Origin: Candidatus Micrarchaeia archaeon
GTDB taxonomy: Archaea > Micrarchaeota > Micrarchaeia > Anstonellales > J096
Reading direction: 5' to 3'
Length of the DNA: 64,000 bases
NCBI GenBank assembly: GCA_041500865.1
Contig: JBGQMY010000002.1
Span: 1,982-65,981 of the forward strand
Shown: positions 1 through 64,000 of the stretch, piece by piece
How positions within the stretch are numbered: the first letter of the stretch is position 1
Layout: every line of letters begins with the position of its first letter
The notes under the pieces: generated by a model
Told to the model about the DNA's origin: nothing
The model's database searches: none
What the model saw: the letters and a program-made list of their open reading frames with translations, nothing else
Program-made: the position numbers and the translations under genes

Positions 1-528
1 AAACCGGAAACGGAGGCAGGGAAAAGGCGCTCAGATGAAGGGGGAGAAAGATTCCTTGACAGCATGCTGCCGAAAGGCGAGACGCAGAAGCGGCTCAACA
101 GCCAGCTGCTGCTGGCAGCCCAGGACGGGCGCTATAATGAGATAAAAATCCTGCTTGAAACCGGCGCGGACGTGGAGGCAAGGAACCCCAGCGGCACGAC
201 CCCCCTGATTGTGGCGGTAAAGCATGGATATTCTGAAGTCTGCGCATTGCTGATTGGATGGAAGGCAAATGTCAATGCAAAGAGCAACAGCGGCGCGACT
301 GCGCTCATGCGGGCCGCATGGTTCGGACACACGAAAATCTGCGCGCTGCTGATAGAGAAAGGGGCGGATATTGGCGCAAGGGACACAGTTAATGGCTATA
401 TCGCTGCTGAAGCCGCTTTGAAGAGGGACACGGCCGCATTCCTCAAGTTCGCGGCATATGTTGATTCATCAATGGGCAAGGGCAGTTTCCGCATGTTTCT
501 GTCCGATGTCAGGGAGTGTGTCTCATGA
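1..528 (+). CDS. Ankyrin-repeat protein. The 5' end is probably upstream of the window. Member of the family with the conserved ..FLSDVRECVS tail.
   Basis: ANK consensus repeats (G.TPL..A...GH..v...Ll..GA). The frame is open from nt 1 with no stop. The upstream in-frame peptide KPETEAGKRLSDE matches the N-leader of the paralogs. The first ATG is at 64. Confidence 0.7.
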   Translation, partial: KPETEAGKRRSDEGGERFLDSMLPKGETQKRLNSQLLLAAQDGRYNEIKILLETGADVEARNPSGTTPLIVAVKHGYSEVCALLIGWKANVNAKSNSGATALMRAAWFGHTKICALLIEKGADIGARDTVNGYIAAEAALKRDTAAFLKFAAYVDSSMGKGSFRMFLSDVRECVS

Positions 529-557
529 ATCGGCTCCAAATAGGAAAAAAGGAGGCG

Positions 558-629
558 ATGCAAAAGCCAGACCTGTCCAACAAAAAGCCTGAACCTGAGG
601 CGGGAAAAAGGCTCGTTGATGAGAGCTAG
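558..629 (+). pseudogene. 23-aa remnant of an ankyrin-family N-terminal leader (MQKPDLSNKKPEPEAGKRLVDES*).
   Basis: The peptide matches the Lys-rich leader of the 52072 and 1579 paralogs and ends in TAG. A strong GGAGG sits 6 nt upstream. Confidence 0.35.
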
Positions 630-733
630 TGGCCTGGCGCATACATCACATTCGTGGCTTTTGCGCCAAATATTTTAGCGGACAAAAGAATATCCAATTC
701 ATTCTTTTCAATGTTCAAGGCATGCATCAGGAA

Positions 734-1492
734 CTAGCCGCTCGCCAGCTCAGTTATCATGTGGCCTTTCTTCCTTCCCAAATCCATGTACCTTACGCCC
801 AAGTCAAAGAAGAACACAAGGCTGGACCTTGTGCATATGACCTTGCCGTTTACGCAGTCCGACGGCTCGGCTGATTCAAAGGACTGGAGCGGGTTGTGGG
901 AAATGACCGGGTTTGCAACAAGGGCAGGGCCTGCGTAGTTGTCCCCCTTTATGTCTTCCATGCCTTTCCTCAATGCGCTGATGTTGTCCTTTTCAATCAG
1001 CTTGTCTGACGCGCTGGCGCTGTTGGCAAAGCCGTATGCCTTTTGCAGGTATTGCTCAATGCCATACGCCTCCTTCATTCCTCTCACGCGAGCCACTTCG
1101 GCATAATACCTTGCGCCCTGCTCATACGTCCTTATGCCTATCCTGTCTGCCCTCGTCACCCCGCACTTGACCTTGGAGCCGAAGACCGCAAGATAGACGG
1201 AATACTCAAAGTCCTTTATCTGCGCGAACTTCTCCTCGTAGCCGCGCTCGTCTGCGCAGGCGTACAGGTGGGTTATGTCCTTCCCCCTGCATGAGGGACA
1301 CTGGGAAACGCCAGGGGCCTGGTCCTCGCACCTGGAATACCTTTCCCCGTCAAAATAGCCCTTGCAGAACCTGTTTCCAGAAAAGCCCAAGTTCAGCTTC
1401 TTTCCGACGTTCAGTGTGAATGTGTCGACAGAGTCGCCTTCGCCCCAGTAGCTGAGCTCCCTCTTCAGGGCGTTGAACCCTATCATCTGCAT
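734..1492 (-). CDS. Hypothetical protein with a CPSC motif.
   Basis: Long ORF with no family recognised by eye. Confidence 0.45.
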   Translation of the reverse strand: MQMIGFNALKRELSYWGEGDSVDTFTLNVGKKLNLGFSGNRFCKGYFDGERYSRCEDQAPGVSQCPSCRGKDITHLYACADERGYEEKFAQIKDFEYSVYLAVFGSKVKCGVTRADRIGIRTYEQGARYYAEVARVRGMKEAYGIEQYLQKAYGFANSASASDKLIEKDNISALRKGMEDIKGDNYAGPALVANPVISHNPLQSFESAEPSDCVNGKVICTRSSLVFFFDLGVRYMDLGRKKGHMITELASG

Positions 1493-1578
1493 GGCCTTAG
1501 AGGGTCGGGAAGCATTTAAATACCGGAGCAGACCCCGTTGCCAACGCGTTTTTAACTTATTTGGCGCATAATTAAGCT

Positions 1579-2517
1579 ATGAAGCAGGAAGTGAAGCCGA
1601 TCCAAAAGAATGTGCCGGCAAAGAGACGGGTTAAACTCAAAGCAGACATCGCGCCAAGCGGGAAGCTGAAATTATCTGCAAAAAAGCAGGAGCGGCTTGA
1701 TGACAGGCTCGTTGAATCGGCAAGAGAAGGCAATATGGAAAATGTCAGGAGGCTGCTGAAGGCCGGCGCGGAGGTAAATTCAAGATACAACAGGAATACC
1801 GCGCTTATGAAAGCTGCACAATGGGGGCATGCGGAAATCTGCAGGCTGCTGATAAAGAGAGGCGTGGATGTAAACGCGCAGGACCATCATGGAGATACCG
1901 CGCTTATGAATGCCGCATGGGGCGGATACTCCGATATATGCAAGCTGCTGCTCGAAAATGGCGCAATTATGGCCATAAAGACATATGCGTATCACGGAAT
2001 CGAAGGCGAAAACGCGCTCCAGAGAGCGGCGAGAGGCATCGAATGGCACGACGACAAGGATGAGGCATGGCATTTCCTCAAGAACAGCGTCGATTTCGTG
2101 GCGGCTGCTTCAAAAGACAACATTGCGGAAATCAGGAGGCTGCTGAAGGCCGGCGCAGACATCGAGGCAAGGAACGAGTTTGGCTGGACGGCGCTAGTGC
2201 ATGCCGCAGCAGACGGGCGCAAAAACACATGCCTCCTGCTGATTGAGAATGGCGCAAACGTCAATGCAAGAGACGGCAACGGCAGAACCCCGCTGATGCA
2301 TGCGGCGCGCAACGGGCACACGGATATCTGCGCGCTGCTGATTGAGAATGGCGCAAAGGTCAAGTTAAAGGACAAGGCCGGCAACACCGCGCTCATGTGG
2401 GCCAAAGACCGCGGCAAAAAGGAGACTGCCGCATTCATTGTTACATCGTGGCTTTTCAAGGACATGGAAGCGTTCCGTCCGTTCTATTCCGCGTTCAGGG
2501 AATGCACAGGCGCTTGA
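1579..2517 (+). CDS. Ankyrin-repeat protein with Lys-rich N-leader and C-terminal tail ..FYSAFRECTGA.
   Basis: Several ANK repeats. TTTTTAACTT box 22 nt upstream of the ATG. Confidence 0.85.
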   Translation: MKQEVKPIQKNVPAKRRVKLKADIAPSGKLKLSAKKQERLDDRLVESAREGNMENVRRLLKAGAEVNSRYNRNTALMKAAQWGHAEICRLLIKRGVDVNAQDHHGDTALMNAAWGGYSDICKLLLENGAIMAIKTYAYHGIEGENALQRAARGIEWHDDKDEAWHFLKNSVDFVAAASKDNIAEIRRLLKAGADIEARNEFGWTALVHAAADGRKNTCLLLIENGANVNARDGNGRTPLMHAARNGHTDICALLIENGAKVKLKDKAGNTALMWAKDRGKKETAAFIVTSWLFKDMEAFRPFYSAFRECTGA

Positions 2518-2556
2518 CCGCAAGGGTTAAAACAAAGCGCTGCAAAAAGCCAAATC

Positions 2557-3390
2557 GTGAAAGGCTACATCTCCTTTGTGCTGGTTTTCCTCATCATCGC
2601 ATCCGTAATAGCCATGGACATAACCATAGTCAGCATAGGCAGGAGGGACGGCTCGTTTGTCTCACAGCAAAGCGCATTCTACTCGGCGCTGGATGCTAAC
2701 AGGAGGATAGAGGAGGCCGCAAGTGTCGGAAGCGCAGGCGGCATAAGCGCTTACATTGCCTACAAGGCAGCCGAGCTTGCTGCATCCGGCGGGGCTTCAG
2801 CCGTTAAGGGCCTGGCAGAAAGCATAGACACCAATGAAATGGAGAAATGGTCCGATGCCGGGGCGGTCATTGCGCTTGACATGATGGCAAACAGGAACGA
2901 GACCAGCCCCGATGGGCAGGGATTCTACTGCACATGGGCGAACAAGGGTGAGATAGACGACGCGATGTCAGCGACGGTGACGGATGGCACGCTTTACCTG
3001 CCAACCAGGACAATGGGGCTGAACCTCGGCAACTGCGCCTCATTTCCGCACACCATCATAAAGTCGTTTGCAAAAATCACCGATGATGACGCGGAACAGC
3101 TCAAGTCCGGGAACCTTAGCGCGCTGGACATAGAGGTCTCGCTGTATGATGAGGAAAACGAGACAAACGGATTCAGGCAGGGCTGGATGGCCCATCTTTA
3201 CTACGACGGCGAAGGCCGCATCGCGGGACTGTCGGAATTTCCGCCGGAAAGGGAAATGAAAATCCTGTCTGTCGAAAGCCCCGTCGTCAAAATATTCATC
3301 AACCAGAGCTACGGCTGGCAAAGCGTGCTTAACGACAGGTATAATATAACAATCAACGAGACGATGCTCTCCGAAGCGCTGGCTCAGTGA
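2557..3390 (+). CDS. Hypothetical secreted or membrane-anchored protein.
   Basis: N-terminal hydrophobic segment (FVLVFLIIASVIAM). No recognisable family. Confidence 0.45.
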   Translation: MKGYISFVLVFLIIASVIAMDITIVSIGRRDGSFVSQQSAFYSALDANRRIEEAASVGSAGGISAYIAYKAAELAASGGASAVKGLAESIDTNEMEKWSDAGAVIALDMMANRNETSPDGQGFYCTWANKGEIDDAMSATVTDGTLYLPTRTMGLNLGNCASFPHTIIKSFAKITDDDAEQLKSGNLSALDIEVSLYDEENETNGFRQGWMAHLYYDGEGRIAGLSEFPPEREMKILSVESPVVKIFINQSYGWQSVLNDRYNITINETMLSEALAQ

Positions 3391-4352
3391 AGCGCCTCAA
3401 TGTACTTCCCTGCCTCATGGCCTGCTATGGCGCCTTCCGCAGCCGCGGTTATAGCCTGCTTGAACGGGCTGCCCCTTACGTCGCCTGCAACGTATATGCC
3501 AGGGGTCTTGGTCTCCATCCTATCGTTGGCAATTATGTAGCCGTTGGCATCCAGTTCCACAAGCCCCTTGAGCAGGCCGGAGTTCGGCTCCATGCCGATG
3601 TAAACGAAAACGCCGTCGCATGCGAAATCGGATGTTTTTCCTGTCTTGGCGTCCTTAAGCCTAATGCCAGTTAGTTTTTCACTGCCCAAAATCTCAATGA
3701 CCTCGGAATCCCAGATGAACGACATCCTTGGGTTTGCGAAGGCGCGTTCCTGTATAACCTTGTCAGCCTTGAGCGCATCCCTCCTGTGTATCAATGTAAC
3801 TTTTTCAGCGAACCTTGTGAGGTATATGGCCTCGTCAACCGCGGAGTTTCCGCCGCCTATCACTGCGACGCGCTTGCTCTTGAAGAACGGCGCGTCGCAG
3901 ACTGCGCAGAAGCTCACCCCCTTGGCAAAGAATTTGTCTTCGCCCGGGACATTGAGCCTCTTGTATGTTGCACCGGATGCGAATATGACCGCCTTTGCCG
4001 TATAAGTCGCTTTTGGCGTTTCAACCTCCTTTGTTTTGCCCTTGTCCCTTATGGCGGAAACCGGCTCGGCCATCCTTATCATGGCGCCGAACGATTCAGC
4101 CGCCTTTCCCATGGATTCTCCGAGACCCTCGCCGCTTATGCTGCCGATGCCTGGATAGTCCTCAACTGCGCCGGTTGTAGCTATCTGGCCGCCTGGCACT
4201 GCGCCCTTGTCAAGGACAAGCGTCTTTAGCTTTGCCCTTGCGGCATACAGCGCGGCAGACAGGCCCGCGGGCCCTGCGCCTATTATGATGACGTCCCAGC
4301 CTGAATCGGCCTTCTGCAACGACTTTGCGAACGACATGTCAAATGCTCCCAT
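3384..4352 (-). CDS. trxB: Thioredoxin-disulfide reductase.
   Basis: FAD motif IIIGAGPAGLSAALYAAR, redox-active CAVCDA, NAD(P) motif VAVIGGGNSAVDEA. Confidence 0.9.
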   Translation of the reverse strand: MGAFDMSFAKSLQKADSGWDVIIIGAGPAGLSAALYAARAKLKTLVLDKGAVPGGQIATTGAVEDYPGIGSISGEGLGESMGKAAESFGAMIRMAEPVSAIRDKGKTKEVETPKATYTAKAVIFASGATYKRLNVPGEDKFFAKGVSFCAVCDAPFFKSKRVAVIGGGNSAVDEAIYLTRFAEKVTLIHRRDALKADKVIQERAFANPRMSFIWDSEVIEILGSEKLTGIRLKDAKTGKTSDFACDGVFVYIGMEPNSGLLKGLVELDANGYIIANDRMETKTPGIYVAGDVRGSPFKQAITAAAEGAIAGHEAGKYIEALH

Positions 4353-4398
4353 GATGGGGATTTGCCTGGAAACCTTTTAAACTGTTGTCCGCTTCCTT

Positions 4399-5025
4399 TT
4401 GGGCATGGACGAGGCAATGGCCGTTTTCTGGAAGATAGCGGCGGTGCTGATTGCGCTTAACGCGGTTATCCTGCTGCCGCTTGTTGCCGTGCCGATGTAC
4501 GTTGACCATAAGACGATAGCGACCGCGGTCTTCATGCTTTATTCGCCCACGTGCCACCAGTACATCTCAAGGAGCTACTGCTTCTTCGAGTCAAACGCAA
4601 GCTGGGGCTTCGGGGACTGCATAATCAACGGGTCGCACCCCCTGGTCATAACCGAATTCACGCCTTCAAAGATGAACTACAGCGGGGCTTTCGTTTTCAG
4701 CAGGGGCGAGATAGGCGTCAACAGGGCCGACGTTGTCTTTTACGATGACAGGATAGGGTTCAAGATGCCTGTCTGCGCAAGGGACTTCGGCATTTACCTG
4801 GGCTCCTTGCTCGGCATGGCGGCTTTCCTGCTTTTCAGGGACAGGATTAGGCCCATGGGCCTGCCTGTGTATATACTGTTCCTTGTGCCCTTGGTTATTG
4901 ACGGGTTCATGCAGCTCCTTACCGGCTATGAGTCAACCAACATGATAAGGCTTGTTACGGGATTAATTGCAGGCGGCGCGTCAGGGGTGGCGCTGCTCAG
5001 CATCATTTATCCAAGAAAGAAATAG
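4399..5025 (+). CDS. DUF2085-like polytopic membrane protein.
   Basis: CHQ...RSY motif typical of DUF2085 and several TM helices. TTTTAAAC box 20-27 nt upstream. Confidence 0.5.
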   Translation: MGMDEAMAVFWKIAAVLIALNAVILLPLVAVPMYVDHKTIATAVFMLYSPTCHQYISRSYCFFESNASWGFGDCIINGSHPLVITEFTPSKMNYSGAFVFSRGEIGVNRADVVFYDDRIGFKMPVCARDFGIYLGSLLGMAAFLLFRDRIRPMGLPVYILFLVPLVIDGFMQLLTGYESTNMIRLVTGLIAGGASGVALLSIIYPRKK

Positions 5026-5749
5026 CGCCAATGCACCCGCGGAAGTCTGAAAGGAACGGTTTTATGTTTTCTACTTCAATTATGTCTCCCAGCAGTTCGA
5101 TTGATTTTAGGAACTGCGCGGTTTGGATGCGCCCTTTGTTTTCGGCGTATTGCAAAGCCGTCCTTTTGCAATTGTCATTTATTGCAATCAGTTCCTTTGC
5201 GTTTCCGCCGGCTTTTGCGTATTCTTCTATCAGCAGGAGGCAGGCTTGGGTGTGCCCGTAGAATGCGGCGAGGTGCAGGGCAGTATAGCCTTCATTGTCC
5301 TTTGCGATTATGAGGTCCTTTGCATCCCCGCCGGCTTTTGCGTATTCCCTTATGAGCAGTTCGCAGGTTTCAATGTGCCCCTTCATTGCGGCCCAGTGCA
5401 GGGCTGTGTTGCCGTTTTTCTCCTTTGCGGCGATGAACTTATTTATGTTTCGGCCTGATTTTGTGTATTTTTCTATAATCAGGATGCAGGTTTCGGTGTG
5501 TCCGTAGCTTGCGGCATTATGCAAGGCAGTCCAACCATAACTATCCTTTGCGGCGATGCTTGCGCCGGTTTTTATGAGCCTCAATATCTTTGAGTTTTCG
5601 CCATCAGATGCGGCTTTGATGAGCAGATTGTCAAGCCTTCTTCCAATAAACAGCCTCTTTATCGGCTGCGCAGCCGATATCAGTACCTCTCTTGTGCGCT
5701 CCCAATGTCTTTGGGGTTTGTTTGCCTGCTGCTCTTGGCGCTGTGCCAT
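5003..5749 (-). CDS. Ankyrin-repeat protein. The likely start is MAQRQEQQANKPQ. C-terminus is ..FLSDFRGCIGAISFLDK.
   Basis: ANK repeats. The track start at 5767 is further upstream. The ATG at 5749 follows a TTTTAAAC box and a TTTGCCGCACAATA element shared with the 37867 paralog. Confidence 0.8.
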   Translation of the reverse strand: MAQRQEQQANKPQRHWERTREVLISAAQPIKRLFIGRRLDNLLIKAASDGENSKILRLIKTGASIAAKDSYGWTALHNAASYGHTETCILIIEKYTKSGRNINKFIAAKEKNGNTALHWAAMKGHIETCELLIREYAKAGGDAKDLIIAKDNEGYTALHLAAFYGHTQACLLLIEEYAKAGGNAKELIAINDNCKRTALQYAENKGRIQTAQFLKSIELLGDIIEVENIKPFLSDFRGCIGAISFLDK

Positions 5750-5769
5750 GCTGTTATTGTGCGGCAAAC

Positions 5770-5781
5770 GGTTTAAAACTT
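5770..5781. promoter_or_regulatory. Shared divergent TATA-like element (GGTTTAAAACTT) between the ankyrin gene (minus) and the malic enzyme gene (plus).
   Basis: A single TTTAAAA core lies 22-28 nt from both the ATG at 5749 (minus) and the ATG at 5800 (plus). Confidence 0.45.
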
Positions 5782-5799
5782 AACCTCACAAAGCCCCTC

Positions 5800-6930
5800 A
5801 TGGCATCAGAAAACCCGCTGGACATACACAAGGCGCTGAAAGGGAAGATAACCGTCAAAGGCAAAAGGGACATAAAGAGCATGGCAGACCTTGCCGTGCT
5901 TTACACGCCAGGCGTCGCCGAGCCGTGCAAGCTCATCGCAAAGGACAAGAAGCTAGTTTATGAATACACGATGAAAGGCAACACAGTTGCCATTGTCAGC
6001 GACGGCACAAGGGTGCTGGGCCTTGGCGACATCGGGCCTGAGGCCGCGTTGCCTGTCATGGAAGGCAAGGCGCTAATCATGCAGCAGTTCGGGAACATAG
6101 ACGCATTCCCGATATGCCTGGACACAAAGGATGCTGAGGAAATCATAAGGACGGTCAAGGCCATTGCACCTGTTTTCGGCGCGATAAACCTTGAGGACAT
6201 CGAGACGCCAAAGGTTTTCTACATTGAGGAAAGGCTCACAAACGAACTGGACATACCTGTTTTCCATGACGACCAGCACGGAACCGCCATGGTCGTGCTC
6301 GCAGGGCTTTACAACGCACTAAAAGTGACAGGAAAAGGCCAGGGCATCAAGATAGGCATAGTTGGCGCAGGCAGCGCAGGCTACGCAATTTCAAAATTAT
6401 TGAATGCGGCAGGGTTCAGGGATTTGGTTGTGTTTGACAGCCAAGGCGCGATCTACAAAGGCAGGCCCAATTTGGAGGAATACAAAAATGTGCTTGCGGC
6501 ATTCAATTCATCGGGCTTCAAGGGCAAATTAATTGAGTTCAAGGGCGCGGATTTCATAGTGTCTGCAGCATCGCCGGGCGCATTGCCGCTTGAAACTATA
6601 AAGGCTATGAAAAAGCCAAACATCGTGTTCTCATTGTCCAACCCAGTGCCGGAGATATCGTACCAGCAGTCAAAGGAGCTTGGCATAGACATTTTCGGCA
6701 CAGGCAGGAGCGATTACCCGAACCAAATAAACAATTCAGTATGCTTCCCGGGATTTTTGAGGGCATTATTGGACTTGAGAGTGAAAAAAATAACGAACGA
6801 AATGAAGATAGCGGCTGCAAAAGGCATAGCAGAAACGGTCCAAAATCCGAACAGGGAAAGGATAATCCCTGACGTTTTTGACAAAAGCGTTGTGCCTAAC
6901 ATCCTGCGCAAAGTGAAGGAAGCGGTTTAA
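5800..6930 (+). CDS. NAD(P)-dependent malic enzyme, small archaeal form.
   Basis: LYTPGVAEPC, GNTVAIVSDGTRVLGLGDIGPEAALPVMEGKA, and NAD motif GIVGAGSAG. The track ORF begins at 5692 but overlaps the ankyrin gene. The first ATG after the TATA box is at 5800. Confidence 0.85.
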   Translation: MASENPLDIHKALKGKITVKGKRDIKSMADLAVLYTPGVAEPCKLIAKDKKLVYEYTMKGNTVAIVSDGTRVLGLGDIGPEAALPVMEGKALIMQQFGNIDAFPICLDTKDAEEIIRTVKAIAPVFGAINLEDIETPKVFYIEERLTNELDIPVFHDDQHGTAMVVLAGLYNALKVTGKGQGIKIGIVGAGSAGYAISKLLNAAGFRDLVVFDSQGAIYKGRPNLEEYKNVLAAFNSSGFKGKLIEFKGADFIVSAASPGALPLETIKAMKKPNIVFSLSNPVPEISYQQSKELGIDIFGTGRSDYPNQINNSVCFPGFLRALLDLRVKKITNEMKIAAAKGIAETVQNPNRERIIPDVFDKSVVPNILRKVKEAV

Positions 6931-7481
6931 CGCACGGTTTTTTCCCCAATCAGCCTTGAAAGGGTCAATTCCTCGCGCTTCTTTGAAAGGAAGCCTGAAA
7001 CTGAGGTGTGCATCGCCCCCTTTATCAGCATGCTGATTGCCTCTTCTGCATACGCTATGGAATCCGTGGGCGCTATTATGCCCACAGTATTGCCGTAAAC
7101 CGCAATGTGGCAGTCAACCATCCTTTCTATCTCTTTCTTGACTGTGCCTTCCTTGCCTATGATGCGGCCCTTGACCCGATGGACCGAGTTTTCAGTGTTG
7201 CAGAACTCGTTGAGGTCGACAAGGTGGAACATGTAGTCCTTCTCTATTATATATAGCGCAATTTCCGGAGAAAAGCCCCTGCCAATGGCCTTTATGACGT
7301 TCTTGCCGAAGTATATCTTGTCAGATGCCCCTTCCATGAGCACGGTGCCGTCATTATGGATAATAAGTTTCAGGCCTAGATTCTTCTCAAGCATCTTCTG
7401 CGTGGCCCCGGCCTTGCCGATGAGCCAGCCAACCCTTTCCTCAGGAACCTTTATGATGTTTTGGTCCATCTTTTCACCCAC
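6927..7481 (-). CDS. KH-domain RNA-binding protein, Dim2/Pno1-like.
   Basis: Two KH-like GxxG segments (LIGKAGATQKMLE, IGKEGTVKKEIER). Next to the RIO kinase, as in the conserved archaeal rio-KH arrangement. Confidence 0.65.
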   Translation of the reverse strand: MGEKMDQNIIKVPEERVGWLIGKAGATQKMLEKNLGLKLIIHNDGTVLMEGASDKIYFGKNVIKAIGRGFSPEIALYIIEKDYMFHLVDLNEFCNTENSVHRVKGRIIGKEGTVKKEIERMVDCHIAVYGNTVGIIAPTDSIAYAEEAISMLIKGAMHTSVSGFLSKKREELTLSRLIGEKTVR

Positions 7482-7491
7482 AAGCCCTGCC

Positions 7492-8259
7492 TCATGAACT
7501 TTTATGGCGCTTTGGCTTGCCTTCCTTTTCGCCCACGAGCTTCTGCAGCAGCGCCTTGACCGTTTCGTCAGTCTCCAGCTCCAAGGCCCTTGCAGCGGCG
7601 TCAGAGATTTCCTTGTCCTTCTTGGCAGTCATGAGGGCAAGCGCGGCTATCTTCCGCACCTCAATGTCCCAGTCGTCCAGGAAGCCCGCGAATATTGACT
7701 TAACGTCTGAATCATTGGCATACTCGGCAAGCATGCCCAGTGCCATATACTGCTTCTCCCCTATGTCGTTCCTTGCGACCTCCTTTATCTGGCCAAGGAA
7801 TGCGGAAACGGTTTCCGGAGAGGCCTTCTTCAGCGCCTTCAGCATCTCAAGGCCGGCGTCCTCGTCGGCAATCAGCTCCCTGACAATGCCCTCGGCCGCC
7901 TTTACCTCCTCAATGAACCTTGAAAGCCCGACAGTCATGTATATGGAGCCGGACGAGTCCCTTATGAGGTTCTTTATGCAGTCGGTGCAGCCCAGGCGGA
8001 AAAGCAGCCTCAGGACGATGTATGCGAGCGTTCCCCTCGTGACCTGGGCGAACATGACTGACTTGCTGTCAGTCAGATGCTTGACCGCGATGTTCTGGAT
8101 GATGTGCGGGTCGTCCCCTTTTATCTTATCAATGGCGGCATCCTCGCCGCCTTCCACGTACGCCTTTACTGCAGACCAGAATATGTCCGACGTGTTCCTT
8201 TCGTGAAGAGCGTCCCTGAACCTCCATTTAGACTCGGATTCATTTGCCAAATCAGACAC
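7492..8259 (-). CDS. HEAT/armadillo-like repeat protein.
   Basis: Helical repeat pattern. Overlaps the RIO kinase gene by 8 nt. Confidence 0.45.
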   Translation of the reverse strand: MSDLANESESKWRFRDALHERNTSDIFWSAVKAYVEGGEDAAIDKIKGDDPHIIQNIAVKHLTDSKSVMFAQVTRGTLAYIVLRLLFRLGCTDCIKNLIRDSSGSIYMTVGLSRFIEEVKAAEGIVRELIADEDAGLEMLKALKKASPETVSAFLGQIKEVARNDIGEKQYMALGMLAEYANDSDVKSIFAGFLDDWDIEVRKIAALALMTAKKDKEISDAAARALELETDETVKALLQKLVGEKEGKPKRHKSS

Positions 8260-8974
8260 CAGACGATATTTCGCTGAACAGTTCCTGCGGATTGGACTTT
8301 AGACCGATTGATTTTTTAAAGAATGCTGAAAGGTTGGCAAGGTCCCGCATAAGGAACTCCTTTGCCTTGGGGTGCCTTATGCTCACGCCCTCGCTGAGGT
8401 CTATTATGTATGGCCTGTCGCCCAGCAGTATGTTGTACTCGCTCAGGTCGGAATGCACTATGCCGCCCTTCCACAGGCTCTTCACTGAGCGGATTATCGC
8501 ATAAAAGTCGTCCTCTATGACATCCGGCTTCACGTCAGCCATCTTCGCGAACGGAAGCCCGCCCTTCCCAAGGAATGTCATGACAACGACGTTGTCCTTC
8601 TGGCTTATTGGGCGGGGCGCGTCAACGCCCTCCTTTTCCGCAACAAGGAGGTTCTTGTACTCCTTTTGCGCGAAAAGCCGTATGATGTTGTAGCCTGTCA
8701 GCTTTGCCTTCTTGAACCTCGGGTCGCCCTGCAGGTAGTCCATCTTTTTTATGAACCTGGACGTCTCGTTCCTGTATATTTTTATGGCAACGTAATCCTC
8801 CTTCATCCTTGCCCTGTACACGTTGGCCTCCTTTCCCGGCGATATCAAATAGTCCATCTTGGTGAACGCGCCCTCCTCCATGAGCTTTCCGAGCGTAATC
8901 AAGGTCCGCTTGTCAAAGACCAGGTCCTCTATCTTCCATTTTTCACCTGTCCTCTGGTCCCCCTCGGTGCTCAT
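8252..8974 (-). CDS. RIO-type serine/threonine protein kinase, Rio1-like (no N-terminal wHTH).
   Basis: VAIKIYR ATP-binding lysine, IVHSDLSEYNIL catalytic loop, IIDLSEG metal-binding loop. Confidence 0.85.
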   Translation of the reverse strand: MSTEGDQRTGEKWKIEDLVFDKRTLITLGKLMEEGAFTKMDYLISPGKEANVYRARMKEDYVAIKIYRNETSRFIKKMDYLQGDPRFKKAKLTGYNIIRLFAQKEYKNLLVAEKEGVDAPRPISQKDNVVVMTFLGKGGLPFAKMADVKPDVIEDDFYAIIRSVKSLWKGGIVHSDLSEYNILLGDRPYIIDLSEGVSIRHPKAKEFLMRDLANLSAFFKKSIGLKSNPQELFSEISSGV

Positions 8975-10275
8975 GCTTTCACTTCCGAGACCATCTTTTT
9001 CATCTGCTGGAGCAGGTAATCAACTGGAAGGCCGCTGAACAGGAAGGCCGCGGCCCTGGCATGCCCTCCCCCTGACGCATTGTCCTTGTACTCGGAAACA
9101 AGCGCCTTCACAAGCTCGTTGGCCCTGACGCCCTTGTCATAGGCCTTGTGCCCGACCCTGAGTATCAGGGACTTTTCGGAGTATCCTATGACAACGACGT
9201 CCTCGTCCCCTGCCATCTCGTACGCCCTTGTCGTCATCTTGCCCCTGCCAGGGAACTCCGAGCGCTTGGCCGCCCTGTCAAGGTTCACAGTAATAAGCGT
9301 TATGCCGTTCCCAAGCATTTCCTTTTTCATGTTCTGGCTTATGGCGCTTGAGACGTTTTCAATATGCTCCTTTGCCTTTGCCAGTATGCTCTGGTACAGC
9401 GCATTGTCTCCCATCAGGTCCTTGTAGAACTCCAGCCTGTTGCCGAAAGACGAATATGATGCTACGAAATCAAAGACAAGCGCCCTTTCCCTGTCCTTTT
9501 CGGAAATTGGCATTATGCCGCTCTTGTCGCCTGCAAGCGATATGCCCACTGTGTCGGATGCGTCATAGCCAAGCAGCTTGACAGCCTCATATGCAAGGTA
9601 TCCGGCAGTGAACTTGCTGGCGTCCTCCTCAGGCCCATAGAGCCATGGGTTGAGCACGATGCCCACCCCCGCCAATGCCTGCGAGCAGGGATGGTGGTCA
9701 ATCGCCAGTATGCTTATGCCTGCTGATTTCACAAGGTCCAGCGCCTCCATGCTCTCGTCGTTGGTGCAGCAGTCAAGCAAAACCAAAGTCGGGAATGCCT
9801 CGAATTTCAGCTGCGCGATGTCGTTGAACGCGTCCTTGTTGCTGTAAACCGCGGAGTTGTGCTGCATCTTGAACCCGGAGATTGCCTGGGAGACTGAAAG
9901 CGCGGCAGATATGCCGTCTGCGTCCCCATGGAACCTCATTATGGTTTTTGGATGCATGATTGAAAGCGCCTTTAGGGCCTTTGCCGCCAGTTCAATTGCA
10001 GGCCTGCATTTCTCAAGCACAGGGGACTTGACAGTTGGGCTCCAGTCCCCTATTTTTATGCCGAGCATGCCAACGGCTTCTGCAAGCGTGGGGTTTTCCA
10101 ATTTTTCTATCTTGGACGGAATGACAATGTTATCCGATACCTCGCCGGTTATGCGGAGCAGGTCCAGCCTGCTGAACCGCTCATTGCTCTGCAGCGCGTA
10201 TTCGCATGCCCCGTCGGTTATGGAATGGCTTCCGGCATTTGCGCGCATTACGATTGCGTTAAGCTCTATCTCCAT
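8971..10275 (-). CDS. DHH/DHHA1 family phosphoesterase (RecJ-like or nanoRNase-like).
   Basis: DHH motif ILAIDHHP and DHHA1 motif GGGHARAAAF. Confidence 0.7.
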   Translation of the reverse strand: MEIELNAIVMRANAGSHSITDGACEYALQSNERFSRLDLLRITGEVSDNIVIPSKIEKLENPTLAEAVGMLGIKIGDWSPTVKSPVLEKCRPAIELAAKALKALSIMHPKTIMRFHGDADGISAALSVSQAISGFKMQHNSAVYSNKDAFNDIAQLKFEAFPTLVLLDCCTNDESMEALDLVKSAGISILAIDHHPCSQALAGVGIVLNPWLYGPEEDASKFTAGYLAYEAVKLLGYDASDTVGISLAGDKSGIMPISEKDRERALVFDFVASYSSFGNRLEFYKDLMGDNALYQSILAKAKEHIENVSSAISQNMKKEMLGNGITLITVNLDRAAKRSEFPGRGKMTTRAYEMAGDEDVVVIGYSEKSLILRVGHKAYDKGVRANELVKALVSEYKDNASGGGHARAAAFLFSGLPVDYLLQQMKKMVSEVKA

Positions 10276-11196
10276 CTACAGCTCCACCTTCAGGCCGTCA
10301 TAGCCAAGCAAAACGTTTCCCTTGAAGCGCTTCCTTGCCTCGTCCTCAAGCGCCTTTTCCCTGCCCTTGGCGTACCTTGGGCTTATGTGCGTCAGTATGA
10401 GCGTCTTTGCGCCTGACTTTGCGGCAAGCGCTGCCGCGTCCAATGATGTCGAGTGCCCCTTCCTGTGCGCATCCTTTTCCATGCCTGCGGAAAACGTGCA
10501 CTCGTGTATTATTGCGTCGCAGCCCTTTGCCAGCTTTTCCATGCCAGGGAACGGCGCAGTATCCCCGGTATAAAGGACCTTCAGGCCCTTTGTTTTGTAC
10601 GTAACTTCAGCGAGCCTTATCGTTTTTCCATTGATTATAAGCTTGCCCTTTTCCATTATCTCTGTGAACATCGGCCCTTTCAGCCCCATTGATTTTGCCT
10701 TTTTCTCGTTGAAGCGCACGCGCTCGTTTTCCTCAAACAGGAATCCGTAGCTGTCCTGCCTATGTTTCACTTTGAACGCGCTTATCGTGAAATCGCCGCC
10801 CTTGAGCAGCACGCCTTCCTTTATCGTTTTTACTTTTATGAAATCGGACTTTCTGGACATGATGTCCTCAAAGCCCTTTGGCGCGAAAATGCTGAACGTG
10901 TCGCCTTTTTCAATGGGCGATGCATGGCCTTCCGGGTAGCCGTAAAGCCCGAGCAGCCTCATGGTCTCAAGATAGCCGTAAAGCCCGAGGAAGTGGTCCA
11001 TGTGCAAATGAGTTATGAAGACATGGCGTATGCTGCCGAAGCCCAGCCTGTGCCTCATCAGCTCCCGCTGCGAGCCCTCGCCCATGTCCCAAAGGAACGG
11101 GAAGCCCTTCCAACTGAGGAAGATGCACGGCATCCCCCTTTCAGGGCTGGGCATGCCTGCGGACGTGCCTATTAATTGGATTGACATGCGTGCCAT
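10276..11196 (-). CDS. rnz: Ribonuclease Z (tRNA 3' endonuclease), short form.
   Basis: HxHxDH motif ITHLHMDHFLGL, N-terminal LIGTSAGMPSPERG, C-terminal LILTHISPRY. Confidence 0.85.
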   Translation of the reverse strand: MARMSIQLIGTSAGMPSPERGMPCIFLSWKGFPFLWDMGEGSQRELMRHRLGFGSIRHVFITHLHMDHFLGLYGYLETMRLLGLYGYPEGHASPIEKGDTFSIFAPKGFEDIMSRKSDFIKVKTIKEGVLLKGGDFTISAFKVKHRQDSYGFLFEENERVRFNEKKAKSMGLKGPMFTEIMEKGKLIINGKTIRLAEVTYKTKGLKVLYTGDTAPFPGMEKLAKGCDAIIHECTFSAGMEKDAHRKGHSTSLDAAALAAKSGAKTLILTHISPRYAKGREKALEDEARKRFKGNVLLGYDGLKVEL

Positions 11197-11308
11197 TGCC
11201 GCCTTATTGCATGTGACGGTTTAAAAATGGCGTTCCCTTGCCGGATGGCGCATCCGTCGGAATCACATATGCTTTTTAACCTTATCTTTCAAATCAAACC
11301 GTGGTAAC

Positions 11309-12397
11309 ATGCAGGAACTCATAAATTCGGTGCTCAGCGAGAACAGGGCGAGGACTCCGGAAGAGATTGCGCCGGCATCCTCCCAGGCAGGAAACCCTGC
11401 GGTAAATCTCGACGAGGTTCTAAGGAAGGTCAGGATAACCGTCATAGGCGTCGGGGGAGCCGGATGCAACGCCGTAACGAGGCTGTTCCTTTCAGGCATA
11501 GAGAGCGCAAGGACGATAGTCATAAACACCGATTCAAAGCACCTGCACACGATATCAAAGGCGCATGAGAAGTACCTGTTGGGCAAGACCATGACAAGGG
11601 GCATAGGCGCAGGCGGCGACGCCGGTGTCGGAAGGCGGTGCGCGGAGGCAGACGCAGAGGACCTGCGAAAGCTGATAGGCGAAAATGAGATAGTCTTCAT
11701 CGCCGCGGGCATGGGCGGCGGAACCGGGGCAGGCGCGTCTCCTGTAATAGCAAGGATAGCAAAGGAACAGGGAGCCATGGTCATAGGCATAGTGACGTTC
11801 CCGTTCAAGCTGGAGCGCATAAGGGTAAAGAAGGCGCAGGACCATATCAGGGATTTGCTGAAGGAAGTTGACACATTAATCGTGATTGACAACAACAAGC
11901 TGGCGGAATTCGCCCCTAACCTTCCGCTGGACGCGGCGTTCAAGCTCGCGGACAGCATCATGGCAAGGGCGGTCAAGGGCCTTACGGACAGCATAATGCT
12001 GCCCTCGCTGATGAACATAGACTATGCAGACGTAAGAAGCGTCCTGAAAAACAAGGGCATAGCCATGATATCGCTCGGAGAGGGAAACGGCGCCAACAGG
12101 GTGCAGGATGCCATAAAGAACACGCTCTCGCACCCGCTGCTTGAAGTAAACTACGAGGACGCCAAGGGCGCGATAGTGCACATAGAGGGAAGCGAAGGGC
12201 TGACGCTCGGGGAGGCCATAACGATAGGGAACGAGATAACCAAGAGCTTCGACCCTGAAGCGGAAGTCAAGATGGGCGCAAGGATAAACCAGTCCTTGGA
12301 CGACACCATAATAGTGACTGCGATAATCACCGGCGTAAAGTCGCCGTCCATACTCGCAAAGGAAGGGGGAGGCAGCGAGACGCCGCTGGTGCTTTGA
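11309..12397 (+). CDS. ftsZ: Cell division GTPase FtsZ (tubulin/FtsZ family).
   Basis: GVGGAGCNAV and the tubulin signature GMGGGTGAGASPVIA. Confidence 0.85.
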   Translation: MQELINSVLSENRARTPEEIAPASSQAGNPAVNLDEVLRKVRITVIGVGGAGCNAVTRLFLSGIESARTIVINTDSKHLHTISKAHEKYLLGKTMTRGIGAGGDAGVGRRCAEADAEDLRKLIGENEIVFIAAGMGGGTGAGASPVIARIAKEQGAMVIGIVTFPFKLERIRVKKAQDHIRDLLKEVDTLIVIDNNKLAEFAPNLPLDAAFKLADSIMARAVKGLTDSIMLPSLMNIDYADVRSVLKNKGIAMISLGEGNGANRVQDAIKNTLSHPLLEVNYEDAKGAIVHIEGSEGLTLGEAITIGNEITKSFDPEAEVKMGARINQSLDDTIIVTAIITGVKSPSILAKEGGGSETPLVL

Positions 12398-12417
12398 CAG
12401 TAAACGGTGAATGAAAG

Positions 12418-15414
12418 ATGTTCTCATTCGACAATGCGTTCATGCTAGCGATAATATTCTTTGCAAACATACTGCCTGGCATGCTGCTGGCGCTCGGCCT
12501 GCTCAAAGGCAACAAGGAATTGGGAATCATTGAAAAGCTGCTCATAGGCGCAACGCTCGGGTTCCTGCTTCCGGAGATGGTGCCGTTCCTGCTCTCAATC
12601 ATAGGAATCGGTTTTTCATACATGCTCGCGCTGGCATCAGTGGCGCTCATGTACGTTGCAGCCATAATATCAATCGCCTATGCGTATAAGGGAGAGAACG
12701 CAGCGGAACTTCTTAACTTCAAGAACATCAAGCTGGAGCCGCTTTCAATTGTGCTGTCCATACTGCTGATTCTGCTGCTGTTTTTCTCGTTCACCATAAG
12801 GCTCAGCTCCATAAGCCCCGTATACATGGAGCTGGACCCGTATTTCTATTCATACGGCGCGATATACATACTCGAGGACGGCGCAGTGCCGCTCCGCGAC
12901 AGCACGGCCTGGTGGCCCGAAAACGCAAGCTCGCACAGGGCCATGCCCAGCCTTATCTACCTGGAGTCCACATGGTACTCCTCCTACACCCACGGGGCTT
13001 CGGGGACAGTCAACTCGTATGTGCTCGCATACGCATCTAATTTCTATCCGCCGATAGCCGCGGCGCTGACCGTCTTCTTCATATACCTGTTTTTCAAGAT
13101 GGAATTCAACAGGGAGACCGGCCTTGCGATAGCGGCGCTTCTTTCACTGATACCAAGCTACCTTTTCAAGACGCTTTCCGGGGTTTTCGAGGCCCAGCCC
13201 ATGTCATTCCTTCTTTATACATCAATGCTGGCGCTCGCCTATGCATACCTTAAGACGAAGGACAAGGGGGCACTTGCGGCCCTTTCCCTGATATACATAC
13301 CTCTGCTGCTCGGGTCAACCGGCAGCGGGATAATGCCACTCATGCTTTCCGTAGTCATAACGATTCTGGTCGTGATGAACTTCGCAAAGTACCGCATGTC
13401 GGGCGGCAAGGACGAAAACCCGGCAAAGGACAACATGAGCTACCTCTGCCTTGCCGCGGCGCTCCTGGTGACATATACCGCATTCGCCATCCTGCAGGAC
13501 TATTACCAGGACGGGATGATAGGCTTCGGCTCAATAAGCTTCTTGGGGATAATCGCGCTGCCGTTTTTGCTTCCGCTTGCGCTCAAGTTCATTTATGAGG
13601 ACAAGGCAAAGATGGAAATGTTCATGAAGAACGAGTATACTGTCTATGCCGGCATATTGGTGCTGCTGATATTGTTCTTGGCGTCGCCGTTCGGCTCCGC
13701 CACATTGGACTATATAAAGCCGGCGTTCGCGGGCGGAAACTACAATTCTGTGCTTGAGCGCACGATTGCCGAGCACCAGCAGGCCGGGGACGATTTAAGC
13801 TCCGACTTGGGGGCGCTTGGCGGAACCATAAACATACCGGTGATAAAGGACATAATCGCATTCATCTCCGGCATTGTGAACTTCATGTACACCTTCGCAA
13901 TAGGGATAATCAATGCTGCATTTGGCCTTTATCTGCCCACAATAAACAAGAGCCCAAGCATAGCGGCTGTCGCAATGCTTGGTTTCATGGTGCTGACGCT
14001 CTATGAGATTGCCAAATTCCTCAAAAGCAGGGAAATACCGCTGCTTTTCGTGTTCGTGGCAGTGGTGTTCTATCCCCTGTCCATAGCCGGCCTGATAACG
14101 GCGAAGTTCACCATCTTTTTCACGTTTGCGTTCATATTGCTGATGGGATACGTGTTCGGGAAAATATATGGGATGGCAAGCGAGAGGCTCAAAAACTTCA
14201 AATTGGACAAGGAGGGCAGCCCGCTTCCAATAAGGCTTATCGTGTTTGCCGCGCTTTTCCTGATTCTAATCTATCCGGTGGTGCTTTCCTCCTTCTCAGT
14301 CAAGATGATGGCGCTTTCGCTGTCGCCGAAGTTCGGGGACAATCCCCATGCGTTTGACGCCAAGGCGGCCACGCTATGCAAGCTGATGGGGAACGACCAA
14401 GGCAGCGAGCCGTGCAAATACGCCGCAAACCCGGACCAGTACCTTTCAGAGATACAGAACCAGTATTCCTCGGACATGTGCTTCTATACGCTGCTTTACG
14501 ACAGCATAGTCAGCAACAAGAATGACGGGGACATGCAATCTGTCGCAAGCATAAGGTGCTCGGAGATATCGCCGCCTTGGATAACGGCGCTTGACTGGAT
14601 GGGCAAAAGCCTGCCGGCTGACGCCCGCGTCATGAGCTGGTGGGACTACGGCCACTGGACCAACTTCTTTGCCAGGAGGGCAAGCGTCATAAGGAACGAG
14701 CATGCGAGCATACCCATGATACAGGACGTTGCGCACGCCTTCATAATGGCGAACGAGACGGAAGCGATGGAGATAATGCAGAAATACGACTCGAAGTACC
14801 TGCTGGTGGACAGCGAGATTATACTCGGCTCCGGGAGTGTCTTCGGCGCCAAGTTCTACGCATTGAATTACCTCGCGTGCTCCAGGGACAACCTTACTGA
14901 TGTCTTTACGGCGCAGATGGGCTCGCAGTGCGAGTACGACAACCTGTGGGAGGAGATAGTTCCTACGACGGAGCCGTGCCTGATATCGCCGATTTCCCAG
15001 AAGTACGGCGTGGTTGCCAAGAAAAGGGTCGTGACGTCCGAGAACGGCATAGTCAAGAGCGTTGGCCTCGCACCCGCATACTGCATGGGAAACGTCACGC
15101 TGGCGAACGGCCAGCAGATGGCCGGAACGTATTACCTTGACAGGAAGGCGCCTTCCGGCGAGCTTATGCTCAACAGGGCCATACTGGAGCCGACCAGCCA
15201 GGGCAGCTACGTGCTGCTTTACACGAAAGACGTGGTATGGATGGTGAACGGCCAGCTGACGGACGGGTACGACGACAGGATAGGCAAGGGCAGGTTCTAC
15301 GACTCCATGGTGTACAAGGGGTTCGTGCTTGGCCAGCTGGACGGCTTCAGCAAGGTGTACGACAACGGGTACATCAAGATTTACGAGATAATGAACTACA
15401 CGCCCACAGGATGA
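12418..15414 (+). CDS. aglB: Archaeal oligosaccharyltransferase AglB (STT3 family).
   Basis: 998-aa polytopic N-terminal domain plus the WWDYGHW catalytic motif. Confidence 0.9.
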   Translation: MFSFDNAFMLAIIFFANILPGMLLALGLLKGNKELGIIEKLLIGATLGFLLPEMVPFLLSIIGIGFSYMLALASVALMYVAAIISIAYAYKGENAAELLNFKNIKLEPLSIVLSILLILLLFFSFTIRLSSISPVYMELDPYFYSYGAIYILEDGAVPLRDSTAWWPENASSHRAMPSLIYLESTWYSSYTHGASGTVNSYVLAYASNFYPPIAAALTVFFIYLFFKMEFNRETGLAIAALLSLIPSYLFKTLSGVFEAQPMSFLLYTSMLALAYAYLKTKDKGALAALSLIYIPLLLGSTGSGIMPLMLSVVITILVVMNFAKYRMSGGKDENPAKDNMSYLCLAAALLVTYTAFAILQDYYQDGMIGFGSISFLGIIALPFLLPLALKFIYEDKAKMEMFMKNEYTVYAGILVLLILFLASPFGSATLDYIKPAFAGGNYNSVLERTIAEHQQAGDDLSSDLGALGGTINIPVIKDIIAFISGIVNFMYTFAIGIINAAFGLYLPTINKSPSIAAVAMLGFMVLTLYEIAKFLKSREIPLLFVFVAVVFYPLSIAGLITAKFTIFFTFAFILLMGYVFGKIYGMASERLKNFKLDKEGSPLPIRLIVFAALFLILIYPVVLSSFSVKMMALSLSPKFGDNPHAFDAKAATLCKLMGNDQGSEPCKYAANPDQYLSEIQNQYSSDMCFYTLLYDSIVSNKNDGDMQSVASIRCSEISPPWITALDWMGKSLPADARVMSWWDYGHWTNFFARRASVIRNEHASIPMIQDVAHAFIMANETEAMEIMQKYDSKYLLVDSEIILGSGSVFGAKFYALNYLACSRDNLTDVFTAQMGSQCEYDNLWEEIVPTTEPCLISPISQKYGVVAKKRVVTSENGIVKSVGLAPAYCMGNVTLANGQQMAGTYYLDRKAPSGELMLNRAILEPTSQGSYVLLYTKDVVWMVNGQLTDGYDDRIGKGRFYDSMVYKGFVLGQLDGFSKVYDNGYIKIYEIMNYTPTG

Positions 15415-15471
15415 GCCTATCTCCAGCAAGGCGTAAGAACATTTTAAAACCCTTATTAACACAAAAGAAGC

Positions 15472-16506
15472 ATGCAAAAGCTTTCAGCATCAAGAAGGGA
15501 AAGGACAAACCAGCTCAGGCTGCTTCTTCCAAAAGGGAGCCTGAACACGCCTGGCAGGGGAGACACCTGCGGGATGATGAAAAAGGCCAAATATGACATA
15601 CTTGGATATGAGCCGGGCAAGGAAACCGAGCCCATAAGGATAGCGAACGACAGTGATATCCGCGTTATGCTCAGCAGGCCGCAGAGCGCGCCAACCGAGC
15701 TGATTCTGGGGATGGCGGATGCCGCAATTGTAGGCTCTGACTGGGTCAATGAAACGCAGGGCCTGAAAGGCAAACAGATAATTGAAATTCTTGACTTGGA
15801 ATATGGCAAAGCGGAGCTGGTGTTCGCATCATCAAAAAAATACCGCAGCCTGAACGCTTTTGTTGCAGCCATGGACAAGACCAATAAAGATATAGTGTGC
15901 TTTAGCGAATACGTAAATACCACAGCAGCCTTTCTGGCATCATGCGGCGCTTACAAGAGGATTTTTGGCAGCAGACAGCCCATGAAAGAGATAAGGGGCA
16001 CTGTGCTGGGCAGAAACAGCAAGGCCAAGGTTGTCATGAGCGACGGCGTCACTGAAGGGTATATTGCAAAAGGGGCGAACCTGGTCATGGACAATTCCCA
16101 GTCAGGAAGCACCATGGCAAGATACGGCCTTGAGGTTATTGAGGAAATCGGGACTTCGAGCGCGCGCCTTTATGCACGGGCAGGCGCATTGGCAGATTCC
16201 TGGCTTAAAGGCAAGATAGATGAGCTTTCAAGGCAGCTTGCCAGCGTAGTTGAGGGCAGCAGGAAATATTATGTTGTGTTAAACGTGCCCAGCGACCGCA
16301 TTGACAAAGTGGTTGAGTATGCGCGCTTGAACGGCCTGTTTGCGGATGAGCCAACCATCGTGAGCGGAAAGAAATTCTGCCAGATTAGCCTGCTGGTGCC
16401 AAAGGCCAACTGGCCCAAGATAAGCCAAGGCTTGGTAGAGCGGGGAGCCAGGAACATAATCCCGTTAGAACCCGGCTATGTGCTTGAAGGACTGCCCAAT
16501 ATTTAA
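15472..16506 (+). CDS. hisG: ATP phosphoribosyltransferase, long form with C-terminal regulatory domain.
   Basis: LRLLLPKGSL N-terminus, ADAAIVGSDW, and the PRPP-loop-like segment MDNSQSGSTM. ATTTTAAAAC box 22-30 nt upstream. Confidence 0.7.
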   Translation: MQKLSASRRERTNQLRLLLPKGSLNTPGRGDTCGMMKKAKYDILGYEPGKETEPIRIANDSDIRVMLSRPQSAPTELILGMADAAIVGSDWVNETQGLKGKQIIEILDLEYGKAELVFASSKKYRSLNAFVAAMDKTNKDIVCFSEYVNTTAAFLASCGAYKRIFGSRQPMKEIRGTVLGRNSKAKVVMSDGVTEGYIAKGANLVMDNSQSGSTMARYGLEVIEEIGTSSARLYARAGALADSWLKGKIDELSRQLASVVEGSRKYYVVLNVPSDRIDKVVEYARLNGLFADEPTIVSGKKFCQISLLVPKANWPKISQGLVERGARNIIPLEPGYVLEGLPNI

Positions 16507-16566
16507 TAATGGGAATATCTGCCAATCCCCTTCCTTTTTTAACCCTTTGCGAGCTACAATAGAGGC

Positions 16567-16690
16567 GTAGGGATGGCGGAGCCCGGTCAAACGTGCCAGA
16601 CTCAAGGCGGAAAAAGACAAGGCGTAAATAAAGACACGTGAGACATCTGGTGCCCTAGCGGCTACGTGGGTTCAAATCCCACTCCCTACA
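16567..16690 (+). tRNA. tRNA-Leu(CAA), class II, with a 38-nt intron at the canonical 37/38 position (16607..16644).
   Basis: Acceptor GTAGGGA/TCCCTAC. Anticodon stem CCAGA/TCTGG is restored after removing the intron. Loop CTCAAG with CAA at 16603-16605. Long variable arm. T-arm GTGGG-TTCAAAT-CCCAC. Discriminator A. TTTTTTAACC box about 22 nt upstream. CCA is not encoded. Confidence 0.75.
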
Positions 16691-16896
16691 CAATCCTTTT
16701 TCTTCAGAGAAGAAAAAGCCTTGGGAAAAAGAAGCTACTTTTGTCTTTTAGAAAAAGAAAGCTCTTGCGGAAAGAAAACTGTATTTGGTGTCTGTGGACA
16801 CAAGTTCCTCCCTATCCCCTGATTTTTGGGCTCTATTGAGCCAATAGTTGTTTTTTGCTAAAGCCTTTTCCAAAGAACAAATCGTCGTTTTTTGCT

Positions 16897-16919
16897 GGAG
16901 CTTTTTAAGAAAAAGCTCC
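16897..16919. terminator. Perfect hairpin GGAGCTTTTT-AAG-AAAAAGCTCC, preceded by a T6 tract.
   Basis: 10-bp stem and 3-nt loop lying between tRNA-Leu and the 3' end of the convergent 1,500-aa gene. A near-identical copy is at 62257-62279. Confidence 0.45.
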
Positions 16920-16970
16920 GCGGAAAGAAAATTGTTTTGGCGCCGACTGACGCCATAAACGGTCTGGCGA

Positions 16971-19900
16971 TTAGCCCTTTGGCTTTTTCGGCTCTCTTGC
17001 GGCCACCCGTTTGTTGTAATCATCTATGACTTTTTGCTTGGTTTCGCGCAATGCCGCCTTTCTGGCTTCTTCATCAGCACTTTTCTGCATTTGTGATGCC
17101 GTTTCAGGCGCCTGTCCCAACGCCTGCTGTTCGGATTGCTTTGATGGCGGCTTTTCTGGGCCGCCTTCTTTGAAGACGACCCCGGTCTCTTTCTCTTGAG
17201 GCCGCTTTTCAGCGGGCGGCGGCTCTGCGGGAGGCGTTGGCCGCCCGCCAGGCCCGGATGGGGGCAGTTCTCCATAAAGCATCGGCGCCGGCCTCCCCCT
17301 CCCCCCAAAATATGTGTCATACGTATCAAGCGCGCCCGTGGTGACCTTGCCAATGAAATTATGATAATCCTCCAATGCCGCATAATCTGCCTTGGTGCCA
17401 TTCTTATCCTTAATCCCATCGTCAGATAATTCCTTGGAATATTCCTCTTTCGCACCAATTGCGAAATAATTGCGCAGGCAATCCTTATCATAGTCTTTGC
17501 TGATGAACGCCCTATGGAAAGTCTCATCCGAAGCTCCGGTCATGATGTCTGCAGCCGGGCTTGAATTTGCGATGTTCTCCAGCAGTCCGCTAAAATCAAA
17601 AAAAGACGCCGAAGTGAGATTTCTCCTGTTTCTTGTCTCATAAATGCGGTTTTTCATATCATCTTCAGTTACCTTGATAAGGTTCTTCTTTTCATCCTCA
17701 TAAAGATCAGAGACTACGAAGGAAAGCGACGAAAGCGCCAACGCCCCGGAAGGCGCGCCGCTGACTCCCCCGCCGCCTGCCGGCTTCGGGAACTGCCCCT
17801 GCTGCTCCAGCGCGCTCTTCATTATACTGGATTCATCCGCAGAAAGCTTGTCGAGATTGAACTGCTTCAGGATTTTATTTTCCCTGTCGTCCGGGATGGC
17901 AGTGCCATTCTTGTCGACCAGGTCAAACTTCTTTTGGTCAGGACTAAAGACAAGGAAGACATTTTCCCTGCCCTCATCCAGCTGGAACTTCTCCAACTTC
18001 TCATAAAGCTCCTTATGGGATTTCAGGTTATCCGTAGACGCCTTGGAAGTTAGCATGCCTTCCATTGAATCAAAAAGCTGCGCGACGACACCGGCTCTTG
18101 ATTCGACTCTTGATTCTGCCCCCCCGACCCGGGCGGACATGGCATCCCTAACATCCTGATATGGAATTACATCATTGGAACTGAAATAAGGCAGCACTTT
18201 TTCCTTTATGCTGTTCTTGGATGTCTCGTTGAATGCAGCATATATCTTCGTGAAACTCTCTGATGCATCTTTCATATTAAGCTCTGCCTTCACATCATTC
18301 CCTGTTATGCGCTCCCCGGAAGAATTGTTGATCTTAGTCCCTCCCTCATCTATGCCATTGAATACGAGGTCGGTGCCTCTGAGGCTATCCTTAATCGCGC
18401 CTACGTTTACATTTCTAAATTTGTCCAGTTCTGTGATAAGCTGGGATCTGTCATTTTCACCCATAGACTTGGTTGCGTCCTCAAGGGAAACTGCCTTGCC
18501 AGTTGCCTTGTCTCTCACCAAGAAATTGCCTTCAGAATCCGCTCCTGAGAATGAATAACCTGCCACGGCAGTGCCGAATATTGTATTTATATTTTTAAAG
18601 GTATCTGTTCCCAATGCTGAGGACGCTTTGGAGAAATCCGCCCATGAGTCCTCGTTCATCCTAGCCTTTGCCTGGTCCATGGTTAGCTTCTCTTTGCTTA
18701 CTTTGTCAACTATGACAATATCGCCATTCCTCCCATTGAAACCTTCCAGCGCCATGCCGTTCCTGTCCAATACATCGGCAAGCTTTCCCATAGGGACGAT
18801 TTGGGCTGCGGCAGCTCCTGCTTCAAGGTCTTTTTGATGCGCTATGCCGAGCGCTTTTTCAATTATGCCGGATGATGCCTGGATTGCCTCAGTCCTCTTC
18901 AGCGCCAAGTTCTCTGCTGTAAAGCTGCTCTCAGGCTTCGCGCCATTTGCCATGTCTGTTAGGGTTATCATAGAATAGGCATTGTTCTCAATGCCGTATT
19001 CCGATATTACCTTGTCTTTATTTTCACCGCTGATTTCCTTGCCATTCTTGGTTATTTTTATTTTATCGGATATTTCCATTCCGCTGGCGCCGGGAACCGC
19101 CGTTATGGTGTAGCCGTCATTTACCATGCCCAAAAGGCCGTTGACAACCTGCAGCTTTGCGCTGTTCGCGCTAACGTCTGTCCTTAGTTCCCTCTCCATT
19201 TTCAGCTGCTCAACCATATATGTTGCATTGGCCTGGTTGACATATTCAGGATGATCCGGGAACATTGCTTTCAGCACATTCTGCGGGGCATTGGCGTCTG
19301 TCCCAATCGCATTGAAATCCAACAAAAGCTTGTCGGCTCTGTCTTCCTCGCCGCTCAAGCGCAGCGACAGTGCTATCGCTGCCACTTTGTTTCCTATGGA
19401 ATTCTGGGCTATCTGGCTTATCTTAACTTGGAATTCTCTTTCCGGCTGCAGGATATTGCCCTCAAGATAATGCACCGGCAAATGCGATTCCCTCATCAGC
19501 TCCATCTGGTCATTCAGCATGGTGCCGTAGGCTATCTTCATGCCTATGAAATCCGAAAGCTGGTCCTTAAGTTTCTCGTCCTTAATGCCGCTTAGCCTGT
19601 TGTCCTTGCCGCTTTGGAGGTCTTTCATCTCTGAAAGCGTGAGGGAATCCTTGCTGAGCGCGGCAAAAAGGGCCTTGGCGGTGCCGGAGAGGCCCTCGTT
19701 CTGCTCTATCCTGGATTTCAAGGATGATATGTCATCCCAAAGCTTCGTCATCCCTTGCTTGTTTTCAGCTACTTTCTTGTCTGTCGCAGGGAAGCATTTC
19801 AGGACAAAGCCCGGCATCACGGAATCCCTTTCCTTGATTAGCTTCTCGTTCTCCTTTTCGAGCTTTTTTATGTCCTTGTTTGACGGATTGTTTTCCCTAA

Positions 19901-21470
19901 GCCTGGCAATCACGCCTTCCTTTTCCTTTATTTGGGCTTCCAAAACAAAATATTTGGCTATCGCTGCATCATAGTTCTTGTTGAAATACTCCAGGCTGAA
20001 ACCGGGCCTGTTTTTCAGATTTGATAAAAGTTTTTTCTTGATGTTATCCTTTATCGTCTTGTCCATGGCTGCCTTATCCTGCCTATTTATCTCCTTTTTG
20101 ATTTCTTCTTTGCTTATTGATTTGACGTCCATAGCATTGATTCCGAATGTCTTTAAGACCAGCGATAATGAGGCGCCGATTGCGCCCAGCGAAATGCCGC
20201 CAAGGCCCTTGAGGATGCTTAAGCCCGCCCCTGATTTAGCCCAGCCCGCTTTCATCTCCTGCCCAAACTTTTTGAAGTCAGTGACCTGCACAGTTACCGG
20301 ATTTCCCTTCTTGTCTATTTTCTGGGCGCCGGTTTTGGTAAGCACGGGCACCTTCACCTGGGACTTTTGTACTGCCGCCTCTATTCCCAGCATCTTGCCT
20401 CCTTGTTCTGCTATTTTCTTGCCGGTAACCCAGCCTGTGGCACTGCCTAATGCATTTGCAACTTTTACAAAGCCTATGGCAAATTTCTGAGAGCCAGTCG
20501 GCTTTCCGCCCTTGGCTTTTTCTGCCTCGCCCTTGACCGCGGCCTTCCTGATGCCGCCCTTGTCGCCAGCCAGCCCCTCATTCACACTTTTGGCCGCGCC
20601 GTATACTGACGCCGTCTTGCTGACCACGCTTCCCAGCACGCTCTCGTGCTGGCTCATCGCAGCCCCGACAGACGACTGTATCGCCTGCGTATTCGGCTTT
20701 ATGTAGTTTCTCTGCGCCCTGTCCATGCTGAACCAGAAGAACGGGTTAACGCCCATGTAGAACATGCTGGCTATCAACAAGCCTACTAAAATGGAAATCG
20801 GCAGGCATATGCTCAATTGGTCCGTTGAAAGCACCCTTGTGCCAGAAGCGCGGGTAAGGACCATTGACGACGACAGGAATAGGTTGGCTGGGTCCCAATT
20901 GCCAGTCCCGGTGAGATTGAACACCTTTGCGGTCTGTCCCCAGTTTCCCGATACAGGATTGCCCGCTGCGTCCTTGCATGCATCAATGCCCGTATATGAG
21001 GTCATGCCTATGCCGTTAGGGGGCGGAGCTGGAGGTCTGGGATAGGACGGCTTGTAGCCGATGTTGCCGTTGTCGTCAAAAACCACGAGGCAGTCGTCTA
21101 TGGCGCACGTCAGCGACGCGTTGGAATAGCAGAAGACCGCTACAAACGTCGTTTTGTTCATCATCGCCTTTGAGGCGCTGAACGTGGCAGTTCCGCTCCC
21201 GTCCGTTATCGTCCTGCACAGGTACTCTTTCCTGAATCCCGTGGTGTTGAACGGCTGGATGAATATTACCGCGTCCTTTACAGGGACGTCATGGCCGTTG
21301 ATTGTGGCAAAAAGCGAAACATTGTAATTTGTGGAATTGTCGGGATTGGTCCCAACCAGCTTTATGGATATGCTTGAGACCTCGGCCTTGTCGTAATAGT
21401 CCAAGGGGACGCAGGCGCTGAAAACCATTCCGAAGACAAGCAGCAGCGGGAGAATGTGCCTCATGCCCAT
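16971..21470 (-). CDS. About 1,500-aa membrane protein with an N-terminal signal and Cys-containing ectodomain, one TM helix, a long Lys/Glu-rich coiled-coil region and a Pro-rich C-terminus.
   Basis: MGMRHILPLLLVFGMVFSAC signal peptide, TM segment ICLPISILVGLLIASMFYMGV, heptad-like K/E-rich sequence, C-terminal PPSGPGGRPTPPAEPPPAEKRP. The track start at 21545 overlaps a TTTAAAAACA box at 21491-21500. The ATG at 21470 lies 21-30 nt after it. Confidence 0.55.
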   Translation of the reverse strand: MGMRHILPLLLVFGMVFSACVPLDYYDKAEVSSISIKLVGTNPDNSTNYNVSLFATINGHDVPVKDAVIFIQPFNTTGFRKEYLCRTITDGSGTATFSASKAMMNKTTFVAVFCYSNASLTCAIDDCLVVFDDNGNIGYKPSYPRPPAPPPNGIGMTSYTGIDACKDAAGNPVSGNWGQTAKVFNLTGTGNWDPANLFLSSSMVLTRASGTRVLSTDQLSICLPISILVGLLIASMFYMGVNPFFWFSMDRAQRNYIKPNTQAIQSSVGAAMSQHESVLGSVVSKTASVYGAAKSVNEGLAGDKGGIRKAAVKGEAEKAKGGKPTGSQKFAIGFVKVANALGSATGWVTGKKIAEQGGKMLGIEAAVQKSQVKVPVLTKTGAQKIDKKGNPVTVQVTDFKKFGQEMKAGWAKSGAGLSILKGLGGISLGAIGASLSLVLKTFGINAMDVKSISKEEIKKEINRQDKAAMDKTIKDNIKKKLLSNLKNRPGFSLEYFNKNYDAAIAKYFVLEAQIKEKEGVIARLRENNPSNKDIKKLEKENEKLIKERDSVMPGFVLKCFPATDKKVAENKQGMTKLWDDISSLKSRIEQNEGLSGTAKALFAALSKDSLTLSEMKDLQSGKDNRLSGIKDEKLKDQLSDFIGMKIAYGTMLNDQMELMRESHLPVHYLEGNILQPEREFQVKISQIAQNSIGNKVAAIALSLRLSGEEDRADKLLLDFNAIGTDANAPQNVLKAMFPDHPEYVNQANATYMVEQLKMERELRTDVSANSAKLQVVNGLLGMVNDGYTITAVPGASGMEISDKIKITKNGKEISGENKDKVISEYGIENNAYSMITLTDMANGAKPESSFTAENLALKRTEAIQASSGIIEKALGIAHQKDLEAGAAAAQIVPMGKLADVLDRNGMALEGFNGRNGDIVIVDKVSKEKLTMDQAKARMNEDSWADFSKASSALGTDTFKNINTIFGTAVAGYSFSGADSEGNFLVRDKATGKAVSLEDATKSMGENDRSQLITELDKFRNVNVGAIKDSLRGTDLVFNGIDEGGTKINNSSGERITGNDVKAELNMKDASESFTKIYAAFNETSKNSIKEKVLPYFSSNDVIPYQDVRDAMSARVGGAESRVESRAGVVAQLFDSMEGMLTSKASTDNLKSHKELYEKLEKFQLDEGRENVFLVFSPDQKKFDLVDKNGTAIPDDRENKILKQFNLDKLSADESSIMKSALEQQGQFPKPAGGGGVSGAPSGALALSSLSFVVSDLYEDEKKNLIKVTEDDMKNRIYETRNRRNLTSASFFDFSGLLENIANSSPAADIMTGASDETFHRAFISKDYDKDCLRNYFAIGAKEEYSKELSDDGIKDKNGTKADYAALEDYHNFIGKVTTGALDTYDTYFGGRGRPAPMLYGELPPSGPGGRPTPPAEPPPAEKRPQEKETGVVFKEGGPEKPPSKQSEQQALGQAPETASQMQKSADEEARKAALRETKQKVIDDYNKRVAAREPKKPKG

Positions 21471-21629
21471 GGTTCGCTTTTGCCTGGCCTTGTTTTTAAA
21501 CATAGCGCCTAAGGAAACCGAGGTTCCCTTGAAGCATTTTTCCAAAAGGCTTCAGCGAAAAACGTTGGCCCAACCCCCCCTTCTTACTAAGCTGTTGCAT
21601 CTGGGGTATTTTTGCCAAACCACAAGATT

Positions 21630-22589
21630 TCAGCTTGCTTTTCCAAGCGCATAAAGCCTTTCCAGCCTTTTTACGGTAAGCGGATGCGTCATAAGCAGTT
21701 CACTAAGCCCGCCCTTGCCCTTCTCCTTTTCCAGTATTTCGGCAAAGGACGAACCGCGCCCCAGCATCAGCGCAATCTCGTTTATGGTCCCGCGCTCATT
21801 TGCTGAAGGCGAGGCTATGTAGAAGGAGTTCATGCTTTTGTTCTGGGCCTGCGCCTGCGGGGCCGCGTTCGCGTAGCTTATCCTTGTCAGCGCCATCATC
21901 AGCGCCTTCGGGTTTGCGGTCGCATAGGCGGAGAACTCGTCCGCATAATACTCCCTTGTCCTTGATATGGCAAGCACTATGAGCTGGCCCAAAAAGCTTG
22001 CCACGTTCGCGCCTATTATCGTGGCCAGGAACGAACTCTGGCCGTTGTTGTCCTTTCCGCCGAAGAAGATGATGAAGGCATAATAAAGCAGTATGGGAAG
22101 CGCGCCGGCAAACGTCATCACAAGCACGTCCCTGTGCCTTATGTGGCCCATCTCATGGGCGATTACAGCCTCAATCTCGTCCGGGCCGAGCATCCTCAAA
22201 AGGCCGGTATGCACGGCTATGGCAGAGCTGGACTGCGTCCTGCCGAAGGCAAAGGCGTTCGGATAGGGGTTGTCAACCAGGTACAGTTTCGGCACAGGCA
22301 CGCCCGCAATGCCGGCATACTTCGCCAGTATCGCCCTTATCTCAGGCAATTCGCCTTCCTTCACTTCCTTTGCCTTAGTGGACCATTTTATTATCCAAGG
22401 CCCTATGTACCATTGGACAAGGAGGAATGCGAACGAGATTATAATCCAGACTAGTATCGAGCCGCTGCCCGAGAATCCCGCATAGACCAGTATGAGGCCC
22501 AAAACGGATGCGACTATGCCGAAGACCAGCATGGTGACAAGCATCATCCTGAGCGTAAGCCCGAACGTACTGTATTGTGTGGATGCCAT
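21630..22589 (-). CDS. htpX: HtpX-like M48 zinc metalloprotease (membrane).
   Basis: HEMGHIRHRD zincin motif and four TM segments. The track start at 22640 would overlap the giant gene. The ATG at 22589 has its own TTTTAAAAT box and a GGAGAG near -8. Confidence 0.8.
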   Translation of the reverse strand: MASTQYSTFGLTLRMMLVTMLVFGIVASVLGLILVYAGFSGSGSILVWIIISFAFLLVQWYIGPWIIKWSTKAKEVKEGELPEIRAILAKYAGIAGVPVPKLYLVDNPYPNAFAFGRTQSSSAIAVHTGLLRMLGPDEIEAVIAHEMGHIRHRDVLVMTFAGALPILLYYAFIIFFGGKDNNGQSSFLATIIGANVASFLGQLIVLAISRTREYYADEFSAYATANPKALMMALTRISYANAAPQAQAQNKSMNSFYIASPSANERGTINEIALMLGRGSSFAEILEKEKGKGGLSELLMTHPLTVKRLERLYALGKAS

Positions 22590-22636
22590 GGTTATCTCTC
22601 CTTGCCTGGATTTTAAAAATGAAATGGTTGAAAAAA

Positions 22637-22790
22637 TCAACCCTTGAATTTGTACTGCCTGCCGCTGCCGCCCCCTTCCCTCAGGAAGAAATAGTATATG
22701 GCGACTATTATGGCTGCTATCGCCACGATGGCCAATAGCGCCGCGGCCAGCACGCCGACCCAGTCAAGCGGCTTTGGCGGCTGCGCCTGT
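22637..22790 (-). other. C-terminal membrane anchor of the giant protein. TM helix plus basic tail, no PGF motif.
   Basis: LDWVGVLAAALLAIVAIAAIIVAIYYFFLREGGGSGRQYKFKG. Confidence 0.65.
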
Positions 22791-25700
22791 GCGCAAAGTC
22801 CCGCGCTCATGTTGCAGCTGCCTGAGCAGCAGTCGCTGTCAATCTTGCATGCCCCGTTGTCTGCGGCGCACGTGATATTGGCCCCTGAGACATTCTGGGT
22901 CACGTTGGTTGGATGGGTCGCGTTTCCTCCCTGCTGAGCCGCTGCCCTGGCCATTGCGCCAATCACGGCAAACGCGTTGTTGCCTGAGACGTTGTTCAGC
23001 ATTATGGAGACATTGAGGCTGCCGTCGCCATTCACGTCAACGGTCCTGTTCTCGCCCACATAAACGGTGATTGTGCCAGTGAGGCTGTCCACCTGGTATG
23101 CCGCATACTCGGCGCCGACGTCAATCAGGGTGACGTTGATGTACCTGGTGGAGCCGTTGCTTACATACGGGATTTGGCTTGTCTGGTTCCTGGACATGCC
23201 GCCCTGGGTGCCGTTCCCGGCAGTCTGGTTCTGCTGGCCTCCTGCTGCCGCGCAGCTGAACGACACTGTCAGCGAGGCGCTGTCGTAGCCGTCCTTGTCC
23301 GCATACACGACGTACGTGCCGCTTGCGAGGTTGCTGAAGGTGTATCCCGAGGTATATGCCGTATGCCTGTCGTCCGAGTTTATGTAGACGGTAACCCCGC
23401 TAAGCGCCGTGCCGCTGCTGGCTACAGTAACCCTCACGTTGGCAGTTCCGTCGCTGTTGCATGACGTGTAGTTGGATATCGCCATTGAAGGCAGCGCCGC
23501 CCCGCCTCCGCCGCCCCCTCCGCCCCCTCCGCCTCCGCCACCGCTTGTCTTTACGGTAACGGTCCTAGACAGCGAGGATGACGAGTAGTTCTCGGTCGCG
23601 TTGTACACCAGCTTCACTGTGTGAGTTCCTGTCGCAGACCAGGACGTGCTGTTGTAGATGTTGCCGTTGCCTGAGCGCGAGAACGCGCTGTCCAGCCATA
23701 TCTCTATGTGGCCGTTGGCCGGCGTTGTGACAGTGCCGTTGAATGTGACTGTGGCGCCGGTGTTGACGGTTATTCCGCCAGCAACCCCATTGACGGTAAG
23801 GCTTATGCTGGGCGCCGCCTTGGCTATTGTTAAATTATTTGAGGCGGATGCGCCTGTGTAGTTCTCAGTCCCGCTTATGTTGCACACAAAGAGGTATGCC
23901 CCTGCCGGCAGGTTGGCTATGCTTTCGGCGTAGCCTAGACCGCTTGCCATGAACGTGCCGTTCCTGTAAATGGATACGTTAAGGCCGGCTTGGCCGCTGC
24001 ATGAAACGTTTATGTTGCTGTTGTTCCATGTCGGCGTCCATCCTGCTGACGAGGAGAACGTGAGCGCAGTTGACACTTGCGCTATTGTCAGCGTGTTTGA
24101 TGCGCTGCCGTTCGTGTAGTTCTCGTTGCCGCTTGTGTTGCACACATATTCGTATGTGCCTGCAGAAAGGTTCTGCGGGTCGCTCGCAAAGCCCATGCCG
24201 CTGTCAACAAGCGTGCCGTTCCTGTAAAGCTCCATGTTCACCTGCGCGGCTCCCGTGCAGTTGACTATAGTTCCGTAAGGCCAGGTTCCGCTCCATGATG
24301 GTGAAGCTGCCAATGCGGCACTCGGGTCTGCCATAAGCACGGTTATGCTCATGTTTGGCATAGAGTCGTTCAGGTTGCTCCACGTGTCATTGGCAGTCCA
24401 CCTGTAAGTATATTCTCCTGCCGCGAGGTGGCCGGTGTCGTACTCGAACTGGCTGCCTGCCTGGCTTGTGAATGGCGATTGGACCAAAGAGCCGCTGAAG
24501 TTGTTCTCAACAAGCACTGTGTCAAGTCCCGTTTCATCCGTCCAGGTTGCGTTCAGCAGGTATGAGAGGTTGGGCCTGTATGTGTCGTTGATGTTTGCGC
24601 TTGGCTCCAATGCGGTATAATTCGGCGCATTTGATTCAGGCGTGAGGTTCATGGCAAAGAACACTGTGTCGTTGGCCGTGTTGCCTGCCGAGTCGTTTGC
24701 AATCACCGTAATGGTGTGGTTGCCGTCGCTTATGCCAAGGAGCGAACTGATGTTGGAGCATCCGGCAAGGCCGATTGCCGCGCCTCCGTCAACCATGTAT
24801 CTGCAGTATGCAAGGTTCGCATCCGATGCAGTGTAGTTCAGGTCGATGTTGGCCGTGGTGTATATGGTTATGTTGTCTGGCGACTGGATTGCGACTATTG
24901 GCGCAGTGGTGTCAACCGTGAAGGTGCGCCCAGAACTGACTGTTGTGCCTGCGCTGTCGTTGGCCCAGGCCGTCATGTTGTATATTCCGTCGTCAAAGTC
25001 AAGGGTAAATGGGGCACCTGGAGGAGTATAGATTACATTGGTTCCGTTGGTGTAGAACCATACCGTATCCAAGTTCGTGTCATTCGCGCTTATGTTTATC
25101 AGTATTGTGCTGGTGTTGTAGTAATAGCTTAGCAAAGGCGACACTATCGTTATGGTCGGGCTTACCGTGTCGACCGTGAAGTTGTCGGTTCCGCTGACTG
25201 CTATGTTGTTTGCTGCGTCAGAGCAGCTGACATTCCAAAGGTGGCTGGTTTCGGTAGCGTTGTATGACAATGACGCGGGCGTGTTGTTATGCGCATTGAC
25301 ACTGCCTGCAGCCGAGCCGTCAACATAGACGACGCATGTCATGTTTTCCGAAATCGCGTCAACCGCGGTGAACGACAGGCTTACCAGCGATGAGGCCGGG
25401 AAGCTGTTGTTCTCCGGAGCCACAAGGGTTATGCCGGGCGCAGTCGTGTCTATCACTATTATCCTGGTCTCTGTTTTATTGAAGTTGCCGGCCAGGTCGG
25501 ACACCGAGGCATTGAGGTAATACACACCGTCGCTAAGGTTGTTGAAAGTGTGCGCTAATACTAAAATGCCGCTGGCGCTTCCGTTAAAGGTGTCATAGAG
25601 GCCAGCGGGAGTGTAAAGCGTAATTATGCCATTCATGGTGTTGGTATCATTCATAATCAGATTCACGTCTATATTAGGTATCGGGGTTCCCGTTGACGAA

Positions 25701-28700
25701 TTGGTCGTAGGCGAGGCAAACCATATCTGCGGGACAGTCCTGTCAACGGTCACGTTCCTGGTCTCTGTGCTGTTGGAGCGGCCGACCATGTCGTACGCCG
25801 TTGCGTTGAAGTAATACGTGCCTTCTGCAAGGCCGCTGAAGTTCGCAAGGAAGCTGCTTGAGTTGGACCATGTCTGGTTCCTGAGCGCACCGCTCGCGTT
25901 GTACAGCCTGACGGTCACGTTCGCGAAGCTTGAATCATTAACACTGACGTTCGCGATTATGCTGTTCGCAAACGAGGACGAGTTCGTTGACGGCGTTGCA
26001 AAGCGTATCGCCGGGTTTGTCGTGTCCACCGTGAAGTTCACGCTGGCTGTCGAGACGTGGCCGACCATGTCGGTTGACCACACCGTAAGGGTGTTGGCTC
26101 CCTCCGTGAAGGTCCTGTTTACAGGAACCATGTAGGTCTCATTGGCCGTCCCGTTGTAGAACCAGGTCGTGTTCAGGTCTGCATCAGTCACGTTTATGCT
26201 CACAAGCACCGTTGAGTTGCTGTATGCCGTGGCTGCCGGGGATATTATCGTTATGCTTGGCGCTATGGCGTCAAGCGTGACGTTCCTTGTCTCGGTCTTG
26301 TTCGTCCTGCCTGCCCTGTCGTAGACTGTTGCGTTGAAGAAGTACGTGCCATCCCCAAGCCCAGTGACGTTAAGGAATGCCGGGCTGGCAGTTGAGGTCT
26401 GGTTCCTTACCAGCGCGCCTGTTGAGTTGTATACCCTTATCGTGACGTTGGCGAGGTTGGTGTCATTCGCGCTTACGTTTATCTCTATAAAGTTGTTCAA
26501 CGAGGCTGTCACGTTAGTGGTTGGCGCAACAAATGATATTTCGGGGTTTATCGTGTCAACGGTGAATGTCCTGTTCGTTGAGTTGATCCTCCCTGCGGAG
26601 TCGTTCACCCAGGCATACATGCCATAGGTGGCATCGCTGAAGTTCCTGGCAAACGGCGTTCCATTGTATGTTTCATTGTCCGTGCCGTTGTAGAACCAGA
26701 CCGTGTCCTTGTTGGCGTCTGTTGCGCTTATGTTCACCAGTATCGTTGCATTGGTGTAATAAGCCAATGACGGCGACATTATCGCTATTGCCGGGTTTAT
26801 CGTGTCAACAGTGAAGTTCCTTGTTTCGCTCACGACCGTGTTGTTCGCGTCGTCCGTGCAGTTGACATACCATGTGCGGAGCGCGTTGCTGAAGTTCCTT
26901 GTCAGGTTGTACTGCGATGCGTTTGAAACCGCTACTGTTGCGTTGAGCGTGCCGTTTATGTAGATTTTGCACGTTATGCTTGTGTCAACATTGTCATCCG
27001 GCGTGAATGAGAGAGTCACATTGGTAGTTGGAGAGAAGCTGCCTGCGGCTGGCGCATTGAGCGTTATGTTTGGCGGCACTGAGTCAACAGTGAAATTGAC
27101 GCTTGCCGTTGATACGTGCCCGACCATGTCGTTCGCCCAAGCCGTGAGCGTGTTTGCTCCCTGCTGGAATGTCCTTGTGACGGGCGTTCCGTTGTAGGTT
27201 TCGTTGTCCGTTCCGTTGTAGAACCAAGTCGTGTTAAGGTCGGCGTCAGTGGCGCTTATGTTGACCCATATCGTCGCATTGGTGTAATACCTTGCCGTCG
27301 GGCTTATTATTGCCAGGGTTGGCGCGACCGTGTTGAGCGTGACGTTCCTTGTCTCGGTCTTGTTGATCCTGCCTGCCCTGTCGTATGCCGTTGCGTTAAA
27401 ATAATAGACGCCGTCGCTGAGGTTGGAGTAGTTTGCGAACACCGTAGCGGACGATGAGCTGAACGTTGAGTTCCTCAGCCCGCCGGTTGAGTTGTATAGC
27501 CTTACCGTGACGTTCGCGAAGTTGCTGTCATTAACTGAGACATTCGCCAAGACATAGTTATTCAGCGAGAATGAGACATTCGTGGTTGGCGCGACAAACG
27601 CTATTGCCGGGTTTACCGTGTCGACTGTGAAGTTCCTTGTCTCGGTCTTGTTGAGGTTCCCTGCGCTGTCAAACGCCGTTGCGTTGATGTAATAGATGCC
27701 TTCGGCAAGCGACGTCTCGTTGGCAAACAGGTTTGTCAGGGTCCCTGACGTGTTGAAATACAGCCCAGTGGAGTTGTAGAAGAATATCGTTACGTTCCTG
27801 AAGTTTGCGTCGCTGGCCGTGACGTTCACAAGGGCGCTGTCCCTGTTCAGGTATGCGCTAGAGTTTTCCGTAGGCGACTTGAAGATTATTGTCGGCTTTA
27901 TCGTGTCGACCGTGAAGTTCCTGGTTTCGCTGACTGCCGAGTTGTTCGCGTCGTCCGTGCAGTTGACATACCATGTGCGGAGCGCGTTGCTGAAGTTCCT
28001 TGTCAGGTTGTACTGCGACGCGTTTGAAACCGCGGCCGTTGCGTTGAGCGTGCCGTTTATGTAGATTTTGCACGTAATGCTGGTATCCACGTTGTCATCC
28101 GGCGTGAATGAAAGCGTCACGTTTATTGTATTTGAGAATCCTCCTGCAGCAGGCGCATTGAGCGTTATGTTTGGCGGGATTGAGTCTACGCTGAAGTTAA
28201 CGCTGGCTGTCGACAGATGCCCAATCAGGTCGTTTGACCACACAGTAAGCGTGTTTGCCCCTTGCTGGAATGTCCTTGTGACCGGGGTGCCGACAGCATA
28301 AGTCTCGTTGGCCGTGCCGTTGAAGAACCACGTTGAGTTGTCAGAGTCGGTTACGCTTATGTTCACCAGTATGGAGGCGTTGTTGTATAGCTTGCTCGTA
28401 GGCGATATTATGGTTATGCTTGGCGCTGTCGCGTCAATCGTGATGTTCCTTGTCTCTGTTTTGTTTGCCAGCCCTGCCAGGTCATATACGGTTGCGTTGA
28501 AATAGTACAGGCCGTCGCTGAGGTTGGTATAATTTACAAAGACGCTGCCTGGGCTGCTTGAGAACGTTGAGTTTCTCAGCCCGCCGGTCGCGTTGTAGAG
28601 CCTTATCGTGGCGTTGGCGAAGTTCGTGTCGCTGGAGCTAATATTTATTGCAACATAGGCGTTGAGCGAATACGCCGAGGAGTTCGGCGTCGGAGTTGTG

Positions 28701-31700
28701 AATGTTATTGCCGGGTTTATTGTGTCAACAATGAACGTCCTGTTTGTTGAGTTTGTCCTGCCGACTGTGTCGTTGGCCCATGCGGTCATGTTGTACACGC
28801 CGTCCGTGTAGTTAAGCGTTACTGGTCCCGCGTATGTCGTGTTTGCAGTGCCCGTCCCGTTGTAGAACCGCACCGTGTCCAGGTTTGCGTCGCTTGCGCT
28901 TATGTTTATCAGCATGTTGGTCCCGTTTGCGTAATATGCCTGCGAAGGCGACACTATGGATATCGCCGGGTTTGTCGTGTCCACAATCACGTTCCTGACC
29001 CCGGTTGCGTTGGGATTCCCCGCAAGGTCGGAGCAGTTTGCGAAGTAGACGTGGGTGCCGTCGCTGAGGCTGGCCAGCGTGTAGTTGGCCGTCGTGTTTC
29101 CGTCGGAGTTGTGTATCTGCATCGCATATGAGGATGGCAAGGCCGGAATCCTGATGTTGCCGAGGATGTAATTGGCTGACATTCCATAAGTGTTGTCGCC
29201 GTAGCAGGTGGAGTTGCCGTTTGACAACAGATAGCAGGTATGGAAGACGCCTGCTGAAAGCGCAATGGCTTTTCCTCCTGTGTAGTTGGTTGCTTCACCT
29301 GGACCGTTGCCATTGAAGCCGTAGCATGTTGAGTTGCCGTTGCTGAGAAGGTAGCAGGTGTCCAGGTTGCTTGCAGAGACTGCAATGGCGTCGCCACCCG
29401 TGTAGCTGGTTGTTTCGCCATTGCCGCTGTCATAGCCGTAGCATACGGAGTTGCCGCTGCTGAGCACGTAGCATGTGTGGTCCTGGCCTGCAGCAACCGC
29501 GATGGCGTCGCCGCCGGTGTAGTTGGTTGCCTGGCCGGCGCTGCCTACGCATGGCGTGTAACCAAGGCAGTTGGCGTCGCCGTAGCATACGGAGTTGCCG
29601 CTGCTGAGCAGGTAGCAGGTGTCGTAGTCAGTTGCAGAAACTGCGACGGCGTCGCCGCCTGTATAACTGGTCGACTGGTTCGAGCTGTCGTCGCCGTAGC
29701 ATACGGAGTTGCCGTTGCTGAGCACATAGCATGTGTGCTTATATTCCGTTGAGACCGCGATGGCGTTGCCGCCTGTGTAGTTTGTCGACCTGCCGTCGGT
29801 GTTGGAGCCGTAGCATACGGAGTTGCCGTTGCTGAGCACATAGCATGTGTGGTATTCGCCCATGGCAACCGCGATGGCGTTGCCTCCTGTGTAATTTGTT
29901 GCCTCACCGTTGCCATTGAAGCCGTAGCATTTGGAGTTGCCGTTGCTGAGCACATAGCATGTCTGATAAGTGCCTACCGAAATCGGCGCGTTTGAGGACG
30001 CCCTTCTCTGCGCGTCCATTGTGAGCGTGCATGACTGCAGGTTCTCGCTGGAGCTGACGTTTATGGCGATGCTGCCGTTGAGATATGCTGAGGTGTTGGG
30101 CGTCGGGCTCACGAAAGCCAATGCTGGCGCCACGTTGTCTATGCTGATGTTATAGGTGCTGGAGTAGAACCTGCCGTATTCCATCAGCTCCCCGCTTCCG
30201 TCCGCAGCATATGCCACGTCTATTGTAAAGAACGAATACGTGCCGTTGTCTCCGGTCGCATAGACCTTCCAGGTGGCGTTGCACACCTTGCCCTGAGTCA
30301 TGTTGCTGTAGCAGCTGAGGTTGGACGGGTTTGACGAAGTCGTGTAGAACGGCCTTGCCCCAACGGTCGTTGGAACGACGCCCTTGTCAAGCGTTGAGCC
30401 AAGTGCATTGACCCTCGGATATGTGTAGTTGAGCGTTCCTGCGGTGTCAACAATGGGCTTTCCGCCTGTCTTCAGCATCGAATCCACCTCAACCGGAGCC
30501 GGCATCCTGCCGTAGCTCTGGACAAAGAACTGGTTTATGAGCGCGATGGCGCCCGAAACGTGCGGGGTCGCCATTGACGTGCCCTGCTTCGGCGTATGAG
30601 TGCCTGCGAAATCTGTTGCGATTATGCCCACGCCAGGAGCAAGCACGTCAAGCGTCCTGTCCCTGTTGGTAAAGCCCGCTATTGCGTCCGAGTCGTCTGT
30701 TGCGCCCACTGAAATAGCAGTGGAGATGCATGCCGGCGAGCCTATTCCGGGCACGTCAGAAAATGGGTCGGAAGCCCCGGATCCGTGGTGTTCGTTGCCT
30801 GATGCGATGACAACCGAGATGTTGCTATTGCGGGCATTGTATAGATAAGGCGTAAAGGCGTCATCATTGTCGCAAACCTTGCCGTCGCAGCTGCCATAAT
30901 TGCAATCGCTGCCGCCTATGCTTATTGATATGACGCTTATGTTATATAGGCTGGCGTTGTTTATGCACCATTCTATGCCTGCTTCGATATCGGCTTCGGG
31001 GCAGACGTCGCCGGTGCTGTCGCAGACCTTTACCATCGCGATTTTTGCGCCAGGCGCAACGCCCCTGTAAACAGAGTCGATTGAGCCGACAATGCCGGAC
31101 ACGTGCGAGCCGTGGCCGTTGTCGTCAATGAAGTTAGTGTCGTTGTTGTAGAAGTCGTATCCCCCTACAATCTTGCTGCAGTTGTGGCTCGTTATTATGT
31201 CTGCAAGCGTGCAGCTCCCGAAGTCCGGATGCGCGTAGTTTATGCCTGTGTCAAGTATGCACACTGTCTGGCCTGTGCCGTTTATGTTCCGGCCGTTTAT
31301 TGACATGTTCCATAGCTCAGTCGCATTTATGAGCGGAACTGAAACGTCAAGCATGGTATGGAAAGTCCTTGCGATGCGGACAGATGCGACGTTCGGGTTG
31401 GCCATGAGGCTCTTTATGCCCGCAAGCGTCGCAGTCCCCGAGAAGCTGTTCACTGTGGAATACCTGTACTTAACCTTGAAGTCGCCCGAAGAAAGCGTTG
31501 AAATCACGGCAGACTGCACCGAATATACGTTTTCCCTTGTCTTGAGGCTTGCAGCCGGCTCCTTGAGCGTCACGATTACTTCAACCGGGCCGTTCTTTGC
31601 CGCGGAAAGGATGTCCTTGGGCGTCTCGTTTGCGCCCGCCATTATCGGGTCAAGGACCGCGGCAACAGCCCCGCACGGGCCGCCGACGCAGGTCACGGAT

Positions 31701-34700
31701 GCGCTGATGTTGAACGTGGCGTTGTCTTTCATGCTGCTCCTTGTCACGTTGGTTATGTTCGCAACCAATATGCCCTGTTGCTGGACATAGAGATTATACG
31801 TCCCGGCATCACCGTAAAGCTCATCGACCTCAACGTAGTACGTGGCGGTTTCCGGTGCCGTGAACCAGATTTCGCTGTTCCTGTTGATTGCGAATATTAT
31901 GTCATCGCTATATCCCAGTATTGTGCCGGTTGAGTTGTAAAGCTGCATCTGCGTGTCCGTGATTGAGATGGCCGTAAGGTTCTTGGTCCATATGAAATAT
32001 GTATATCCATTTATCGCGTTGAATTTCACGAAGTCTATATCCGTCGGGGTGTTGAACGTGTGCGTCTGCGGCACGCCGGTCGTATTTATCCAATTCGCGC
32101 TGGCGTTGTCGTTGTCCGGCTCGTATGCGTCCGGGCTCAATGGCGCTATGGTGAAGGTTGTCCTTGATGTCGCGTTGTTGCCAGGTTCCGGATATGCGAA
32201 GTCGTATGCAGTCACATTTAACCTGTAGTCGCCCTGGGTGAGCGTCGTTGTGTTGCGCAGGCACCTCAACGTTTCGCCGTTCGGGGCCAATGCGGTGCAG
32301 TTCGCGGTGTTGCTGGTGACGCTCCCGTTTGTCGCATTGTAAACGTATGTCGTTGCGTTTATTGATATCAATATCAGGCTGGGCGCAGTCCCTGTGCCGT
32401 TGACAGTGATGTTCATTATGAAAGACGTTATGTTGGTTGAATAGCCGTCTGCTGGCTTTACGAGGGTTATCACAGGGCTGACGTTCTCCGTGACATTGTA
32501 GCCTGAGAATCCGGAGACGTTGAACGTCAGCGTCCCCGCAACCGCGTAAGTGGCGCCAGAAAGCGAGCAGTTTGTGCCGAGTGTGCGGCATCCTGCATAT
32601 CCGGCAAGGGAGCATATGCCGTTGGAGGATGAATTTATTGAGCATGAGGTTCCGTTGACGTAGCAGTACCCGGTATGCAACTGGCACGTGCCAGTGATTG
32701 GATATGTGGAGCATTTTTGGGTTGTGGCATTGACCGAGCACGTTCCGCCGTTCAGGGTGCTGGAGTTGTAGGTTGTCCAGCTTGCCACATGGACAGAGGA
32801 CTGCTTTGGCGAATCGTCGGCGTATATGCCTGGCTGGGAAACGAACGGCAGGTTGTAGAGCCTCACTGTCGCGTTCGTGTCCAGCTCCACGAAATAGTCC
32901 GTGTCTATGAAAATCCTTGACTGCTCGAACGTGTCGGGCGCCCCTATGTCCACGGTTATCGCAGAGCCAAGGTTGCTGAGCTTGTCCGCGCCAGACCACG
33001 TGGAAATGTTGACGGAGGTGAGGTTTATCAGCGCTGCGCTTGAAAAGTTCGTGCTTGGGCTCAGGCCTCCGCTTGCGCAGGACTCGTTCATCTGTATGTC
33101 TATGATGAAGTTGACCCTGCTGAAGTCAAACACCTTGGTGAAGTTGGTCGTGAGGTTGCCGAAGCGGGTGCACGGGTTGCCAGTCATGTTTGGCACGCCT
33201 ATGTCCTGGAGTATGATTTCAACGGGAGTCATGTTCCATTGGCTGAATTCATCCGTGGCGATTACCCATACCATCCTCTGATTGACGGGGCCGGGCTGTG
33301 CGTACTGGCCTATGCTGCAAGAGCCGTTCCACAGGCCCGTGGCATGGTTGAAAGTCAAATTCAGGATGCCGCCGCAGGCGCTCGCATTGACGTCCGAGAA
33401 GTTAGCGACGACGGATGTGATGTTGCCCTCGCCGGTCGCGTTAACAGAAAGGTTGATTATGGCGTCGTATGGCGAGAAAAAGTTGTCAGGGTTGAGGATT
33501 TGGACGTCCGAGACCGGAAGCTGGCTGCTGAGGTTTGCCAAGACGCCCCATGCCATGGCATGGGCGTTGACATGGTCATCGGCCTCAAAGCCAATCCGGT
33601 ATTCGCCGTCCGGGTCTGCGCGCACAAGCGGGATGTTGGATGACGAATTTACCGGATAGATGGTTATGTTGGAGTTGTTGAACGGGACTTTCTGCGCTGT
33701 GCTCAGGTTGAGGTATATCCTCTGCGGCATGAATTTGGTCTGGTTGTTGGCATTTATGATGCTGGTGGTGCTGAGATTGCAGCCGTCCATGCCGCACCAT
33801 TGCTCGCTCGCTATGCCCAATAAGGTTGCATTCTGGCCGTTGGACATGGACGTATTGTAGATGAGCCACCAGTTGTAGGGCTTTGTGCAGTTGTTATCCT
33901 CCCCGCAGGAGAAAATGAAAGTGCCGTTGCAGTCCCAGGGCGCGGTGTCGTTGATTTTCAGGCAGCCTGGCACTGATGCAGTGGGGCTGTCGTTGCCAAG
34001 CGCGAGAAAGTAAAAATTGTAATAGGCCGAGACGTTCTCGCCATTGAGCGTGTAGGTCTCCTGGCTCCATGTCGTGTTGTAGGCGCCGCTGGCTGGAAAG
34101 TCCCAGTTGGTCCCCTGTGTCTCGTTGCCGGACTGGCCCCACCCGGTCACTACATAACTGTAGTTGTCCAGCACGAAGGGCGTGACGCTCCACAGATACT
34201 TGTCGGTGATGTTCGCCCTCAGGAACCACGTCCTATGATAATAGAGGGAATAATTAAGGTCCATCTTGGAAACCGAAGGCGGGCTGTTGTCCACCGTGAT
34301 GTTGGGAAGCATGTCATAGCCGTATCCGCCTGGTGAAGACGCATTGAGCACTAGCGAGTAGTTTTCGCACTCGCCGGCACAATTTAACGACGTGTCCCAT
34401 GAGCAGATAGGGGAAGGGTCCGTTTCATTGCTTACGGACGCTGTGCCGTTGCATATCGTTGCGTTGTAAGCGCCGTTCCTGTAGAGCGACAGCGCCCAGC
34501 TGGTCATGTTGGGGTCGTACGCTATTCCCTCGACATCCACAACGCCGCCCACGAACTGCATTATCACGCCGCTTATGTTGTCATAGTTCCCTGTTGGGTT
34601 GGTTATTTTGACATCTGGGTTGCCGCCGTTTTCGGATATGTAGACCGGAACTGTCGCGCTGACCGTGACATTGGCGACCGAACTGCCGTAAGATGCGTTT

Positions 34701-35827
34701 GATGATGCATTGAATAAATACTCATTATAGGCCACGACCTGTCCGATGCCGTTGCCGTATATCGCCTGGTAAGTCGTCATCCACGGAGTCAGGCCGCTGG
34801 CATCGGTTGTCGCGTTCCATGCCTGCGCCCCAAGGCCGTTTGTGGCTGTGACGTTCGCGGCATTTACAGGAGCCGTTCCGTTGGAGACGTTTGCGCGGAC
34901 ATACCAGCCGATTGTGAAGTTGCTGGCCGCAACAGAGCCAAGTTGGCCAAGGCTAAGGCCGCTGATGTTGATGAACGAGTTGTTGCTTGAGGACGTGTTT
35001 GAATAAACTTGCCATGTCGTTACGTTGGCGAGGGAAACGTTGGCAATAATGTTGCTTGTCGCATAAGTAAGATGGAAGGCATGCGTAACGTTTGATATTG
35101 AGCCTCCTGTCACGGCATTGCTGCTGTCCACGGAAAATTGGATGCCGTACGTAACTTTTGATATGTAGTTGCCGCTGACTGTGTTGCTATTTGAGTTGGT
35201 GTCAAGCGCTATGCCAATCGGCGACGTGTTATTGATGATGTTGTTGGCTATTAGGTTGCTCGAGGCGCCTGGAATGTAAATGCCGAGCGTTGTGCCTGAG
35301 ATGTTGTTGTTCGTTATGTTGTTGCTTGTTGAGCTGCCGCTGGAGACGTATATTCTTATGCCGTAGCCGTAATTGTATGGGTCGTTGACTGTGGTGTTCG
35401 CGATTGTGTTGCCGGTTATGGTGTTGTTGGCATTGGTGCCTGAAACATATATGTTGATGCCGCTCTGGCTCCTGGTTATGGTGTTGTTCTGGATGGTGCT
35501 GTTGGCCACGCCGCCTGACGTGCGGATGCCGTCGCTGAAGTTCCAGATGTTGCAGTTCTTTATTGTGACGTTGTTCTTGTCAGGGATATAGACGCCATAC
35601 CTTCCGTTATCGGGGGTGACGCCGATTATGGAATATCCGCCGCAGTCAATCACGATGTTGCTTGCATTCACATATACGCAAGCGGTGCCGGTTGAGGCAT
35701 TGGCGACCATGTCGCTTGACATCGTCAGGCTGGCATTGAGGCTTTCTGAGCAGTTCGTTGCGAAGGCCAGAGACGCAAAAACGAAAATCCACGCAATAGC
35801 GTAGCGTATGCTTAGATTACATTGCAT
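22637..35827 (-). CDS. Giant cell-surface protein of about 4,396 aa. It has a signal peptide, parallel beta-helix, subtilisin-like S8 peptidase, RCC1-like propeller, about 25 Ig-like repeats, a Gly14 linker and a C-terminal TM anchor.
   Basis: Single uninterrupted ORF. Strongly Asn/Thr/Ser-rich with hundreds of N-x-S/T sequons. The ATG at 35827 is preferred over the track start at 35860 because the TATA box overlaps 35851-35857 and the paralog starts with the same MQ.NL motif. Confidence 0.85.
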   Translation of the reverse strand: MQCNLSIRYAIAWIFVFASLAFATNCSESLNASLTMSSDMVANASTGTACVYVNASNIVIDCGGYSIIGVTPDNGRYGVYIPDKNNVTIKNCNIWNFSDGIRTSGGVANSTIQNNTITRSQSGINIYVSGTNANNTITGNTIANTTVNDPYNYGYGIRIYVSSGSSTSNNITNNNISGTTLGIYIPGASSNLIANNIINNTSPIGIALDTNSNSNTVSGNYISKVTYGIQFSVDSSNAVTGGSISNVTHAFHLTYATSNIIANVSLANVTTWQVYSNTSSSNNSFINISGLSLGQLGSVAASNFTIGWYVRANVSNGTAPVNAANVTATNGLGAQAWNATTDASGLTPWMTTYQAIYGNGIGQVVAYNEYLFNASSNASYGSSVANVTVSATVPVYISENGGNPDVKITNPTGNYDNISGVIMQFVGGVVDVEGIAYDPNMTSWALSLYRNGAYNATICNGTASVSNETDPSPICSWDTSLNCAGECENYSLVLNASSPGGYGYDMLPNITVDNSPPSVSKMDLNYSLYYHRTWFLRANITDKYLWSVTPFVLDNYSYVVTGWGQSGNETQGTNWDFPASGAYNTTWSQETYTLNGENVSAYYNFYFLALGNDSPTASVPGCLKINDTAPWDCNGTFIFSCGEDNNCTKPYNWWLIYNTSMSNGQNATLLGIASEQWCGMDGCNLSTTSIINANNQTKFMPQRIYLNLSTAQKVPFNNSNITIYPVNSSSNIPLVRADPDGEYRIGFEADDHVNAHAMAWGVLANLSSQLPVSDVQILNPDNFFSPYDAIINLSVNATGEGNITSVVANFSDVNASACGGILNLTFNHATGLWNGSCSIGQYAQPGPVNQRMVWVIATDEFSQWNMTPVEIILQDIGVPNMTGNPCTRFGNLTTNFTKVFDFSRVNFIIDIQMNESCASGGLSPSTNFSSAALINLTSVNISTWSGADKLSNLGSAITVDIGAPDTFEQSRIFIDTDYFVELDTNATVRLYNLPFVSQPGIYADDSPKQSSVHVASWTTYNSSTLNGGTCSVNATTQKCSTYPITGTCQLHTGYCYVNGTSCSINSSSNGICSLAGYAGCRTLGTNCSLSGATYAVAGTLTFNVSGFSGYNVTENVSPVITLVKPADGYSTNITSFIMNITVNGTGTAPSLILISINATTYVYNATNGSVTSNTANCTALAPNGETLRCLRNTTTLTQGDYRLNVTAYDFAYPEPGNNATSRTTFTIAPLSPDAYEPDNDNASANWINTTGVPQTHTFNTPTDIDFVKFNAINGYTYFIWTKNLTAISITDTQMQLYNSTGTILGYSDDIIFAINRNSEIWFTAPETATYYVEVDELYGDAGTYNLYVQQQGILVANITNVTRSSMKDNATFNISASVTCVGGPCGAVAAVLDPIMAGANETPKDILSAAKNGPVEVIVTLKEPAASLKTRENVYSVQSAVISTLSSGDFKVKYRYSTVNSFSGTATLAGIKSLMANPNVASVRIARTFHTMLDVSVPLINATELWNMSINGRNINGTGQTVCILDTGINYAHPDFGSCTLADIITSHNCSKIVGGYDFYNNDTNFIDDNGHGSHVSGIVGSIDSVYRGVAPGAKIAMVKVCDSTGDVCPEADIEAGIEWCINNASLYNISVISISIGGSDCNYGSCDGKVCDNDDAFTPYLYNARNSNISVVIASGNEHHGSGASDPFSDVPGIGSPACISTAISVGATDDSDAIAGFTNRDRTLDVLAPGVGIIATDFAGTHTPKQGTSMATPHVSGAIALINQFFVQSYGRMPAPVEVDSMLKTGGKPIVDTAGTLNYTYPRVNALGSTLDKGVVPTTVGARPFYTTSSNPSNLSCYSNMTQGKVCNATWKVYATGDNGTYSFFTIDVAYAADGSGELMEYGRFYSSTYNISIDNVAPALAFVSPTPNTSAYLNGSIAINVSSSENLQSCTLTMDAQRRASSNAPISVGTYQTCYVLSNGNSKCYGFNGNGEATNYTGGNAIAVAMGEYHTCYVLSNGNSVCYGSNTDGRSTNYTGGNAIAVSTEYKHTCYVLSNGNSVCYGDDSSNQSTSYTGGDAVAVSATDYDTCYLLSSGNSVCYGDANCLGYTPCVGSAGQATNYTGGDAIAVAAGQDHTCYVLSSGNSVCYGYDSGNGETTSYTGGDAIAVSASNLDTCYLLSNGNSTCYGFNGNGPGEATNYTGGKAIALSAGVFHTCYLLSNGNSTCYGDNTYGMSANYILGNIRIPALPSSYAMQIHNSDGNTTANYTLASLSDGTHVYFANCSDLAGNPNATGVRNVIVDTTNPAISIVSPSQAYYANGTNMLINISASDANLDTVRFYNGTGTANTTYAGPVTLNYTDGVYNMTAWANDTVGRTNSTNRTFIVDTINPAITFTTPTPNSSAYSLNAYVAINISSSDTNFANATIRLYNATGGLRNSTFSSSPGSVFVNYTNLSDGLYYFNATVYDLAGLANKTETRNITIDATAPSITIISPTSKLYNNASILVNISVTDSDNSTWFFNGTANETYAVGTPVTRTFQQGANTLTVWSNDLIGHLSTASVNFSVDSIPPNITLNAPAAGGFSNTINVTLSFTPDDNVDTSITCKIYINGTLNATAAVSNASQYNLTRNFSNALRTWYVNCTDDANNSAVSETRNFTVDTIKPTIIFKSPTENSSAYLNRDSALVNVTASDANFRNVTIFFYNSTGLYFNTSGTLTNLFANETSLAEGIYYINATAFDSAGNLNKTETRNFTVDTVNPAIAFVAPTTNVSFSLNNYVLANVSVNDSNFANVTVRLYNSTGGLRNSTFSSSSATVFANYSNLSDGVYYFNATAYDRAGRINKTETRNVTLNTVAPTLAIISPTARYYTNATIWVNISATDADLNTTWFYNGTDNETYNGTPVTRTFQQGANTLTAWANDMVGHVSTASVNFTVDSVPPNITLNAPAAGSFSPTTNVTLSFTPDDNVDTSITCKIYINGTLNATVAVSNASQYNLTRNFSNALRTWYVNCTDDANNTVVSETRNFTVDTINPAIAIMSPSLAYYTNATILVNISATDANKDTVWFYNGTDNETYNGTPFARNFSDATYGMYAWVNDSAGRINSTNRTFTVDTINPEISFVAPTTNVTASLNNFIEINVSANDTNLANVTIRVYNSTGALVRNQTSTASPAFLNVTGLGDGTYFFNATVYDRAGRTNKTETRNVTLDAIAPSITIISPAATAYSNSTVLVSINVTDADLNTTWFYNGTANETYMVPVNRTFTEGANTLTVWSTDMVGHVSTASVNFTVDTTNPAIRFATPSTNSSSFANSIIANVSVNDSSFANVTVRLYNASGALRNQTWSNSSSFLANFSGLAEGTYYFNATAYDMVGRSNSTETRNVTVDRTVPQIWFASPTTNSSTGTPIPNIDVNLIMNDTNTMNGIITLYTPAGLYDTFNGSASGILVLAHTFNNLSDGVYYLNASVSDLAGNFNKTETRIIVIDTTAPGITLVAPENNSFPASSLVSLSFTAVDAISENMTCVVYVDGSAAGSVNAHNNTPASLSYNATETSHLWNVSCSDAANNIAVSGTDNFTVDTVSPTITIVSPLLSYYYNTSTILINISANDTNLDTVWFYTNGTNVIYTPPGAPFTLDFDDGIYNMTAWANDSAGTTVSSGRTFTVDTTAPIVAIQSPDNITIYTTANIDLNYTASDANLAYCRYMVDGGAAIGLAGCSNISSLLGISDGNHTITVIANDSAGNTANDTVFFAMNLTPESNAPNYTALEPSANINDTYRPNLSYLLNATWTDETGLDTVLVENNFSGSLVQSPFTSQAGSQFEYDTGHLAAGEYTYRWTANDTWSNLNDSMPNMSITVLMADPSAALAASPSWSGTWPYGTIVNCTGAAQVNMELYRNGTLVDSGMGFASDPQNLSAGTYEYVCNTSGNENYTNGSASNTLTIAQVSTALTFSSSAGWTPTWNNSNINVSCSGQAGLNVSIYRNGTFMASGLGYAESIANLPAGAYLFVCNISGTENYTGASASNNLTIAKAAPSISLTVNGVAGGITVNTGATVTFNGTVTTPANGHIEIWLDSAFSRSGNGNIYNSTSWSATGTHTVKLVYNATENYSSSSLSRTVTVKTSGGGGGGGGGGGGGGAALPSMAISNYTSCNSDGTANVRVTVASSGTALSGVTVYINSDDRHTAYTSGYTFSNLASGTYVVYADKDGYDSASLTVSFSCAAAGGQQNQTAGNGTQGGMSRNQTSQIPYVSNGSTRYINVTLIDVGAEYAAYQVDSLTGTITVYVGENRTVDVNGDGSLNVSIMLNNVSGNNAFAVIGAMARAAAQQGGNATHPTNVTQNVSGANITCAADNGACKIDSDCCSGSCNMSAGLCAQAQPPKPLDWVGVLAAALLAIVAIAAIIVAIYYFFLREGGGSGRQYKFKG
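23487..23530 (-). repeat. Low-complexity tract encoding Gly14 (CCGCCTCC-type repeats).
   Basis: Direct reading. A slippage-prone homopolymeric codon run in the linker before the last three Ig-like domains. Confidence 0.8.
23560..29100 (-). repeat. Intragenic tandem array of about 25 Ig-like (CARDB/PKD-like) roughly 100-aa domains. Several units are near-identical at the DNA level (approximate).
   Basis: Recurrent motifs NFTVDT(I/V)NPAI and TETRN(V/I)T(L/V)D. Segment 26.9-27.2 kb nearly duplicates 28.07-28.3 kb. Confidence 0.7.
29150..29980 (-). other. RCC1-like beta-propeller repeats in the giant protein (approximate).
   Basis: About 7 tandem units with period about 50 aa: HTCYVLSNGNSVCYG..N..G..T.YTGG.AIAV. 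The nucleotide-level repeats are visible. Confidence 0.6.
30500..31320 (-). other. Subtilisin-like (S8) serine peptidase domain of the giant protein (approximate).
   Basis: Catalytic Asp in VCILDTGIN (about 31258), His in DDNGHGSHVSGIV (about 31105), Ser in GTSMATPHVSGAIALI (about 30572). The D-H-S order is correct. Confidence 0.8.
35000..35760 (-). other. Right-handed parallel beta-helix (PbH1/NosD-like) repeat region of the giant protein (approximate).
   Basis: Repeats of the NNTITGNTIANTT / NNITNNNISGTTLGIYI type. Confidence 0.55.
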
Positions 35828-35848
35828 GGATGGGCTTTGGCTGCGCGC

Positions 35849-35873
35849 CTTTTTAAACATTAATGACGTTGGG
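35849..35873 (-). promoter_or_regulatory. Promoter of the giant gene. The TTTAAAAAG TATA element (minus sense) is 24-30 nt upstream of the ATG at 35827. The block is conserved with 37342-37363.
   Basis: Plus-strand CTTTTTAAACATTAATGACGTTG is 22/23 identical to the block upstream of the 458-aa gene. Confidence 0.6.
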
Positions 35874-35911
35874 CGACGATTAAGGCATAATTAAAGTAGA
35901 AACGTGTTGGT

Positions 35912-35922
35912 AAATCAAAAAA
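35912..35922 (-). terminator. T8 tract about 25 nt downstream of the stop of the 458-aa gene.
   Basis: Minus strand reads TAA..GGGGGGCTTTTCGCTGAACCTTTTTTTTGA. Oligo-T is the usual archaeal terminator. Confidence 0.4.
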
Positions 35923-35944
35923 AAGGTTCAGCGAAAAGCCCCCC

Positions 35945-37321
35945 TTATTTCCTTGCGGAGGGGGAAGGCCGGCCCCGCTTCGCGGCATACAGCAGCAGGG
36001 CAACAACCGCAACGATGACAATTGCCGCAACAAATATCATGACGGCTGATGCCCTGCCGGCCGCGCCGGTGTTGGAGGTTGCGTTCGCCTGCGCTGCCGT
36101 AGCATTGGTTACGTTGGTTTTGGCTCCGACCTGGCCGGTTACGTTTCCATGCGTTATTGTTACATTGTTCATACCTGGGCTTCCGGCGCCGCTCCCGCTG
36201 CCTTCGGTGTAGTTGACTGTTAAGTTTCCTGTTATGTTGCTCAGGACGGTGTTGTTGGTTTCATTGTCGGGATGTATGCCGTCCCCGTCGTCGTCATGGG
36301 TCTCATTCTCATGCACGGTTGCATTGGCGCCGTATGGGCACAGGATTGACAGCCCGTTTGTGTCGTTCGGGCCCGGCAGGGACGGGTCATTCAAGCCCTT
36401 TCCGATTCCGGCATCGCGCAGCGCCAGGGCAGGAAAGGGGACTGCGTTCCCTTCCTTGCCGCGGCATTCTGCAGAGCCGTTGCTGAAAAGGACGCACCTG
36501 AATGAGCCGCCTGCCGCTGCAAGGCTGCTGTTGAGGACAAGGATGGCCTGGCGCCTGCCCGCTTCGGGTGATGGCACGGTGCTCGTGATGTTGAGGCGCT
36601 TGTCAAAGCTCTCCGTCCTGGAGATATAATTGATGCCAAGGAAGCAGGAGCGCGTGTCATTGTCCAATATCAGGTTTACTGTCACATTGGCGTACGGCAG
36701 GCCGAATGGGCACAGGGGCGCCAGCATGGATGAGATGTTCGGGTCAGGCTTGGAGCCAGGCGAACCTTTTTCCAGCAGATGCGAAATGCCGGAGATGAGC
36801 TGGTCGGGGGCAGGCTTTCCATCCTGTTCCGCGCCGTTGCATTTTGCGGTGCCGTTGGGGTCTATCGGCGGGTGTTCCTGCTGGCCTGAGCCTTGGCTGC
36901 CGCCCCCATCTTGATTGCCTGCTCCGGAGCCGTTGGTGAAAAGCTGGCACGTGAATGAGCCGCCCCCTTCGGAAAGGCTTTTGTTGAGCATCATGACGAA
37001 TTGCTTGCTTTCATCGCTGATTGAGGCATTGGGCTCGCCTCCTGTGATGTTAATTAGTTTATCAATTTCCAGCTGGCTGGAGACGTAATTGACGTCAAGT
37101 GCGCAGTAATGGGCATCGTAGTCCGCTATAAGGCTTATTGTGACATTGGCGTAGTTCATTGGGCCATTGGGACCGGTGCCGTTTTGGTCGCCGCCGTTGT
37201 GCTGGCCGCCTGTGCCGTTCTGGTCGTCTCCGCCCGGAGGCCCTGACGGCTCTGCGAACGCCATTGAGGCAAAAACAAGCATCCACGCGATGGCGCAACA
37301 CACGACAAGATTAGACTGCAT
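35945..37321 (-). CDS. 458-aa secreted surface protein with two internal Cys-containing repeat domains, many N-glycosylation sequons and a C-terminal TM anchor. Paralogous signal peptide and anchor to the giant protein.
   Basis: N-terminus MQSNLVVCCAIAWMLVFASMAFAEP versus giant MQCNLSIRYAIAWIFVFASLAFATN. C-terminus VMIFVAAIVIVAVVALLLYAAKRGRPSPSARK. Two roughly 130-aa repeats (YANVT..L..D.D...C.L..NY.S......DK..NIT ... GGSF.C.LF.NGS). Confidence 0.7.
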   Translation of the reverse strand: MQSNLVVCCAIAWMLVFASMAFAEPSGPPGGDDQNGTGGQHNGGDQNGTGPNGPMNYANVTISLIADYDAHYCALDVNYVSSQLEIDKLINITGGEPNASISDESKQFVMMLNKSLSEGGGSFTCQLFTNGSGAGNQDGGGSQGSGQQEHPPIDPNGTAKCNGAEQDGKPAPDQLISGISHLLEKGSPGSKPDPNISSMLAPLCPFGLPYANVTVNLILDNDTRSCFLGINYISRTESFDKRLNITSTVPSPEAGRRQAILVLNSSLAAAGGSFRCVLFSNGSAECRGKEGNAVPFPALALRDAGIGKGLNDPSLPGPNDTNGLSILCPYGANATVHENETHDDDGDGIHPDNETNNTVLSNITGNLTVNYTEGSGSGAGSPGMNNVTITHGNVTGQVGAKTNVTNATAAQANATSNTGAAGRASAVMIFVAAIVIVAVVALLLYAAKRGRPSPSARK

Positions 37322-37341
37322 ACGGAGTTTTGGCGTTGCTA

Positions 37342-37363
37342 CTTTTTAAACATTATGACGTTG
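37342..37363 (-). promoter_or_regulatory. Promoter of the 458-aa gene, conserved with 35849-35873.
   Basis: CTTTTTAAACATTATGACGTTG. TATA is 23-30 nt upstream of the ATG at 37321. Confidence 0.6.
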
Positions 37364-37399
37364 CGGGTTAATAGATGTCAGTATATGTTTGAAACGCCG

Positions 37400-37867
37400 T
37401 CATCCGGCAACGCACTCGCTGAAGGATACTATGAATGAGTTGGATGCTTCCTTTCTCATCAGATCATACAGTAATGGCATGGATTCTAGGATATTTCTGA
37501 TTTTGTCGTGCCTTGATTGCGAGGCCATGCTTAATGGGGTCCAGCCGTCATTGTTCTTTGCCTCGATGCTTGCTCCTTTTCCGAGCAGCAAGGCGCAGGT
37601 TTGGGTGTGTCCGTTCCTTGCGGCATGCATGAGCGGAGTCATGCCGCTGCCGCCTTTTGCCTCTATGCTTGCGCCAAGCTTCAGCAGCGTTTCAATGCCT
37701 GTATTGTCGCCGCTCTCTGCGGATTCCAGCAGTTCATTGTTGAGCCGCCTTTGCCCTTCTGCCGATAATGCCGGATTCTTCAATGCCGGCTTTTCGCTGG
37801 GCATGATGTCTGCTTTCAATTTAACTGGTTCTGTTGCCGGATTGTTTTGGAGCGTCTTTTCCTGCAT
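37400..37867 (-). CDS. Ankyrin-repeat protein. Likely start MQEKTLQNNP. C-terminal tail ..FIVSFSECVAG.
   Basis: ANK repeats. The track start at 38020 is upstream. The ATG at 37867 is preceded by TTTGCCGCACAATA (shared with the 5749 paralog) and a TTTTTAATT box. Confidence 0.75.
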   Translation of the reverse strand: MQEKTLQNNPATEPVKLKADIMPSEKPALKNPALSAEGQRRLNNELLESAESGDNTGIETLLKLGASIEAKGGSGMTPLMHAARNGHTQTCALLLGKGASIEAKNNDGWTPLSMASQSRHDKIRNILESMPLLYDLMRKEASNSFIVSFSECVAG

Positions 37868-38090
37868 GTATCTATTGTGCGGCAAAGCAATTAAAAACAG
37901 CGCGCAGCGCCCTAAATGCCTTCTTTTGAACCCAAGGGCCTTTTCTTTCCCCAAGTGCTTTCTTTTTCCAATGCGCATCAGCGCCAAAAGCAGGGGGGCG
38001 GGAGGAGCTTGGAACTGCACAGTTTCGTGGGCCGTCTTTTATGCCAAAGGCAAAACAATGTGGGTATTGCCTGCTGGCCCACGACACTGT

Positions 38091-38106
38091 GGGGGGTGGA
38101 GCCCCC
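38091..38106. terminator. GC-rich hairpin (GGGGG-TGGAG-CCCCC) immediately 3' of tRNA-Thr.
   Basis: Read directly from the sequence. Confidence 0.35.
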
Positions 38107-38115
38107 TTGGTTCAG

Positions 38116-38189
38116 AGCCTCAGGTGGGATTTGAACCCATGACCTCTCGCTTACGAGGCGAGCGCTCTACCAGGCTGAGCTACTGAGGC
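38116..38189 (-). tRNA. tRNA-Thr(CGU), 74 nt, no intron.
   Basis: The reverse complement gives GCCTCAG-TA-GCTC-AGCCTGGTA-GAGC-G-CTCGC-CTCGTAA-GCGAG-AGGTC-ATGGG-TTCAAAT-CCCAC-CTGAGGC-T. Anticodon CGT. One A-C mismatch at 49-65. TTTTTAAAA box about 30 nt upstream, shared with the divergent ZIP gene. Confidence 0.75.
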
Positions 38190-38246
38190 GCTGAATCCAT
38201 ATAATCCGGAAACACATTTTAAAAACGTTGGTTTCAAGCGACATAC

Positions 38247-38993
38247 ATGATTGCAGAGGCGCTTGTTGCCACGTTCGTCGTAAGCATGATATCCCTTGTC
38301 GGCGTTGCTCTCCTTGTTTTGAAAAAGGAGGCGCTGGACAATGCCCTTTTCTACATACTGAGCTTTGCGACAGGCACGATGCTTGGCGCGGCGTTCCTTG
38401 ACCTGCTGCCCGAATCCGTAGGAGGCATAAAGGCAACTGCCGCTTTCGCGATGGTCCTTGCCGGCATCATGCTGTTCTTCATATTGGAGCGCTTTGTGCA
38501 CTGGCACCACGCGCACCACAGCGACCATCCGGCAAATGAGAAGCCGCTTGCATACCTTTCGCTGCTCGGCGATGCGCTCCACAACTTCTTTGACGGGGTC
38601 GCGATAGCCGCAAGCTTCGCCGCATCGTCCGCAACAGGGATTGCGACCACAATAGCCATAATAATGCACGAGATACCGCAGGAGCTGGGCGATTTCACGT
38701 TGCTGCTGTATGGCGGCTTTTCCGTCAAAAAGGCGCTTTTGTCCAACCTGCTTGTGGCGTTTACGGCGTTTTTGGGCGTGTTCGCGTTCTTCTGGCTGGC
38801 ATCCTATATTGAGAACCTGGACTTTTACGGCATGGCGCTTGCCGCAGGCAGCTTCATATACATAGCCGGAAGCGACCTTATCCCGGAATTGCACAAGGAA
38901 ACCAAGACCGGCAGGTCCATCATCCAGCTTGTTGCGGTTGTTGCAGGGATATTGACCATATGGCTGCTGATATCCGCGCTGGGCGCAGCATGA
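38247..38993 (+). CDS. zupT: ZIP-family divalent metal transporter (ZupT-like).
   Basis: HNFFDG and HEIPQELGDF ZIP signature motifs. 8 TM segments. Confidence 0.8.
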   Translation: MIAEALVATFVVSMISLVGVALLVLKKEALDNALFYILSFATGTMLGAAFLDLLPESVGGIKATAAFAMVLAGIMLFFILERFVHWHHAHHSDHPANEKPLAYLSLLGDALHNFFDGVAIAASFAASSATGIATTIAIIMHEIPQELGDFTLLLYGGFSVKKALLSNLLVAFTAFLGVFAFFWLASYIENLDFYGMALAAGSFIYIAGSDLIPELHKETKTGRSIIQLVAVVAGILTIWLLISALGAA

Positions 38994-39057
38994 AGCGGAA
39001 AATGGGCATTCCAAGTCTGCGAAGCATTTAAAAACACAATCAGGCAATCCCATAAGC

Positions 39058-41070
39058 ATGAAAAAGCTATTCGCGCTACTTGCAGTTTTGTTCATAACGG
39101 CCTCTTTCGGCATCAGCATGGACCAGTACCTACACAATGGGGAAAACCTGACGGGCAGGAACTTCAACGTAAGCGGGACAAACTACACCCTTTACTCCAT
39201 AGGCGGCAGCGAGACGTTCCTGGTTGACAAGGACAAGGACGTGCTCATAACGGACGGGAGCCAGATAAGCTCCGTCATAAAAAGCTATTATACCGCAGCA
39301 TACATGCTGACCCCGAAGGACAAGGCGGACATACTGGCGCTGCTTGATGCGTTCAACGCATCGAGGAATGACGGCCAGATAGGGACTGCGGGAAGGTCCG
39401 GCATGGAGGAGTACGAATGCAGGAACCTGATGGCGGTCGGCGTCAGCAACCAGATAAGGAACGGGGACCCGGACTTCAACCTGCAGCTCATAAGCGACAA
39501 CCTGGACCACATGGCGATATACATATCCAACGACTGGATACAGGGGGGGACGTACGGCGACGCCAACGAGCTGAAGAAGGTGATGTCGTCGTTCTTCAAC
39601 GCCACGTTCAAGCTGGACAAGGAGCTGATGACGACAAGGGCGGCGATAGACGGCATAAGCGAGAATGATGCGTATTCCACGCTTGAGGGCGCGAAGCAGA
39701 GCATAGACAGGATGTACGCCTACAAGACTGCGCTTGAGAAGACCTTGCTCAGGCTGCCGAAAACCTATGGCGAATGCCCCGACTGCCTGGGCATATGCTA
39801 CTATATAGAGATGAACGTGACCGCGCTGGACCAGGCCAAGGCGAAGGTGGCCGCTGCGGAGGCCAAGGCAAAGAACCTGAGCGACACGTCCACGATAGCG
39901 GACCGCATAACGAAGACGACGGAGGAAAGGATACAGTTCGTGAAGGACAAGGACCTCGCGTCATACTACAGCATAAAGATGAGCTCCATCGCGAGCTACT
40001 GGGACAGCACGTTCCCGGCAATCAACGCAAGCCTTGCGCTGATAGACAACCCGTCGCTTGACAGCAAGGTATCCACCATAAATGGGAACATTGCCTCAAT
40101 GAACGCATCCATCCAGGCGCTGTCGCTGGACGGAATCGACAAGAAGTTCAATGAAACGAGCGGCCTGATAGCCGGCGCGCAAAGCACGGCGCTGGAGGAT
40201 GTCCAGCTTTACGGCGCGCTGCTCAACGCCTCGGCGGAGGCGGACAGGGTTGCGCTGCTTTCAAAGGACAACAGCGTAATAGCCGCGAAGCAGCAGCTTG
40301 ACGCGCTGATGACAATCCCGGTAGGCTATGGCACCGCGGTCCAGCTCATTGCGAATTACACGGCGCTGGCAAACCAGTCGGCCAACGTGACAAGCAGGGA
40401 CCTGGGCCTGAGCGACCAAGGCAGCTTGATTGCCGCAAGGACGATAAACGGGTTTTACATCCCGCTCAACCTTGTGGAAAGGGGCTCCATAAAGCCCTAT
40501 GACAATTATGCGATAATGTCGGCGCCGGCCCTCATAGCGATAAGCCTGTGCGCGCTGATAGCGATGTTCACGATAAGCTCCTACAGCGGGGCGAAAAGGA
40601 GCTACAGCAAGGGCAGGGTCGTGATGCTGTCGCTTGCGCCCGGCATTGTGCTGATGATGGTCGTTGTCGCGCTCTCAAGCGCCATGTACCTTTTCACGTC
40701 CAGCATCGAGGACTCCAAGGGCCCGCTCATGTTCATGGACTACACGCATGGCAAGCCGGTCTACATAGTGGCCAACACCGCGGACGCGAATTCCGCCATG
40801 GCGAAGTGCGCCAGCGAGATAGGGGCTGCGATGAACAAGAGCGGCGCTTATGTCACTTTTGCCACGTATGACGGCGCAGTTTGCACCCTCAACGGCAAGA
40901 AATACGCGACAGACTGCGCAAACAAGATAAATGACGCAACCATATCGCTTTCAAGCGGCAACTATTCCATAAACTCAAGGCTTTTCCTGGTCCCGACGCT
41001 TGAAGTCAAGGGAAGCGACGCAGACTTCGCCAGGTGCGCCATAGCAAAGCTCTATGAGCTGGAAAAATGA
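39058..41070 (+). CDS. Hypothetical 670-aa secreted or membrane protein. Signal peptide, coiled-coil stretches and C-terminal TM segments.
   Basis: MKKLFALLAVLFITASFGIS signal. Hydrophobic segments near residues 500-560. No known motif. Confidence 0.5.
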   Translation: MKKLFALLAVLFITASFGISMDQYLHNGENLTGRNFNVSGTNYTLYSIGGSETFLVDKDKDVLITDGSQISSVIKSYYTAAYMLTPKDKADILALLDAFNASRNDGQIGTAGRSGMEEYECRNLMAVGVSNQIRNGDPDFNLQLISDNLDHMAIYISNDWIQGGTYGDANELKKVMSSFFNATFKLDKELMTTRAAIDGISENDAYSTLEGAKQSIDRMYAYKTALEKTLLRLPKTYGECPDCLGICYYIEMNVTALDQAKAKVAAAEAKAKNLSDTSTIADRITKTTEERIQFVKDKDLASYYSIKMSSIASYWDSTFPAINASLALIDNPSLDSKVSTINGNIASMNASIQALSLDGIDKKFNETSGLIAGAQSTALEDVQLYGALLNASAEADRVALLSKDNSVIAAKQQLDALMTIPVGYGTAVQLIANYTALANQSANVTSRDLGLSDQGSLIAARTINGFYIPLNLVERGSIKPYDNYAIMSAPALIAISLCALIAMFTISSYSGAKRSYSKGRVVMLSLAPGIVLMMVVVALSSAMYLFTSSIEDSKGPLMFMDYTHGKPVYIVANTADANSAMAKCASEIGAAMNKSGAYVTFATYDGAVCTLNGKKYATDCANKINDATISLSSGNYSINSRLFLVPTLEVKGSDADFARCAIAKLYELEK

Positions 41071-41549
41071 GGGTCTTGATGGACGCGAAGGACGCAGCCG
41101 TTGTCTTAGGGGCGATAATACTGGCCGCATGCCTTTACTGGTATTTTTATTACTACACGGCAAGCAGGGACTACTTCTTCGGCAGGGCGGACGTTTCTTA
41201 CGCTGACGCGAACGCGCAGCTGCAGTCCGCCGGGTCGGTATGCATCGTGGAGAACATAAGCGGCGTGCCTGACCCGGCAAGGATGAACATCATGAACTGC
41301 GGCATAGACTTCGCGGCATCGCTGGGCGGCATAAAGGGCGTGGACGCATACGTGCTTGAGGGCGAGAACTGCACCAGCATGTCAGGGCTGCAGGCAATCT
41401 CCGGCTGCGCAAGGGAAATCCACACCAAGGGATGCTACATCCTCTATATAGGGAGCAACGAAACCGGGCCGAGGACTCTGGACGGCCTTACATACGTCCC
41501 GGTAGGCAGTGTTTACCAGAACATGAGCTGCTCAATAAAGGTAAGCTGA
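41067..41549 (+). CDS. Small Cys-containing membrane or secreted protein. Its start overlaps the upstream gene by 4 nt (ATGA).
   Basis: TM helix VVLGAIILAACLYWYFYYY and 8 Cys. Start/stop overlap suggests an operon with the 39058 gene. Confidence 0.4.
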   Translation: MRVLMDAKDAAVVLGAIILAACLYWYFYYYTASRDYFFGRADVSYADANAQLQSAGSVCIVENISGVPDPARMNIMNCGIDFAASLGGIKGVDAYVLEGENCTSMSGLQAISGCAREIHTKGCYILYIGSNETGPRTLDGLTYVPVGSVYQNMSCSIKVS

Positions 41550-41603
41550 ACCAATCAAGGCTGCATGGCAATTATAAGAACTGCGCAATGCAGATAAAGC
41601 TAA

Positions 41604-42827
41604 TCAGTATTTCAGTATCGCTCCTATCCCGCCGAAGCCGTTCAGGAACTGCTGGCCTTCGGAGGTGTTCACGCTTATGACCTCGACGCGGATGCCCGCC
41701 TTCCTGCAAATCTCTATGATGTATTCTGCTATTGGCGCAACATCGATTTGGTTCATCAATGAGCCGCATTTTGGGCATGTTATGGTCTTTTCAGAAAGGT
41801 CTTTCTCAAAAGTTCTTGATTCTTCGGTATCGCAGGACGGGCACTTGTAATGAACGACTGAGAACGGCGCCTCTTCCGAAACAAGGACAAGCGATGCCCT
41901 TTTCGTGGCTATGGCGTCCAGCGTCTGGGAAAGGCCGTAGACCGCCTTCTCCGACTTTATTATGGTCTTCATGAATTCGTCAAAGAACTTTTTCTCCTTC
42001 ACGGCCTCCTGGCCCGCTATCAGGTCGCCTGCCTTTGCCAAAACCTCCCTTGCCCCGTGCTCGTCAACATAGCCGGTGTCAACAACGCCAAGCACTTTCA
42101 GCTGGTAATTGAACGTGTTCTGCTTCAAAAAATACTCCTTTATCGGCCCTGGCCCTCCAACAATCACGCCTTTCACTTTGCCGAGAAAAAGGGAATCCAT
42201 TGCTTCCCCGACTTTCTTGTGGTAATATTCCTTGCCTTCCTCAATAAGACGGGAATATCTGTTGGCGGATTGGCCCCCGCCCTTAATCTTTGAATGGCCC
42301 AGATTGTGAATCTTGTCAACAACGCGCAATTCAGTTCCCTGCAATATCGCAAGCGTTGCGTCGCTGCCGTCAAGCACGACGATGCCGTATGCGTCCCTGT
42401 TGTTTATCATCTTCTCGAGCGGCTCAAGCCAGAAGATGGAGTCGCATCGGTACATGTTGGTCTCAAGCCTGTTTATGGGCTCGAAGTAGAACGTCTTCAT
42501 ATCCGTTCGTGAAGGGTCGTCCGAAAGGTTGCCGGAAAATATCACAAGGCCGTTTTTTGGCGTCTTGCGGAATCCTTTCAGCACATTGACAATCCGCTCA
42601 AGCGCGTCCTGCACGTTGTTGCGCGTCTGCTTGCTCTTTATGTTGCCTGCCTGGTTGATTTCCTCCCTTATCCTGCCAGAAACCTCGTTTATTGGATAGT
42701 CGGCTGAAACGTAGACTGAAACAAGCTGGGTTCCGGCGCCCCGGTATGCCTTGAGCTTCCTTAGCGTCTTTCGGAACTCATAAAGCTGGTCTGAGGCTAT
42801 CTCCGGCTCCGGCATGGAATCACTCAA
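41604..42827 (-). CDS. prf1: Peptide chain release factor aRF1 (eRF1 family).
   Basis: NIKS motif (GNIKSKQTR), GGQ motif (KIKGGGQSANRY), C-terminal FGGIGAILKY. A CxxC..CxxC insert lies in the C-domain. Confidence 0.9.
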   Translation of the reverse strand: MSDSMPEPEIASDQLYEFRKTLRKLKAYRGAGTQLVSVYVSADYPINEVSGRIREEINQAGNIKSKQTRNNVQDALERIVNVLKGFRKTPKNGLVIFSGNLSDDPSRTDMKTFYFEPINRLETNMYRCDSIFWLEPLEKMINNRDAYGIVVLDGSDATLAILQGTELRVVDKIHNLGHSKIKGGGQSANRYSRLIEEGKEYYHKKVGEAMDSLFLGKVKGVIVGGPGPIKEYFLKQNTFNYQLKVLGVVDTGYVDEHGAREVLAKAGDLIAGQEAVKEKKFFDEFMKTIIKSEKAVYGLSQTLDAIATKRASLVLVSEEAPFSVVHYKCPSCDTEESRTFEKDLSEKTITCPKCGSLMNQIDVAPIAEYIIEICRKAGIRVEVISVNTSEGQQFLNGFGGIGAILKY

Positions 42828-42831
42828 AAAA

Positions 42832-43389
42832 TCAAAGCGTCGTCTTAAGCATCCGCCTTATCTCCTTTATGGCCTTCTCTATCTTGTCAAGCGACTTCGC
42901 GCCTGCTATGATGATTTTGCCGTTCTTGAAAGCCAAAAGCGAAACGCCGAGCTCCCTTATCTTGATTATGGCGCCGGGGAACTGCTCAGGCTCGTACTCT
43001 ATGTCAGGCAGCATCATGGCAACCTTGAACAGGTCCAGGTCCATGTGCAGGTCCGCGCTGGCGACGATATTCGTCAAGTCGTATTTCGGGTCCTCAAGGT
43101 CGTAATTTTTCCTTTTTTCGGCATACGGCTTGAGCAGGCCGTAAACCTTCCTTATGGCCTTTGCTATGAGCTCCCTTGTCCTGCACCCGACCACGACGAT
43201 TTTGCCGTTCTTGAAAATCAGGATTGTGGCTTTAGGCTCGTTGAACTTGAGTATTGCGCCGGGAAACTGCTCAGGCTCGTACTCTATGTTCTTGAAGTTT
43301 GTCGTTAATTCGTAAAGGTCAAGCGTTAGCCCAAGGTCTGTTGACGCGACCAGGTTGGTGACAGTATAAATTTCCTTCTGCTCTGCCAT
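42832..43389 (-). CDS. tbp: TATA-box-binding protein.
   Basis: Two direct repeats (TNLVASTDLGLTLDL.. / TNIVASADLHMDLDL.., each followed by ..YEPEQFPGAI..). The ATG at 43389 (MAEQKEIY) is preferred over the track start at 43464. TTTTAAAT box about 30 nt upstream. Confidence 0.9.
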   Translation of the reverse strand: MAEQKEIYTVTNLVASTDLGLTLDLYELTTNFKNIEYEPEQFPGAILKFNEPKATILIFKNGKIVVVGCRTRELIAKAIRKVYGLLKPYAEKRKNYDLEDPKYDLTNIVASADLHMDLDLFKVAMMLPDIEYEPEQFPGAIIKIRELGVSLLAFKNGKIIIAGAKSLDKIEKAIKEIRRMLKTTL

Positions 43390-43399
43390 TATTATCACC

Positions 43400-44900
43400 A
43401 TTCTTTTAATGGTTTTTATATCATTTAAAAGGGCAAGGTTTATAAAGTGACATCCTCCCAGCACTCTCTAAAGTGCTTGGGTTCCAGCCTCTATTTCAAG
43501 GCGTTTAGTTCCTGCTTCAGCGAAATGTCTTGCAGTTTCATTGCAGAAACCACAGAGGGCATATCTCCACAGGCGTGACTTTCCGCCAGTCCGGCGGTAG
43601 CTCGCTTGAGTATGTTCATTGCCGCGTTCACGTCCCTGTCCTCTGAATATCCGCAATTGAGGCATTTATATGTCCTTACCCCCAATGGCATCTCCTGGAC
43701 GTGCCCGCACTTATTGCATTCCCTTGACGTATTCTCTGGATTCACCTCTATTAGCTCGCAACCAGCGCTTCGAGCCTTGTATGCGAGCATTCCCCTGTAC
43801 GTGCTCCAGCCTGCGTCCGATATCGACTTCGCAAGGCAATGGTTCTTCACCATGTTCTTGACCTTTAGTTTTTCGACCGCTATCTTTCCGTATGAGTTGA
43901 CCTGCTTCCTTGAAAGCTTGTGAAGAAAGTCAAACTTCTGGTTGACGATTCTCTCTTCCAATCTCGCTTTTCTCCGTCTTGCTCTTCTTCTGTTCCTGCT
44001 GTTTGGCTTTTTTCTTGAGACCCTGCGGCTAAGCAGTTTGAGCCTTTTCTCTGATTTCCTTAAGAACTTAGGAGGATTTATCTTTTCGCCATTTGAAAGG
44101 GTTGCGAAACTTGTCAAACCAACGTCTATGCCTATCGCTTCCTTGTTATTGCTTTCAAACGCCTTTTCAGGCACTTCGTTTGAGAATCCGACATACCACT
44201 TTCTTGATGGATACTGTTTTATGACGCATGTTTTTATCGTGCCTTTCGGCGGTCTGTGCATAACGATTGGTATGTTTCCTATGTTTGAGAGATGAAGCCT
44301 TTTGCTGTTTTTGAACTTGAATCCTGACTGGGGATATGTTAGAGAACATGCATGCTTCTTTATCCTTGGAAATCCGACCTTTATCCTTTTTCCTGCTTTC
44401 TTCCCTTTAACGCGCCTGAAGAACGCCTTGTACGAGTCTCCCAACCTCTTTGATACATTCTGTGCTACTTGGGAATAAAGTTCCTGGAATTGCGGCTGCT
44501 CCCTCTTTAACTGTATGATATGCTTGTTCATATCAATCTCCGAAAGCGTTTTCCCTGTTTCCTTGTAATACGACTTTGACTTTTCAAAAAGTAGGTTATA
44601 CAGTTCCTTTGCCAGCTGCATCTGCCTGTTTAAGCGGAAAACCTGTTTCCCAGACGGATATATTCTATACTTATATCCTAGCATGCTTGCATCTTTCTGG
44701 CCTCGTTTATAAACGTGGGCAGACCTTATTGCCAGAACCCTATTTGTGCACTTTTCATCCCGCTTTTGGAAGGCATAGACATTCTTAGTGTACCGAAAAA
44801 CCGAGTTTTGTTGTGACAATGACGATAAGTCAATTCATTCCCGGGTTAAAACCCAGGAATTTCTTGTCCAGCATGTTTAAAAATATTTCTCTCTAACTTC
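43400..44900 (-). mobile_element. Solo IS200/IS605-family (IS1341/ISC-type) element carrying only tnpB. The ends are approximate.
   Basis: tnpB ORF with no tnpA (Y1 transposase) nearby. Hairpins at both flanks (43457-43481 and 44833-44861). Inserted between tbp and rpl21e. Confidence 0.5.
43491..44684 (-). CDS. tnpB: TnpB (OrfB) RNA-guided nuclease/transposase accessory protein of the IS200/IS605 family.
   Basis: N-terminal YKYRIYPSGKQ, RuvC-like core, C-terminal zinc finger CNKCGHVQEMPLGVRTYKCLNCGYSEDRDVNAAMNI. The track start at 44819 is a TTG. The first ATG (MLGYKYRIYP) is at 44684. Confidence 0.85.
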   Translation of the reverse strand: MLGYKYRIYPSGKQVFRLNRQMQLAKELYNLLFEKSKSYYKETGKTLSEIDMNKHIIQLKREQPQFQELYSQVAQNVSKRLGDSYKAFFRRVKGKKAGKRIKVGFPRIKKHACSLTYPQSGFKFKNSKRLHLSNIGNIPIVMHRPPKGTIKTCVIKQYPSRKWYVGFSNEVPEKAFESNNKEAIGIDVGLTSFATLSNGEKINPPKFLRKSEKRLKLLSRRVSRKKPNSRNRRRARRRKARLEERIVNQKFDFLHKLSRKQVNSYGKIAVEKLKVKNMVKNHCLAKSISDAGWSTYRGMLAYKARSAGCELIEVNPENTSRECNKCGHVQEMPLGVRTYKCLNCGYSEDRDVNAAMNILKRATAGLAESHACGDMPSVVSAMKLQDISLKQELNALK

Positions 44901-44938
44901 TCTCTAAAAGGAATACATACAATACAGGTGTTCAGCAT

Positions 44939-45217
44939 ATGGCAAAACGAAGCAGGGGTACGCTAAGCAGCCACACGAGGAATCTCTCAAAAAAGAAGAC
45001 ACTGACAGTGAACGACTACATCAAGGGATTTGCCGTCGGAGACAGGGTGACGATAGACCAGCACGCGATGTTCAGCGGCGCGATGCCCCACATGAGGTAC
45101 AAGGGCAAGGCAGGCACCGTGCTTGAGGTAAGGGGCAAGAGCTACGTGGTTGAGATAGCCGATGGCGGGATAAGGAAGAAGATAATATCCAGCCCGGTTC
45201 ATATAAGGAAGGTGTGA
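44939..45217 (+). CDS. rpl21e: Large-subunit ribosomal protein L21e.
   Basis: MAKRSRGTLSSHTRNLSKK... with GDRVTIDQH and KGKAGTV, a typical L21e. Confidence 0.85.
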   Translation: MAKRSRGTLSSHTRNLSKKKTLTVNDYIKGFAVGDRVTIDQHAMFSGAMPHMRYKGKAGTVLEVRGKSYVVEIADGGIRKKIISSPVHIRKV

Positions 45218-45528
45218 TTATGGAAAAGAAGGGCGAAAAACCCGTAACGTCGGCAGAGGTTGCCTCGCACGTTGAAAAAGAGCTGTCTGGCGAGCCGACG
45301 TACATGGAGGACATGGTCATAAAGCACGGAAAGGAGATGCTGCCGCGCAAGACCGCGAATGAGAAGGCAGGGGAGCTTGGGGCGCTCGTGGGCGCAAAGG
45401 CCGCAGTGAAGATAGCGGACGTCAATCCGATTTCCGTTGAGACGGTCAAGGCAATACTGGCCGGCATCGGCGAGAAGGCGGACGAGAAGACGCTGGAAAA
45501 GATAATGGGCATAATGAGAGGCAAGTAA
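45214..45528 (+). CDS. rpoF: Probable RNA polymerase subunit Rpo4/F (RpoF).
   Basis: About 100-aa acidic helical protein in the conserved archaeal rpl21e-rpoF-DUF655 neighbourhood. Its start overlaps the rpl21e stop by 4 nt. The sequence alone is weak evidence. Confidence 0.45.
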   Translation: MIMEKKGEKPVTSAEVASHVEKELSGEPTYMEDMVIKHGKEMLPRKTANEKAGELGALVGAKAAVKIADVNPISVETVKAILAGIGEKADEKTLEKIMGIMRGK

Positions 45529-45529
45529 A

Positions 45530-46081
45530 ATGGAAGAGTACGCCTTCGTGATAGACTACATACCGTACGGGGACAGGAGCTCAGGCTCGTCCGTAGTCCA
45601 GCTCGTGGGCGAAAAGTTCTTTGTCCTGCTTGACGCGGTCGTCAAGGAAAACGTGCCCATAGCGGTGGGCGACAAGGTCTACGTGGGCAAGGACCTGGAC
45701 AAAAGGGACAAGATAAAGAAGATAAGGGAAAGGATATTCCACGACCGGCTGACTGTTTCCGCGACCCAGAACATGGTTGATGTCTTGAAGAGGATGGTGC
45801 TTGCCGACAGCGCGAAATACGTCGATTTCATAAACCACTGCGGACCGATATCCATAAGGGTGCACCAGCTCGAGCTGATACCCGGCATAGGCAAGAAGAA
45901 CATAAAGCTCATACTTGAGGAAAGGGAGAAGAAGCCGTTCGAGTCTTTTGACGACATAAGGGTGCGGGTGCACTCATGGCTTGACCCGGTCGGAAGCATA
46001 GCGGAAAGGATAAGGAACGAGATAATCGGCAGCGAGAGGTACAACCTCTTCGTGACGCAGCCGCCGAAGGAAGCAATCTGA
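45530..46081 (+). CDS. DUF655-family conserved archaeal protein (OB-like plus HhH, putative RNA/DNA binding).
   Basis: HhH motif LIPGIGKKNIKLILEER. Position after rpl21e-rpoF as in many archaea. Confidence 0.55.
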   Translation: MEEYAFVIDYIPYGDRSSGSSVVQLVGEKFFVLLDAVVKENVPIAVGDKVYVGKDLDKRDKIKKIRERIFHDRLTVSATQNMVDVLKRMVLADSAKYVDFINHCGPISIRVHQLELIPGIGKKNIKLILEEREKKPFESFDDIRVRVHSWLDPVGSIAERIRNEIIGSERYNLFVTQPPKEAI

Positions 46082-46112
46082 TTTTTAAACACTTATTCAC
46101 ACAGTAAGCGCA
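46053..46112 (+). repeat. Copy 1 of a roughly 60-bp direct repeat (3' end of the DUF655 gene plus the TTTTTAAACA promoter plus the ankyrin ATG).
   Basis: GTGACGCAGCCGCCGAAGGAAGCAATCTGATTTTTAAACACTTATTCACACAGTAAGCGCATGG. Confidence 0.8.
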
Positions 46113-46732
46113 TGGTCCAAAAAGAAATGCCAGAAAAGGGGAAACTGGTTTTAGGCGCAAGTAAAAAGCCCGCCGCGAAGGCAGGAAAACCGGCTTACAA
46201 AGCGGATATCCTGCCAAGCGGAAAAATGGCGTTATCCAAGAAAGAGCAGAAACGGTTCGATGACAATCTCCGGAATGCCGTCATATATGAAAACGTTTTT
46301 GGTGTATTGCGGTTCATCAAGTCAGGCGCAGACATGAATGCAGGGGACGACTGTGGCCTGACGGCGCTCATGCTCGCCGCATCCAAAGGAAACGCCCAAA
46401 TCTGCAAACTGCTGGTTAAGAAGGGCGCGGATGTTGACGTGAGGGACAACACAAACCGGACGGCGCTCATGGTTGCCGCACAGCGGAAGCATGCCGACAT
46501 CTGCAGGCTGCTGGTTGAAAATGGCGCTGAGGTGCTGGCAAGGGACTGGCATGAAAGAACTGTGCTGCATTATGCTGCAGCAGGAAGGCTAAGCGGCATA
46601 TGCACGCTGCTGATCAAGAAAGGCGCGGACGTGAATGCAACGGACAGGGATAAGAGGACCGCGCTCGATATCGCCCTAGAATCCGGCCACACGGAAATCG
46701 CCGACCTTCTGCAAAAGAAGATGAAAAAGTGA
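46112..46732 (+). CDS. Ankyrin-repeat protein with Lys-rich leader and no C-terminal FREC tail.
   Basis: ANK repeats. TTTTTAAACA box 28 nt upstream. Confidence 0.8.
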   Translation: MVQKEMPEKGKLVLGASKKPAAKAGKPAYKADILPSGKMALSKKEQKRFDDNLRNAVIYENVFGVLRFIKSGADMNAGDDCGLTALMLAASKGNAQICKLLVKKGADVDVRDNTNRTALMVAAQRKHADICRLLVENGAEVLARDWHERTVLHYAAAGRLSGICTLLIKKGADVNATDRDKRTALDIALESGHTEIADLLQKKMKK

Positions 46733-46812
46733 GGCATATGCAGAGACTGCGGCGTACCTCAAGTCCTTGGAAACCAAGAAAGAATAGAAATGTCCGTTTT
46801 CAGGACATTTGT

Positions 46813-46872
46813 GACGCAGCCGCCGAAGGAAGCAATCTGATTTTTAAACACTTCTTCACACACTAGGCGCAT
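46813..46872 (+). repeat. Copy 2 of the roughly 60-bp direct repeat. It carries a relic of the last 10 codons of the DUF655 gene together with the promoter.
   Basis: TGTGACGCAGCCGCCGAAGGAAGCAATCTGATTTTTAAACACTTCTTCACACACTAGGCGCATGG, about 57/60 identical to 46053-46112. Confidence 0.8.
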
Positions 46873-47290
46873 GGCTCAGGAAACAAGGACGGCAAAAAAG
46901 AAACTGCTTTCATGCGCAAAGAAACCGGCGCATGAATTAGCGACAGAAGGGGCAAGGAAGACGCTCAGCGCGGATATGCAGGCACGGATAGAAAAATTGC
47001 TTGTTGGGCTGGTCGCACAGGGAGATAAGGACGAGCTGACTAATCAGATAGCAAGGCTGGAAAAGGCAGGCGTTGACGTAAAGCAGATAATAAACGCAAG
47101 CGACACGGACGGCAGGACTGCGCTGATGCATGCCGCAGCAGAGGGCCGTACCGAAACATGCAAACTGCTCATAAGCAAAGGCGCCGACATAAACAAAGGG
47201 GACAGTTTTGGCTGGACCGCGTCCATGGTTGCCGGACATTACGGGCGTAAGGAAACTGAGGCATACCTCAAGTCCGTTGAATCCAAGTAA
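46871..47290 (+). CDS. Short ankyrin-repeat protein (tandem paralog).
   Basis: ANK repeats DGRTALMHAAAEGRTETCKLLISKGADIN. Confidence 0.8.
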   Translation: MAQETRTAKKKLLSCAKKPAHELATEGARKTLSADMQARIEKLLVGLVAQGDKDELTNQIARLEKAGVDVKQIINASDTDGRTALMHAAAEGRTETCKLLISKGADINKGDSFGWTASMVAGHYGRKETEAYLKSVESK

Positions 47291-47349
47291 AGATGGCCTG
47301 GCAGCCGGGCCCACTCAGCTTTTTAATCCATTAAGCCCAATTGCTTTCA

Positions 47350-49626
47350 ATGCTCAAAACGCTAAGGCTTGCCAATTGGACATCCCACAGGAACAGCGCG
47401 ATATCCTTTGGCAAGGGGGCAAACATCTTCGTCGGCGTCATGGGCTCCGGAAAGTCCAGCGCGCTTGAGGCCATGTCCTTCGCGCTGTTTGGCGCCATCC
47501 CAGAGGGCAGCAGGCGCAAGGCCAAGCTGTCCGACCTGATAAGGTTCGGGGAGGACGCCGCCTCGGTTGAGCTTGAGATGGAGATAAACGGCAATGTTTA
47601 CCGCGTAATAAGGAGGATAAACCGCAAGGAAGGCTCGGAGGCGCAGCTTTACCGCGGGGACGTGCTGGTGGCGCAATCGCCGTCCACAGTCAACAGGCAG
47701 CTGGAAGGCCTGCTAGGCATGAACTACGACCTGTTTTCAACCATAATATATTCGGCGCAGAACAGGATTGACGCATTCATCAACCTGCCGCCAAAAGGCA
47801 GGAAGGAGGCCATTGACGAGCTGATAGGGCTGAACGGCATACTCAAGGTTGAGGACAATGCCAACAAAATCCTCAACAGGCTGAGGCTCATTGCAAAGGA
47901 AATAGCGCCGCTAATGCCGACTGAAACGGAAATGGGGAACAGGGAGAGGGAACTGTCGGCGCTAAAAGATTCGATTTCAAAATGGAAAGAGGAGCAGGAT
48001 AGGCTGGAAAAGGGGGCTTCGGAGGCAAAGGCAAGGCTTTCGGAAACGGCAAAGGCGTACGAGGCTGTTTCGCTCAAGAGAAAGGAGCACGAGGGCCTGA
48101 ACGCACGCATAAGCTCGTCAAAAGGCCGTTTGGGCGCGCTTGAATCGTCATACAACCCGTCGCTTGGCGCGGAAAAGGAAAGGGAACTGCTGGCCTCGAT
48201 TGAACTGCTGAAGAAAAGCAATGCTGAATTTGAGGCGCATGAGAAATCACTGCTCAAGGATTCAAACGCCATACGGGAAAGGATTGCAAACGCAAAGGCT
48301 GCGGATGAAAGGCGCAAGAAGGCGCAAGAAGACGTCTCAAGGCTTGACGCCCTGCTGGGTAAGCTGGGCAGCAAGGAAGATGCCTCAAAAGCCATTGCAT
48401 TGGCTGAGAAAGGCATAAGAGAGTCAAACGAGAGGATGGGCATGCTGGGCGCGGCGGCAAGGGACGCAAGGCACGGGCTCATGGAGATAGGGGGTGCGGG
48501 AAGCAAGTGCCCGGTCTGCATGTCAGAGCTTTCAGGCGACGCAAAATCGCGCATAGAAAATGAATGGAAGGCAAAGCTGGCAGAATCGTCAAAACTGATG
48601 AAAGGGGAGGAATCAAGGCTGCTGGGCCTTTCAAAGGGGCTTGAAACGTACAGGGAAAGGCTCAAGAGGATTGACGCCTGCGCCGCAAAGCGCGAGGCCC
48701 TTGTTCCGCAGGCCGAGAACGTTCCGCATGACGCAGGCAAGGATGCCAACGCGCTTGACGTTGCCGAAAAGTCCATGGAGGAAAACCGCAAAAAAATCAG
48801 TGAAAACGTTTCAAGGTTGGCGGCAAGCGAAAGCTCGCTGAACGACGCCAGAAAGAACATCGCGCTGTCAAGGGAGATTGTGGCTACGCGGGCTGCGCTT
48901 TCGGAGCTTGAAAGGCGGATTTCTTCGCTTGGCTATTCCGAGGGCGATTACAGGAAGGCGGAAGACTGCTACAGAACCGCTTCCTCGGCTGCAGAAAGGG
49001 CAGGGGCCGGGCTGGAGAAGGTGAGGGCGGAAATCGCCATAAGCTCAAGGCTGAGAACCGACCTTGAGGCATTGCTGAAAAGGCATGCGTCCGAAAGGGA
49101 AAGATACGCCAGGATAGAGTCTGCACTGTCGGACGTCTCGCTCTTCAAGGAAACGCTCAACCGCATGCAGTTGATCTTAAGGAACAGCATCATCGGGGAC
49201 ATAAACGTCGGGATAAACGAGGTGTGGAGGTACGCGTACCCCTACAACGACTACGGGATGGTGAGGCTCATAGGCGACGGGGACTCGTACAACTTCGAGG
49301 TCTTCGCAAACGGCGAATGGAGGGACATCTCGCTTGTGGCAAGCGGGGGCGAGAAGACCATGTCCGCCATAGCGCTTCGCATAACGCTTGCCATGGTCCT
49401 TGCCCCGCAGCTGAGCTGGATTGTTCTGGACGAGCCGACGCACAACCTTGACGAGAACGGCATAGAGAAGCTTTCGTCCCTGATAAGGGAGAGGCTTCCG
49501 GGCCTCATAGAGCAATTCGTCATTGTCACGCATGACAACAGGCTCATGTCATCCGGGAACGGAAACGTGTTCCAGTTCCTGCGAGAGAAGAGCGGCAACG
49601 ACCCTACGTCAGTGGAAAAAGTCTGA
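47350..49626 (+). CDS. rad50: Rad50/SbcC-like SMC-family ATPase. Short for Rad50 at 758 aa.
   Basis: Walker A GVMGSGKSS, long coiled coil with CPVC zinc-hook at its apex, signature SGGEKT, Walker B ..WIVLDEPT, His-loop VIVTHD. The track start at 47341 is a TTG. The ATG is at 47350. Confidence 0.8.
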   Translation: MLKTLRLANWTSHRNSAISFGKGANIFVGVMGSGKSSALEAMSFALFGAIPEGSRRKAKLSDLIRFGEDAASVELEMEINGNVYRVIRRINRKEGSEAQLYRGDVLVAQSPSTVNRQLEGLLGMNYDLFSTIIYSAQNRIDAFINLPPKGRKEAIDELIGLNGILKVEDNANKILNRLRLIAKEIAPLMPTETEMGNRERELSALKDSISKWKEEQDRLEKGASEAKARLSETAKAYEAVSLKRKEHEGLNARISSSKGRLGALESSYNPSLGAEKERELLASIELLKKSNAEFEAHEKSLLKDSNAIRERIANAKAADERRKKAQEDVSRLDALLGKLGSKEDASKAIALAEKGIRESNERMGMLGAAARDARHGLMEIGGAGSKCPVCMSELSGDAKSRIENEWKAKLAESSKLMKGEESRLLGLSKGLETYRERLKRIDACAAKREALVPQAENVPHDAGKDANALDVAEKSMEENRKKISENVSRLAASESSLNDARKNIALSREIVATRAALSELERRISSLGYSEGDYRKAEDCYRTASSAAERAGAGLEKVRAEIAISSRLRTDLEALLKRHASERERYARIESALSDVSLFKETLNRMQLILRNSIIGDINVGINEVWRYAYPYNDYGMVRLIGDGDSYNFEVFANGEWRDISLVASGGEKTMSAIALRITLAMVLAPQLSWIVLDEPTHNLDENGIEKLSSLIRERLPGLIEQFVIVTHDNRLMSSGNGNVFQFLREKSGNDPTSVEKV

Positions 49627-51996
49627 CAGGCTGGACTGCTTTCCGGCGTTGGCCAATTCCTGCTCGCTTACCTTTAATTCTTTCAGCAGCTTCAAGACCG
49701 ACGGTATGATTTGGTTGTTGACGTAATATTCTGCATCGTAGTTCGTCGCGGTGTCCAGCGGCTCGGCCTTGTCGGAGATGTTCCTGCCGTTTTTTGTCAC
49801 GACGTAACTGATTAGCGTCCCCATGCCGACCTTTATGCCCTTTGCCATCATCTTCTTTGCAGCGCCAAGCTCCGGGCTTATGATTTCATAGTCCCTTATG
49901 TCCTTGTTGAGCTGCGTGTGAATCACAAGCTCTTTCAAAGGCACCTTGTTGCCCCTGAGCCTGGTTATGACGTCCTTGACGTAGTTTACGGCCTTGTCCT
50001 TGTTGCCTTCCCTCAGGATTATGTCCAAAACCGCCCTTTGCGTCTCCCTGGCTATCTTGCTCCAGTCCCGCCTTACCAATTCAAACCCCCTTATCTTGAT
50101 TTTCCCGTTCTTGGAAAGCATGGCGTATTTCTTTTTCGCGCCTGACTCGTTGCCCTTCTTTGTGACGAATACGCCCCGTGCGTAGAAGTCCTCCAATTCC
50201 AGCTTCATGTCCCCGGGAAGCTTCGCGTTCATGTGGTCCAGGAAGTCCAGGACGTCCTTTTCCGTTTTCTTGTTCATGAGGATAAATAAGGAATCCGTGT
50301 CCATGTAAAGCACGTTGAACCCGAGCCTTTCAGCCTCCGCTTCCGCAGCCTTTATGTGCGCCCTCCCCCACGCCGTGACGCTGGATGCGCATTCCCTGGA
50401 ATACCACCTGCTCTTCGGGTATCCCAAATAGCCGTAAAACGAGTTGGCGATTATCTTCAGCGCCTGGACCCTTGCCTTGAGCCTGTCATGCTCCTGCGTG
50501 CCTGGCTTGGCCTTCTTGGCCTCGCCCTTCAGCGAAATCCTGAGATCCAGCACCTCCTTCAAAACTGCCGGCACAAGCCCCAGCTTGCCATTTGCGAACT
50601 TCGTACCTGAAGGGGAGACGTGCACGTTGTCGCCTGTCTCCCTTATCTCGTACGGGTCCACGTTGTACGTCGTTATGATTGAGGGATACAGGCCCCTGAA
50701 GTCCAGCACCGCGATGTTGTCGTATATGCCCGGCTCGGGCAGCTTCACGTATGCGCCCTCAATCGGGTTTGCGAGCCTTTTGTCCACTTCCTGCTCATTG
50801 GGCTTTTTCGGTATCAGTATGCCGTTCTTCCTTGCGTAGAACATCAGCATGTTCTCAACGAACTGGCCGGTCGTCCCCAACGACGCGTCAAAGATGAACG
50901 TCTTTGAAAGCTTTGATATCTCCATCTCCAGCGGCAGCAAGGCCATGCCCAGTTCGTACGTTGACTGCGCGTCCATCAATGAATATTTCACAAGGTCTTC
51001 CGTCTTTTCGGGGTTGTCCCACAGCTCCCAGATGGCTGCCCTGTCCACCATGAGCTTTTCCTTTCCCAAAACTGCCTTGTAGACGTCGTAGAGCGTGAAC
51101 TTCTCCGCGTCAAATACGCCTATCCTCCCGAACATCTTGGCCATCGGGTACAGGTCCAGGTGTATCCTCCCGGTCATGTCGTACCCCTTGACGTTGCCCC
51201 TGCTGATTTTCCTCATTTTCCCCCTTTCGCGGGAAAGGCTTGCGCCCCTGATTTTCAGCGCAGCCGCCCTTTCAAGCAGATAAGGGATGTCGAACACCGA
51301 TGAGTTATAGCCAATGACCATGTCCGGATCCTTCAGCTCGACAGTCTCAAGGAACCTGGATATGAGCGCCTCTTCCGAAGACACTTTTATTACGTTTTCG
51401 CCTTTCCCCTTGGTGGAGATGACCTTGTTCTCCTCCCAGTCTGCATAGCTTACCATGATGATTGGGTCCTTCCTTGAGTCGGGCATTATGCCGGGGTTGT
51501 AAACCTCCATGTCAAAGGCAAGCGACTTCCATTTGGCTTCAGGGTTCTCGTCGACCATCGTTATGCCGTTAAGGCTGTCCCCGTCAGCGTCTATCTCCAC
51601 CATTGAGAACGGGATAAGGTGCAGGTCTATCACCGCCCTTTTTTCGTACGGTATGTCGTACTCATAGCAGGATGCGTTGGAGAGCCTCCTGAAATAGTCC
51701 TTCAGCTTTGGGACGTCGCTCGGCAGGTGGCAATACACTTTCAGCAGCGTCTTTTCGCTTTTCTCGCTGAGCTGGACAGGCTCCACCGTCTTGACCCTGA
51801 TGAGCCTGCTTTCCTCTTCCTCGACCTGCGCGGCCATGATTTCCGTTGGATTGATGTTCTCGACGTAGAAATACGGGTCGTATTTGAATTTTACTGCCGT
51901 GTTTGTCCCGTCGGTCTTCAGGTGCAGGACAACGAAGCTCTGCTCGCCCTCGACCTCATGCCCGACGTCAAACAGCACGCCCTTCTTTATTGCCAT
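49609..51996 (-). CDS. polB: Family B DNA polymerase.
   Basis: Exo I LAFDMEVYN, motif A DFRGLYPSII, motif C LYMDTDSLFI, KKKY-like GAKKKYAML. Confidence 0.9.
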   Translation of the reverse strand: MAIKKGVLFDVGHEVEGEQSFVVLHLKTDGTNTAVKFKYDPYFYVENINPTEIMAAQVEEEESRLIRVKTVEPVQLSEKSEKTLLKVYCHLPSDVPKLKDYFRRLSNASCYEYDIPYEKRAVIDLHLIPFSMVEIDADGDSLNGITMVDENPEAKWKSLAFDMEVYNPGIMPDSRKDPIIMVSYADWEENKVISTKGKGENVIKVSSEEALISRFLETVELKDPDMVIGYNSSVFDIPYLLERAAALKIRGASLSRERGKMRKISRGNVKGYDMTGRIHLDLYPMAKMFGRIGVFDAEKFTLYDVYKAVLGKEKLMVDRAAIWELWDNPEKTEDLVKYSLMDAQSTYELGMALLPLEMEISKLSKTFIFDASLGTTGQFVENMLMFYARKNGILIPKKPNEQEVDKRLANPIEGAYVKLPEPGIYDNIAVLDFRGLYPSIITTYNVDPYEIRETGDNVHVSPSGTKFANGKLGLVPAVLKEVLDLRISLKGEAKKAKPGTQEHDRLKARVQALKIIANSFYGYLGYPKSRWYSRECASSVTAWGRAHIKAAEAEAERLGFNVLYMDTDSLFILMNKKTEKDVLDFLDHMNAKLPGDMKLELEDFYARGVFVTKKGNESGAKKKYAMLSKNGKIKIRGFELVRRDWSKIARETQRAVLDIILREGNKDKAVNYVKDVITRLRGNKVPLKELVIHTQLNKDIRDYEIISPELGAAKKMMAKGIKVGMGTLISYVVTKNGRNISDKAEPLDTATNYDAEYYVNNQIIPSVLKLLKELKVSEQELANAGKQSSLSDFFH

Positions 51997-52071
51997 TGCA
52001 TGGGTATCCCTGGATAGGCTTAAAACGGTTGCGCAACGGCTTTTTTAACCTCTTTTGTCCATAATGGAGGC

Positions 52072-52824
52072 ATGGCGCAAAGGCTCAGAGAGTCTAAGAT
52101 TAAAAAAGCAGCCAAACGGCCAGACCTGGCCAGCAAAAAGCTGCCGACTGAGGAAAGGAAGCCCAGCCAAAAGGAGCAGAATCGGCTTGATGCCAATCTC
52201 TTGATAGCGGCCGCGAATGGCTTGCTAGATGATGCCAGGAGGATGCTGAAGGCTGGGGCGAATATAGAGGCAAGGGACAAGAACGGATGGACCGCGCTTA
52301 TGTATGCTGCACAGCATGGGCACACCAAAACCTGCAAGCTGCTGCTTGAAAAGGGCGCAGGAATCAAAGTGCAGGAGCGGCTTGATGCCCGCCTCCTGAA
52401 AGCGGCAGGGGAAGGCAGGACAGGAAAAGTCGGAAGGCTTCTGAAGAAAGGCGCAAGCATCGAGGCGGGGGACAGCATCGGCTGGACCCCGCTCATGATG
52501 GCCGCGTATGGGAACAACATGGAAACCTGCGCGCTGCTGGTTGAAAAGGGCGCGGACGTCAACGCAAAAAGCAGGGAAAGCTGGAATGCGCTCATGCTGG
52601 CCGCGTGTTGGGGATATACGGAAATCTGCGCCTTCCTGCTGGAAAAGGGCGCAGACGTGAATGCAAGCGACTATGATGGCAAAACCCCGCTAATAGTTGC
52701 AAGGGAAAACGGAAAAACAGAAACAGCCGAACTCCTGAAGATTTATTCGATGGCAAAGATAATGGACAGGGAAACGGCGGTTACGTTCATTTCCAGCTTC
52801 CGCGAGTGCATAGGTGGTGCCTGA
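52072..52824 (+). CDS. Ankyrin-repeat protein with Lys-rich leader MAQRLRESKIKK.. and tail ..FISSFRECIGGA.
   Basis: 5-6 ANK repeats. GGAGG lies 3 nt before the ATG. Confidence 0.85.
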   Translation: MAQRLRESKIKKAAKRPDLASKKLPTEERKPSQKEQNRLDANLLIAAANGLLDDARRMLKAGANIEARDKNGWTALMYAAQHGHTKTCKLLLEKGAGIKVQERLDARLLKAAGEGRTGKVGRLLKKGASIEAGDSIGWTPLMMAAYGNNMETCALLVEKGADVNAKSRESWNALMLAACWGYTEICAFLLEKGADVNASDYDGKTPLIVARENGKTETAELLKIYSMAKIMDRETAVTFISSFRECIGGA

Positions 52825-53487
52825 ATGGCGCAAAAGCTCAGGGAGCCAAAAATCATCCATAAGATAAGGGAATTCTTCCATAAGCCTGAGCCTGACAATT
52901 CGGCAACGCTGCAGGAGCGGCTCAATGCCGACCTTTTGAAGGCTGCCGCAGGAGGCCAGACAAAGGAGGTTGAAACGCTGCTGGAAAAAGGCGCAGAATG
53001 GTGGGCGACGAGCGAAAGCGGCTTTACCGCGCTGATGTTTGCAGCAGGCAGGGGCCACGCAAGGGTCTGCGGGCTCCTGGTTGAACATGGCGCAAGCATT
53101 GACTCAAGGGCATTGAACGGCTCAACCCCGCTGATGCTTGCAGCAGGGAACGGGAAGTCGGAAACCTGCGCCTTGCTCATTGAAAAAGGCGCTGCCGTGA
53201 ACGCAGTCAACGAGGACAGCAGCAACGGCTGGACAGCGCTGCATTGGGCGGCAATCAACGGGCACACCAAGGCATGCGCAGTCCTGGTTGCAAAAGGGGC
53301 CAAGATAATGGGGGAAAATGGCTTGCATGAGATTCCTGAACTTTTGGCTGAGAGGCAGGACAAAAGGGAGACGGCCGCGTTCCTCAGGCCCATCAGGGAG
53401 ATGTGGTACTCGGCCGGCAACCTGGACGGCGCAAACGGCTTTGCCATATCCATATCGTTTTTCGGCAAATGCATCAAGGCGGCATAA
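52825..53487 (+). CDS. Ankyrin-repeat protein with tail variant ..FFGKCIKAA. The ATG overlaps the upstream stop (TGAATG), so the two are likely cotranscribed.
   Basis: ANK repeats. MAQKLREPKI leader. Confidence 0.8.
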   Translation: MAQKLREPKIIHKIREFFHKPEPDNSATLQERLNADLLKAAAGGQTKEVETLLEKGAEWWATSESGFTALMFAAGRGHARVCGLLVEHGASIDSRALNGSTPLMLAAGNGKSETCALLIEKGAAVNAVNEDSSNGWTALHWAAINGHTKACAVLVAKGAKIMGENGLHEIPELLAERQDKRETAAFLRPIREMWYSAGNLDGANGFAISISFFGKCIKAA

Positions 53488-53505
53488 TCCCATCTGATGC
53501 AGAAA

Positions 53506-54144
53506 TCAGTAATATTTCAGGTCAAAATCTCCTAAGCTGTCGAATACCACCTGGATGCGCATATCACAGGCGTCCCTAAGCTCCTTGGAGCTGCCGTCAA
53601 ACGTATGAAGATTTACAATCCTCAGATTGAATCTCTTTATCATGTGCGCCATTGGAACAAAATCGGCATCCCCTGAAAAAAGGATTACTGCTTCGGCTTC
53701 CTTATTCATGGCTTTTTCTATTGCATCTATGGCAATCATAACATCAATGCCTTTCTCTTTTGTATTGTTTACCAAGCCCAATCTTGACAGGAATGCCCTT
53801 AATTTTGACTTGCATGCATCCATCAAACCCACTTCATCTGAGGCAGAGGATATCTTCTCATCCGATATCTCATCATAATACTGCAATTTCCTTATTTTGA
53901 TAGCTAGTTTTGGGCTGGCGCGCCTGAGCCTTTCGTGGAAACGCTGCTGTTTGGAATAGCCTTCCGGGTCTTTGCGGGAGTTCTTTACCGCGTCATAAAA
54001 TATGATCTCTTTTATTTTGAACTTTGAGCTGAGCTTTTCAAAAAGCTCTGAGTATTCTTCTCCATCAAAAGGCAGCACACCCATGTTTTTCAGGGAATGG
54101 TATGCATTTGAGCCGTCTATCAAAAGAATTGCGGACAAGACCAT
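53506..54144 (-). CDS. NYN/LabA-like (PIN-fold) domain protein.
   Basis: LLIDGSNAYH, KGIDVMIAIDAIE, FSGDADF motifs. The internal ATG (MVLSAILLIDG) is preferred over the track start at 54198. Confidence 0.6.
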   Translation of the reverse strand: MVLSAILLIDGSNAYHSLKNMGVLPFDGEEYSELFEKLSSKFKIKEIIFYDAVKNSRKDPEGYSKQQRFHERLRRASPKLAIKIRKLQYYDEISDEKISSASDEVGLMDACKSKLRAFLSRLGLVNNTKEKGIDVMIAIDAIEKAMNKEAEAVILFSGDADFVPMAHMIKRFNLRIVNLHTFDGSSKELRDACDMRIQVVFDSLGDFDLKYY

Positions 54145-54240
54145 AGAATCACTTAAGCCCACGTTTGCAGCATTTCTACTGCAACCGTGGGGACTCAATC
54201 TTAAGTATTATTTATGTCCAAACATTTAAAAACAAGCAAG

Positions 54241-54648
54241 TTATTTCGCTTTCCTGAACTTGAAGCCGTAGTTTATGACGCCGTCAGGGTCGTACTGCTG
54301 TATCTTGCGGAAAACCATCTCGACCTTGTCGCCCATCTTTATCCTGTCTTCCGTGATGTCGACGATTTGGCCAAGGACCTTCGCGCCTTCTTCCAATTCT
54401 ATTATCGCGATGATGTAGGGCGTTGCGGTCTCAAATCCGACCGGCCCCGAATAAACGGTTGAATAGCTGTATATCTTTCCCTTTCCGGAAAACGTGTAAG
54501 GCGTTATCTTTCCTTTTCTTCTGCAGTGCGGGCAGACTTTCCTTGGCGGAAAATAATAGTTTTTGCAGTTGCTGCACATCGTGCCTTCCATCCTGTAGCG
54601 CTCGGGTATCCTTCTCCAGTTGATAGGTATGCTTTCCCTCATGGACAT
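54241..54648 (-). CDS. DUF35-family Zn-ribbon/OB-fold protein.
   Basis: CSNCKNYYFPPRKVCPHC rubredoxin-like ribbon followed by an OB-fold segment. No thiolase or HMG-CoA synthase partner gene in the window. Confidence 0.6.
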   Translation of the reverse strand: MSMRESIPINWRRIPERYRMEGTMCSNCKNYYFPPRKVCPHCRRKGKITPYTFSGKGKIYSYSTVYSGPVGFETATPYIIAIIELEEGAKVLGQIVDITEDRIKMGDKVEMVFRKIQQYDPDGVINYGFKFRKAK

Positions 54649-54652
54649 TCAC

Positions 54653-55861
54653 CTAGAAAACCGCGTAAACCTTGCCCCTCTTGTCAACCGTCAAAACAGT
54701 CTCTCCGGAAAACTTGAACGTCTTTGACTTCGCCTTTTCAAGCCTTATGCTCATGCCTTCCTTAATCAGCGCGCCCCTGTTCTCGAAAAGGTAGATTATG
54801 CCCTCCTTGCCTTCGGGGTCGGCCACGGTCAGCCTCGTATAGACTTCCCTTGCGTTCTTGGTCCTGTCATACTGCCGGTGCTCAACTTTCTTGACAAGCA
54901 GATAGTCCGTAGTTATGTTCTTCCACCCGTCCTTTATGTTGCTTATGTCGGTCAGCTTGACTTCCTTGAAGTTCCTCCTTGCGAGCTTGAAAGCCACGTC
55001 GACCTGGTGGTCCAAGAACTTTTTCAGCGTGTCCCTCTGGTGCTCAATCAGATGTTCGTCGTCCGAAATCATCATTGAGTCGTATGCCATCCTTATTATG
55101 GACGGCTCGCCCTCCTCCATGACCTTCTTTTCTTCTTCGGTAAACAGGTTGTCCTTTGTCATGTCCTCGGCTTCCCTGCCTATGAGGTCTGCCGCGTCCG
55201 CTGAAGGCGCCGCGAACCCGGCCTCCGCTATGCCGATGTCCTCCTTTTTCGGCGCTTCCTGCGCAGCCCCCTGTTTTGGCTCCCCTTGTTTTTCCTGGGC
55301 CGGCTTTTCGTGATGGGCCTGCCTCTCCTCCTTTGCTTCCGGCTTTTCCTCATCCTTCTGCACGGAATACAGGTTCATGACATGCGTCAAAAGATTCTGG
55401 AACGTGCTCTTGTCCTTGTGCATGAACGCCAGCTCGAACAGCTTCGGCTTGAGCTGTTCCGCCTTTTCCTTGCCCATTGATTTCTCGAACTCCTTCTGCA
55501 GCGGGTCAAGCATCTTCTCCTTCTGCTCCTTCTCGGCCTCCAGCATGGGCTTGTGCTCCGGCTCCTCCTTCCTTCCGCCCGAGAAGTCCACGCCCCTGAA
55601 CAGCTCCGTCATCGGGAGCATGTCCGGCTTGTTTTGCCTCATCCTTGCCAGCCCTTCGTTGGCCGTCTTCACGACTTCCTTGTTCTTGTCGTTGGAAAGC
55701 TCCAGCATTGCCAGCGTGGCGCCTGGGTCGTTGATTTCAGCCAGCTTCCTTGCCGTCGCAATCCTTACCTTGGGGTTTGAGTCGAATGTCAGCGAAATGA
55801 GGCGCGCAACCTCCTTCTGGTCGTATTCCATGCCATCAGCCAATATTGGGTTTAAGGGCAT
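54653..55861 (-). CDS. Hypothetical protein. N-terminal HEAT-like repeats, acidic/Lys-rich central region and a C-terminal beta-rich domain.
   Basis: PKVRIATARKLAEINDPGATLAMLELSNDKNKEVV repeats. No catalytic motif. Confidence 0.4.
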   Translation of the reverse strand: MPLNPILADGMEYDQKEVARLISLTFDSNPKVRIATARKLAEINDPGATLAMLELSNDKNKEVVKTANEGLARMRQNKPDMLPMTELFRGVDFSGGRKEEPEHKPMLEAEKEQKEKMLDPLQKEFEKSMGKEKAEQLKPKLFELAFMHKDKSTFQNLLTHVMNLYSVQKDEEKPEAKEERQAHHEKPAQEKQGEPKQGAAQEAPKKEDIGIAEAGFAAPSADAADLIGREAEDMTKDNLFTEEEKKVMEEGEPSIIRMAYDSMMISDDEHLIEHQRDTLKKFLDHQVDVAFKLARRNFKEVKLTDISNIKDGWKNITTDYLLVKKVEHRQYDRTKNAREVYTRLTVADPEGKEGIIYLFENRGALIKEGMSIRLEKAKSKTFKFSGETVLTVDKRGKVYAVF

Positions 55862-55947
55862 GGGTTTTTATAGCTAATCCGGTTTTTTGGGGGGTTTTTG
55901 TGTGTTTTATATAGTGTTTAAAAAAGGTTCCGTGCCATAGCCAGACT

Positions 55948-56586
55948 ATGGAGAGCATGCAGAGGCTTGTTCCGCTTAGAAACGAAGTGTCAAACCAGAG
56001 GTATGGCACCTACCTGAGCGCCAGGCAGATGCTCAAGAGCAAGGGCGGGCTTCCGCGCATGGCATTCTGCTCAAAGGGCGTTCTTGACGATTACTGCGAC
56101 AGCGGAGGGGCGCTGCCTTTTTGGCTGAACGAGATTGTTGCGCATGGCTCGCACAGGTGGAGCAAGGGCGCCGAACTGATGGGCGGGCTTGAGGACTACT
56201 CATTCGGCTGGAAGGTGCCCTTTTCCTACCTGAAGGATCCTTCAATAATCTTTGGCGACGCGTTTGCGCCGGGCGCAGTGCTCATAATAGCGCCCAAGAT
56301 GCTTGAGATCGGCAGGAAAAAGGTCATTGTGCATCCGCAAACGATAGCCGTATCCATTGTGGAGTCCGGCAAAAGCCTGATAACCGTCAAGCTGGGCGGA
56401 GTAACCATACGCATCATGGGCAGCATGGTCCCGTGCGTAAGGCCTGCCAGGATGGAGCTGAACGGCTGCGTTTCGCTGCCAAGGACAAGGTTTTCAGGCA
56501 CCCATGTCGCATATATGCAGGGGGCGGACATCTCGCCTGCCTTGGCCATCGGCTCCAATGAAGGGAAGCCCATTGTTATGCCTTAA
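55948..56586 (+). CDS. Hypothetical protein.
   Basis: ORF of 212 aa. No recognisable family. Confidence 0.35.
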   Translation: MESMQRLVPLRNEVSNQRYGTYLSARQMLKSKGGLPRMAFCSKGVLDDYCDSGGALPFWLNEIVAHGSHRWSKGAELMGGLEDYSFGWKVPFSYLKDPSIIFGDAFAPGAVLIIAPKMLEIGRKKVIVHPQTIAVSIVESGKSLITVKLGGVTIRIMGSMVPCVRPARMELNGCVSLPRTRFSGTHVAYMQGADISPALAIGSNEGKPIVMP

Positions 56587-56600
56587 AAGGATTCTGGCTG

Positions 56601-57209
56601 TCACATTAGGGGCGGGATGCCCATCGCGCTGCTGTAAATGAATTCCTTTTGCGGCGGAAATGACTGCATTGCGCTCATCTCGCGCATCTTTTCCGCCAGC
56701 TTGGTTGCGCCGGAAAGCCTGAACTGCTCGTATGCAAGCCCGAACAGCTCGGTCTTCGCGTATGCCAGCCCCAGCATCCTGCGCTCGTGTATTGTCATGC
56801 CGTTTCCTACCGCAAGGTATTCGTCTATCGCCTTGCTGTACCTCTTGGAGGCGTAGAACAGCATTGCGGCGGCATTGTGCATGCCATCCATGCTGAATAC
56901 GTGGCCTATGAATGAGAGCGCTGACGGTTTTGTGAAGCCATACTGCAACAGGGCGTCAACGGCGTTTGTTTCGGAACCCATCATCAGCGAGGCCAATGAT
57001 ATGCCGAGCAGGTCCCCGCTTTTCTTGTATGCCGCAATCGCCTCAACAAGCTTCCTTGACTTCAGCAGCAGGTCGGCAGTGCCAGCAGGGCCGATGAACA
57101 TCTTTGTGTAGGCCTTTTTCGCGATATGGCCGACCATCGGCTCGGTGTTTATTATGAGCTTCCTGATGCCTTCCCTGAAATGGCGCTTTTCCTGTGTTTT
57201 GTTTTGCAT
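56601..57209 (-). CDS. Hypothetical protein, paralog A of a tandem pair (shares an IAKKAY-containing N-region with 57258..57809).
   Basis: ..MVGHIAKKAYTKMF.. versus ..IAECIAKKAYERMY.. Confidence 0.4.
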   Translation of the reverse strand: MQNKTQEKRHFREGIRKLIINTEPMVGHIAKKAYTKMFIGPAGTADLLLKSRKLVEAIAAYKKSGDLLGISLASLMMGSETNAVDALLQYGFTKPSALSFIGHVFSMDGMHNAAAMLFYASKRYSKAIDEYLAVGNGMTIHERRMLGLAYAKTELFGLAYEQFRLSGATKLAEKMREMSAMQSFPPQKEFIYSSAMGIPPLM

Positions 57210-57257
57210 GGTTATGTTTTATGGCAAAAGGAATAAAAAGCTTGTTTTTGGCCTTTG

Positions 57258-57809
57258 CTATGCCCTGGCCCTGCGCGCACGCTTCTTTTTTTGCTGCTTT
57301 ATCCTGTATATTTCGGTATCGGCGTCGCCGATCCTGCGCTGCTTCTTTTCTAGCATTGGCCCAAATGCCCTAGGCGGGACGATGTTGGCCCTGCGCAGGT
57401 ACCAGAATTCCGGGCGGCCTGCCATCACCACGCCGTCCAGCAGGACCACCTTCCTTATGAACAGGGCCGCGGCCCCCTTGGAAAACAGGTATTTCTCATT
57501 CAGGGTCTTTATGGCGCCGTCGGTGTCGCCCATCCTGAGCTGGGCGATTGACATGCCTAGCCAGTTTCCCCTGTCCTGGTATAGGCCCTTGGCAGCCTCG
57601 AACTCCCCGCGCCTCATCGAGAAGTCACCGGACTTCAGTTTCTTGGCCGTGTACATCCTTTCGTATGCCTTTTTTGCTATACATTCTGCTATCGGCGGCC
57701 TGCTTATGATGAATCTCCTTAGGCGGTTAGTCAGTACGTTACCCTTCCAGTGCCTTCTTGCCCTGGAGTCGGGGAGCCGTTGCGGAATCATAGTTATATT
57801 TAGTGGCAA
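57258..57809 (-). CDS. Hypothetical protein, paralog B, with a strongly basic C-terminus (KQQKKKRARRARA).
   Basis: See paralog A. Confidence 0.4.
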   Translation of the reverse strand: MPLNITMIPQRLPDSRARRHWKGNVLTNRLRRFIISRPPIAECIAKKAYERMYTAKKLKSGDFSMRRGEFEAAKGLYQDRGNWLGMSIAQLRMGDTDGAIKTLNEKYLFSKGAAALFIRKVVLLDGVVMAGRPEFWYLRRANIVPPRAFGPMLEKKQRRIGDADTEIYRIKQQKKKRARRARA

Positions 57810-57882
57810 AGAGTATAAAAACCTTCTTTGGCTAATGCGGGGGATTCTAAAAGGTTTTTAACTGTTTGTCCCATATTGTTTT

Positions 57883-58326
57883 ATGCTTTCCGAATCGCGG
57901 TATGTGAAATCGGACATTGTCTTGCGCGAGATGGCGATAGACTCGTCTGTCAAGCTGTCGCGGGAAAGCCTTTTGCGGTGGCTTGCCCTGTCCTTGGGCC
58001 TTGTTGAAAGGAACGAAAGCAGGACTAATGTCATTCCGTTGCTTGACGTCTTGGTTGACGCGCATGTTTCCTCTGAGGGCTTGGAGCTGATGGAGCTGTA
58101 CAAGCGCGTGAACAAGAAATCCGCGATGGACGACAAGACCGTTTATTATCATGTTAATAGGCTGAAGAAGATGGGCCTTGTTTCGAAAAAAGGGAATCTT
58201 TATTATTTGGGCGACGGGTTTGAGAAGGACCTGAACACGATAATCGAAAATGCGTACAAGACTCGCATGGACGGCGCGTTTAGCTCTATTCGCGAAGCGG
58301 TCAATAGTTTGCAGAGCCGGAAATAG
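57883..58326 (+). CDS. Putative winged-helix transcriptional regulator.
   Basis: C-terminal wHTH-like segment TVYYHVNRLKKMGLVSKKGNLYYL. Confidence 0.45.
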   Translation: MLSESRYVKSDIVLREMAIDSSVKLSRESLLRWLALSLGLVERNESRTNVIPLLDVLVDAHVSSEGLELMELYKRVNKKSAMDDKTVYYHVNRLKKMGLVSKKGNLYYLGDGFEKDLNTIIENAYKTRMDGAFSSIREAVNSLQSRK

Positions 58327-58328
58327 CC

Positions 58329-58676
58329 TCAATACAGTTTTCCGCCGATTGGAACTTCCCTTTCAGGCTGGATTAAGACGCATTCCTTGTCTTGGCCAGG
58401 AACCCCCAATGTCAAAACTTCCGATAAAAACGGGCCAATCTTTCTTGGCGGAAAATTGACGACGCAAAGGACCAGTTTGCCTTTCAGGCTTTCCTTCTTG
58501 TAATTTTTCACTGCCTGCACGCTTGACGCCTTTATCCCGATTTCGCCGCCCAAGTCGATTTTCAGCTTATATGCGGGCTTTTTCGCTTCAGGAAAATCCT
58601 CAACCTCTATGATTTTCCCAACACGGATATCCAGCTTCTGAAAATCATCGGATGTTGCCATATGGACAATAATCAA
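58329..58676 (-). CDS. tRNA-binding domain protein (CsaA/Trbp111/EMAP-II-like OB fold).
   Basis: FQKLDIRVGKIIEVE..HP.ADKLY-type motif. The sequence ends ..GGKLY. Confidence 0.75.
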   Translation of the reverse strand: MIIVHMATSDDFQKLDIRVGKIIEVEDFPEAKKPAYKLKIDLGGEIGIKASSVQAVKNYKKESLKGKLVLCVVNFPPRKIGPFLSEVLTLGVPGQDKECVLIQPEREVPIGGKLY

Positions 58677-58725
58677 TAGTTAAGATTAAAAACTGGCTTT
58701 TCATTAGTTGTGGAAGGTGATGTTC

Positions 58726-58812
58726 ATGGCAAAAAAGAAGGAAAAGAGCAGGCACGAGAACAAATACGCGAGCTTTTCAAAAAAGGCAAAGAACAAGCAG
58801 TCCGAGAAATGA
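58726..58812 (+). CDS. Possible 28-aa Lys-rich micro-protein MAKKKEKSRHENKYASFSKKAKNKQSEK.
   Basis: ATG preceded at 6 nt by GGAAGGTGA. Not in the ORF track because it is under 60 aa. It lies in the divergent intergenic region. Confidence 0.3.
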   Translation: MAKKKEKSRHENKYASFSKKAKNKQSEK

Positions 58813-58885
58813 TTTCTTAGAGGCTGCCGATGGTTTGCAGGGCCGGAAGGCTTGCGATTAAATACCTATCTGAAGAAACAAAAGC

Positions 58886-59968
58886 ATGGCTAAAATCGGT
58901 GCATTGCTTGTTTTGGCGATATGCCTAGCTTCATTCGCCCATGCTGATGCCGTCCCGCTGCCATTTAGCTGGTCCAGCTATGTGGGCGAAAGCCAATGGA
59001 ACGTAATCGCCACCGAAGACGACAGCTCCTGCGGAGGCCACATCAGCCACACCCAGTATACCATGACCATGCAGCACAACCTGACCTTCGCGGTGATGGG
59101 AAACGTCGGCCATGGCAACGTCAGCGGAACGTTTGAAGGCAACACGCTCCACATCAAGAGCAGGGTCGTGCCGGACTCGGGCGGAGAATCGACGCTGTCC
59201 GCATACGACGTTGTGTTCAGCTCCGACTGCTCAAGCTTCACCACCATGTATTCCTGGGACTACAGGGGCCGCGGCTCGTGCAGCGGCACCACCAAACTGG
59301 ACGGGACAAGCACCAAGACCAGCTGCCCCGCGCCCACGGTCGTGCCCGTGATTCCGGAGGTCGCGCCGCCAACGACGGAGTCGCTGAGGGGCGAGATTAC
59401 CGATGCGCGCGAAGACCTCCAAACCACACTGGAGTCGCTTAAGATGATGAACGGCTACCAGGCGGCAGTCAACGCGGATAACAATGCGCTCCCGGAGTTC
59501 TCCGATGAGATGAAAGCCAAGGCCAACGAGGAAAAAGCCCGGTATGATGCGCTTGAGCCAAAGGTCGAAGCCAGGTACAAGGCCATACTTGACAAGGACC
59601 CGAACAACTTCTGGGCGAACTGGGACATGGCGGAGCTGAGGAAGAAGCAGGGGAAATACGACGAGTTCTTCGCGTACGTTGACACTGCGGCAAGCAACAA
59701 GAACCAGTTCGAGGGCACGAAAAACGTCGAGCTTGAGACGAATATCGCGCATGATTTGGGCCTGTCGAAGTTCCCGACGGTTGACAACAGCAGGGTGGTC
59801 AAGACAATCAGCGACGAGACCGGCAGATGGACCGGCGGGATGATTTACAACGTGAATGTGCCTGCCAAGGACAAGGGCACGATTGACACGCTGCTTTACA
59901 CCGTGCTTTCCGAAAGGGCCTATAACTTCGTCAACCGGGTCGCAGGCCTTCCTGGTGATAACAAATGA
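58886..59968 (+). CDS. Hypothetical secreted protein with signal peptide.
   Basis: MAKIGALLVLAICLASFAHA signal, Cys-containing N-domain, helical C-domain. Confidence 0.5.
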   Translation: MAKIGALLVLAICLASFAHADAVPLPFSWSSYVGESQWNVIATEDDSSCGGHISHTQYTMTMQHNLTFAVMGNVGHGNVSGTFEGNTLHIKSRVVPDSGGESTLSAYDVVFSSDCSSFTTMYSWDYRGRGSCSGTTKLDGTSTKTSCPAPTVVPVIPEVAPPTTESLRGEITDAREDLQTTLESLKMMNGYQAAVNADNNALPEFSDEMKAKANEEKARYDALEPKVEARYKAILDKDPNNFWANWDMAELRKKQGKYDEFFAYVDTAASNKNQFEGTKNVELETNIAHDLGLSKFPTVDNSRVVKTISDETGRWTGGMIYNVNVPAKDKGTIDTLLYTVLSERAYNFVNRVAGLPGDNK

Positions 59969-60399
59969 AAAACACGTGTTTGGGCTTTGCGTTGGCGATA
60001 GCCATGATATTCGCCGCAGGCTGCTGCGGCTTACTGCCCCAGCCGGCTGCTTCCAATGCGACGGTCGTCCACAATGCGACAAACCAGACGCCCGTGTGCG
60101 GCAAGGAGTGTTTCGTTTCCGCCGCGAATGCGTGCAGGAACGCCAGCATGCTGTTTGCCAATGATGCCGGCACCTTCAATTATTCCGTTAATCCAAGGTG
60201 CATTTTCACAAAGACGCTTTTAACCCTTAATTCCAGTGAGACGCAGGAAATGAAGAACCTTCTGCAGGGAAAGAACATGACTTGCGCATACGAAAAGGGG
60301 AAATTCGACCAAAGGCTGGTGGATTCCCTCATATTCGGCATGGAATACTGCGAAGGCGGCCTTAAAGAGGCGCTTGGCGAGCTGATTGTGTTTTCCTGA
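59965..60399 (+). CDS. Hypothetical small secreted Cys-rich protein. Lipobox-like AAGCC. Its start overlaps the upstream stop.
   Basis: MKNTCLGFALAIAMIFAAGCCG. Confidence 0.45.
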   Translation: MKNTCLGFALAIAMIFAAGCCGLLPQPAASNATVVHNATNQTPVCGKECFVSAANACRNASMLFANDAGTFNYSVNPRCIFTKTLLTLNSSETQEMKNLLQGKNMTCAYEKGKFDQRLVDSLIFGMEYCEGGLKEALGELIVFS

Positions 60400-60403
60400 A
60401 AGA

Positions 60404-60592
60404 TTAGCTTCTTGTGTATTCAATTTTGTATTCGTTCAGCATGTCCGCGACTTCGCGCTCGTCAAACGTGTGCACTTCTACTGTGTCGCCTTTCACAAGG
60501 ACCTTGTCCCCAAGCCTCTGGGACATGGCTTTGAGTATGTCGCCTTTTTTCGAGTTGGTTTCATACTCATCAAGGATATACTTCACTTTCAT
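60404..60592 (-). CDS. Hypothetical 62-aa protein.
   Basis: ORF only. Confidence 0.25.
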   Translation of the reverse strand: MKVKYILDEYETNSKKGDILKAMSQRLGDKVLVKGDTVEVHTFDEREVADMLNEYKIEYTRS

Positions 60593-60645
60593 GTAGTCAT
60601 TCGTGCATGGAACTGTTTATAATAGCCTTGCAGGGCCAGAAGCGG

Positions 60646-61221
60646 CTATGCCTTTAGCAGATTTTCCACGGTTTTCCTTGTTTTCCAATTCACTTTCTTC
60701 AGGTAACTTTCCAGCACGTCCTTCCTGAGCCTTTTTTTCATCTCCAAAATGACATCCGGATGGATAGGCTCCCTGAAACATACAAAATCTATGACCGTCT
60801 TTTCCAAATCCGAGACAGGGACTGCAATTCCATGGTATTGGACAATATCATAGCCAAAAAACATTTTCGGCGATATCCTCCTGACTATTACGTTTGTTCC
60901 CATGACCTGCCTTGTCCCTTGCCTGGTTTTTCTAGGGGTTATTATCACGGGGTTTGTCTCCTGCTCCCATATGCCCCTGATGGACAGGGCGTCCTGCAAT
61001 CCATAGTAAAACGGGGAGAACGCGAATCCCGAAGCGCTTGAATCATTGAGGAACGTGTATACGCCTCTCCCGATCCTGTTAAGCCCGCCTTTTTTCACCA
61101 GATTGGAGAGGATGAGCGAGACGTATCCCCTGCTGGCCTTTTTTCCAAATGCAGCGACAACGTCCCGTGCCTTGAAGAAGGGCCTTTCCGAAAAATGTTT
61201 CTTTATCTCCTTTGTTTTCAT
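60646..61221 (-). CDS. AbiEi-like antitoxin/transcriptional regulator (type IV TA).
   Basis: N-terminal AbiEi_4-like segment ARDVVAAFGKKASRGYVSLILSNLVKKGGLNRIGRGVYTF. Its C-domain resembles that of 63731..64000. Overlaps the upstream gene by 4 nt. Confidence 0.6.
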   Translation of the reverse strand: MKTKEIKKHFSERPFFKARDVVAAFGKKASRGYVSLILSNLVKKGGLNRIGRGVYTFLNDSSASGFAFSPFYYGLQDALSIRGIWEQETNPVIITPRKTRQGTRQVMGTNVIVRRISPKMFFGYDIVQYHGIAVPVSDLEKTVIDFVCFREPIHPDVILEMKKRLRKDVLESYLKKVNWKTRKTVENLLKA

Positions 61222-61862
61222 ACCGAAAACCTCGACCTTAAGACATCCTTAATCTGTTTTATTGACGGCACTGCGCCGGAATATACGATTGCGCTTAGGC
61301 TGTCCTTGTCTATCGGCTCGATGTCCAGGGCTTTTTTGATGATATCCTTTGCTTCGTCCGGGCTGGCGATTGACGAAAGGAAGTATACGTCGTAAATGTC
61401 CCGCATCAGTTTCCTTGAAATGTAAGCCTCGGCCTTTTCCATCAGCATGGGCCCGGGCATTATGGAGAAGATGTCCATTTTTCCCCCGTCTGCGCGCTCA
61501 TACGGGATTGGCATGATGGATTCTTTTTCAGGCATCCTGAAATTCGCCTCGAACCTCACTTCAGAAACCCCGTCGCTTATCTTTGAGAAGATTGTGTTTC
61601 CGGTGTCCTTGTATTTCACTATTGAAAGGCCTGCCCTTGCCATCGCGTCCCTGAACCTTTTTTCCGACCATTCCCCCTTTTTGAGGTAGAAGTCAACGTC
61701 CTCCGAAAACCTGTTCGCCCCATGGCACCGCCAGATTGCTGTTCCGCCGTGCATGACCGCAGACGGCGCGATTTCGTATATGGCGTCCACTAGCCTGTCC
61801 TGCAGAAGCGCGATGTCCCTGTGGGCCTTGCGCTTTAGCCTGTCGTAGAGCGGAATTTCCAT
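61218..61862 (-). CDS. AbiEii/DUF1814-like nucleotidyltransferase. Short at 214 aa.
   Basis: HGGTAIWRCHGANRFSEDVDF matches the GGTA...R.S.D.DF NTase motif. It is upstream of its AbiEi-like partner, which inverts the usual order. Confidence 0.55.
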   Translation of the reverse strand: MEIPLYDRLKRKAHRDIALLQDRLVDAIYEIAPSAVMHGGTAIWRCHGANRFSEDVDFYLKKGEWSEKRFRDAMARAGLSIVKYKDTGNTIFSKISDGVSEVRFEANFRMPEKESIMPIPYERADGGKMDIFSIMPGPMLMEKAEAYISRKLMRDIYDVYFLSSIASPDEAKDIIKKALDIEPIDKDSLSAIVYSGAVPSIKQIKDVLRSRFSV

Positions 61863-62256
61863 GATTTATATAATAAACGAATATTATATAAAACTATCGT
61901 TTTGGTTTATTATATAATAGGGGCATATTACTGGAAACTGGTTCTCCAGCGCCCTTAAAATAAAAGATTGGGGGAGGGGTTTAATCCCCCGCGGCCTTTT
62001 TCATTCCGCCTTGCCAGCTTCCATATCCTTGGGGACACTCGGCACGCCCTTTGCCAGGCCTTCCGCCATCTTCATGACTGTTTCGGCCTTTGCGACTTCG
62101 CCAGCTACTTCCATTGCCTTCGGAACTCTTTTTCTTGCCATCCAAATCACCAGATAAGCCGTCCGGGGGCCTGGTTAAAAACCAAGGCAGACCCCGTTGC
62201 CAAAGGGCCTTTCTTTTGCGAAAGAAAGCCCCTGGGGAAAGAAAGCGTTTTTTGCT

Positions 62257-62279
62257 GAAGCTTTTTCGCAAAAAGCTTC
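62257..62279. repeat. Hairpin GAAGCTTTTT-CGC-AAAAAGCTTC with flanking repeat units. Second copy of the element at 16886-16919.
   Basis: CGTTTTTTGCTGAAGCTTTTT is 20/21 identical to 16886-16906. Perfect 10-bp stem. Confidence 0.6.
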
Positions 62280-62464
62280 CTGGGTTCAAAAGAAGGCATT
62301 TAGGAAAAAGCCCTGGGGAAAGAAAGCGCTTTGCTCCGCAGCGCAAGCCGTGAAACGACATTTATCCAATAAACCAAACTATGCTTTTCTATCATTTTGG
62401 TTGATTGGGTAAGGGGCTCTTAGCTCTTTTTTGTTCGAATATGAGGGAAACCTTAAAAGTACAT

Positions 62465-62830
62465 TCAGTATTTCATGTCAGAAAGCGCCGCGCTCTCCCA
62501 TAAGGCAAATTCTTTTTTCATCGCTTTTACTTCTTTTGTGGATATGGGGAATAATTCTTTCAACCTTGATATGCCCACTACAATCGCTCTCCTCATTTTA
62601 GGGCTTGGGTTGTATATCCAGGTTATGCCCTTGACGCTTACGGCTATCTTGTTGCTTTCTTCCAGGTAAATCAGGATCGCCTTCAGCATGTTTTGGCTGA
62701 CTTTTTTTGGAAGCAGCTTCTTGGTTTGCGCTATTGTCACGACGCTGCCTTTTGCGCCCTTTATCGCTTTCTCAACCAATATGACCGTGTCCAGGTCCGG
62801 CGAATGCTGTCTTTTTTTCATTTTAATCAC
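62465..62830 (-). CDS. Hypothetical 121-aa protein.
   Basis: ORF downstream of the AbiEii gene. No recognisable motif. Confidence 0.3.
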   Translation of the reverse strand: MIKMKKRQHSPDLDTVILVEKAIKGAKGSVVTIAQTKKLLPKKVSQNMLKAILIYLEESNKIAVSVKGITWIYNPSPKMRRAIVVGISRLKELFPISTKEVKAMKKEFALWESAALSDMKY

Positions 62831-62840
62831 CAGTTATCTG

Positions 62841-63734
62841 TTAGGATGGGTACATGCCGCGTATCTTATCCTGTATCATCGACACAAGGCGGTTTGCGTT
62901 TTCCTCCTTGAGTATGCTTTTGTCTATGAAGATAAGGCGGTCTTCCTCAGTTATCCTTATGTCTGCCTTTGCGCCCAAAAACCCCTGGAGCTTTGCCCAA
63001 TAGCTGCGCCCCTTTATCGCATCCAGCTTCTTCCTTAGGCAGGACTCGTTGGAAAGCACACGGCCTAAAACGCCTTTCCGCTCCATCTCCAGCAAATCCA
63101 CTATGTCCCTGTTGACCGGCGCCCACCCCTCATCCGAGCCCCTTGTGCACAGCGCCCTTATTTTTTCCGCGCAAAGCTCCTCCATGGAAAGCACGCGGGC
63201 CTGGGCAGAACAAAGGGCTGGATATAAAGAAGGATATATCCTTGAATACGGATCTTCCGGAACCGGCGCTATCGGCGAAAAAGGCATATGCACAAGATCG
63301 AAGCACGGGCTTTCATCTATGCAGCTTACCGAAAGCTTTACCGGCCTTTTGAGGTATCCCGCGGAATCCATAAGCTTGAGAATGAATATCCTGCCGCCTT
63401 CCCTGTGCTTCTCCGCTCCGGCCGGCCCTGAGTTGTCTATCGCAAAACCAAGGTCCACGGCAAACCTCTCCAGGCCTTCGTGGAATCCTTTATAGCATTT
63501 CCTTGCATTTTCGCTGCCGAAAAGCGAGAAGTCGAGGTCAAAGCTGAACCTGTATGCCGGCATCGAGAAGCATTTTATTATCGCGGTCCCGCCCTTCAGC
63601 GCGAAATCAAACTTTTTCTGTATCTCCGGCAAGGTTGCGGTGAGGATAAAGTCCACGTATATGTAATCGTCCGGGAAATTCTCTTTCCTTAGCCTGAGGG
63701 AAAGCTCGTGCATTGACTCGAAATCAAGCCTCAT
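62841..63734 (-). CDS. AbiEii/DUF1814 nucleotidyltransferase toxin.
   Basis: KGGTAIIKCFSMPAYRFSFDLDF NTase motif. 297 aa. 4-nt overlap with the upstream AbiEi-like gene. Confidence 0.7.
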   Translation of the reverse strand: MRLDFESMHELSLRLRKENFPDDYIYVDFILTATLPEIQKKFDFALKGGTAIIKCFSMPAYRFSFDLDFSLFGSENARKCYKGFHEGLERFAVDLGFAIDNSGPAGAEKHREGGRIFILKLMDSAGYLKRPVKLSVSCIDESPCFDLVHMPFSPIAPVPEDPYSRIYPSLYPALCSAQARVLSMEELCAEKIRALCTRGSDEGWAPVNRDIVDLLEMERKGVLGRVLSNESCLRKKLDAIKGRSYWAKLQGFLGAKADIRITEEDRLIFIDKSILKEENANRLVSMIQDKIRGMYPS

Positions 63735-64000
63735 TTGCCCATCCTCATTGCAAAAGGCATCATCTTGATGGCCGCCTTGCTCGGATACCCGGACATAATG
63801 GTCTTTAGCAGGCTCTCCTTGCTTATTTCGTATTTTAATGAACGCTCCATCTCCTCCTTTGACACATTTCCGTTTAGATGCAGGTATATATAGTCCGCAA
63901 CCGTCCGCTCAATGCTGCTGACATTATACGGTATTCCGCGGTAATCCTTTCTCATTATCCCCAGCTCCATTTTAGCAGCCGTTTTCACGAAAACGGCCTT
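63731..64000 (-). CDS. AbiEi-like antitoxin, C-terminal part. The 5' end lies beyond the window edge.
   Basis: The frame stays open to nt 64000. The track start at 63988 is a GTG. The C-terminal segment GIPYNVSSIERTVADYIY resembles GIAVPVSDLEKTVIDFVCF of 60646..61221. Confidence 0.5.
   Translation of the reverse strand, partial: KAVFVKTAAKMELGIMRKDYRGIPYNVSSIERTVADYIYLHLNGNVSKEEMERSLKYEISKESLLKTIMSGYPSKAAIKMMPFAMRMGK

Follow-up and report, generated by a model that had tools for sequence, protein, structure and literature searches.

On the minus strand of the stretch of DNA analysed here (64 kb from a Candidatus Micrarchaeia archaeon, hereafter the window), the gene for a 4,396-aa giant surface protein (22637..35827) lies beside that for a 458-aa small surface glycoprotein (35945..37321), and the two genes begin in much the same way. 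The question raised by this locus is what the common beginning signifies. The original prediction saw in it a dedicated expression-and-sorting cassette, whereby promoter, signal peptide and anchor are reused on unrelated passengers genome-wide; such a cassette would mark out a regulon, or else a special route of secretion or anchoring, for an S-layer-like or adhesin family. We consider it probable, taking the reading as a whole, that the pair are tandem partial paralogues encoding membrane-anchored, heavily N-glycosylated surface proteins of the Micrarchaeota (DPANN).

The common promoter and signal peptide

Both genes have the same 5' layout, namely CAACGTCAT(T)AATGTTTAAAAAG, a spacer of 21-22 nt, the ATG and a 23-aa signal peptide. 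The promoter block reads CAACGTCATTAATGTTTAAAAAG on the giant gene side (35849-35871, minus strand) and CAACGTCATAATGTTTAAAAAG on the 458-aa gene side (37342-37363, minus strand), and a single indel, without any substitution, separates the two. These sequences had been reported correctly, but the end coordinate of 35873 given for the first was 2 nt too far. Only two matches to the block were found in the 64-kb window, those of the two genes, where none was expected (100 shuffles).

Within the block, the TATA-like box TTTAAAAA is located at 35850..35857, 22 nt upstream of the giant gene ATG at 35827, and at 37343..37350, 21 nt upstream of the ATG of the 458-aa gene. At least eight genes in the window have the same box 21-23 nt ahead of the ATG, as do 11 of 11 cluster genes in six related assemblies, on which grounds the block was very probably read correctly as a promoter. 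TTTAAAAA is the generic leaderless TATA-type promoter of the genome, and only CAACGTCAT is specific to the pair within the block; hence, about half of what had been presented as a pair-specific 23-nt block is general promoter consensus. The 9-mer CAACGTCAT occurs twice in the window (35863..35871 and 37355..37363, minus strand), at an equal offset from the TATA box, and is a candidate regulator site or extended promoter contact. As the TATA box lies 21 nt upstream of its ATG, the 458-aa gene would therefore produce a leaderless or near-leaderless mRNA, and transcripts of this kind are proposed for both genes, each having a TATA promoter close to the archaeal consensus, 21-22 nt before the ATG. 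A more upstream start for the giant at 35860 (MFKK...) was set aside, as the reading frame from that point runs through the TATA box and the NCBI gene call is 35827; the equivalent ATG in the 458-aa gene meets a stop codon after four codons. Oligo-T runs are established transcription termination signals in archaea, and on this basis the T8 run at 35917..35924 (minus strand), 20 nt downstream of the 458-aa gene stop, is a probable terminator. It probably separates two transcription units, so that each gene would form its own.

The signal peptides, aa 1-23 in each case, are MQSNLVVCCAIAWMLVFASMAFA in the 458-aa protein (37253..37321), ending in an A-F-A cleavage-type motif, and MQCNLSIRYAIAWIFVFASLAFA in the giant (35759..35827). 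They scored 59 and 51 bits, respectively, against a signal-peptide HMM for which every non-cluster ORF fragment scored 10 bits or less, and no third copy was found in any frame of the window. Their sequences were quoted accurately in the original prediction, but to call them near-identical was an overstatement, as 15 of 23 residues (65%) are the same (pairwise blastp, E 1.5e-5). The h-region is long, with approximately 18 residues, and the n-region of the 458-aa protein carries no positive charge; judged by sequence, the segment could instead be an uncleaved N-terminal anchor.

At the DNA level, similarity extends from the CAACGTCAT element to the last signal-peptide codon only (114 nt, 74%; blastn, E 1e-11), and pairwise blastn and blastp detected nothing else significant between the two genes beyond this 5' module. 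Promoter and signal peptide thus form one homologous module on two adjacent surface-protein genes, as had been proposed. In our reading this module of about 115 nt would be common to both genes by descent and would comprise four parts: the CAACGTCAT element, the BRE/TATA region, the initially transcribed region and a Sec-type signal of 23 aa ending in A-F-A. Among the 13 degenerate codons for identical residues in the signal peptides, seven have changed synonymously. About half of these synonymous sites have changed, yet no substitution is seen in the 22-nt block, which must therefore be under constraint at the DNA level.

Protein architecture and C-terminal anchors

The 458-aa protein has 27 N-glycosylation sequons and 10 Cys, and matched no Pfam or NCBIfam family. 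Its folded part consists of two copies of a Cys-containing module of about 80 aa, defined by module alignment and HMM: aa 57-135 (36917..37153), ending in the RCC1-blade-like motif GGSFTCQLFTNGS, and aa 210-288 (36458..36694), ending in GGSFRCVLFSNGSAECRG. The repeat is also seen in the DNA, where 36917-36988 and 36464-36535 are 76% identical, and the module gave profile-library matches to RCC1-like repeats. An Asn/Thr/Gly-rich, sequon-dense linker or stalk follows (aa ~331-417; 36071..36331; predicted disordered, pLDDT <50), and then the C-terminal transmembrane (TM) helix (aa 425-447) with its basic tail KRGRPSPSARK (35948..36049).

The giant contains 300 sequons and 81 Cys. It is built from the signal peptide, Asn-rich repeats, an S8 subtilase domain, seven RCC1-like blades, many Ig-like (Big_13) domains, a Gly14 run, a Cys-rich knot and a C-terminal TM anchor (helix at aa ~4354-4382, tail REGGGSGRQYKFKG; 22640..22768). 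The subtilase domain (aa 1517-1768; 30524..31279; PF00082, E 5e-39) retains an intact triad, D1526/H1572/S1751, with the motifs DTG, HGSH and GTSMA. The RCC1-like beta-propeller repeats (aa ~1929-2232; 29132..30043; Pfam RCC1_2, E 2e-19) carry the motif HTCYVLSNGNSVCYG. The giant would be a subtilase/adhesin-type protein, a class with which DPANN archaea are believed to contact their hosts.

Hydrophobic segments number exactly two in each protein: the N-terminal signal and a helix at the C-terminus. Sequons occur at densities of 5.9 and 6.8 per 100 aa, compared to 0-0.9 in the cytoplasmic proteins checked. The window also encodes AglB, by which both proteins are probably glycosylated once exported through Sec.

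At both C-termini, an Asn/Thr/Ser/Gly-rich stretch leads into the helix and basic tail, exactly as described in the original prediction. That description also implied a common anchor, which holds for the architecture but not for homology: the two anchors scored 1.1 bits against each other and shuffled sequences up to 7.5 bits, so that similarity is undetectable. A TM helix with a basic tail is a generic type-I topology. The tripartite look recalls PGF-CTERM proteins, the substrates of archaeosortase A, in which a Ser/Thr-rich linker, a hydrophobic helix and basic residues make up the C-terminus. Unlike these, however, neither protein has PGF in its last 60 residues or another conserved motif before the helix, neither matched an NCBIfam C-terminal sorting-domain model at E<=0.1, and members of the small family differ by indels in the region preceding the helix. 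The stated absence of PGF-CTERM was therefore borne out, and with it the lack of an archaeosortase-type signal; a special anchoring route does not follow, since a plain TM helix, which is well known, is the simplest reading for both proteins. The anchor would then be an ordinary C-terminal helix with a positively charged cytoplasmic tail, and probably not an archaeosortase-type lipid. For a reusable cassette, these results cut both ways. The two window anchors are unrelated and the sorting-signal models found no match, but the anchor profile of the small family does match the C-terminus of a giant-type protein, P0039 (25.3 bits; shuffles <=9), showing that this anchor type also occurs on a giant.

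Related loci and the origin of the small gene

Among species-representative genomes, the nearest are MAGs of Candidatus Micrarchaeia/Micrarchaeota, in which aRF1 is 86% identical. The syntenic order is aRF1, a 160-aa protein, a 670-aa protein, Zip, tRNA-Thr and the cluster. The tRNA-Thr(CGT) gene (38115..38189, minus strand) is a conserved landmark upstream of the cluster in related loci, identical in sequence in L003, L009 and L018. Small genes number none in L009, one in the window and L006, and two in L003 and L017. Across six related Micrarchaeia assemblies, whose proteins have diverged to 63-86% identity, each of the 11 genes in the syntenic cluster carries the 5' module. Five of the assemblies have it on both gene types and the sixth has it on the giant; in L009 it is carried by the giant alone. 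CAACGTCA is retained in 7 of the 11 cluster promoters. In L003 and L017, the T-rich sequence CTTTTT(T)GATTTAC, which bears on the proposed terminator, is likewise retained ahead of the giant gene. Elsewhere in the window, an ankyrin gene pair shares a 117-nt repeat (81%), so that tandem paralogues with a common promoter and 5' end recur.

Some modules appear to be mosaics. The second small gene of L017 resembles the giant type in its upstream (65-67%) and initially transcribed (82%) regions and the small type in its signal peptide (79-81%). The small and giant signal-peptide DNA of L006 are 88% identical, compared to 63-69% between the L006 small gene and other small genes. These identities refer to short segments of 21-69 nt, under an alignment scheme in which unrelated sequence scores about 40-50%, and they suggest recombination or gene conversion between modules. 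Such signs, together with the ankyrin pair, would also suit a neutral leftover, an undecayed trace of recent tandem duplication or gene conversion with no further functional meaning. We regard this as quite unlikely, as the module persists on both gene types across assemblies whose proteins have diverged so far, the promoter block is unsubstituted where signal-peptide synonymous sites have changed, and the spacing from TATA box to ATG is held at 21-23 nt in every copy. Under the paralogue reading, similarity would be kept by purifying selection, which acts on the functions of promoter and signal peptide, and also by recombination or gene conversion that now and then takes place between adjacent copies.

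The passengers, which had been taken as unrelated, are in part related. The small-family profile gave full-module matches to the giant proteins P0010 (E 2.5e-25) and P0046. The module HMM matched aa 423-501 of the L003 giant over its full length (20.4 bits, i-E 5e-6; 200 shuffles <=5.4 bits), just ahead of the RCC1 propeller in a giant that adjoins small genes. The window's own giant has the blade part of the module only: its RCC1-like propeller is the sole part of its passenger resembling the 458-aa protein, with weak scores of -0.6 to 8.8 bits per blade for HMM positions 62-81 and matches of 18-25 residues (blastp, hhalign). The 458-aa gene is probably a cut-down copy of a giant, the direction from giant to small resting on the 20-bit module match and one outgroup locus. 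The giant 5' end and an internal module of pre-propeller plus first RCC1 blade were probably copied to found the small gene family; the module would then have been duplicated one to three times, with zero to two gene copies across related genomes.

These relationships also weigh on the cassette reading. The CAACGTCAT element goes beyond generic BRE/TATA and is conserved in most cluster promoters, and other secreted proteins encoded in the window have different signal peptides, an example being MKKLFALLAVLFITASFG on the 670-aa protein; P0010, a giant from a more distant organism, has a signal peptide that is diverged yet similar. Nevertheless, all 11 known carriers lie in one syntenic tandem cluster, and scanning 214.7 kb, of which about 75 kb is from the source genome, with nhmmer and a signal-peptide HMM revealed no other carrier. 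Beyond the L005/L008 copy, which was already known, promoter-pattern scans of public collections yielded only one 1.4-kb contig that appears to be unrelated. With the passengers partly related as well, we consider a genome-wide cassette unlikely.

Comparison with known surface-protein systems

SlaB of the Sulfolobales is a type-I membrane-anchored archaeal surface glycoprotein with a stalk. Both proteins resemble it in having an N-terminal Sec signal, glycosylation outside the cell and one TM anchor at the C-terminus, but they showed no relationship to it in sequence and none that was reliable in fold, and the 458-aa protein lacks a coiled-coil stalk. If the 458-aa protein were a SlaB-like membrane stalk, the 5' module would ensure its stoichiometric co-expression with an S-layer partner. 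Its architecture of signal peptide, folded modules, glycosylated stalk and C-terminal TM helix would suit this role, and the describers of a Micrarchaeota S-layer protein suggested that anchoring may need a second protein with a TM stalk. However, neither protein matched an S-layer domain, and the Cys counts of 10 and 81 go against the criteria quoted for that S-layer protein, which many-Cys proteins do not fit. The giant has its own TM anchor, L009 has no small gene at the locus, which would be odd for an essential envelope part, and the small family is tiny, with six cluster representatives among 5.8 billion proteins. The S-layer role suggested in the original prediction is thus unsupported, and we consider it very improbable.

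The vpma genes of Mycoplasma agalactiae and vsp genes of M. bovis are multigene surface families with a conserved 5' untranslated region and signal peptide (PMC2268961). As in the present cluster, these clustered surface genes have highly similar upstream and signal-peptide coding regions with divergent mature parts, gene number varies among related genomes, and recombination acts on the common 5' region (PMC2268961). They differ in encoding bacterial lipoproteins with a lipobox, which is absent here, and in relying on a single active promoter, repositioned through inversions that Xer1 mediates at the conserved 5' region (PMC2268961). Here, each gene has a complete archaeal promoter, all genes share one orientation, no recombinase gene adjoins the cluster and only one to three genes are present.

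Giant DPANN surface proteins include the SPEARE proteins of Nanohaloarchaeota (PMC6642349) and the large PKD/beta-propeller surface proteins of the micrarchaeon Mia14 (PMC5498576). According to the available text of these reports, the present giant is like them in being very long and mostly extracytoplasmic, with a serine protease, adhesion-type Ig-like domains, a beta-propeller and a TM segment near the C-terminus, in a host-dependent DPANN lineage (PMC6642349, PMC5498576). SPEARE proteins are defined there by a conserved cytoplasmic restriction-endonuclease-like region and laminin-G domains (PMC6642349), whereas our giant has a 14-residue cytoplasmic tail and Pfam matches without such domains. 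The same text reports no small partner gene with a common promoter and signal peptide (PMC6642349, PMC5498576).

In the present pair, the shared upstream element would give both genes common, strong expression. The shared 5' module is real, and it is a fairly ordinary outcome of tandem gene duplication.

Shared promoter block and signal peptide of two adjacent genes

Two adjacent genes on the minus strand, a small gene encoding a 458-aa protein (35945-37321) and a giant gene encoding a 4,396-aa protein (22637-35827), are tandem partial paralogues and surface glycoprotein genes of a Micrarchaeota genome, in an arrangement of an already known kind. The window also encodes the archaeal markers TBP, aRF1, L21e, FtsZ and AglB, and among species-representative genomes those closest to it are Candidatus Micrarchaeia/Micrarchaeota MAGs (aRF1 is 86% identical to that of JBGQMB010000006.1). 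At the DNA level, the two genes are similar at 74% over 114 nt (E 1e-11), from the 9-mer CAACGTCAT to the last codon of the signal peptide, and no significant DNA similarity was detected beyond this stretch between the small gene, the giant gene and their flanks.

The original prediction described near-identical 23-nt promoter blocks in front of both genes. The wording is apt for the blocks themselves, CAACGTCATAATGTTTAAAAAG (37342-37363, minus strand) upstream of the small-gene ATG and CAACGTCATTAATGTTTAAAAAG (35849-35871, minus strand) upstream of the giant-gene ATG, which differ by one indel and zero substitutions; the end of 35873 quoted for the latter lies 2 nt too far. A gapped pattern of the block had exactly two matches in the 64 kb and none in 100 shuffles. 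Leaderless archaeal promoters of the TATA/BRE type carry an A/T-rich box centred approximately 26-27 nt before the transcription start site (TSS), with the start codon at or near the TSS and no Shine-Dalgarno sequence. In silico, the end of the TTTAAAAA box lies 21-22 nt from the ATG in both genes, and no GGAGG-like motif is present in either of these spacers. In at least eight genes of the window, a TTTAAAAA or TTTATAxA box ends 21-23 nt ahead of the ATG, and relaxed matches to AATGTTTAAAAAG are enriched, at 8 against 1.6 expected; the 3' half of the block is therefore the generic BRE/TATA consensus of the organism. The part particular to both genes is the 9-mer CAACGTCAT, which occurs twice in the window at an equal offset from the TATA box. 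Given the distance that usually separates TATA box and TSS in archaea, we infer that the generic half is positioned for a transcript that would start at or beside the ATG. A T8 run (35917-35924) is located 20 nt past the small-gene stop codon, and the conservation of its context in relatives argues for two transcription units that are probably separate.

A longer ORF of 4,407 aa for the giant gene, with its start at 35860, was rejected as it reads through the TATA box. The in-frame ATG responsible is inside AATGTTTAAAAAG (35858-35860), and ORF finders as well as at least one public annotation begin there with 'MFKK...'. The 'MFKK...' start of P0004, a database protein entry, is the same TATA-box artefact, L006 10001 being a further site concerned, and such mis-starts constitute a systematic annotation risk for leaderless genes of this lineage.

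In Sec signal peptides of class 1, a positively charged n-region precedes the hydrophobic h-region, and the c-region has small residues at -3 and -1. The h-region of both predicted signal peptides is long (~18 residues) and positions -3 to -1 read A-F-A; the n-region has one Arg in the giant protein and no charged residue in the 458-aa protein. The N-terminal 23 residues of the two proteins are identical at 15 of 23 positions (blastp E 1.5e-5), i.e. significantly alike, but calling them near-identical was an overstatement. No third copy of the signal peptide exists in any reading frame of the window. The proposed module for expression and export, consisting of promoter block and signal peptide, is indeed common to both genes. 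Among the degenerate codons for identical signal-peptide residues, 7 of 13 differ at synonymous sites; the duplication must therefore be old, and the 22-nt block, in which substitutions are absent, is under constraint at the DNA level. A conserved RNA structure of the 5' coding region was also considered as the cause of the conservation and was rejected (-6.7 kcal/mol, covariation term -0.23).

Another minus-strand gene (16971-21470) encodes a 1,499-aa protein without a Pfam match, which has an N-terminal signal/anchor, a second TM near aa 218-245 and long charged/coiled regions. Its promoter, ATGTTTAAAAA ... GGCAAAAGC ... ATG with 22-nt spacing, is similar to the generic portion of the promoters discussed here.

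Anchors, domains and probable origin of the small protein family

Signals of the PGF-CTERM/archaeosortase type, represented by TIGRFAM/NCBIfam models, consist of PGF (or PEF, VPXXXP etc.) directly before a C-terminal TM helix and a basic cluster. In both proteins, one hydrophobic helix lies at the C-terminus, with basic residues after it. PGF is absent from the last 60 residues of both and no NCBIfam C-terminal sorting model matched either protein at E<=0.1, in agreement with the original prediction. The special non-archaeosortase anchoring route that it went on to propose found no evidence, and a plain TM anchor is the simplest reading for both proteins. The C-terminus of the giant protein scored 1.1 bits against the anchor profile of the small family (best shuffle 7.5 bits), and homology of the two anchors in the window was rejected; the anchor said to be shared by this pair is an analogy of generic type-I topology. 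For P0039, a giant-type protein found elsewhere, the same comparison yielded 25.3 bits (best shuffle 9.0 bits). At the family level, anchors do move between small and giant proteins. The giant protein also has a Gly14 run at aa 4096-4109 and, directly ahead of the TM helix, a Cys-rich knot (CAADNGACKIDSDCCSGSCNMSAGLC) at aa ~4320-4345.

N-glycosylation sequons are abundant in both proteins, with 300 in the giant protein (6.8 per 100 aa) and 27 in the 458-aa protein (5.9 per 100 aa), against 0-0.9 per 100 aa in the cytoplasmic proteins of the window that were checked. Subtilases of peptidase family S8 are recognised by the S8 domain together with an Asp/His/Ser catalytic triad. The giant protein matched Peptidase_S8 (PF00082) at aa 1517-1768 (E 5e-39, 134.7 bits vs a cut-off of 21.8) and its triad is intact, with the motifs DTG (1526), HGSH (1572) and GTSMA (1749); other Pfam domains include RCC1_2 repeats, many Big_13 Ig-like domains and one CarboxypepD_reg-like domain. 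The protease is located mid-protein (aa ~1380-1770 region), behind a segment that by eye resembles a subtilase propeptide, and this position and segment suggest that the protein may cleave itself into an N-terminal part and a C-terminal part that stays anchored in the membrane. A gene for a Peptidase_M48 (HtpX-like) membrane protease (21630-22640, minus strand, E 8e-36) starts right at the giant stop codon, such that the two reading frames meet or have a few nt in common; both genes could be transcribed together, and the protease might process the giant membrane protein or control its quality.

The 458-aa protein consists of two ~80-aa Cys-containing modules (a 76% DNA repeat), a sequon-rich linker and the anchor, and had no Pfam match at E<=0.01. 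RCC1 proteins are described by the RCC1/RCC1_2 repeat models, and about seven blades form a propeller. Each module of the 458-aa protein has one blade-like motif, and with just two in total the protein cannot form a propeller alone. AlphaFold2 modelling from a 6-sequence alignment gave a mean pLDDT of 50.6, the modules (~70 pLDDT) being predicted as beta-beta-beta-alpha-beta. A Foldseek search of this model against the PDB gave no match at E<=0.001, with TM-scores of ~0.1-0.27; the model was poor, and its fold matches (MHC-like platforms and others) were regarded as meaningless.

The original prediction held that the passenger domains of the two genes are unrelated, and this is contradicted by the relatives. 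A search of 1.84 billion representatives with the small-family profile retrieved RCC1-like repeat proteins through GGSF.C.LF.NGS..C.G (positions ~250-277) and also aligned over the whole module with the giant-type proteins P0010 (E 2.5e-25) and P0046. An HMM of nine modules matched the giant protein of the related locus L003 at full length (aa 423-501, 20.4 bits, i-E 5e-6; 200 shuffles scored <=5.4 bits). This giant gene adjoins the small genes of its locus, and the module match directly precedes its RCC1 propeller. In the giant protein of the window, the HMM matched the blade part alone, weakly, at seven blades, and hhalign of the small family against its RCC1 region gave an 18-column match with a probability of 12.6%; the link to the giants therefore rests on the giants of the relatives. 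The small family looks as if it arose by truncation from a giant gene, of which it would have kept the promoter, the signal peptide and the pre-propeller module. Two observations fit this origin: in the more distant locus L009, the giant is the sole carrier of the module, and a diverged version of the same signal peptide occurs in P0010.

Related loci and probable recombination between copies

Five other cluster representatives of the 458-aa protein were found in 5.8 billion proteins, and none of the six representatives has a Pfam domain. The contigs of the small-family representatives, together with one locus reached via aRF1, made up six related assemblies with a common neighbourhood of aRF1, a 160-aa gene, a 670-aa gene, a Zip transporter and tRNA-Thr, followed by the cluster. 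The 670-aa and 160-aa proteins (39058-41549, plus strand, in the window) have no Pfam family, and their genes separate aRF1 from the Zip transporter in every related locus; the larger of the two is secreted or membrane-bound, and its Lys-rich signal peptide (MKKLFALLAVLFITASFG) differs from the cluster type. A giant gene accompanies no small gene in L009, one in the window and in L006, and two in L003 and L017, while L018, a 1.9-kb contig too short to show a giant gene, has at least one small gene. In all 11 cluster genes, a T[TC]T[TA]AAAA box precedes the ATG by 21-23 nt, and the encoded signal peptides follow the pattern ...A(I/F)AW..(V/L)FAS(M/L)AFA.

An nhmmer model of the shared 5' unit and a signal-peptide HMM, searched against 214.7 kb of Micrarchaeota DNA, recovered the 11 cluster genes and no other carrier, the next-best matches being at E 0.11 and 10 bits vs 43-59 bits for the true copies. 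Scans with the promoter pattern gave 0 matches in species-representative genomes and 2 in JGI metagenome contigs (one was the already known L005/L008, the other a 1.4-kb contig whose ORFs have no resemblance to the cluster); both collections are evidently without the source genome, and the scans are silent on its genome-wide copy number. In the 5.8-billion-protein database, a word-indexed search with the signal-peptide profile gave three 24-25-bit matches and missed known positives, and a concatenated signal-peptide query gave zero candidates, missing even exact 23-residue matches. Local HMMER with the same profile recovered all 11 positives (E down to 6e-19 at full database size), therefore the word index was at fault and both database searches are uninformative, not negative. 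Negative results of word-indexed protein searches are untrustworthy for short hydrophobic N-terminal queries.

Segment-wise identity matrices pointed to mosaics in two loci. In the second small gene of L017, the far-upstream region (65-67%) and the initially transcribed region (82%) are of the giant type, but the signal peptide (79-81%) is of the small type. In L006, the signal-peptide DNA of the small and giant genes is 88% identical, and each is just 63-75% identical to its own orthologues. We read these mosaics as probable recombination or gene conversion between neighbouring modules, although the segments are short and unrelated sequence scores ~40-50% in the same scheme. A more far-reaching reading, which we consider improbable, is that the shared 5' module, in some genomes together with a shared C-terminal anchor, would serve Micrarchaeia populations as a recombination handle to add, delete or reshuffle small surface-protein genes derived from the giant adhesin/protease gene, as an archaeal equivalent of the antigen variation on bacterial surfaces, geared to contact with the host, with CAACGTCAT as the site of a dedicated co-controlling regulator. 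If this were true, the small-gene counts of 0, 1 and 2 and the promoter/signal-peptide mosaics of L006 and L017 would be footprints of the process. In the vpma/vsp systems of mycoplasmas, a conserved 5' UTR and signal peptide are found on divergent clustered surface genes, and a recombinase and inversions drive switching (PMC2268961). The genes here likewise share a conserved 5' region; unlike vsp/vpma, however, they all have the same orientation, with a separate TATA box for every gene, and the cluster has no recombinase next to it but the Zip transporter, an ankyrin gene, tRNA-Thr and the M48 peptidase.

The nearest transposase-type gene is an IS605 OrfB, ~6 kb away. This IS605-family OrfB/TnpB (Cas12f-like) gene (43491-44684, minus strand) lies between the L21e and TBP genes, which are adjacent in the syntenic L006, and is therefore a lineage-specific insertion.

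Two tandem ankyrin-repeat genes (46112-46732 and 46871-47290, plus strand) share a 117-nt direct repeat (46049-46165 and 46808-46924, 81% identical), which includes their first codons and the TATA box (TTTTTAAA, plus strand) ~22 nt ahead of the ATG. That this pair also shares promoter and 5' end underlines the phenomenon as an ordinary product of tandem duplication. Ankyrin-repeat genes are unusually many for a small archaeal genome (64-528, 1579-2517, 5003-5767 on the minus strand, 37400-37978 on the minus strand, 46112-47290 and ~52100-53300), and several end in an F..(F/V)REC..-like tail (FLSDVRECVS, FYSAFRECTGA, FLSDFRGCIGA, FIVSFSECVAG). A defence-type island (~54800-64000) and locus L015 contain AbiEii/AbiEi toxin-antitoxin pairs, a TaqI-like restriction enzyme, and N6/N4 and C5 DNA methylases.

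Comparison with known surface proteins and significance

The Micrarchaeota S-layer protein (SLP_Mh type) is a ~101 kDa protein with S-layer domains (TIGR01567-like and related) and few sulfur-containing residues (10.1101/2021.04.28.441871). The pair in the window is different, as neither protein matched any S-layer family in Pfam or NCBIfam and their Cys residues number 10 (458-aa protein) and 81 (giant protein); the S-layer role originally suggested thus lacks evidence. Known giant, mostly extracellular DPANN proteins that combine protease and adhesion domains with a TM segment close to the C-terminus are the SPEARE proteins (PMC6642349) and the Mia14 surface proteins (PMC5498576). A conserved restriction-endonuclease-like region in the cytoplasm together with laminin-G domains characterises SPEARE proteins; the giant protein, by comparison, has a cytoplasmic tail of 14 residues, no such domains among its Pfam matches and no nuclease region.

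The locus reveals no new anchoring or secretion mechanism. Its defined promoter and signal peptide are of potential use for expression work in Micrarchaeota. Archaea of the DPANN group spend their lives attached to hosts, which they would recognise first of all through their surface proteins; to our knowledge, almost none of these proteins has been characterised. The locus is a concrete, conserved example of a small uncharacterised glycoprotein family that probably came from a giant subtilase/adhesin gene, of a predicted strong leaderless promoter with a gene-specific upstream element, and of a surface-gene cluster with signs of local recombination between its copies.

Follow-up and report, generated by a model that had tools for sequence, protein, structure and literature searches.

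A probable tnpB-only, IS1341-type element with a predicted ISDra2-type omega-RNA in the divergent rpl21e/tbp promoter region of a Micrarchaeota-like archaeon

In this study we describe a 1430-nt stretch of archaeal DNA, positions 43447-44876 on the minus strand, that is very probably an IS200/IS605-family element of the tnpB-only (IS1341) type, without tnpA. It comprises a composite left end, tnpB and a right end with an omega-RNA scaffold, and its limits come from alignment with empty sites. The sequence comparisons indicate a recent insertion, integrated 3' of a TTTAA motif into the divergent promoter region of about 95 nt between rpl21e and tbp. The window, the whole 64-kb stretch analysed here, belongs to a metagenome-assembled genome of a Micrarchaeota-like (DPANN-type) archaeon; source-named relatives of its TBP and TnpB are mostly Micrarchaeota. 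The tnpB gene, recognised by Pfam matches, runs on the minus strand from an ATG at 44684 to a TAG stop at 43493-43491 (CDS 43491-44684, 397 aa), and its product is identical to a protein called in GCA_041480205.1 (contig JBGOZM010000002.1). Downstream and co-directional lies tbp, the gene for the TATA-binding protein (42832-43389, minus; ATG at 43389, MAEQ start; Pfam TBP, two repeats), with a Shine-Dalgarno sequence GGTGAT (43399-43394, minus) that is conserved in all empty sites. Next to tbp, in the order aRF1, tbp, tnpB on the minus strand, is aRF1 (41604-42827, minus). The rpl21e gene (44939-45217, plus; Pfam Ribosomal_L21e) is divergent from both tnpB and tbp. The original prediction put roughly 100 nt between the tnpB stop and the tbp start, where we measured 101 nt, and on re-inspection of the sequence all features that it had named were present at, or a few bases from, the positions it gave.

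The claim that a solo tnpB had been inserted between tbp and rpl21e is borne out by relatives of the locus. We followed TBP homologues with 98, 95, 87 and 86% identity back to the contigs that carry them, and empty rpl21e-tbp sites were found in L167 (TBP 98% identical), L168 (95%), L169-171 (87%) and L176 (86%). In these four sister lineages rpl21e and tbp are divergent neighbours, 93-100 nt apart, without tnpB. The outer gene order is common to the window and the sisters, with DUF655, ankyrin genes, SMC and PolB on one side and aRF1 on the other. Once 43447-44876 is removed, the window aligns end to end, from rpl21e to tbp, with the empty sites of L167, L168 and L169; the L176 site is likewise empty. 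Comparing the tbp-rpl21e junction with relatives lacking the insertion had been suggested beforehand, and the deletion does recreate, without a scar, the ancestral form TTA(A/G) joined to TTTATAAA. The junction is TTAA joined to TTTATAAACC in the excised window and in L167, and TTAG joined to TTTATAAA(T/C) in L168, L169 and L176, which means that TTAG stands in place of TTAA in three of the four sisters. No target-site duplication was found in the empty-site alignment, with no duplicated bases at either junction, and the ends so defined bear no terminal inverted repeats. The one other difference from the empty sites is a tandem duplication of 11 nt in the rpl21e-side flank, TTAGAGAGAAG / TTAGAGAGAAA (44886-44907, minus), that is absent from all of them and appears as a 12-column gap in the alignment with L167, L168 and L169.

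The filled locus recurs with 0 mismatches in three contigs from other samples. As it is filled in these samples and absent from the sisters, the insertion is established in the population of the window, and since sisters at 98% TBP identity lack the element, the insertion is young. Loss of the element from the empty lineages by imprecise deletion is unlikely because the junctions are scarless. An ancient domesticated gene, which the original prediction had set against an insertion, is not what we found: an omega-RNA-like structure is present and close relatives have no tnpB at this position. A related element also shows that the family has moved, since L082, whose TnpB is 80% identical, has the same right end and different neighbours. 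It is flanked by an IS4-like transposase fragment on one side and by a gene that, by inspection, we take to be DUF359-like on the other. The closest TnpB relatives (63-80%) were fetched singly by exact protein look-up; profile scans of genomes and metagenomes gave, among the matches listed, relatives of at most 51% identity.

The hairpin that directly follows the tnpB stop had been proposed to belong to an omega-RNA or to the right end, and our analysis agrees. This hairpin, CCCAAGCACTTTAGAGAGTGCTGGG (43481-43457, minus), is the right-end hairpin and terminal stem-loop (SL4); it covaries among relatives and is followed by exactly 10 nt, the invariant tail AGGAUGUCAC (43456-43447, minus), with which the element ends. 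The right-end pattern (C/T)TGGAAGCC-hairpin-GGGAGGATGTCAC is present in the window, L082, L083, L084 and 16 further independent relatives, and the similarity of the relatives stops at its final C, corresponding to 43447 in the window. The 21 fetched loci (two of them duplicates, and including the 16 further independent relatives) all end in GGAAGCC-hairpin-GGAGGATGTCA(C). In the RNA, homology among related elements stops at ...GUCAC, and many relatives of the window element have a GUUCAC tail.

A covariance-model search for an omega-RNA, as the original prediction had proposed, gave a clear result. The model was built from 16 relatives with the window left out; in the 64 kb it has a single match, at 43447-43603 on the minus strand, full length, with 104.8 bits and E about 1e-26. 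A further 59 relatives are matched as well, each time on the coding strand at the tnpB 3' end. The automatic consensus of this model differs from the hand-checked stems, and the model was used for detection only. The scaffold of 157 nt is delimited by this match, by covariation and by single-sequence folding, and 113 of its 157 nt lie within the tnpB ORF (stop codon counted). From its 5' side, all on the minus strand, it consists of SL1 (43598-43583, loop GGACU), the scaffold stem SL2 (about 43554-43531), SL3 (43502-43487), which spans the tnpB stop codon and holds it in its loop, then SL4 and the tail. A pseudoknot, seen from covariation, pairs GAC at 43591-43589 with GUC at 43451-43449.

In a 17-sequence alignment three helices covary and one helix is variable; 17 of the 21 pairs show compensatory changes. 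Paired cells make up 92.9%, compared with 34-47% when the partners are slid by 1-3 columns, and the observed values were reached in 0 of 500 shuffles. The G-A-C/A of the SL1 loop covaries with G/U-U-C at -5..-3 before the element end (GAC/GUC versus GAA/UUC). Among 60 sequences the third pair of the pseudoknot is C-G 25 times and A-U 28 times, counts that lean towards the structure since this alignment was fitted to the model. Folded alone, the window RNA is weakly better than its shuffles (z = -1.9), so that covariation, not folding energy, carries the case for the structure. Rfam contained no relevant family in gathering or E-value mode (chance matches with E>3), hence the omega-RNA assignment draws on our own model and on the architecture. 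A literature search on the tail sequence returned unrelated primer matches only. The G.T wobbles in the hairpins occur only on the tnpB-sense strand. Taken as modelled, this terminal hairpin completes an ISDra2-type omega-RNA scaffold, for which expression and binding to TnpB are predicted.

The same hairpin might be read as a transcription terminator that insulates tbp from tnpB, being a stem-loop 9 nt after the stop codon with T-rich sequence some way downstream. However, we consider this highly improbable, as it is contradicted by the data. The stem is followed by the invariant AGGATGTCAC and not by a T run, and archaeal termination relies on oligo-T rather than on hairpins. Across relatives the distance of the hairpin to the stop varies, from an overlap with the ORF (L092) to 81 nt between stop and element end (L084), but its distance to the element end is fixed. 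Moreover, it covaries within a larger structured RNA that includes a pseudoknot.

The second hairpin, upstream of tnpB, had been noted before without an assigned role, and it is the left-end hairpin of the element. It is present as described, with an extent of 44837-44860 instead of 44833-44861, and its sole imperfection is a G.T wobble on the minus strand, an A.C mismatch on the plus strand. On the minus strand it reads TCCTGGG-TTTTAA-CCCGGGA (44858-44839) and belongs to an outer left-end module of 64 nt (44813-44876, minus), in which the hairpin precedes ATGAATTGAC and which ends right-end-like in ...TTGTCAC; this module is gapless against the family consensus. In relatives the left-end module is made of an outer stem, AGAA(A/T)A, the hairpin CCCAC..TTTAG..GTGGG, ATGAA and the return of the outer stem, and the second hairpin together with ATGAATTGAC (44858-44829) fits it without gaps. 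Hairpin and outer stem covary, with compensatory changes in 12 of 13 pairs and 77.9% paired versus 33-45% when slid. The target or transposon-adjacent motif TTTAA (44877-44881, minus) adjoins the left end on its 5' side, and the foot of the hairpin is 18 nt from the TTAA of this junction. Of 12 relatives picked for a recognisable left end, 11 have a TTA[A/C/T] on the 5' side of the foot at a distance of 17-19 nt; among 96 control windows 16 do (17%), and this test is blind to the chosen cut points. Left and right ends each carry a subterminal hairpin, both on the same strand.

Further inside there is a second, degenerate left end (44733-44812, minus), which has the motif GCGGGATGAAAAGTGCAC at 44763-44746 and shares homology with the left-end sequences of L083, L084 and L002. 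Its hairpin arms are no longer complementary, it has a 15-nt insertion relative to the relatives, and TCAC occupies the position of their target motif. With a composite left end and a degenerate inner hairpin, part of the element is decaying. The simplest reading might be that the same target motif received a second insertion, of a small or internally deleted element; the motif would be regenerated 5' of every copy. No other copy of the 64-nt outer module was seen in any fetched locus. We had also considered GGGATGAAAAG (44763-44746) as the left end; this candidate was rejected because the empty-site alignment adds about 110 nt to the element beyond it and the outer hairpin is the closer match to the family consensus.

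The protein encoded between these ends has the domains and catalytic residues of TnpB. Pfam assigns OrfB_IS605 PF01385 (1.3e-26), Cas12f1-like_TNB PF07282 (5.9e-24) and HTH_OrfB_IS605 PF12323, and ISDra2 TnpB structures match residues 5-367 (E 2.7e-51). The RuvC residues D187, E271 and D351, which we assigned by inspection to the catalytic motifs GIDVG, VEKL and DRDVNAA, and the zinc-finger residues C323, C326, C341 and C344 are all present and fall in invariant columns of an alignment of 30 relatives. With the RuvC triad and the CxxC...CxxC motif intact, RNA-guided, TAM-dependent cleavage is predicted.

Our proposals on transcription, RNA processing, cleavage, TAM use and current mobility are made by analogy with tested systems (PMC8612924, PMC10278001, PMC10055086, PMC11043419). 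A TATA-like box of its own, within the left end, would drive transcription of tnpB, and the 3' part of the transcript would fold into an ISDra2-type omega-RNA with four stem-loops, a pseudoknot and the tail AGGAUGUCAC. If transcription runs about 16-20 nt into the flank, it would add a guide beginning with UUUAUAAACCUUGCCC... (43446-43427). The predicted guide segment, UUUAUAAACCUUGCCCUUUU (43427-43446, minus), is right-end flank and includes the ancestral TTTATAAA; in the empty sites this flank differs at 1 of 20 positions in L167 and at 2 in L176. The window contains no off-target site for the guide with three or fewer mismatches. A complex of TnpB and omega-RNA would then cut alleles in which TTTAA is joined directly to the flank (TTTAA+TTTATAAACCTTGCCC), that is, the empty site or excision product, and recombination with a filled copy could restore the element. 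This homing logic, in which the empty allele is cut and the element restored, has been described (PMC10055086). The filled locus itself would be spared because GTCAC, not a TAM, precedes the guide match; in Sulfolobus islandicus a native TTCAC-flanked site was not cut (PMC11043419).

Guide binding at a promoter also brings to mind a different role, namely a domesticated, TldR-like TnpB that would control the neighbouring tbp promoter by guide-directed binding. TnpB proteins domesticated as transcription factors are known (PMC10705468); the predicted guide corresponds to the tbp-proximal TATA-like region, and tnpB sits directly upstream of tbp on the same strand. Nevertheless, we give this reading almost no chance, and the data contradict it. 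The RuvC D/E/D residues and the zinc finger are intact, and the element retains both of its ends along with the target motif. The gene is missing from relatives whose TBP is 86-98% identical, and there is no conserved association with tbp. Finally, the guide match at the filled locus follows GTCAC instead of a TAM, and the Sulfolobus homologue is inactive on such a site.

Whether such an element can still move depends on TnpA. The original prediction of a tnpB without tnpA is upheld, as tblastn with three Y1 TnpA proteins from distant relatives gave no Y1 TnpA in the 64 kb. Close relatives likewise gave none in their flanks; more distant relatives have tnpA directly upstream of tnpB. Since a missing tnpA in cis is the defining trait of the tnpB-only subgroup, the element falls into this subgroup, and movement would need a Y1 TnpA supplied in trans. 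Given that no tnpA lies in the window or beside close relatives, the window copy may be unable to move. It is conceivable, but on balance rather doubtful, that the element is an immobile relic, which inserted once and, for want of a TnpA, has lost the ability to transpose, its tnpB and omega-RNA being kept by drift or homing-type retention and its hairpins being leftovers. This would be compatible with most of the evidence: next to the lack of tnpA, only one copy is on record, as a record search for the window TnpB protein gave a single copy and a repeat search gave no second copy in the 64-kb window. The left end is composite with a degenerate inner part, and L084 keeps the same gene context in its 11 contigs on record, with a left-end hairpin that is weak there too. 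However, the ORF is intact with all catalytic residues present, the outer left-end hairpin is undamaged, as is the right end, both in line with the family consensus, and the insertion is young, as sisters at 98% TBP identity lack the element.

The site of insertion raises the question of how the promoters of tbp and rpl21e are affected. Two TATA-like boxes had been noted near tbp and both are present: the palindromic, ancestral TTTATAAA (43439-43446, in the flank) and TTTTAAAT (43430-43423, minus), the latter lying 34-41 nt upstream of the ATG and not about 30. The proposal that the right end and scaffold would overlap the tbp promoter does not hold, as the element ends at 43447, and both boxes belong to the flank as it was before the insertion, being conserved in the empty sites. 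As judged from these positions, the scaffold abuts TTTATAAA and stops immediately upstream of it, and the guide part alone would be transcribed from TTTATAAA/TTTTAAAT. The 57 nt from the right end to the tbp ATG are ancestral, with one substitution relative to L167 and, next to the AAAAGAAT indel, one more substitution and two additional bases. The insertion may have reshaped the tbp promoter, as had been suggested; of the sequence around the box, only that immediately upstream of TTTATAAA, the BRE position as seen from tbp, has been replaced, by the IS tail GATGTCAC.

In the 64 kb TTTATAAA occurs at two places only, the tbp-proximal one and a tnpB-proximal one (44706-44713, minus), 21 nt upstream of the tnpB ATG. 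Relatives have a TATA-like box 21-24 nt upstream of their tnpB start codons, and by its position the tnpB-proximal box is a putative promoter for a leaderless tnpB mRNA. In the empty sites TTTATAAA lies 37-39 nt from the Shine-Dalgarno sequences of both divergent genes, rpl21e and tbp, and being palindromic it could serve both. In the window rpl21e is cut off from TTTATAAA and now has TTAAAAATA at the left-end junction, 41 nt from its Shine-Dalgarno sequence. It might be speculated that the insertion split one shared TATA box, TTTATAAA, and rewired two essential genes: tbp would keep the box, with GATGTCAC at the BRE and perhaps read-through from the IS promoter, and rpl21e would depend on TTAAAAATA, the lineage-specific 11-nt duplication bringing the spacing between TTAAAAATA and the Shine-Dalgarno sequence to 41 nt. 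Read-through is possible because tnpB and tbp are co-directional. As a whole we consider this scenario improbable, and like everything said here on promoter function it should be taken as conditional.

For the study of such elements the locus offers a clean natural example, with exact ends, a covarying omega-RNA with an ISDra2-type pseudoknot and an IS608-like left-end geometry. The empty site of a sister population still carries the predicted TAM and guide match. The element type is extended to Micrarchaeota-like DPANN archaea, and TnpB, with its 397 aa, its defined scaffold and TTTAA as the predicted TAM, is a candidate compact nuclease. The element occupies the core promoter region of tbp and rpl21e, both of which are probably essential, and might be a useful test case for the tolerance of archaeal promoters to insertions. 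The current understanding of TnpB is unchanged by this locus.

Compared with known systems, the ends resemble those of IS608 from Helicobacter pylori, where 10 nt separate the hairpin foot from the right end and left cleavage occurs about 18-19 nt 5' of the foot. Both elements have subterminal imperfect hairpins at both ends on one strand, a 4-5-nt target motif, and neither inverted repeats nor target duplication; in the window the hairpins keep the IS608 spacing, with about 18 nt to the left end and 10 nt to the right end. However, IS608 encodes TnpA and uses TTAC, whereas the window element is without TnpA and its left end has an extra outer stem and a second, degenerate copy. As with ISDra2 TnpB of Deinococcus radiodurans (PDB 8EXA, 8BF8, 8H1J), the predicted RNA extends from the 3' part of tnpB into the right end. 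The ISDra2 omega-RNA is built of four stems, the last one capped by a UUUA loop, with a pseudoknot of -5U..-3C with -103A..-105G (PMC10097598), and the window RNA agrees in the number of stems, in this loop of the last stem and in pairing -5..-3 with a 5' loop. The two differ in the TAM (TTGAT in ISDra2, TTTAA-like here) and in scaffold length (116 nt versus 157 nt as modelled here); the window element further lacks tnpA and has an archaeal host and TATA-type promoter elements. Similar in other respects is TnpB7 of Sulfolobus islandicus REY15A (IS605 type), with the TAM TTTAA/NTTAA and a guide directly after UUCAC; tnpB-only elements of the IS1341 group, a recognised group, occur in the same genome (PMC11043419). 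We liken the two by their archaeal origin, the TTTAA/NTTAA motif and, as predicted for the window element, a guide after a ...UCAC tail and a native right-end junction that is no target, although the tail is UUCAC there and GUCAC here, and the window host is DPANN-type. TldR proteins, nuclease-dead TnpB transcription factors, share with it a TnpB-family protein and a guide at promoter-proximal sequence beside a host gene; but with intact nuclease residues, transposon ends and close relatives without the gene, the window protein is not a TldR. In conclusion, the element is a clear but ordinary representative of a transposon family that is well known; it combines a Sulfolobus-like TTTAA motif with an omega-RNA of the ISDra2 type, and what is unusual about it is limited to two points, its position in the promoter region of two core genes and its composite left end.

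The 64 kb of the window contain just two copies of the octamer TTTATAAA. One copy (43439-43446) flanks the right end of the IS, the tnpB-only IS200/IS605-family element inserted between rpl21e and tbp, and the other (44706-44713) lies inside the element, where it forms the TATA-like box of tnpB. The next base is C at both sites, which extends the shared sequence to TTTATAAAC. On the opposite flank, between the left end of the IS and rpl21e, we found an 11-nt tandem duplication, TTAGAGAGAAG/TTAGAGAGAAA (44886-44907), that is missing in every empty site aligned, that is, in the rpl21e-tbp junctions of sister lineages without the IS. Through this duplication the spacing from the TATA-like box of the junction to the Shine-Dalgarno sequence of rpl21e is longer. 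Within tnpB itself, two contigs from independent samples, L173 and L174, both identical to the window, end at a shared break point at about 44323-44324. Because both contigs end there, a repeat or a population polymorphism is hinted at for this position.

The gene beside tbp, aRF1, also varies among relatives. In three loci of the sister lineage whose TBP is 87% identical (L169, 5586-8327; L170, 2729-5470; L171, 1241-3982), the aRF1 adjoining tbp is 913 aa long and includes an intein that contains a LAGLIDADG homing endonuclease domain. The aRF1 of the window (41604-42827, minus strand, 407 aa) is without an intein.

Several other features of the window were observed. An Rfam tRNA match of 124 nt and 44 bits was recorded at 16567-16690 (plus strand), ARAGORN called no tRNA there, and the segment is probably an intron-containing archaeal tRNA. 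A single ORF of 4407 aa (22637-35860, minus strand) is rich in internal direct repeats, whose period is either about 114-120 nt or about 530-1100 nt; for the part covered by locus L001 no Pfam match is on record. The number of ankyrin-repeat genes is unusually high for an archaeon (64-528, 1579-2517, 46112-46732, 47100-47300, 52072-53487 and others), and their repeats are visible at the DNA level as dispersed repeat families with a 99-nt period.

Among the relatives of the window tnpB, a 66%-identical TnpB is encoded on a 13-kb contig (L083, JGI Ga0315282_10012214) with many short ORFs, none of which has a Pfam match; it resembles viral or plasmid DNA from a DPANN archaeon. No Y1 tnpA lies directly upstream of tnpB in the DPANN-type loci that carry the GGAGGATGTCAC tail. 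Such a tnpA occupies this position in more distant relatives of 38-42% identity (L011, L014, L015, L030, L045, L064, L152 and others), whose hosts are Ktedonobacteria, Anaerolineae, Firmicutes and Hadesarchaea.

Follow-up and report, generated by a model that had tools for sequence, protein, structure and literature searches.

Between the gene of a DUF655 protein and rad50, a contig of the Micrarchaeota metagenome-assembled genome GCA_041480205.1 carries two ankyrin-repeat genes, ank1 and ank2, which are each preceded by a copy of the same 60-68 bp segment (Table 1). Throughout this text, "the window" denotes the whole stretch of this contig that was analysed (64 kb), in which eight ankyrin genes are located. 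DUF655 ends with ...FVTQPPKEAI and its TGA stop codon (46079-46081) directly abuts the TATA box of ank1. Copy A of the repeat accordingly runs from the end of DUF655 through the promoter into the start of ank1. Copy B consists of a C-terminal relic of DUF655, a TATA box and the start of ank2, and its relic part translates into FVTQPPKEAI followed by a stop, which is the same as the C-terminus of DUF655 itself.

Table 1. Features of the DUF655-rad50 locus (window coordinates)
Feature	Position	Strand	Details
DUF655 gene, relic donor	45530..46081	+	183 aa; Pfam PF04919, E = 3.8e-50
Repeat copy A (source): last 10 codons and stop of DUF655, promoter, ank1 ATGGT start	46049..46116	+	63/68 identical to 46808-46875
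ank1 TATA box, TTTTTAAA	46082..46089	+	Starts 30 nt before the ATG (46112); leaderless geometry
ank1, ankyrin-repeat protein of the "KADILPSGK" subfamily	46112..46732	+	206 aa; Pfam Ank/Ank_2; ortholog L008_a1
Out-of-frame relic of an array-type ankyrin C-terminal tail, ETAAYLKSLETKKE followed by a stop (second scar)	46743..46787	+	+1 frame relative to ank1
Perfect 8-bp hairpin, AAATGTCC-GTTTTCA-GGACATTT	46788..46810	+	dG -10.7 kcal/mol, z = -3.35
Repeat copy B	46808..46875		
Non-coding DUF655 3' relic (TTT GTG ACG CAG CCG CCG AAG GAA GCA ATC TGA)	46808..46840	+	32/33 identical to 46049-46081
ank2 TATA box	46841..46848	+	Starts 30 nt before the ATG (46871)
ank2, array-type ankyrin protein	46871..47290	+	139 aa; Pfam; orthologs L089_f and L005_a2
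Recombination breakpoint interval of ank2	46899..46928	+	Upstream matches L089_c (relic-bearing), downstream L089_f (last gene of that array)
True C-terminal tail of ank2, ETEAYLKSVESK followed by a stop; counterpart of the tail relic	47252..47290	+	Found by repeat comparison
rad50 TATA box, TTTTTAAT; right border of the array	47320..47327	+	30 nt before the ATG at 47350

The repeat module and its promoter

A repeat of about 60 bp in front of the second ankyrin gene had already been described in a first-pass annotation, and it is real: positions 46053-46112 and 46812-46871 agree in 57/60 nucleotides. The second copy had, however, been placed one nucleotide too high (46813-46872), as the true offset is 759 and at an offset of 760 only 14/60 positions match. 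The similarity of 93-95% extends well beyond the TATA box, rather than falling below 80% or being confined to the TATA box alone. Within the repeat lies an exact core of 43 nt (46052-46094 and 46811-46853). At up to three mismatches, this core has two matches in the window, with none expected from 100 shuffles, and a search for the promoter module at the same tolerance likewise retrieved only two copies in the window. The dispersed ankyrin genes of the window have looser versions of the module. The left edge of the repeat is sharp, the sequences just upstream of it being identical at only 10/29 positions, and its right side decays gradually, with 36/54 identical positions over the first 54 coding nucleotides and 95/117 overall.

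A direct repeat with a left edge inside DUF655, a non-coding gene fragment that was left behind, and a matching right-hand end, which is provided by the tail relic and the tail of ank2, are together what is found at a tandem duplication scar. In this respect, the earlier proposal of a duplication scar which carries the promoter as well as the last ten codons and the stop of DUF655 is supported. Two Logan short-read contigs end at the repeat module, where a genuine repeat would be expected to interrupt them. The window locus was found in a single sequence version, and its 1871 nt from 45530 to 47400 are identical in two public assemblies whose contigs differ in length.

Archaeal BRE/TATA promoters which drive leaderless mRNAs are an established part of archaeal transcription biology. 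TATA boxes such as TTTTTAAA are present at position -30 of ank1, ank2 and rad50, where a distance of ~26-30 nt is expected. Across the window, TATA-like octamers start between -31 and -28 from the first ATG in 22/50 non-overlapping ORFs, with a sharp peak at -30/-29. This spacing, taken together with the established promoter geometry of archaea, indicates mostly leaderless transcripts. Transcription of the ank genes would then probably start at the ATG, and the repeat module would, as far as its sequence can tell, represent a complete minimal promoter including the start codon. With the A/T-rich octamer 30 nt before the ATG, the array promoters resemble known archaeal leaderless promoters. Unlike these, the promoter of ank1 abuts or overlaps the upstream stop codon, so that the presumed BRE region lies inside the DUF655 coding sequence. 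All array promoters retain the module TTTTTAAACnCTTnTTcACACAaTAnGCGCATG. A scan for sigma-70 promoters and terminators, which is uninformative for an archaeon, returned only the hairpin at the duplication junction, on the minus strand.

The spacer of 138 nt between ank1 and ank2 contains a second scar. The relic of an ankyrin tail at 46743-46787 is 82-83% identical to the tail at the end of ank2. The hairpin which follows is positioned exactly at the duplication junction, with its right arm overlapping the first codon of the DUF655 relic, and a function as terminator or insulator is conceivable. An Rfam search of 45500-47500 (E <= 1) yielded no match, which suggests that the spacer is not a known RNA.

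Divergence of the ankyrin genes and the array in relatives

Ank1 and Ank2 are both recognised by Pfam Ank_2 (PF00023 / PF12796 families; 111.6 and 45.1 bits, respectively, at a cut-off of 27.3), but they belong to different subfamilies. Their amino-acid identity is 39% in a global alignment and 45% over the best 64 residues, and their dS is about 1.28 (this and all following dS and omega values are rough, being Nei-Gojobori (NG86) estimates on short genes). The DNA shared between the two units is limited to the 5' module of 112 nt (82%) and a tail of 42 nt (83%). According to a blastp ranking, two other ankyrin genes of the window, 1579-2517 and 52072-52824, come out as the closest paralogs of ank1 rather than ank2, by which the idea of ank1 being the sister of ank2 was rejected. 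Orthologs were instead found in related genomes, for ank1 in L008 (L008_a1, 68%) and L090 (a protein of 270 aa, 62%), and for ank2 in L089 (L089_f, 73%) and L005 (L005_a2, 61%). The orthology of ank1 with the genes from L008 and L090 is lost after position 46666, at a point within a repeat's conserved TAL motif, so that the last half-repeat of ank1 is of different origin.

The loci of these relatives were recovered via homologs of DUF655 and of the ankyrin proteins (Table 2). All of them are metagenome contigs, in which repeat arrays are prone to assembly breaks or collapse. L008 and L089 probably represent one genome, as they originate from the same sample, show a similar divergence from the window and have a gene order that matches L090; the gene order of L090 also confirms that L089 follows L008. 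In distant Micrarchaeota, KsgA-like or other genes follow DUF655.

Table 2. The interval between DUF655 and rad50 in the window and its relatives
Locus	DUF655 identity to window (protein, unless nt is given)	Arrangement	Ankyrin genes
Window		Two ankyrin genes between DUF655 and rad50	2
L004	91%	DUF655, then rad50 directly	0
L005	79%	DUF655-ank-ank-rad50 (two ankyrin genes); relic and promoter before the second ank	
L009	91%	Decayed relic and degenerate TATA before the second ankyrin gene; rad50-type promoter before the third	3
L008 + L089 (same sample)	98%	DUF655, long ank1 ortholog, truncated gene, relic and promoter, four more genes, rad50	at least 6
L090	about 93% nt	Extra gene (316 aa) behind the same 5' module, ank1 ortholog, next gene	at least 3

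The DUF655 relic is common to L005, L089 and L009, where it is found in homologous junction contexts, and a new duplication specific to the lineage of the window was consequently rejected as its origin. Lineages as far apart as a DUF655 dS of 0.64-0.94 carry it. In L009 the relic is decayed, with 7/18 nucleotides next to the TATA box differing from the DUF655 end of the window, which shows that the scar is old. The left boundary of the relic is not the same everywhere, as the relic comprises 33 nt in the window and L089 vs 24 nt in L005 and L009. We read this difference as a single origin with a subsequent deletion of 16 nt, but the two types may also have originated separately. By DUF655 divergence L005 is the outgroup, and as it carries the array, the empty state of L004 is most simply explained by a secondary loss. 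In L004 the stop codon of DUF655 is directly followed by the rad50 TATA box, a junction which would be the expected product of recombination between relic copies.

An exact-pattern scan for relic plus TATA box found one locus in metagenome contigs, L008, and no match in the contigs of species-representative genomes. This suggests that the genome of the window and its nearest kin are absent from the species representatives.

Recombination, selection and the origin of the repeat

Recombination within the array is visible in ank2, which is a mosaic. At informative sites from -46 to +54, 17 are L089_c-like and 4 L089_f-like, whereas from +58 to +181 only 4 are L089_c-like and 42 L089_f-like (Fisher p = 7.7e-9; 5e-7 after Bonferroni correction), as it is expected for a gene-conversion breakpoint. 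Paralogous segments of one genome furthermore have private variants in common, the hallmark of concerted evolution. The promoters of L008_a1 (DUF655-proximal) and L089_c (relic-bearing) do not differ at any of 29 positions and share such variants, and both L005 copies have a private AAAYAGTC. In the window this signal is weaker, with no clearly window-specific substitution shared by the two promoters; here, the modules of ank1 and ank2 differ at 0/18 and 3/29 positions, compared to 5/29 between ank2 and its positional ortholog L089_c.

The leftmost 15 nt of the relic offer an additional view on its history. They are decayed in L089_c (6/15 differences), L005_a2 (6/15) and L009_a2 (8/15), but are intact in the window (1/15). 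At a DUF655 dS of 0.34 between the window and L008, a neutral relic of 33 nt would be expected to have accumulated ~7 differences since the split of the two, while only 1 was observed (Poisson p about 0.009). This calibration and the distribution of the variants indicate that the scar is old, but that the copy in the window was refreshed recently. The pattern is consistent with short-tract gene conversion from the DUF655-proximal module, and constraint on the promoter, in the 18 nt adjoining the TATA box, fits as a contributing factor in the homogeneity.

Remnants of DUF655 might not be restricted to the relic-bearing module. Of six internal array promoters, four weakly resemble the DUF655 tail in the stretch just before the TATA box (L009_a3, p <0.0005; L089_d, 0.006; L089_f, 0.01; L089_b, 0.03), while two were not significant and the controls were negative. 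At those promoters, the ankyrin gene in front ends within the remnant, from which it takes its last codons and its stop.

The genes of the locus differ considerably in their omega values, for which the rough nature of the estimates has to be kept in mind. DUF655 (window vs L008) and rad50 (window vs L089) yielded values of 0.03 and 0.19, and ank1 (vs L008_a1) and ank2 (vs L089_f) values of 0.45 and 0.59. Judged by these ratios, the ankyrin bodies are under relaxed or diversifying selection.

Given these observations, we consider it likely that the repeat is an old tandem-duplication scar which now serves as a leaderless promoter module and has been homogenised within a fast-evolving ankyrin array. 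A narrow clade of the Micrarchaeota (DPANN) has ankyrin genes arrayed in tandem between DUF655 and rad50, and the repeat would be the boundary module on the 5' side of this array. In such a compact genome the ank promoter begins immediately after the DUF655 stop codon, and any duplication that was to include a working promoter would therefore have had to break inside DUF655. An old duplication would thereby have copied the last ten codons of DUF655, which were left as a non-coding relic. Since then, homologous recombination would have enlarged and shrunk the array and swapped its gene bodies, with the 5' module (promoter and approximately the first 17 codons), the ankyrin repeats and the 3' tail as putative points of exchange. 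Gene conversion or unequal recombination would have homogenised the relic-bearing module with the DUF655-proximal one, and selection on the promoter-proximal part may have assisted in this while the ankyrin bodies diverged fast. The confinement of near-identity to the 5' module appears best explained by such later homogenisation or recombination in combination with promoter constraint.

An alternative without any gene conversion would be that purifying selection kept the old scar near-identical, acting on an extended regulatory element which both genes have in common and which is composed of a transcription-factor site, BRE/TATA and initiator. Selection alone could indeed be sufficient for the 18 nt that precede the TATA box and are conserved in several lineages: they are identical in ank1 and ank2 of the window and in L089_c, and L008_a1 and L009_a1 differ by 1 nt. 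The presence of TTTTTAAACnCTTnTTcACACAaTAnGCGCATG in all array promoters and the weak resemblance between the DUF655 tail and the sequence beside the TATA box in several internal promoters would fit as well. For the module as a whole, however, this explanation appears distinctly unlikely. The decay of the leftmost 15 nt in three relatives speaks against a general constraint, and in L009_a2 the decayed relic is even accompanied by a degenerate TATA box. Selection alone would also not account for the private variants which are common to both copies within L005 and within L008/L089, and the mosaic structure of ank2 demonstrates recombination in the module.

It is highly unlikely that ank1 is a foreign gene which came to lie between DUF655 and ank2 through a mobile or illegitimate insertion event, with duplication of a target of ~68 bp. 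The different subfamilies of ank1 and ank2, the lack of ank genes at the L004 locus and the extra gene of 316 aa behind the same 5' module in L090 could be taken as hints to such an event. Yet ank1 has neither a transposase or integrase gene nor terminal inverted repeats at its flanks, no gene of this kind lies inside the unit, and the only TnpB is located 1.4 kb upstream, beyond L21e. A target-site duplication would have uniformly identical copies, whereas the identity of the two modules decays gradually. The out-of-frame tail relic moreover shows that an array gene was there before, and both the DUF655-ank1 arrangement and the relic are present in relatives.

The first-pass annotation had regarded the repeat as the trace of a recent duplication of the whole promoter and ankyrin unit, a reading under which ank1 and ank2 would be young paralogs. 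While a tandem direct repeat with a sharp left edge inside DUF655, and two units that share their initial module and have similar tails, would agree with this view, it is extremely unlikely to be correct. In contrast to the modules with their 63/68 identical positions, the gene bodies are strongly diverged and not mutual closest paralogs, each ank gene has orthologs in relatives, and the relic is too widespread, and in L009 too decayed, for a young event. In addition, a young duplicate would not show the fall from 100% to 67% identity that occurs here over 60 nt. An assembly artefact in which the reads of different strains were joined chimerically or collapsed, to which the metagenome-assembled source and the short-read contigs breaking at the module might point, has a negligible probability in view of the two identical assemblies and of the same architecture on single contigs of three other lineages.

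Possible functions and comparison with known systems

Ankyrin repeats are protein-protein interaction modules. A role of Ank1 and Ank2 in protein-protein interactions, possibly with a host, is plausible, and ankyrin proteins are among the cell-cell interaction domains that are common in DPANN symbionts (PMC7414124). A literature search yielded no paper centred on ankyrin proteins in Micrarchaeota or DPANN. In a full-text search, no title contained "Micrarchaeota" and "ankyrin" together, and one abstract, that of an Undinarchaeota preprint, contained one of the terms. With 0 to at least six genes among close relatives and an omega of about 0.5, the hypervariable ankyrin array is a candidate for a host-interaction locus in Micrarchaeota.

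It is a possibility, if a rather unlikely one, that the DUF655-rad50 array is a cassette-type variable locus of a DPANN episymbiont, in which the 5' module and the 3' tail serve as recombination handles and relic codons are re-used as the ends and stops of upstream genes. If so, ankyrin bodies could be swapped, added and deleted behind ready-made leaderless promoters, and strain-level variation in host-contacting proteins would result.

Expanded ankyrin families are known from host-associated microbes such as Wolbachia, Legionella, Rickettsiales and sponge symbionts. The window resembles these in its high density of ankyrin genes, the variable repeat number, the elevated dN/dS and the symbiotic lifestyle that is inferred for the phylum. 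It differs from them in that no secretion signal or secretion system is linked to genes of the window.

Tandem arrays that evolve by unequal crossing-over and gene conversion are well established, with bacterial tufA/tufB and the opa genes of Neisseria as examples. As in these, segments of paralogs at the DUF655-rad50 locus are closer to each other within than between genomes, mosaics with sharp breakpoints occur and the copy number is variable. Unlike in these systems, the homogenised tract consists mainly of promoter sequence, the non-coding remains of the preceding gene's end and the initial codons, while the gene bodies are strongly diverged. A further difference is that the array belongs to an uncultured DPANN archaeon, for which the variation is known between lineages (0 to at least six genes). 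The locus shows how a gene family expands in a compact DPANN genome in which promoters directly adjoin the gene before them: every duplicate has to take along a fragment of its upstream neighbour, and the promoter module then turns into a substrate for subsequent recombination. The mechanism, namely tandem duplication, unequal recombination and gene conversion, is textbook knowledge, and the value of the locus is descriptive rather than conceptual; it is known biology in kind, found in a new group of organisms.

Ankyrin genes of the window and their neighbours

Ankyrin-repeat genes are frequent in the window, with eight being encoded in its 64 kb (see table). At the end of most of the dispersed ankyrin proteins a C-terminal motif, F-x-(S/D)-F-x-E-C-x-G, is conserved, for example as FYSAFRECTGA, FISSFRECIGGA or FIVSFSECVAG, and the same motif (FINDFEECTSQ) occurs in the third ankyrin gene of the related metagenome contig L009. 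This cysteine-bearing motif is vaguely CaaX-like. Both ank1 and ank2, the two genes of the array between DUF655 and rad50, lack it.

Another tandem ankyrin pair is located downstream of polB. There, the first gene ends in a TGA that immediately adjoins the start codon (ATG) of the second, and this second gene lacks a TATA box of its own. The two proteins are shorter in the relative L089 (positions 7846-8937; 182 and 180 aa) than in the window (250 and 220 aa), implying that repeat number is variable at this pair too.

Beside the ankyrin genes, the window includes two giant ORFs and a TnpB/IS605 OrfB-type gene with a Cas12f1-like TNB domain, which lies between TBP and the L21e-RpoF-DUF655 operon. 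As TBP directly adjoins L21e in the relative L007, the TnpB gene of the window represents a lineage-specific insertion.

Coordinates of features in the window
Feature	Position	Strand
Ankyrin gene	64-528	+
Ankyrin gene	1579-2517	+
Ankyrin gene	5003-5749	-
Ankyrin gene	37400-37978	-
Ankyrin gene (ank1)	46112-46732	+
Ankyrin gene (ank2)	46871-47290	+
Ankyrin gene	52072-52824	+
Ankyrin gene	52825-53487	+
Tandem pair downstream of polB	52072-53487	
Upstream region compared	1549-1578	
Upstream region compared	5750-5780	
Upstream region compared	46082-46111	
Upstream region compared	52042-52071	
Giant ORF (1524 aa)	16971-21545	-
Giant ORF (4407 aa)	22637-35860	-
TnpB gene	43491-44684	-
Frame past the ank1 stop	46730-46840	
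Junction hairpin	46788-46810	

Promoters

For 22 of the 50 ORFs in the window a TATA-like octamer begins at -31 to -28 relative to the ATG. These positions suggest leaderless transcription as the general rule for this genome, with intergenic spacers frequently measuring only ~30 nt. The dispersed ankyrin genes exhibit looser variants of the promoter of ank1 and ank2 (TTTTWAAC ... CAYAAT ... ATGGCNCA), with the CAYAAT-like motif ~8-13 nt upstream of the ATG, and share a conserved MAQ(K/R) protein start. This might reflect family-wide co-regulation or a co-duplication of promoters.

The junction between ank1 and ank2

Following the ank1 stop codon (TGA, 46730), 25 in-frame codons are open (...KKMKK*GICRDCGVPQVLGNQERIEMSVFRTFVTQPPKEAI*), entering the relic, a non-coding copy of the DUF655 3′ end, and ending at its TGA. 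With a likelihood of ~10% by chance, this open frame is probably a coincidence. In the relative L005 the first ankyrin ORF does read through its relic, in a different frame. Directly upstream of the relic and the TATA box, a hairpin with a perfect 8-bp stem is found at the duplication junction, which may serve as terminator or insulator; at the equivalent place in L089 (~488-502) lies a different 5-bp stem (GGGCA/TGCCC), built partly from substituted relic bases.

Possible exchange of array segments among relatives

Between the window and L005 (1351-1779), the synonymous divergence of ank2 is only 0.33; that of the flanking genes is 0.94 (DUF655) and 1.74 (rad50). The low value for ank2 may result from inter-lineage exchange of array segments or from constraint on synonymous sites.

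In the close relative L090 (382-2146) the DUF655-proximal promoter is followed by a 316-aa ankyrin gene with long "KAGGD"-type repeats, of which the first ~30 codons are ank1-like. The ank1 ortholog comes next, with a new N-terminus, no promoter of its own and a single nucleotide between the preceding stop and its ATG. This arrangement is a further body exchange at the 5′ module, the repeated unit of promoter and first ~17 codons.
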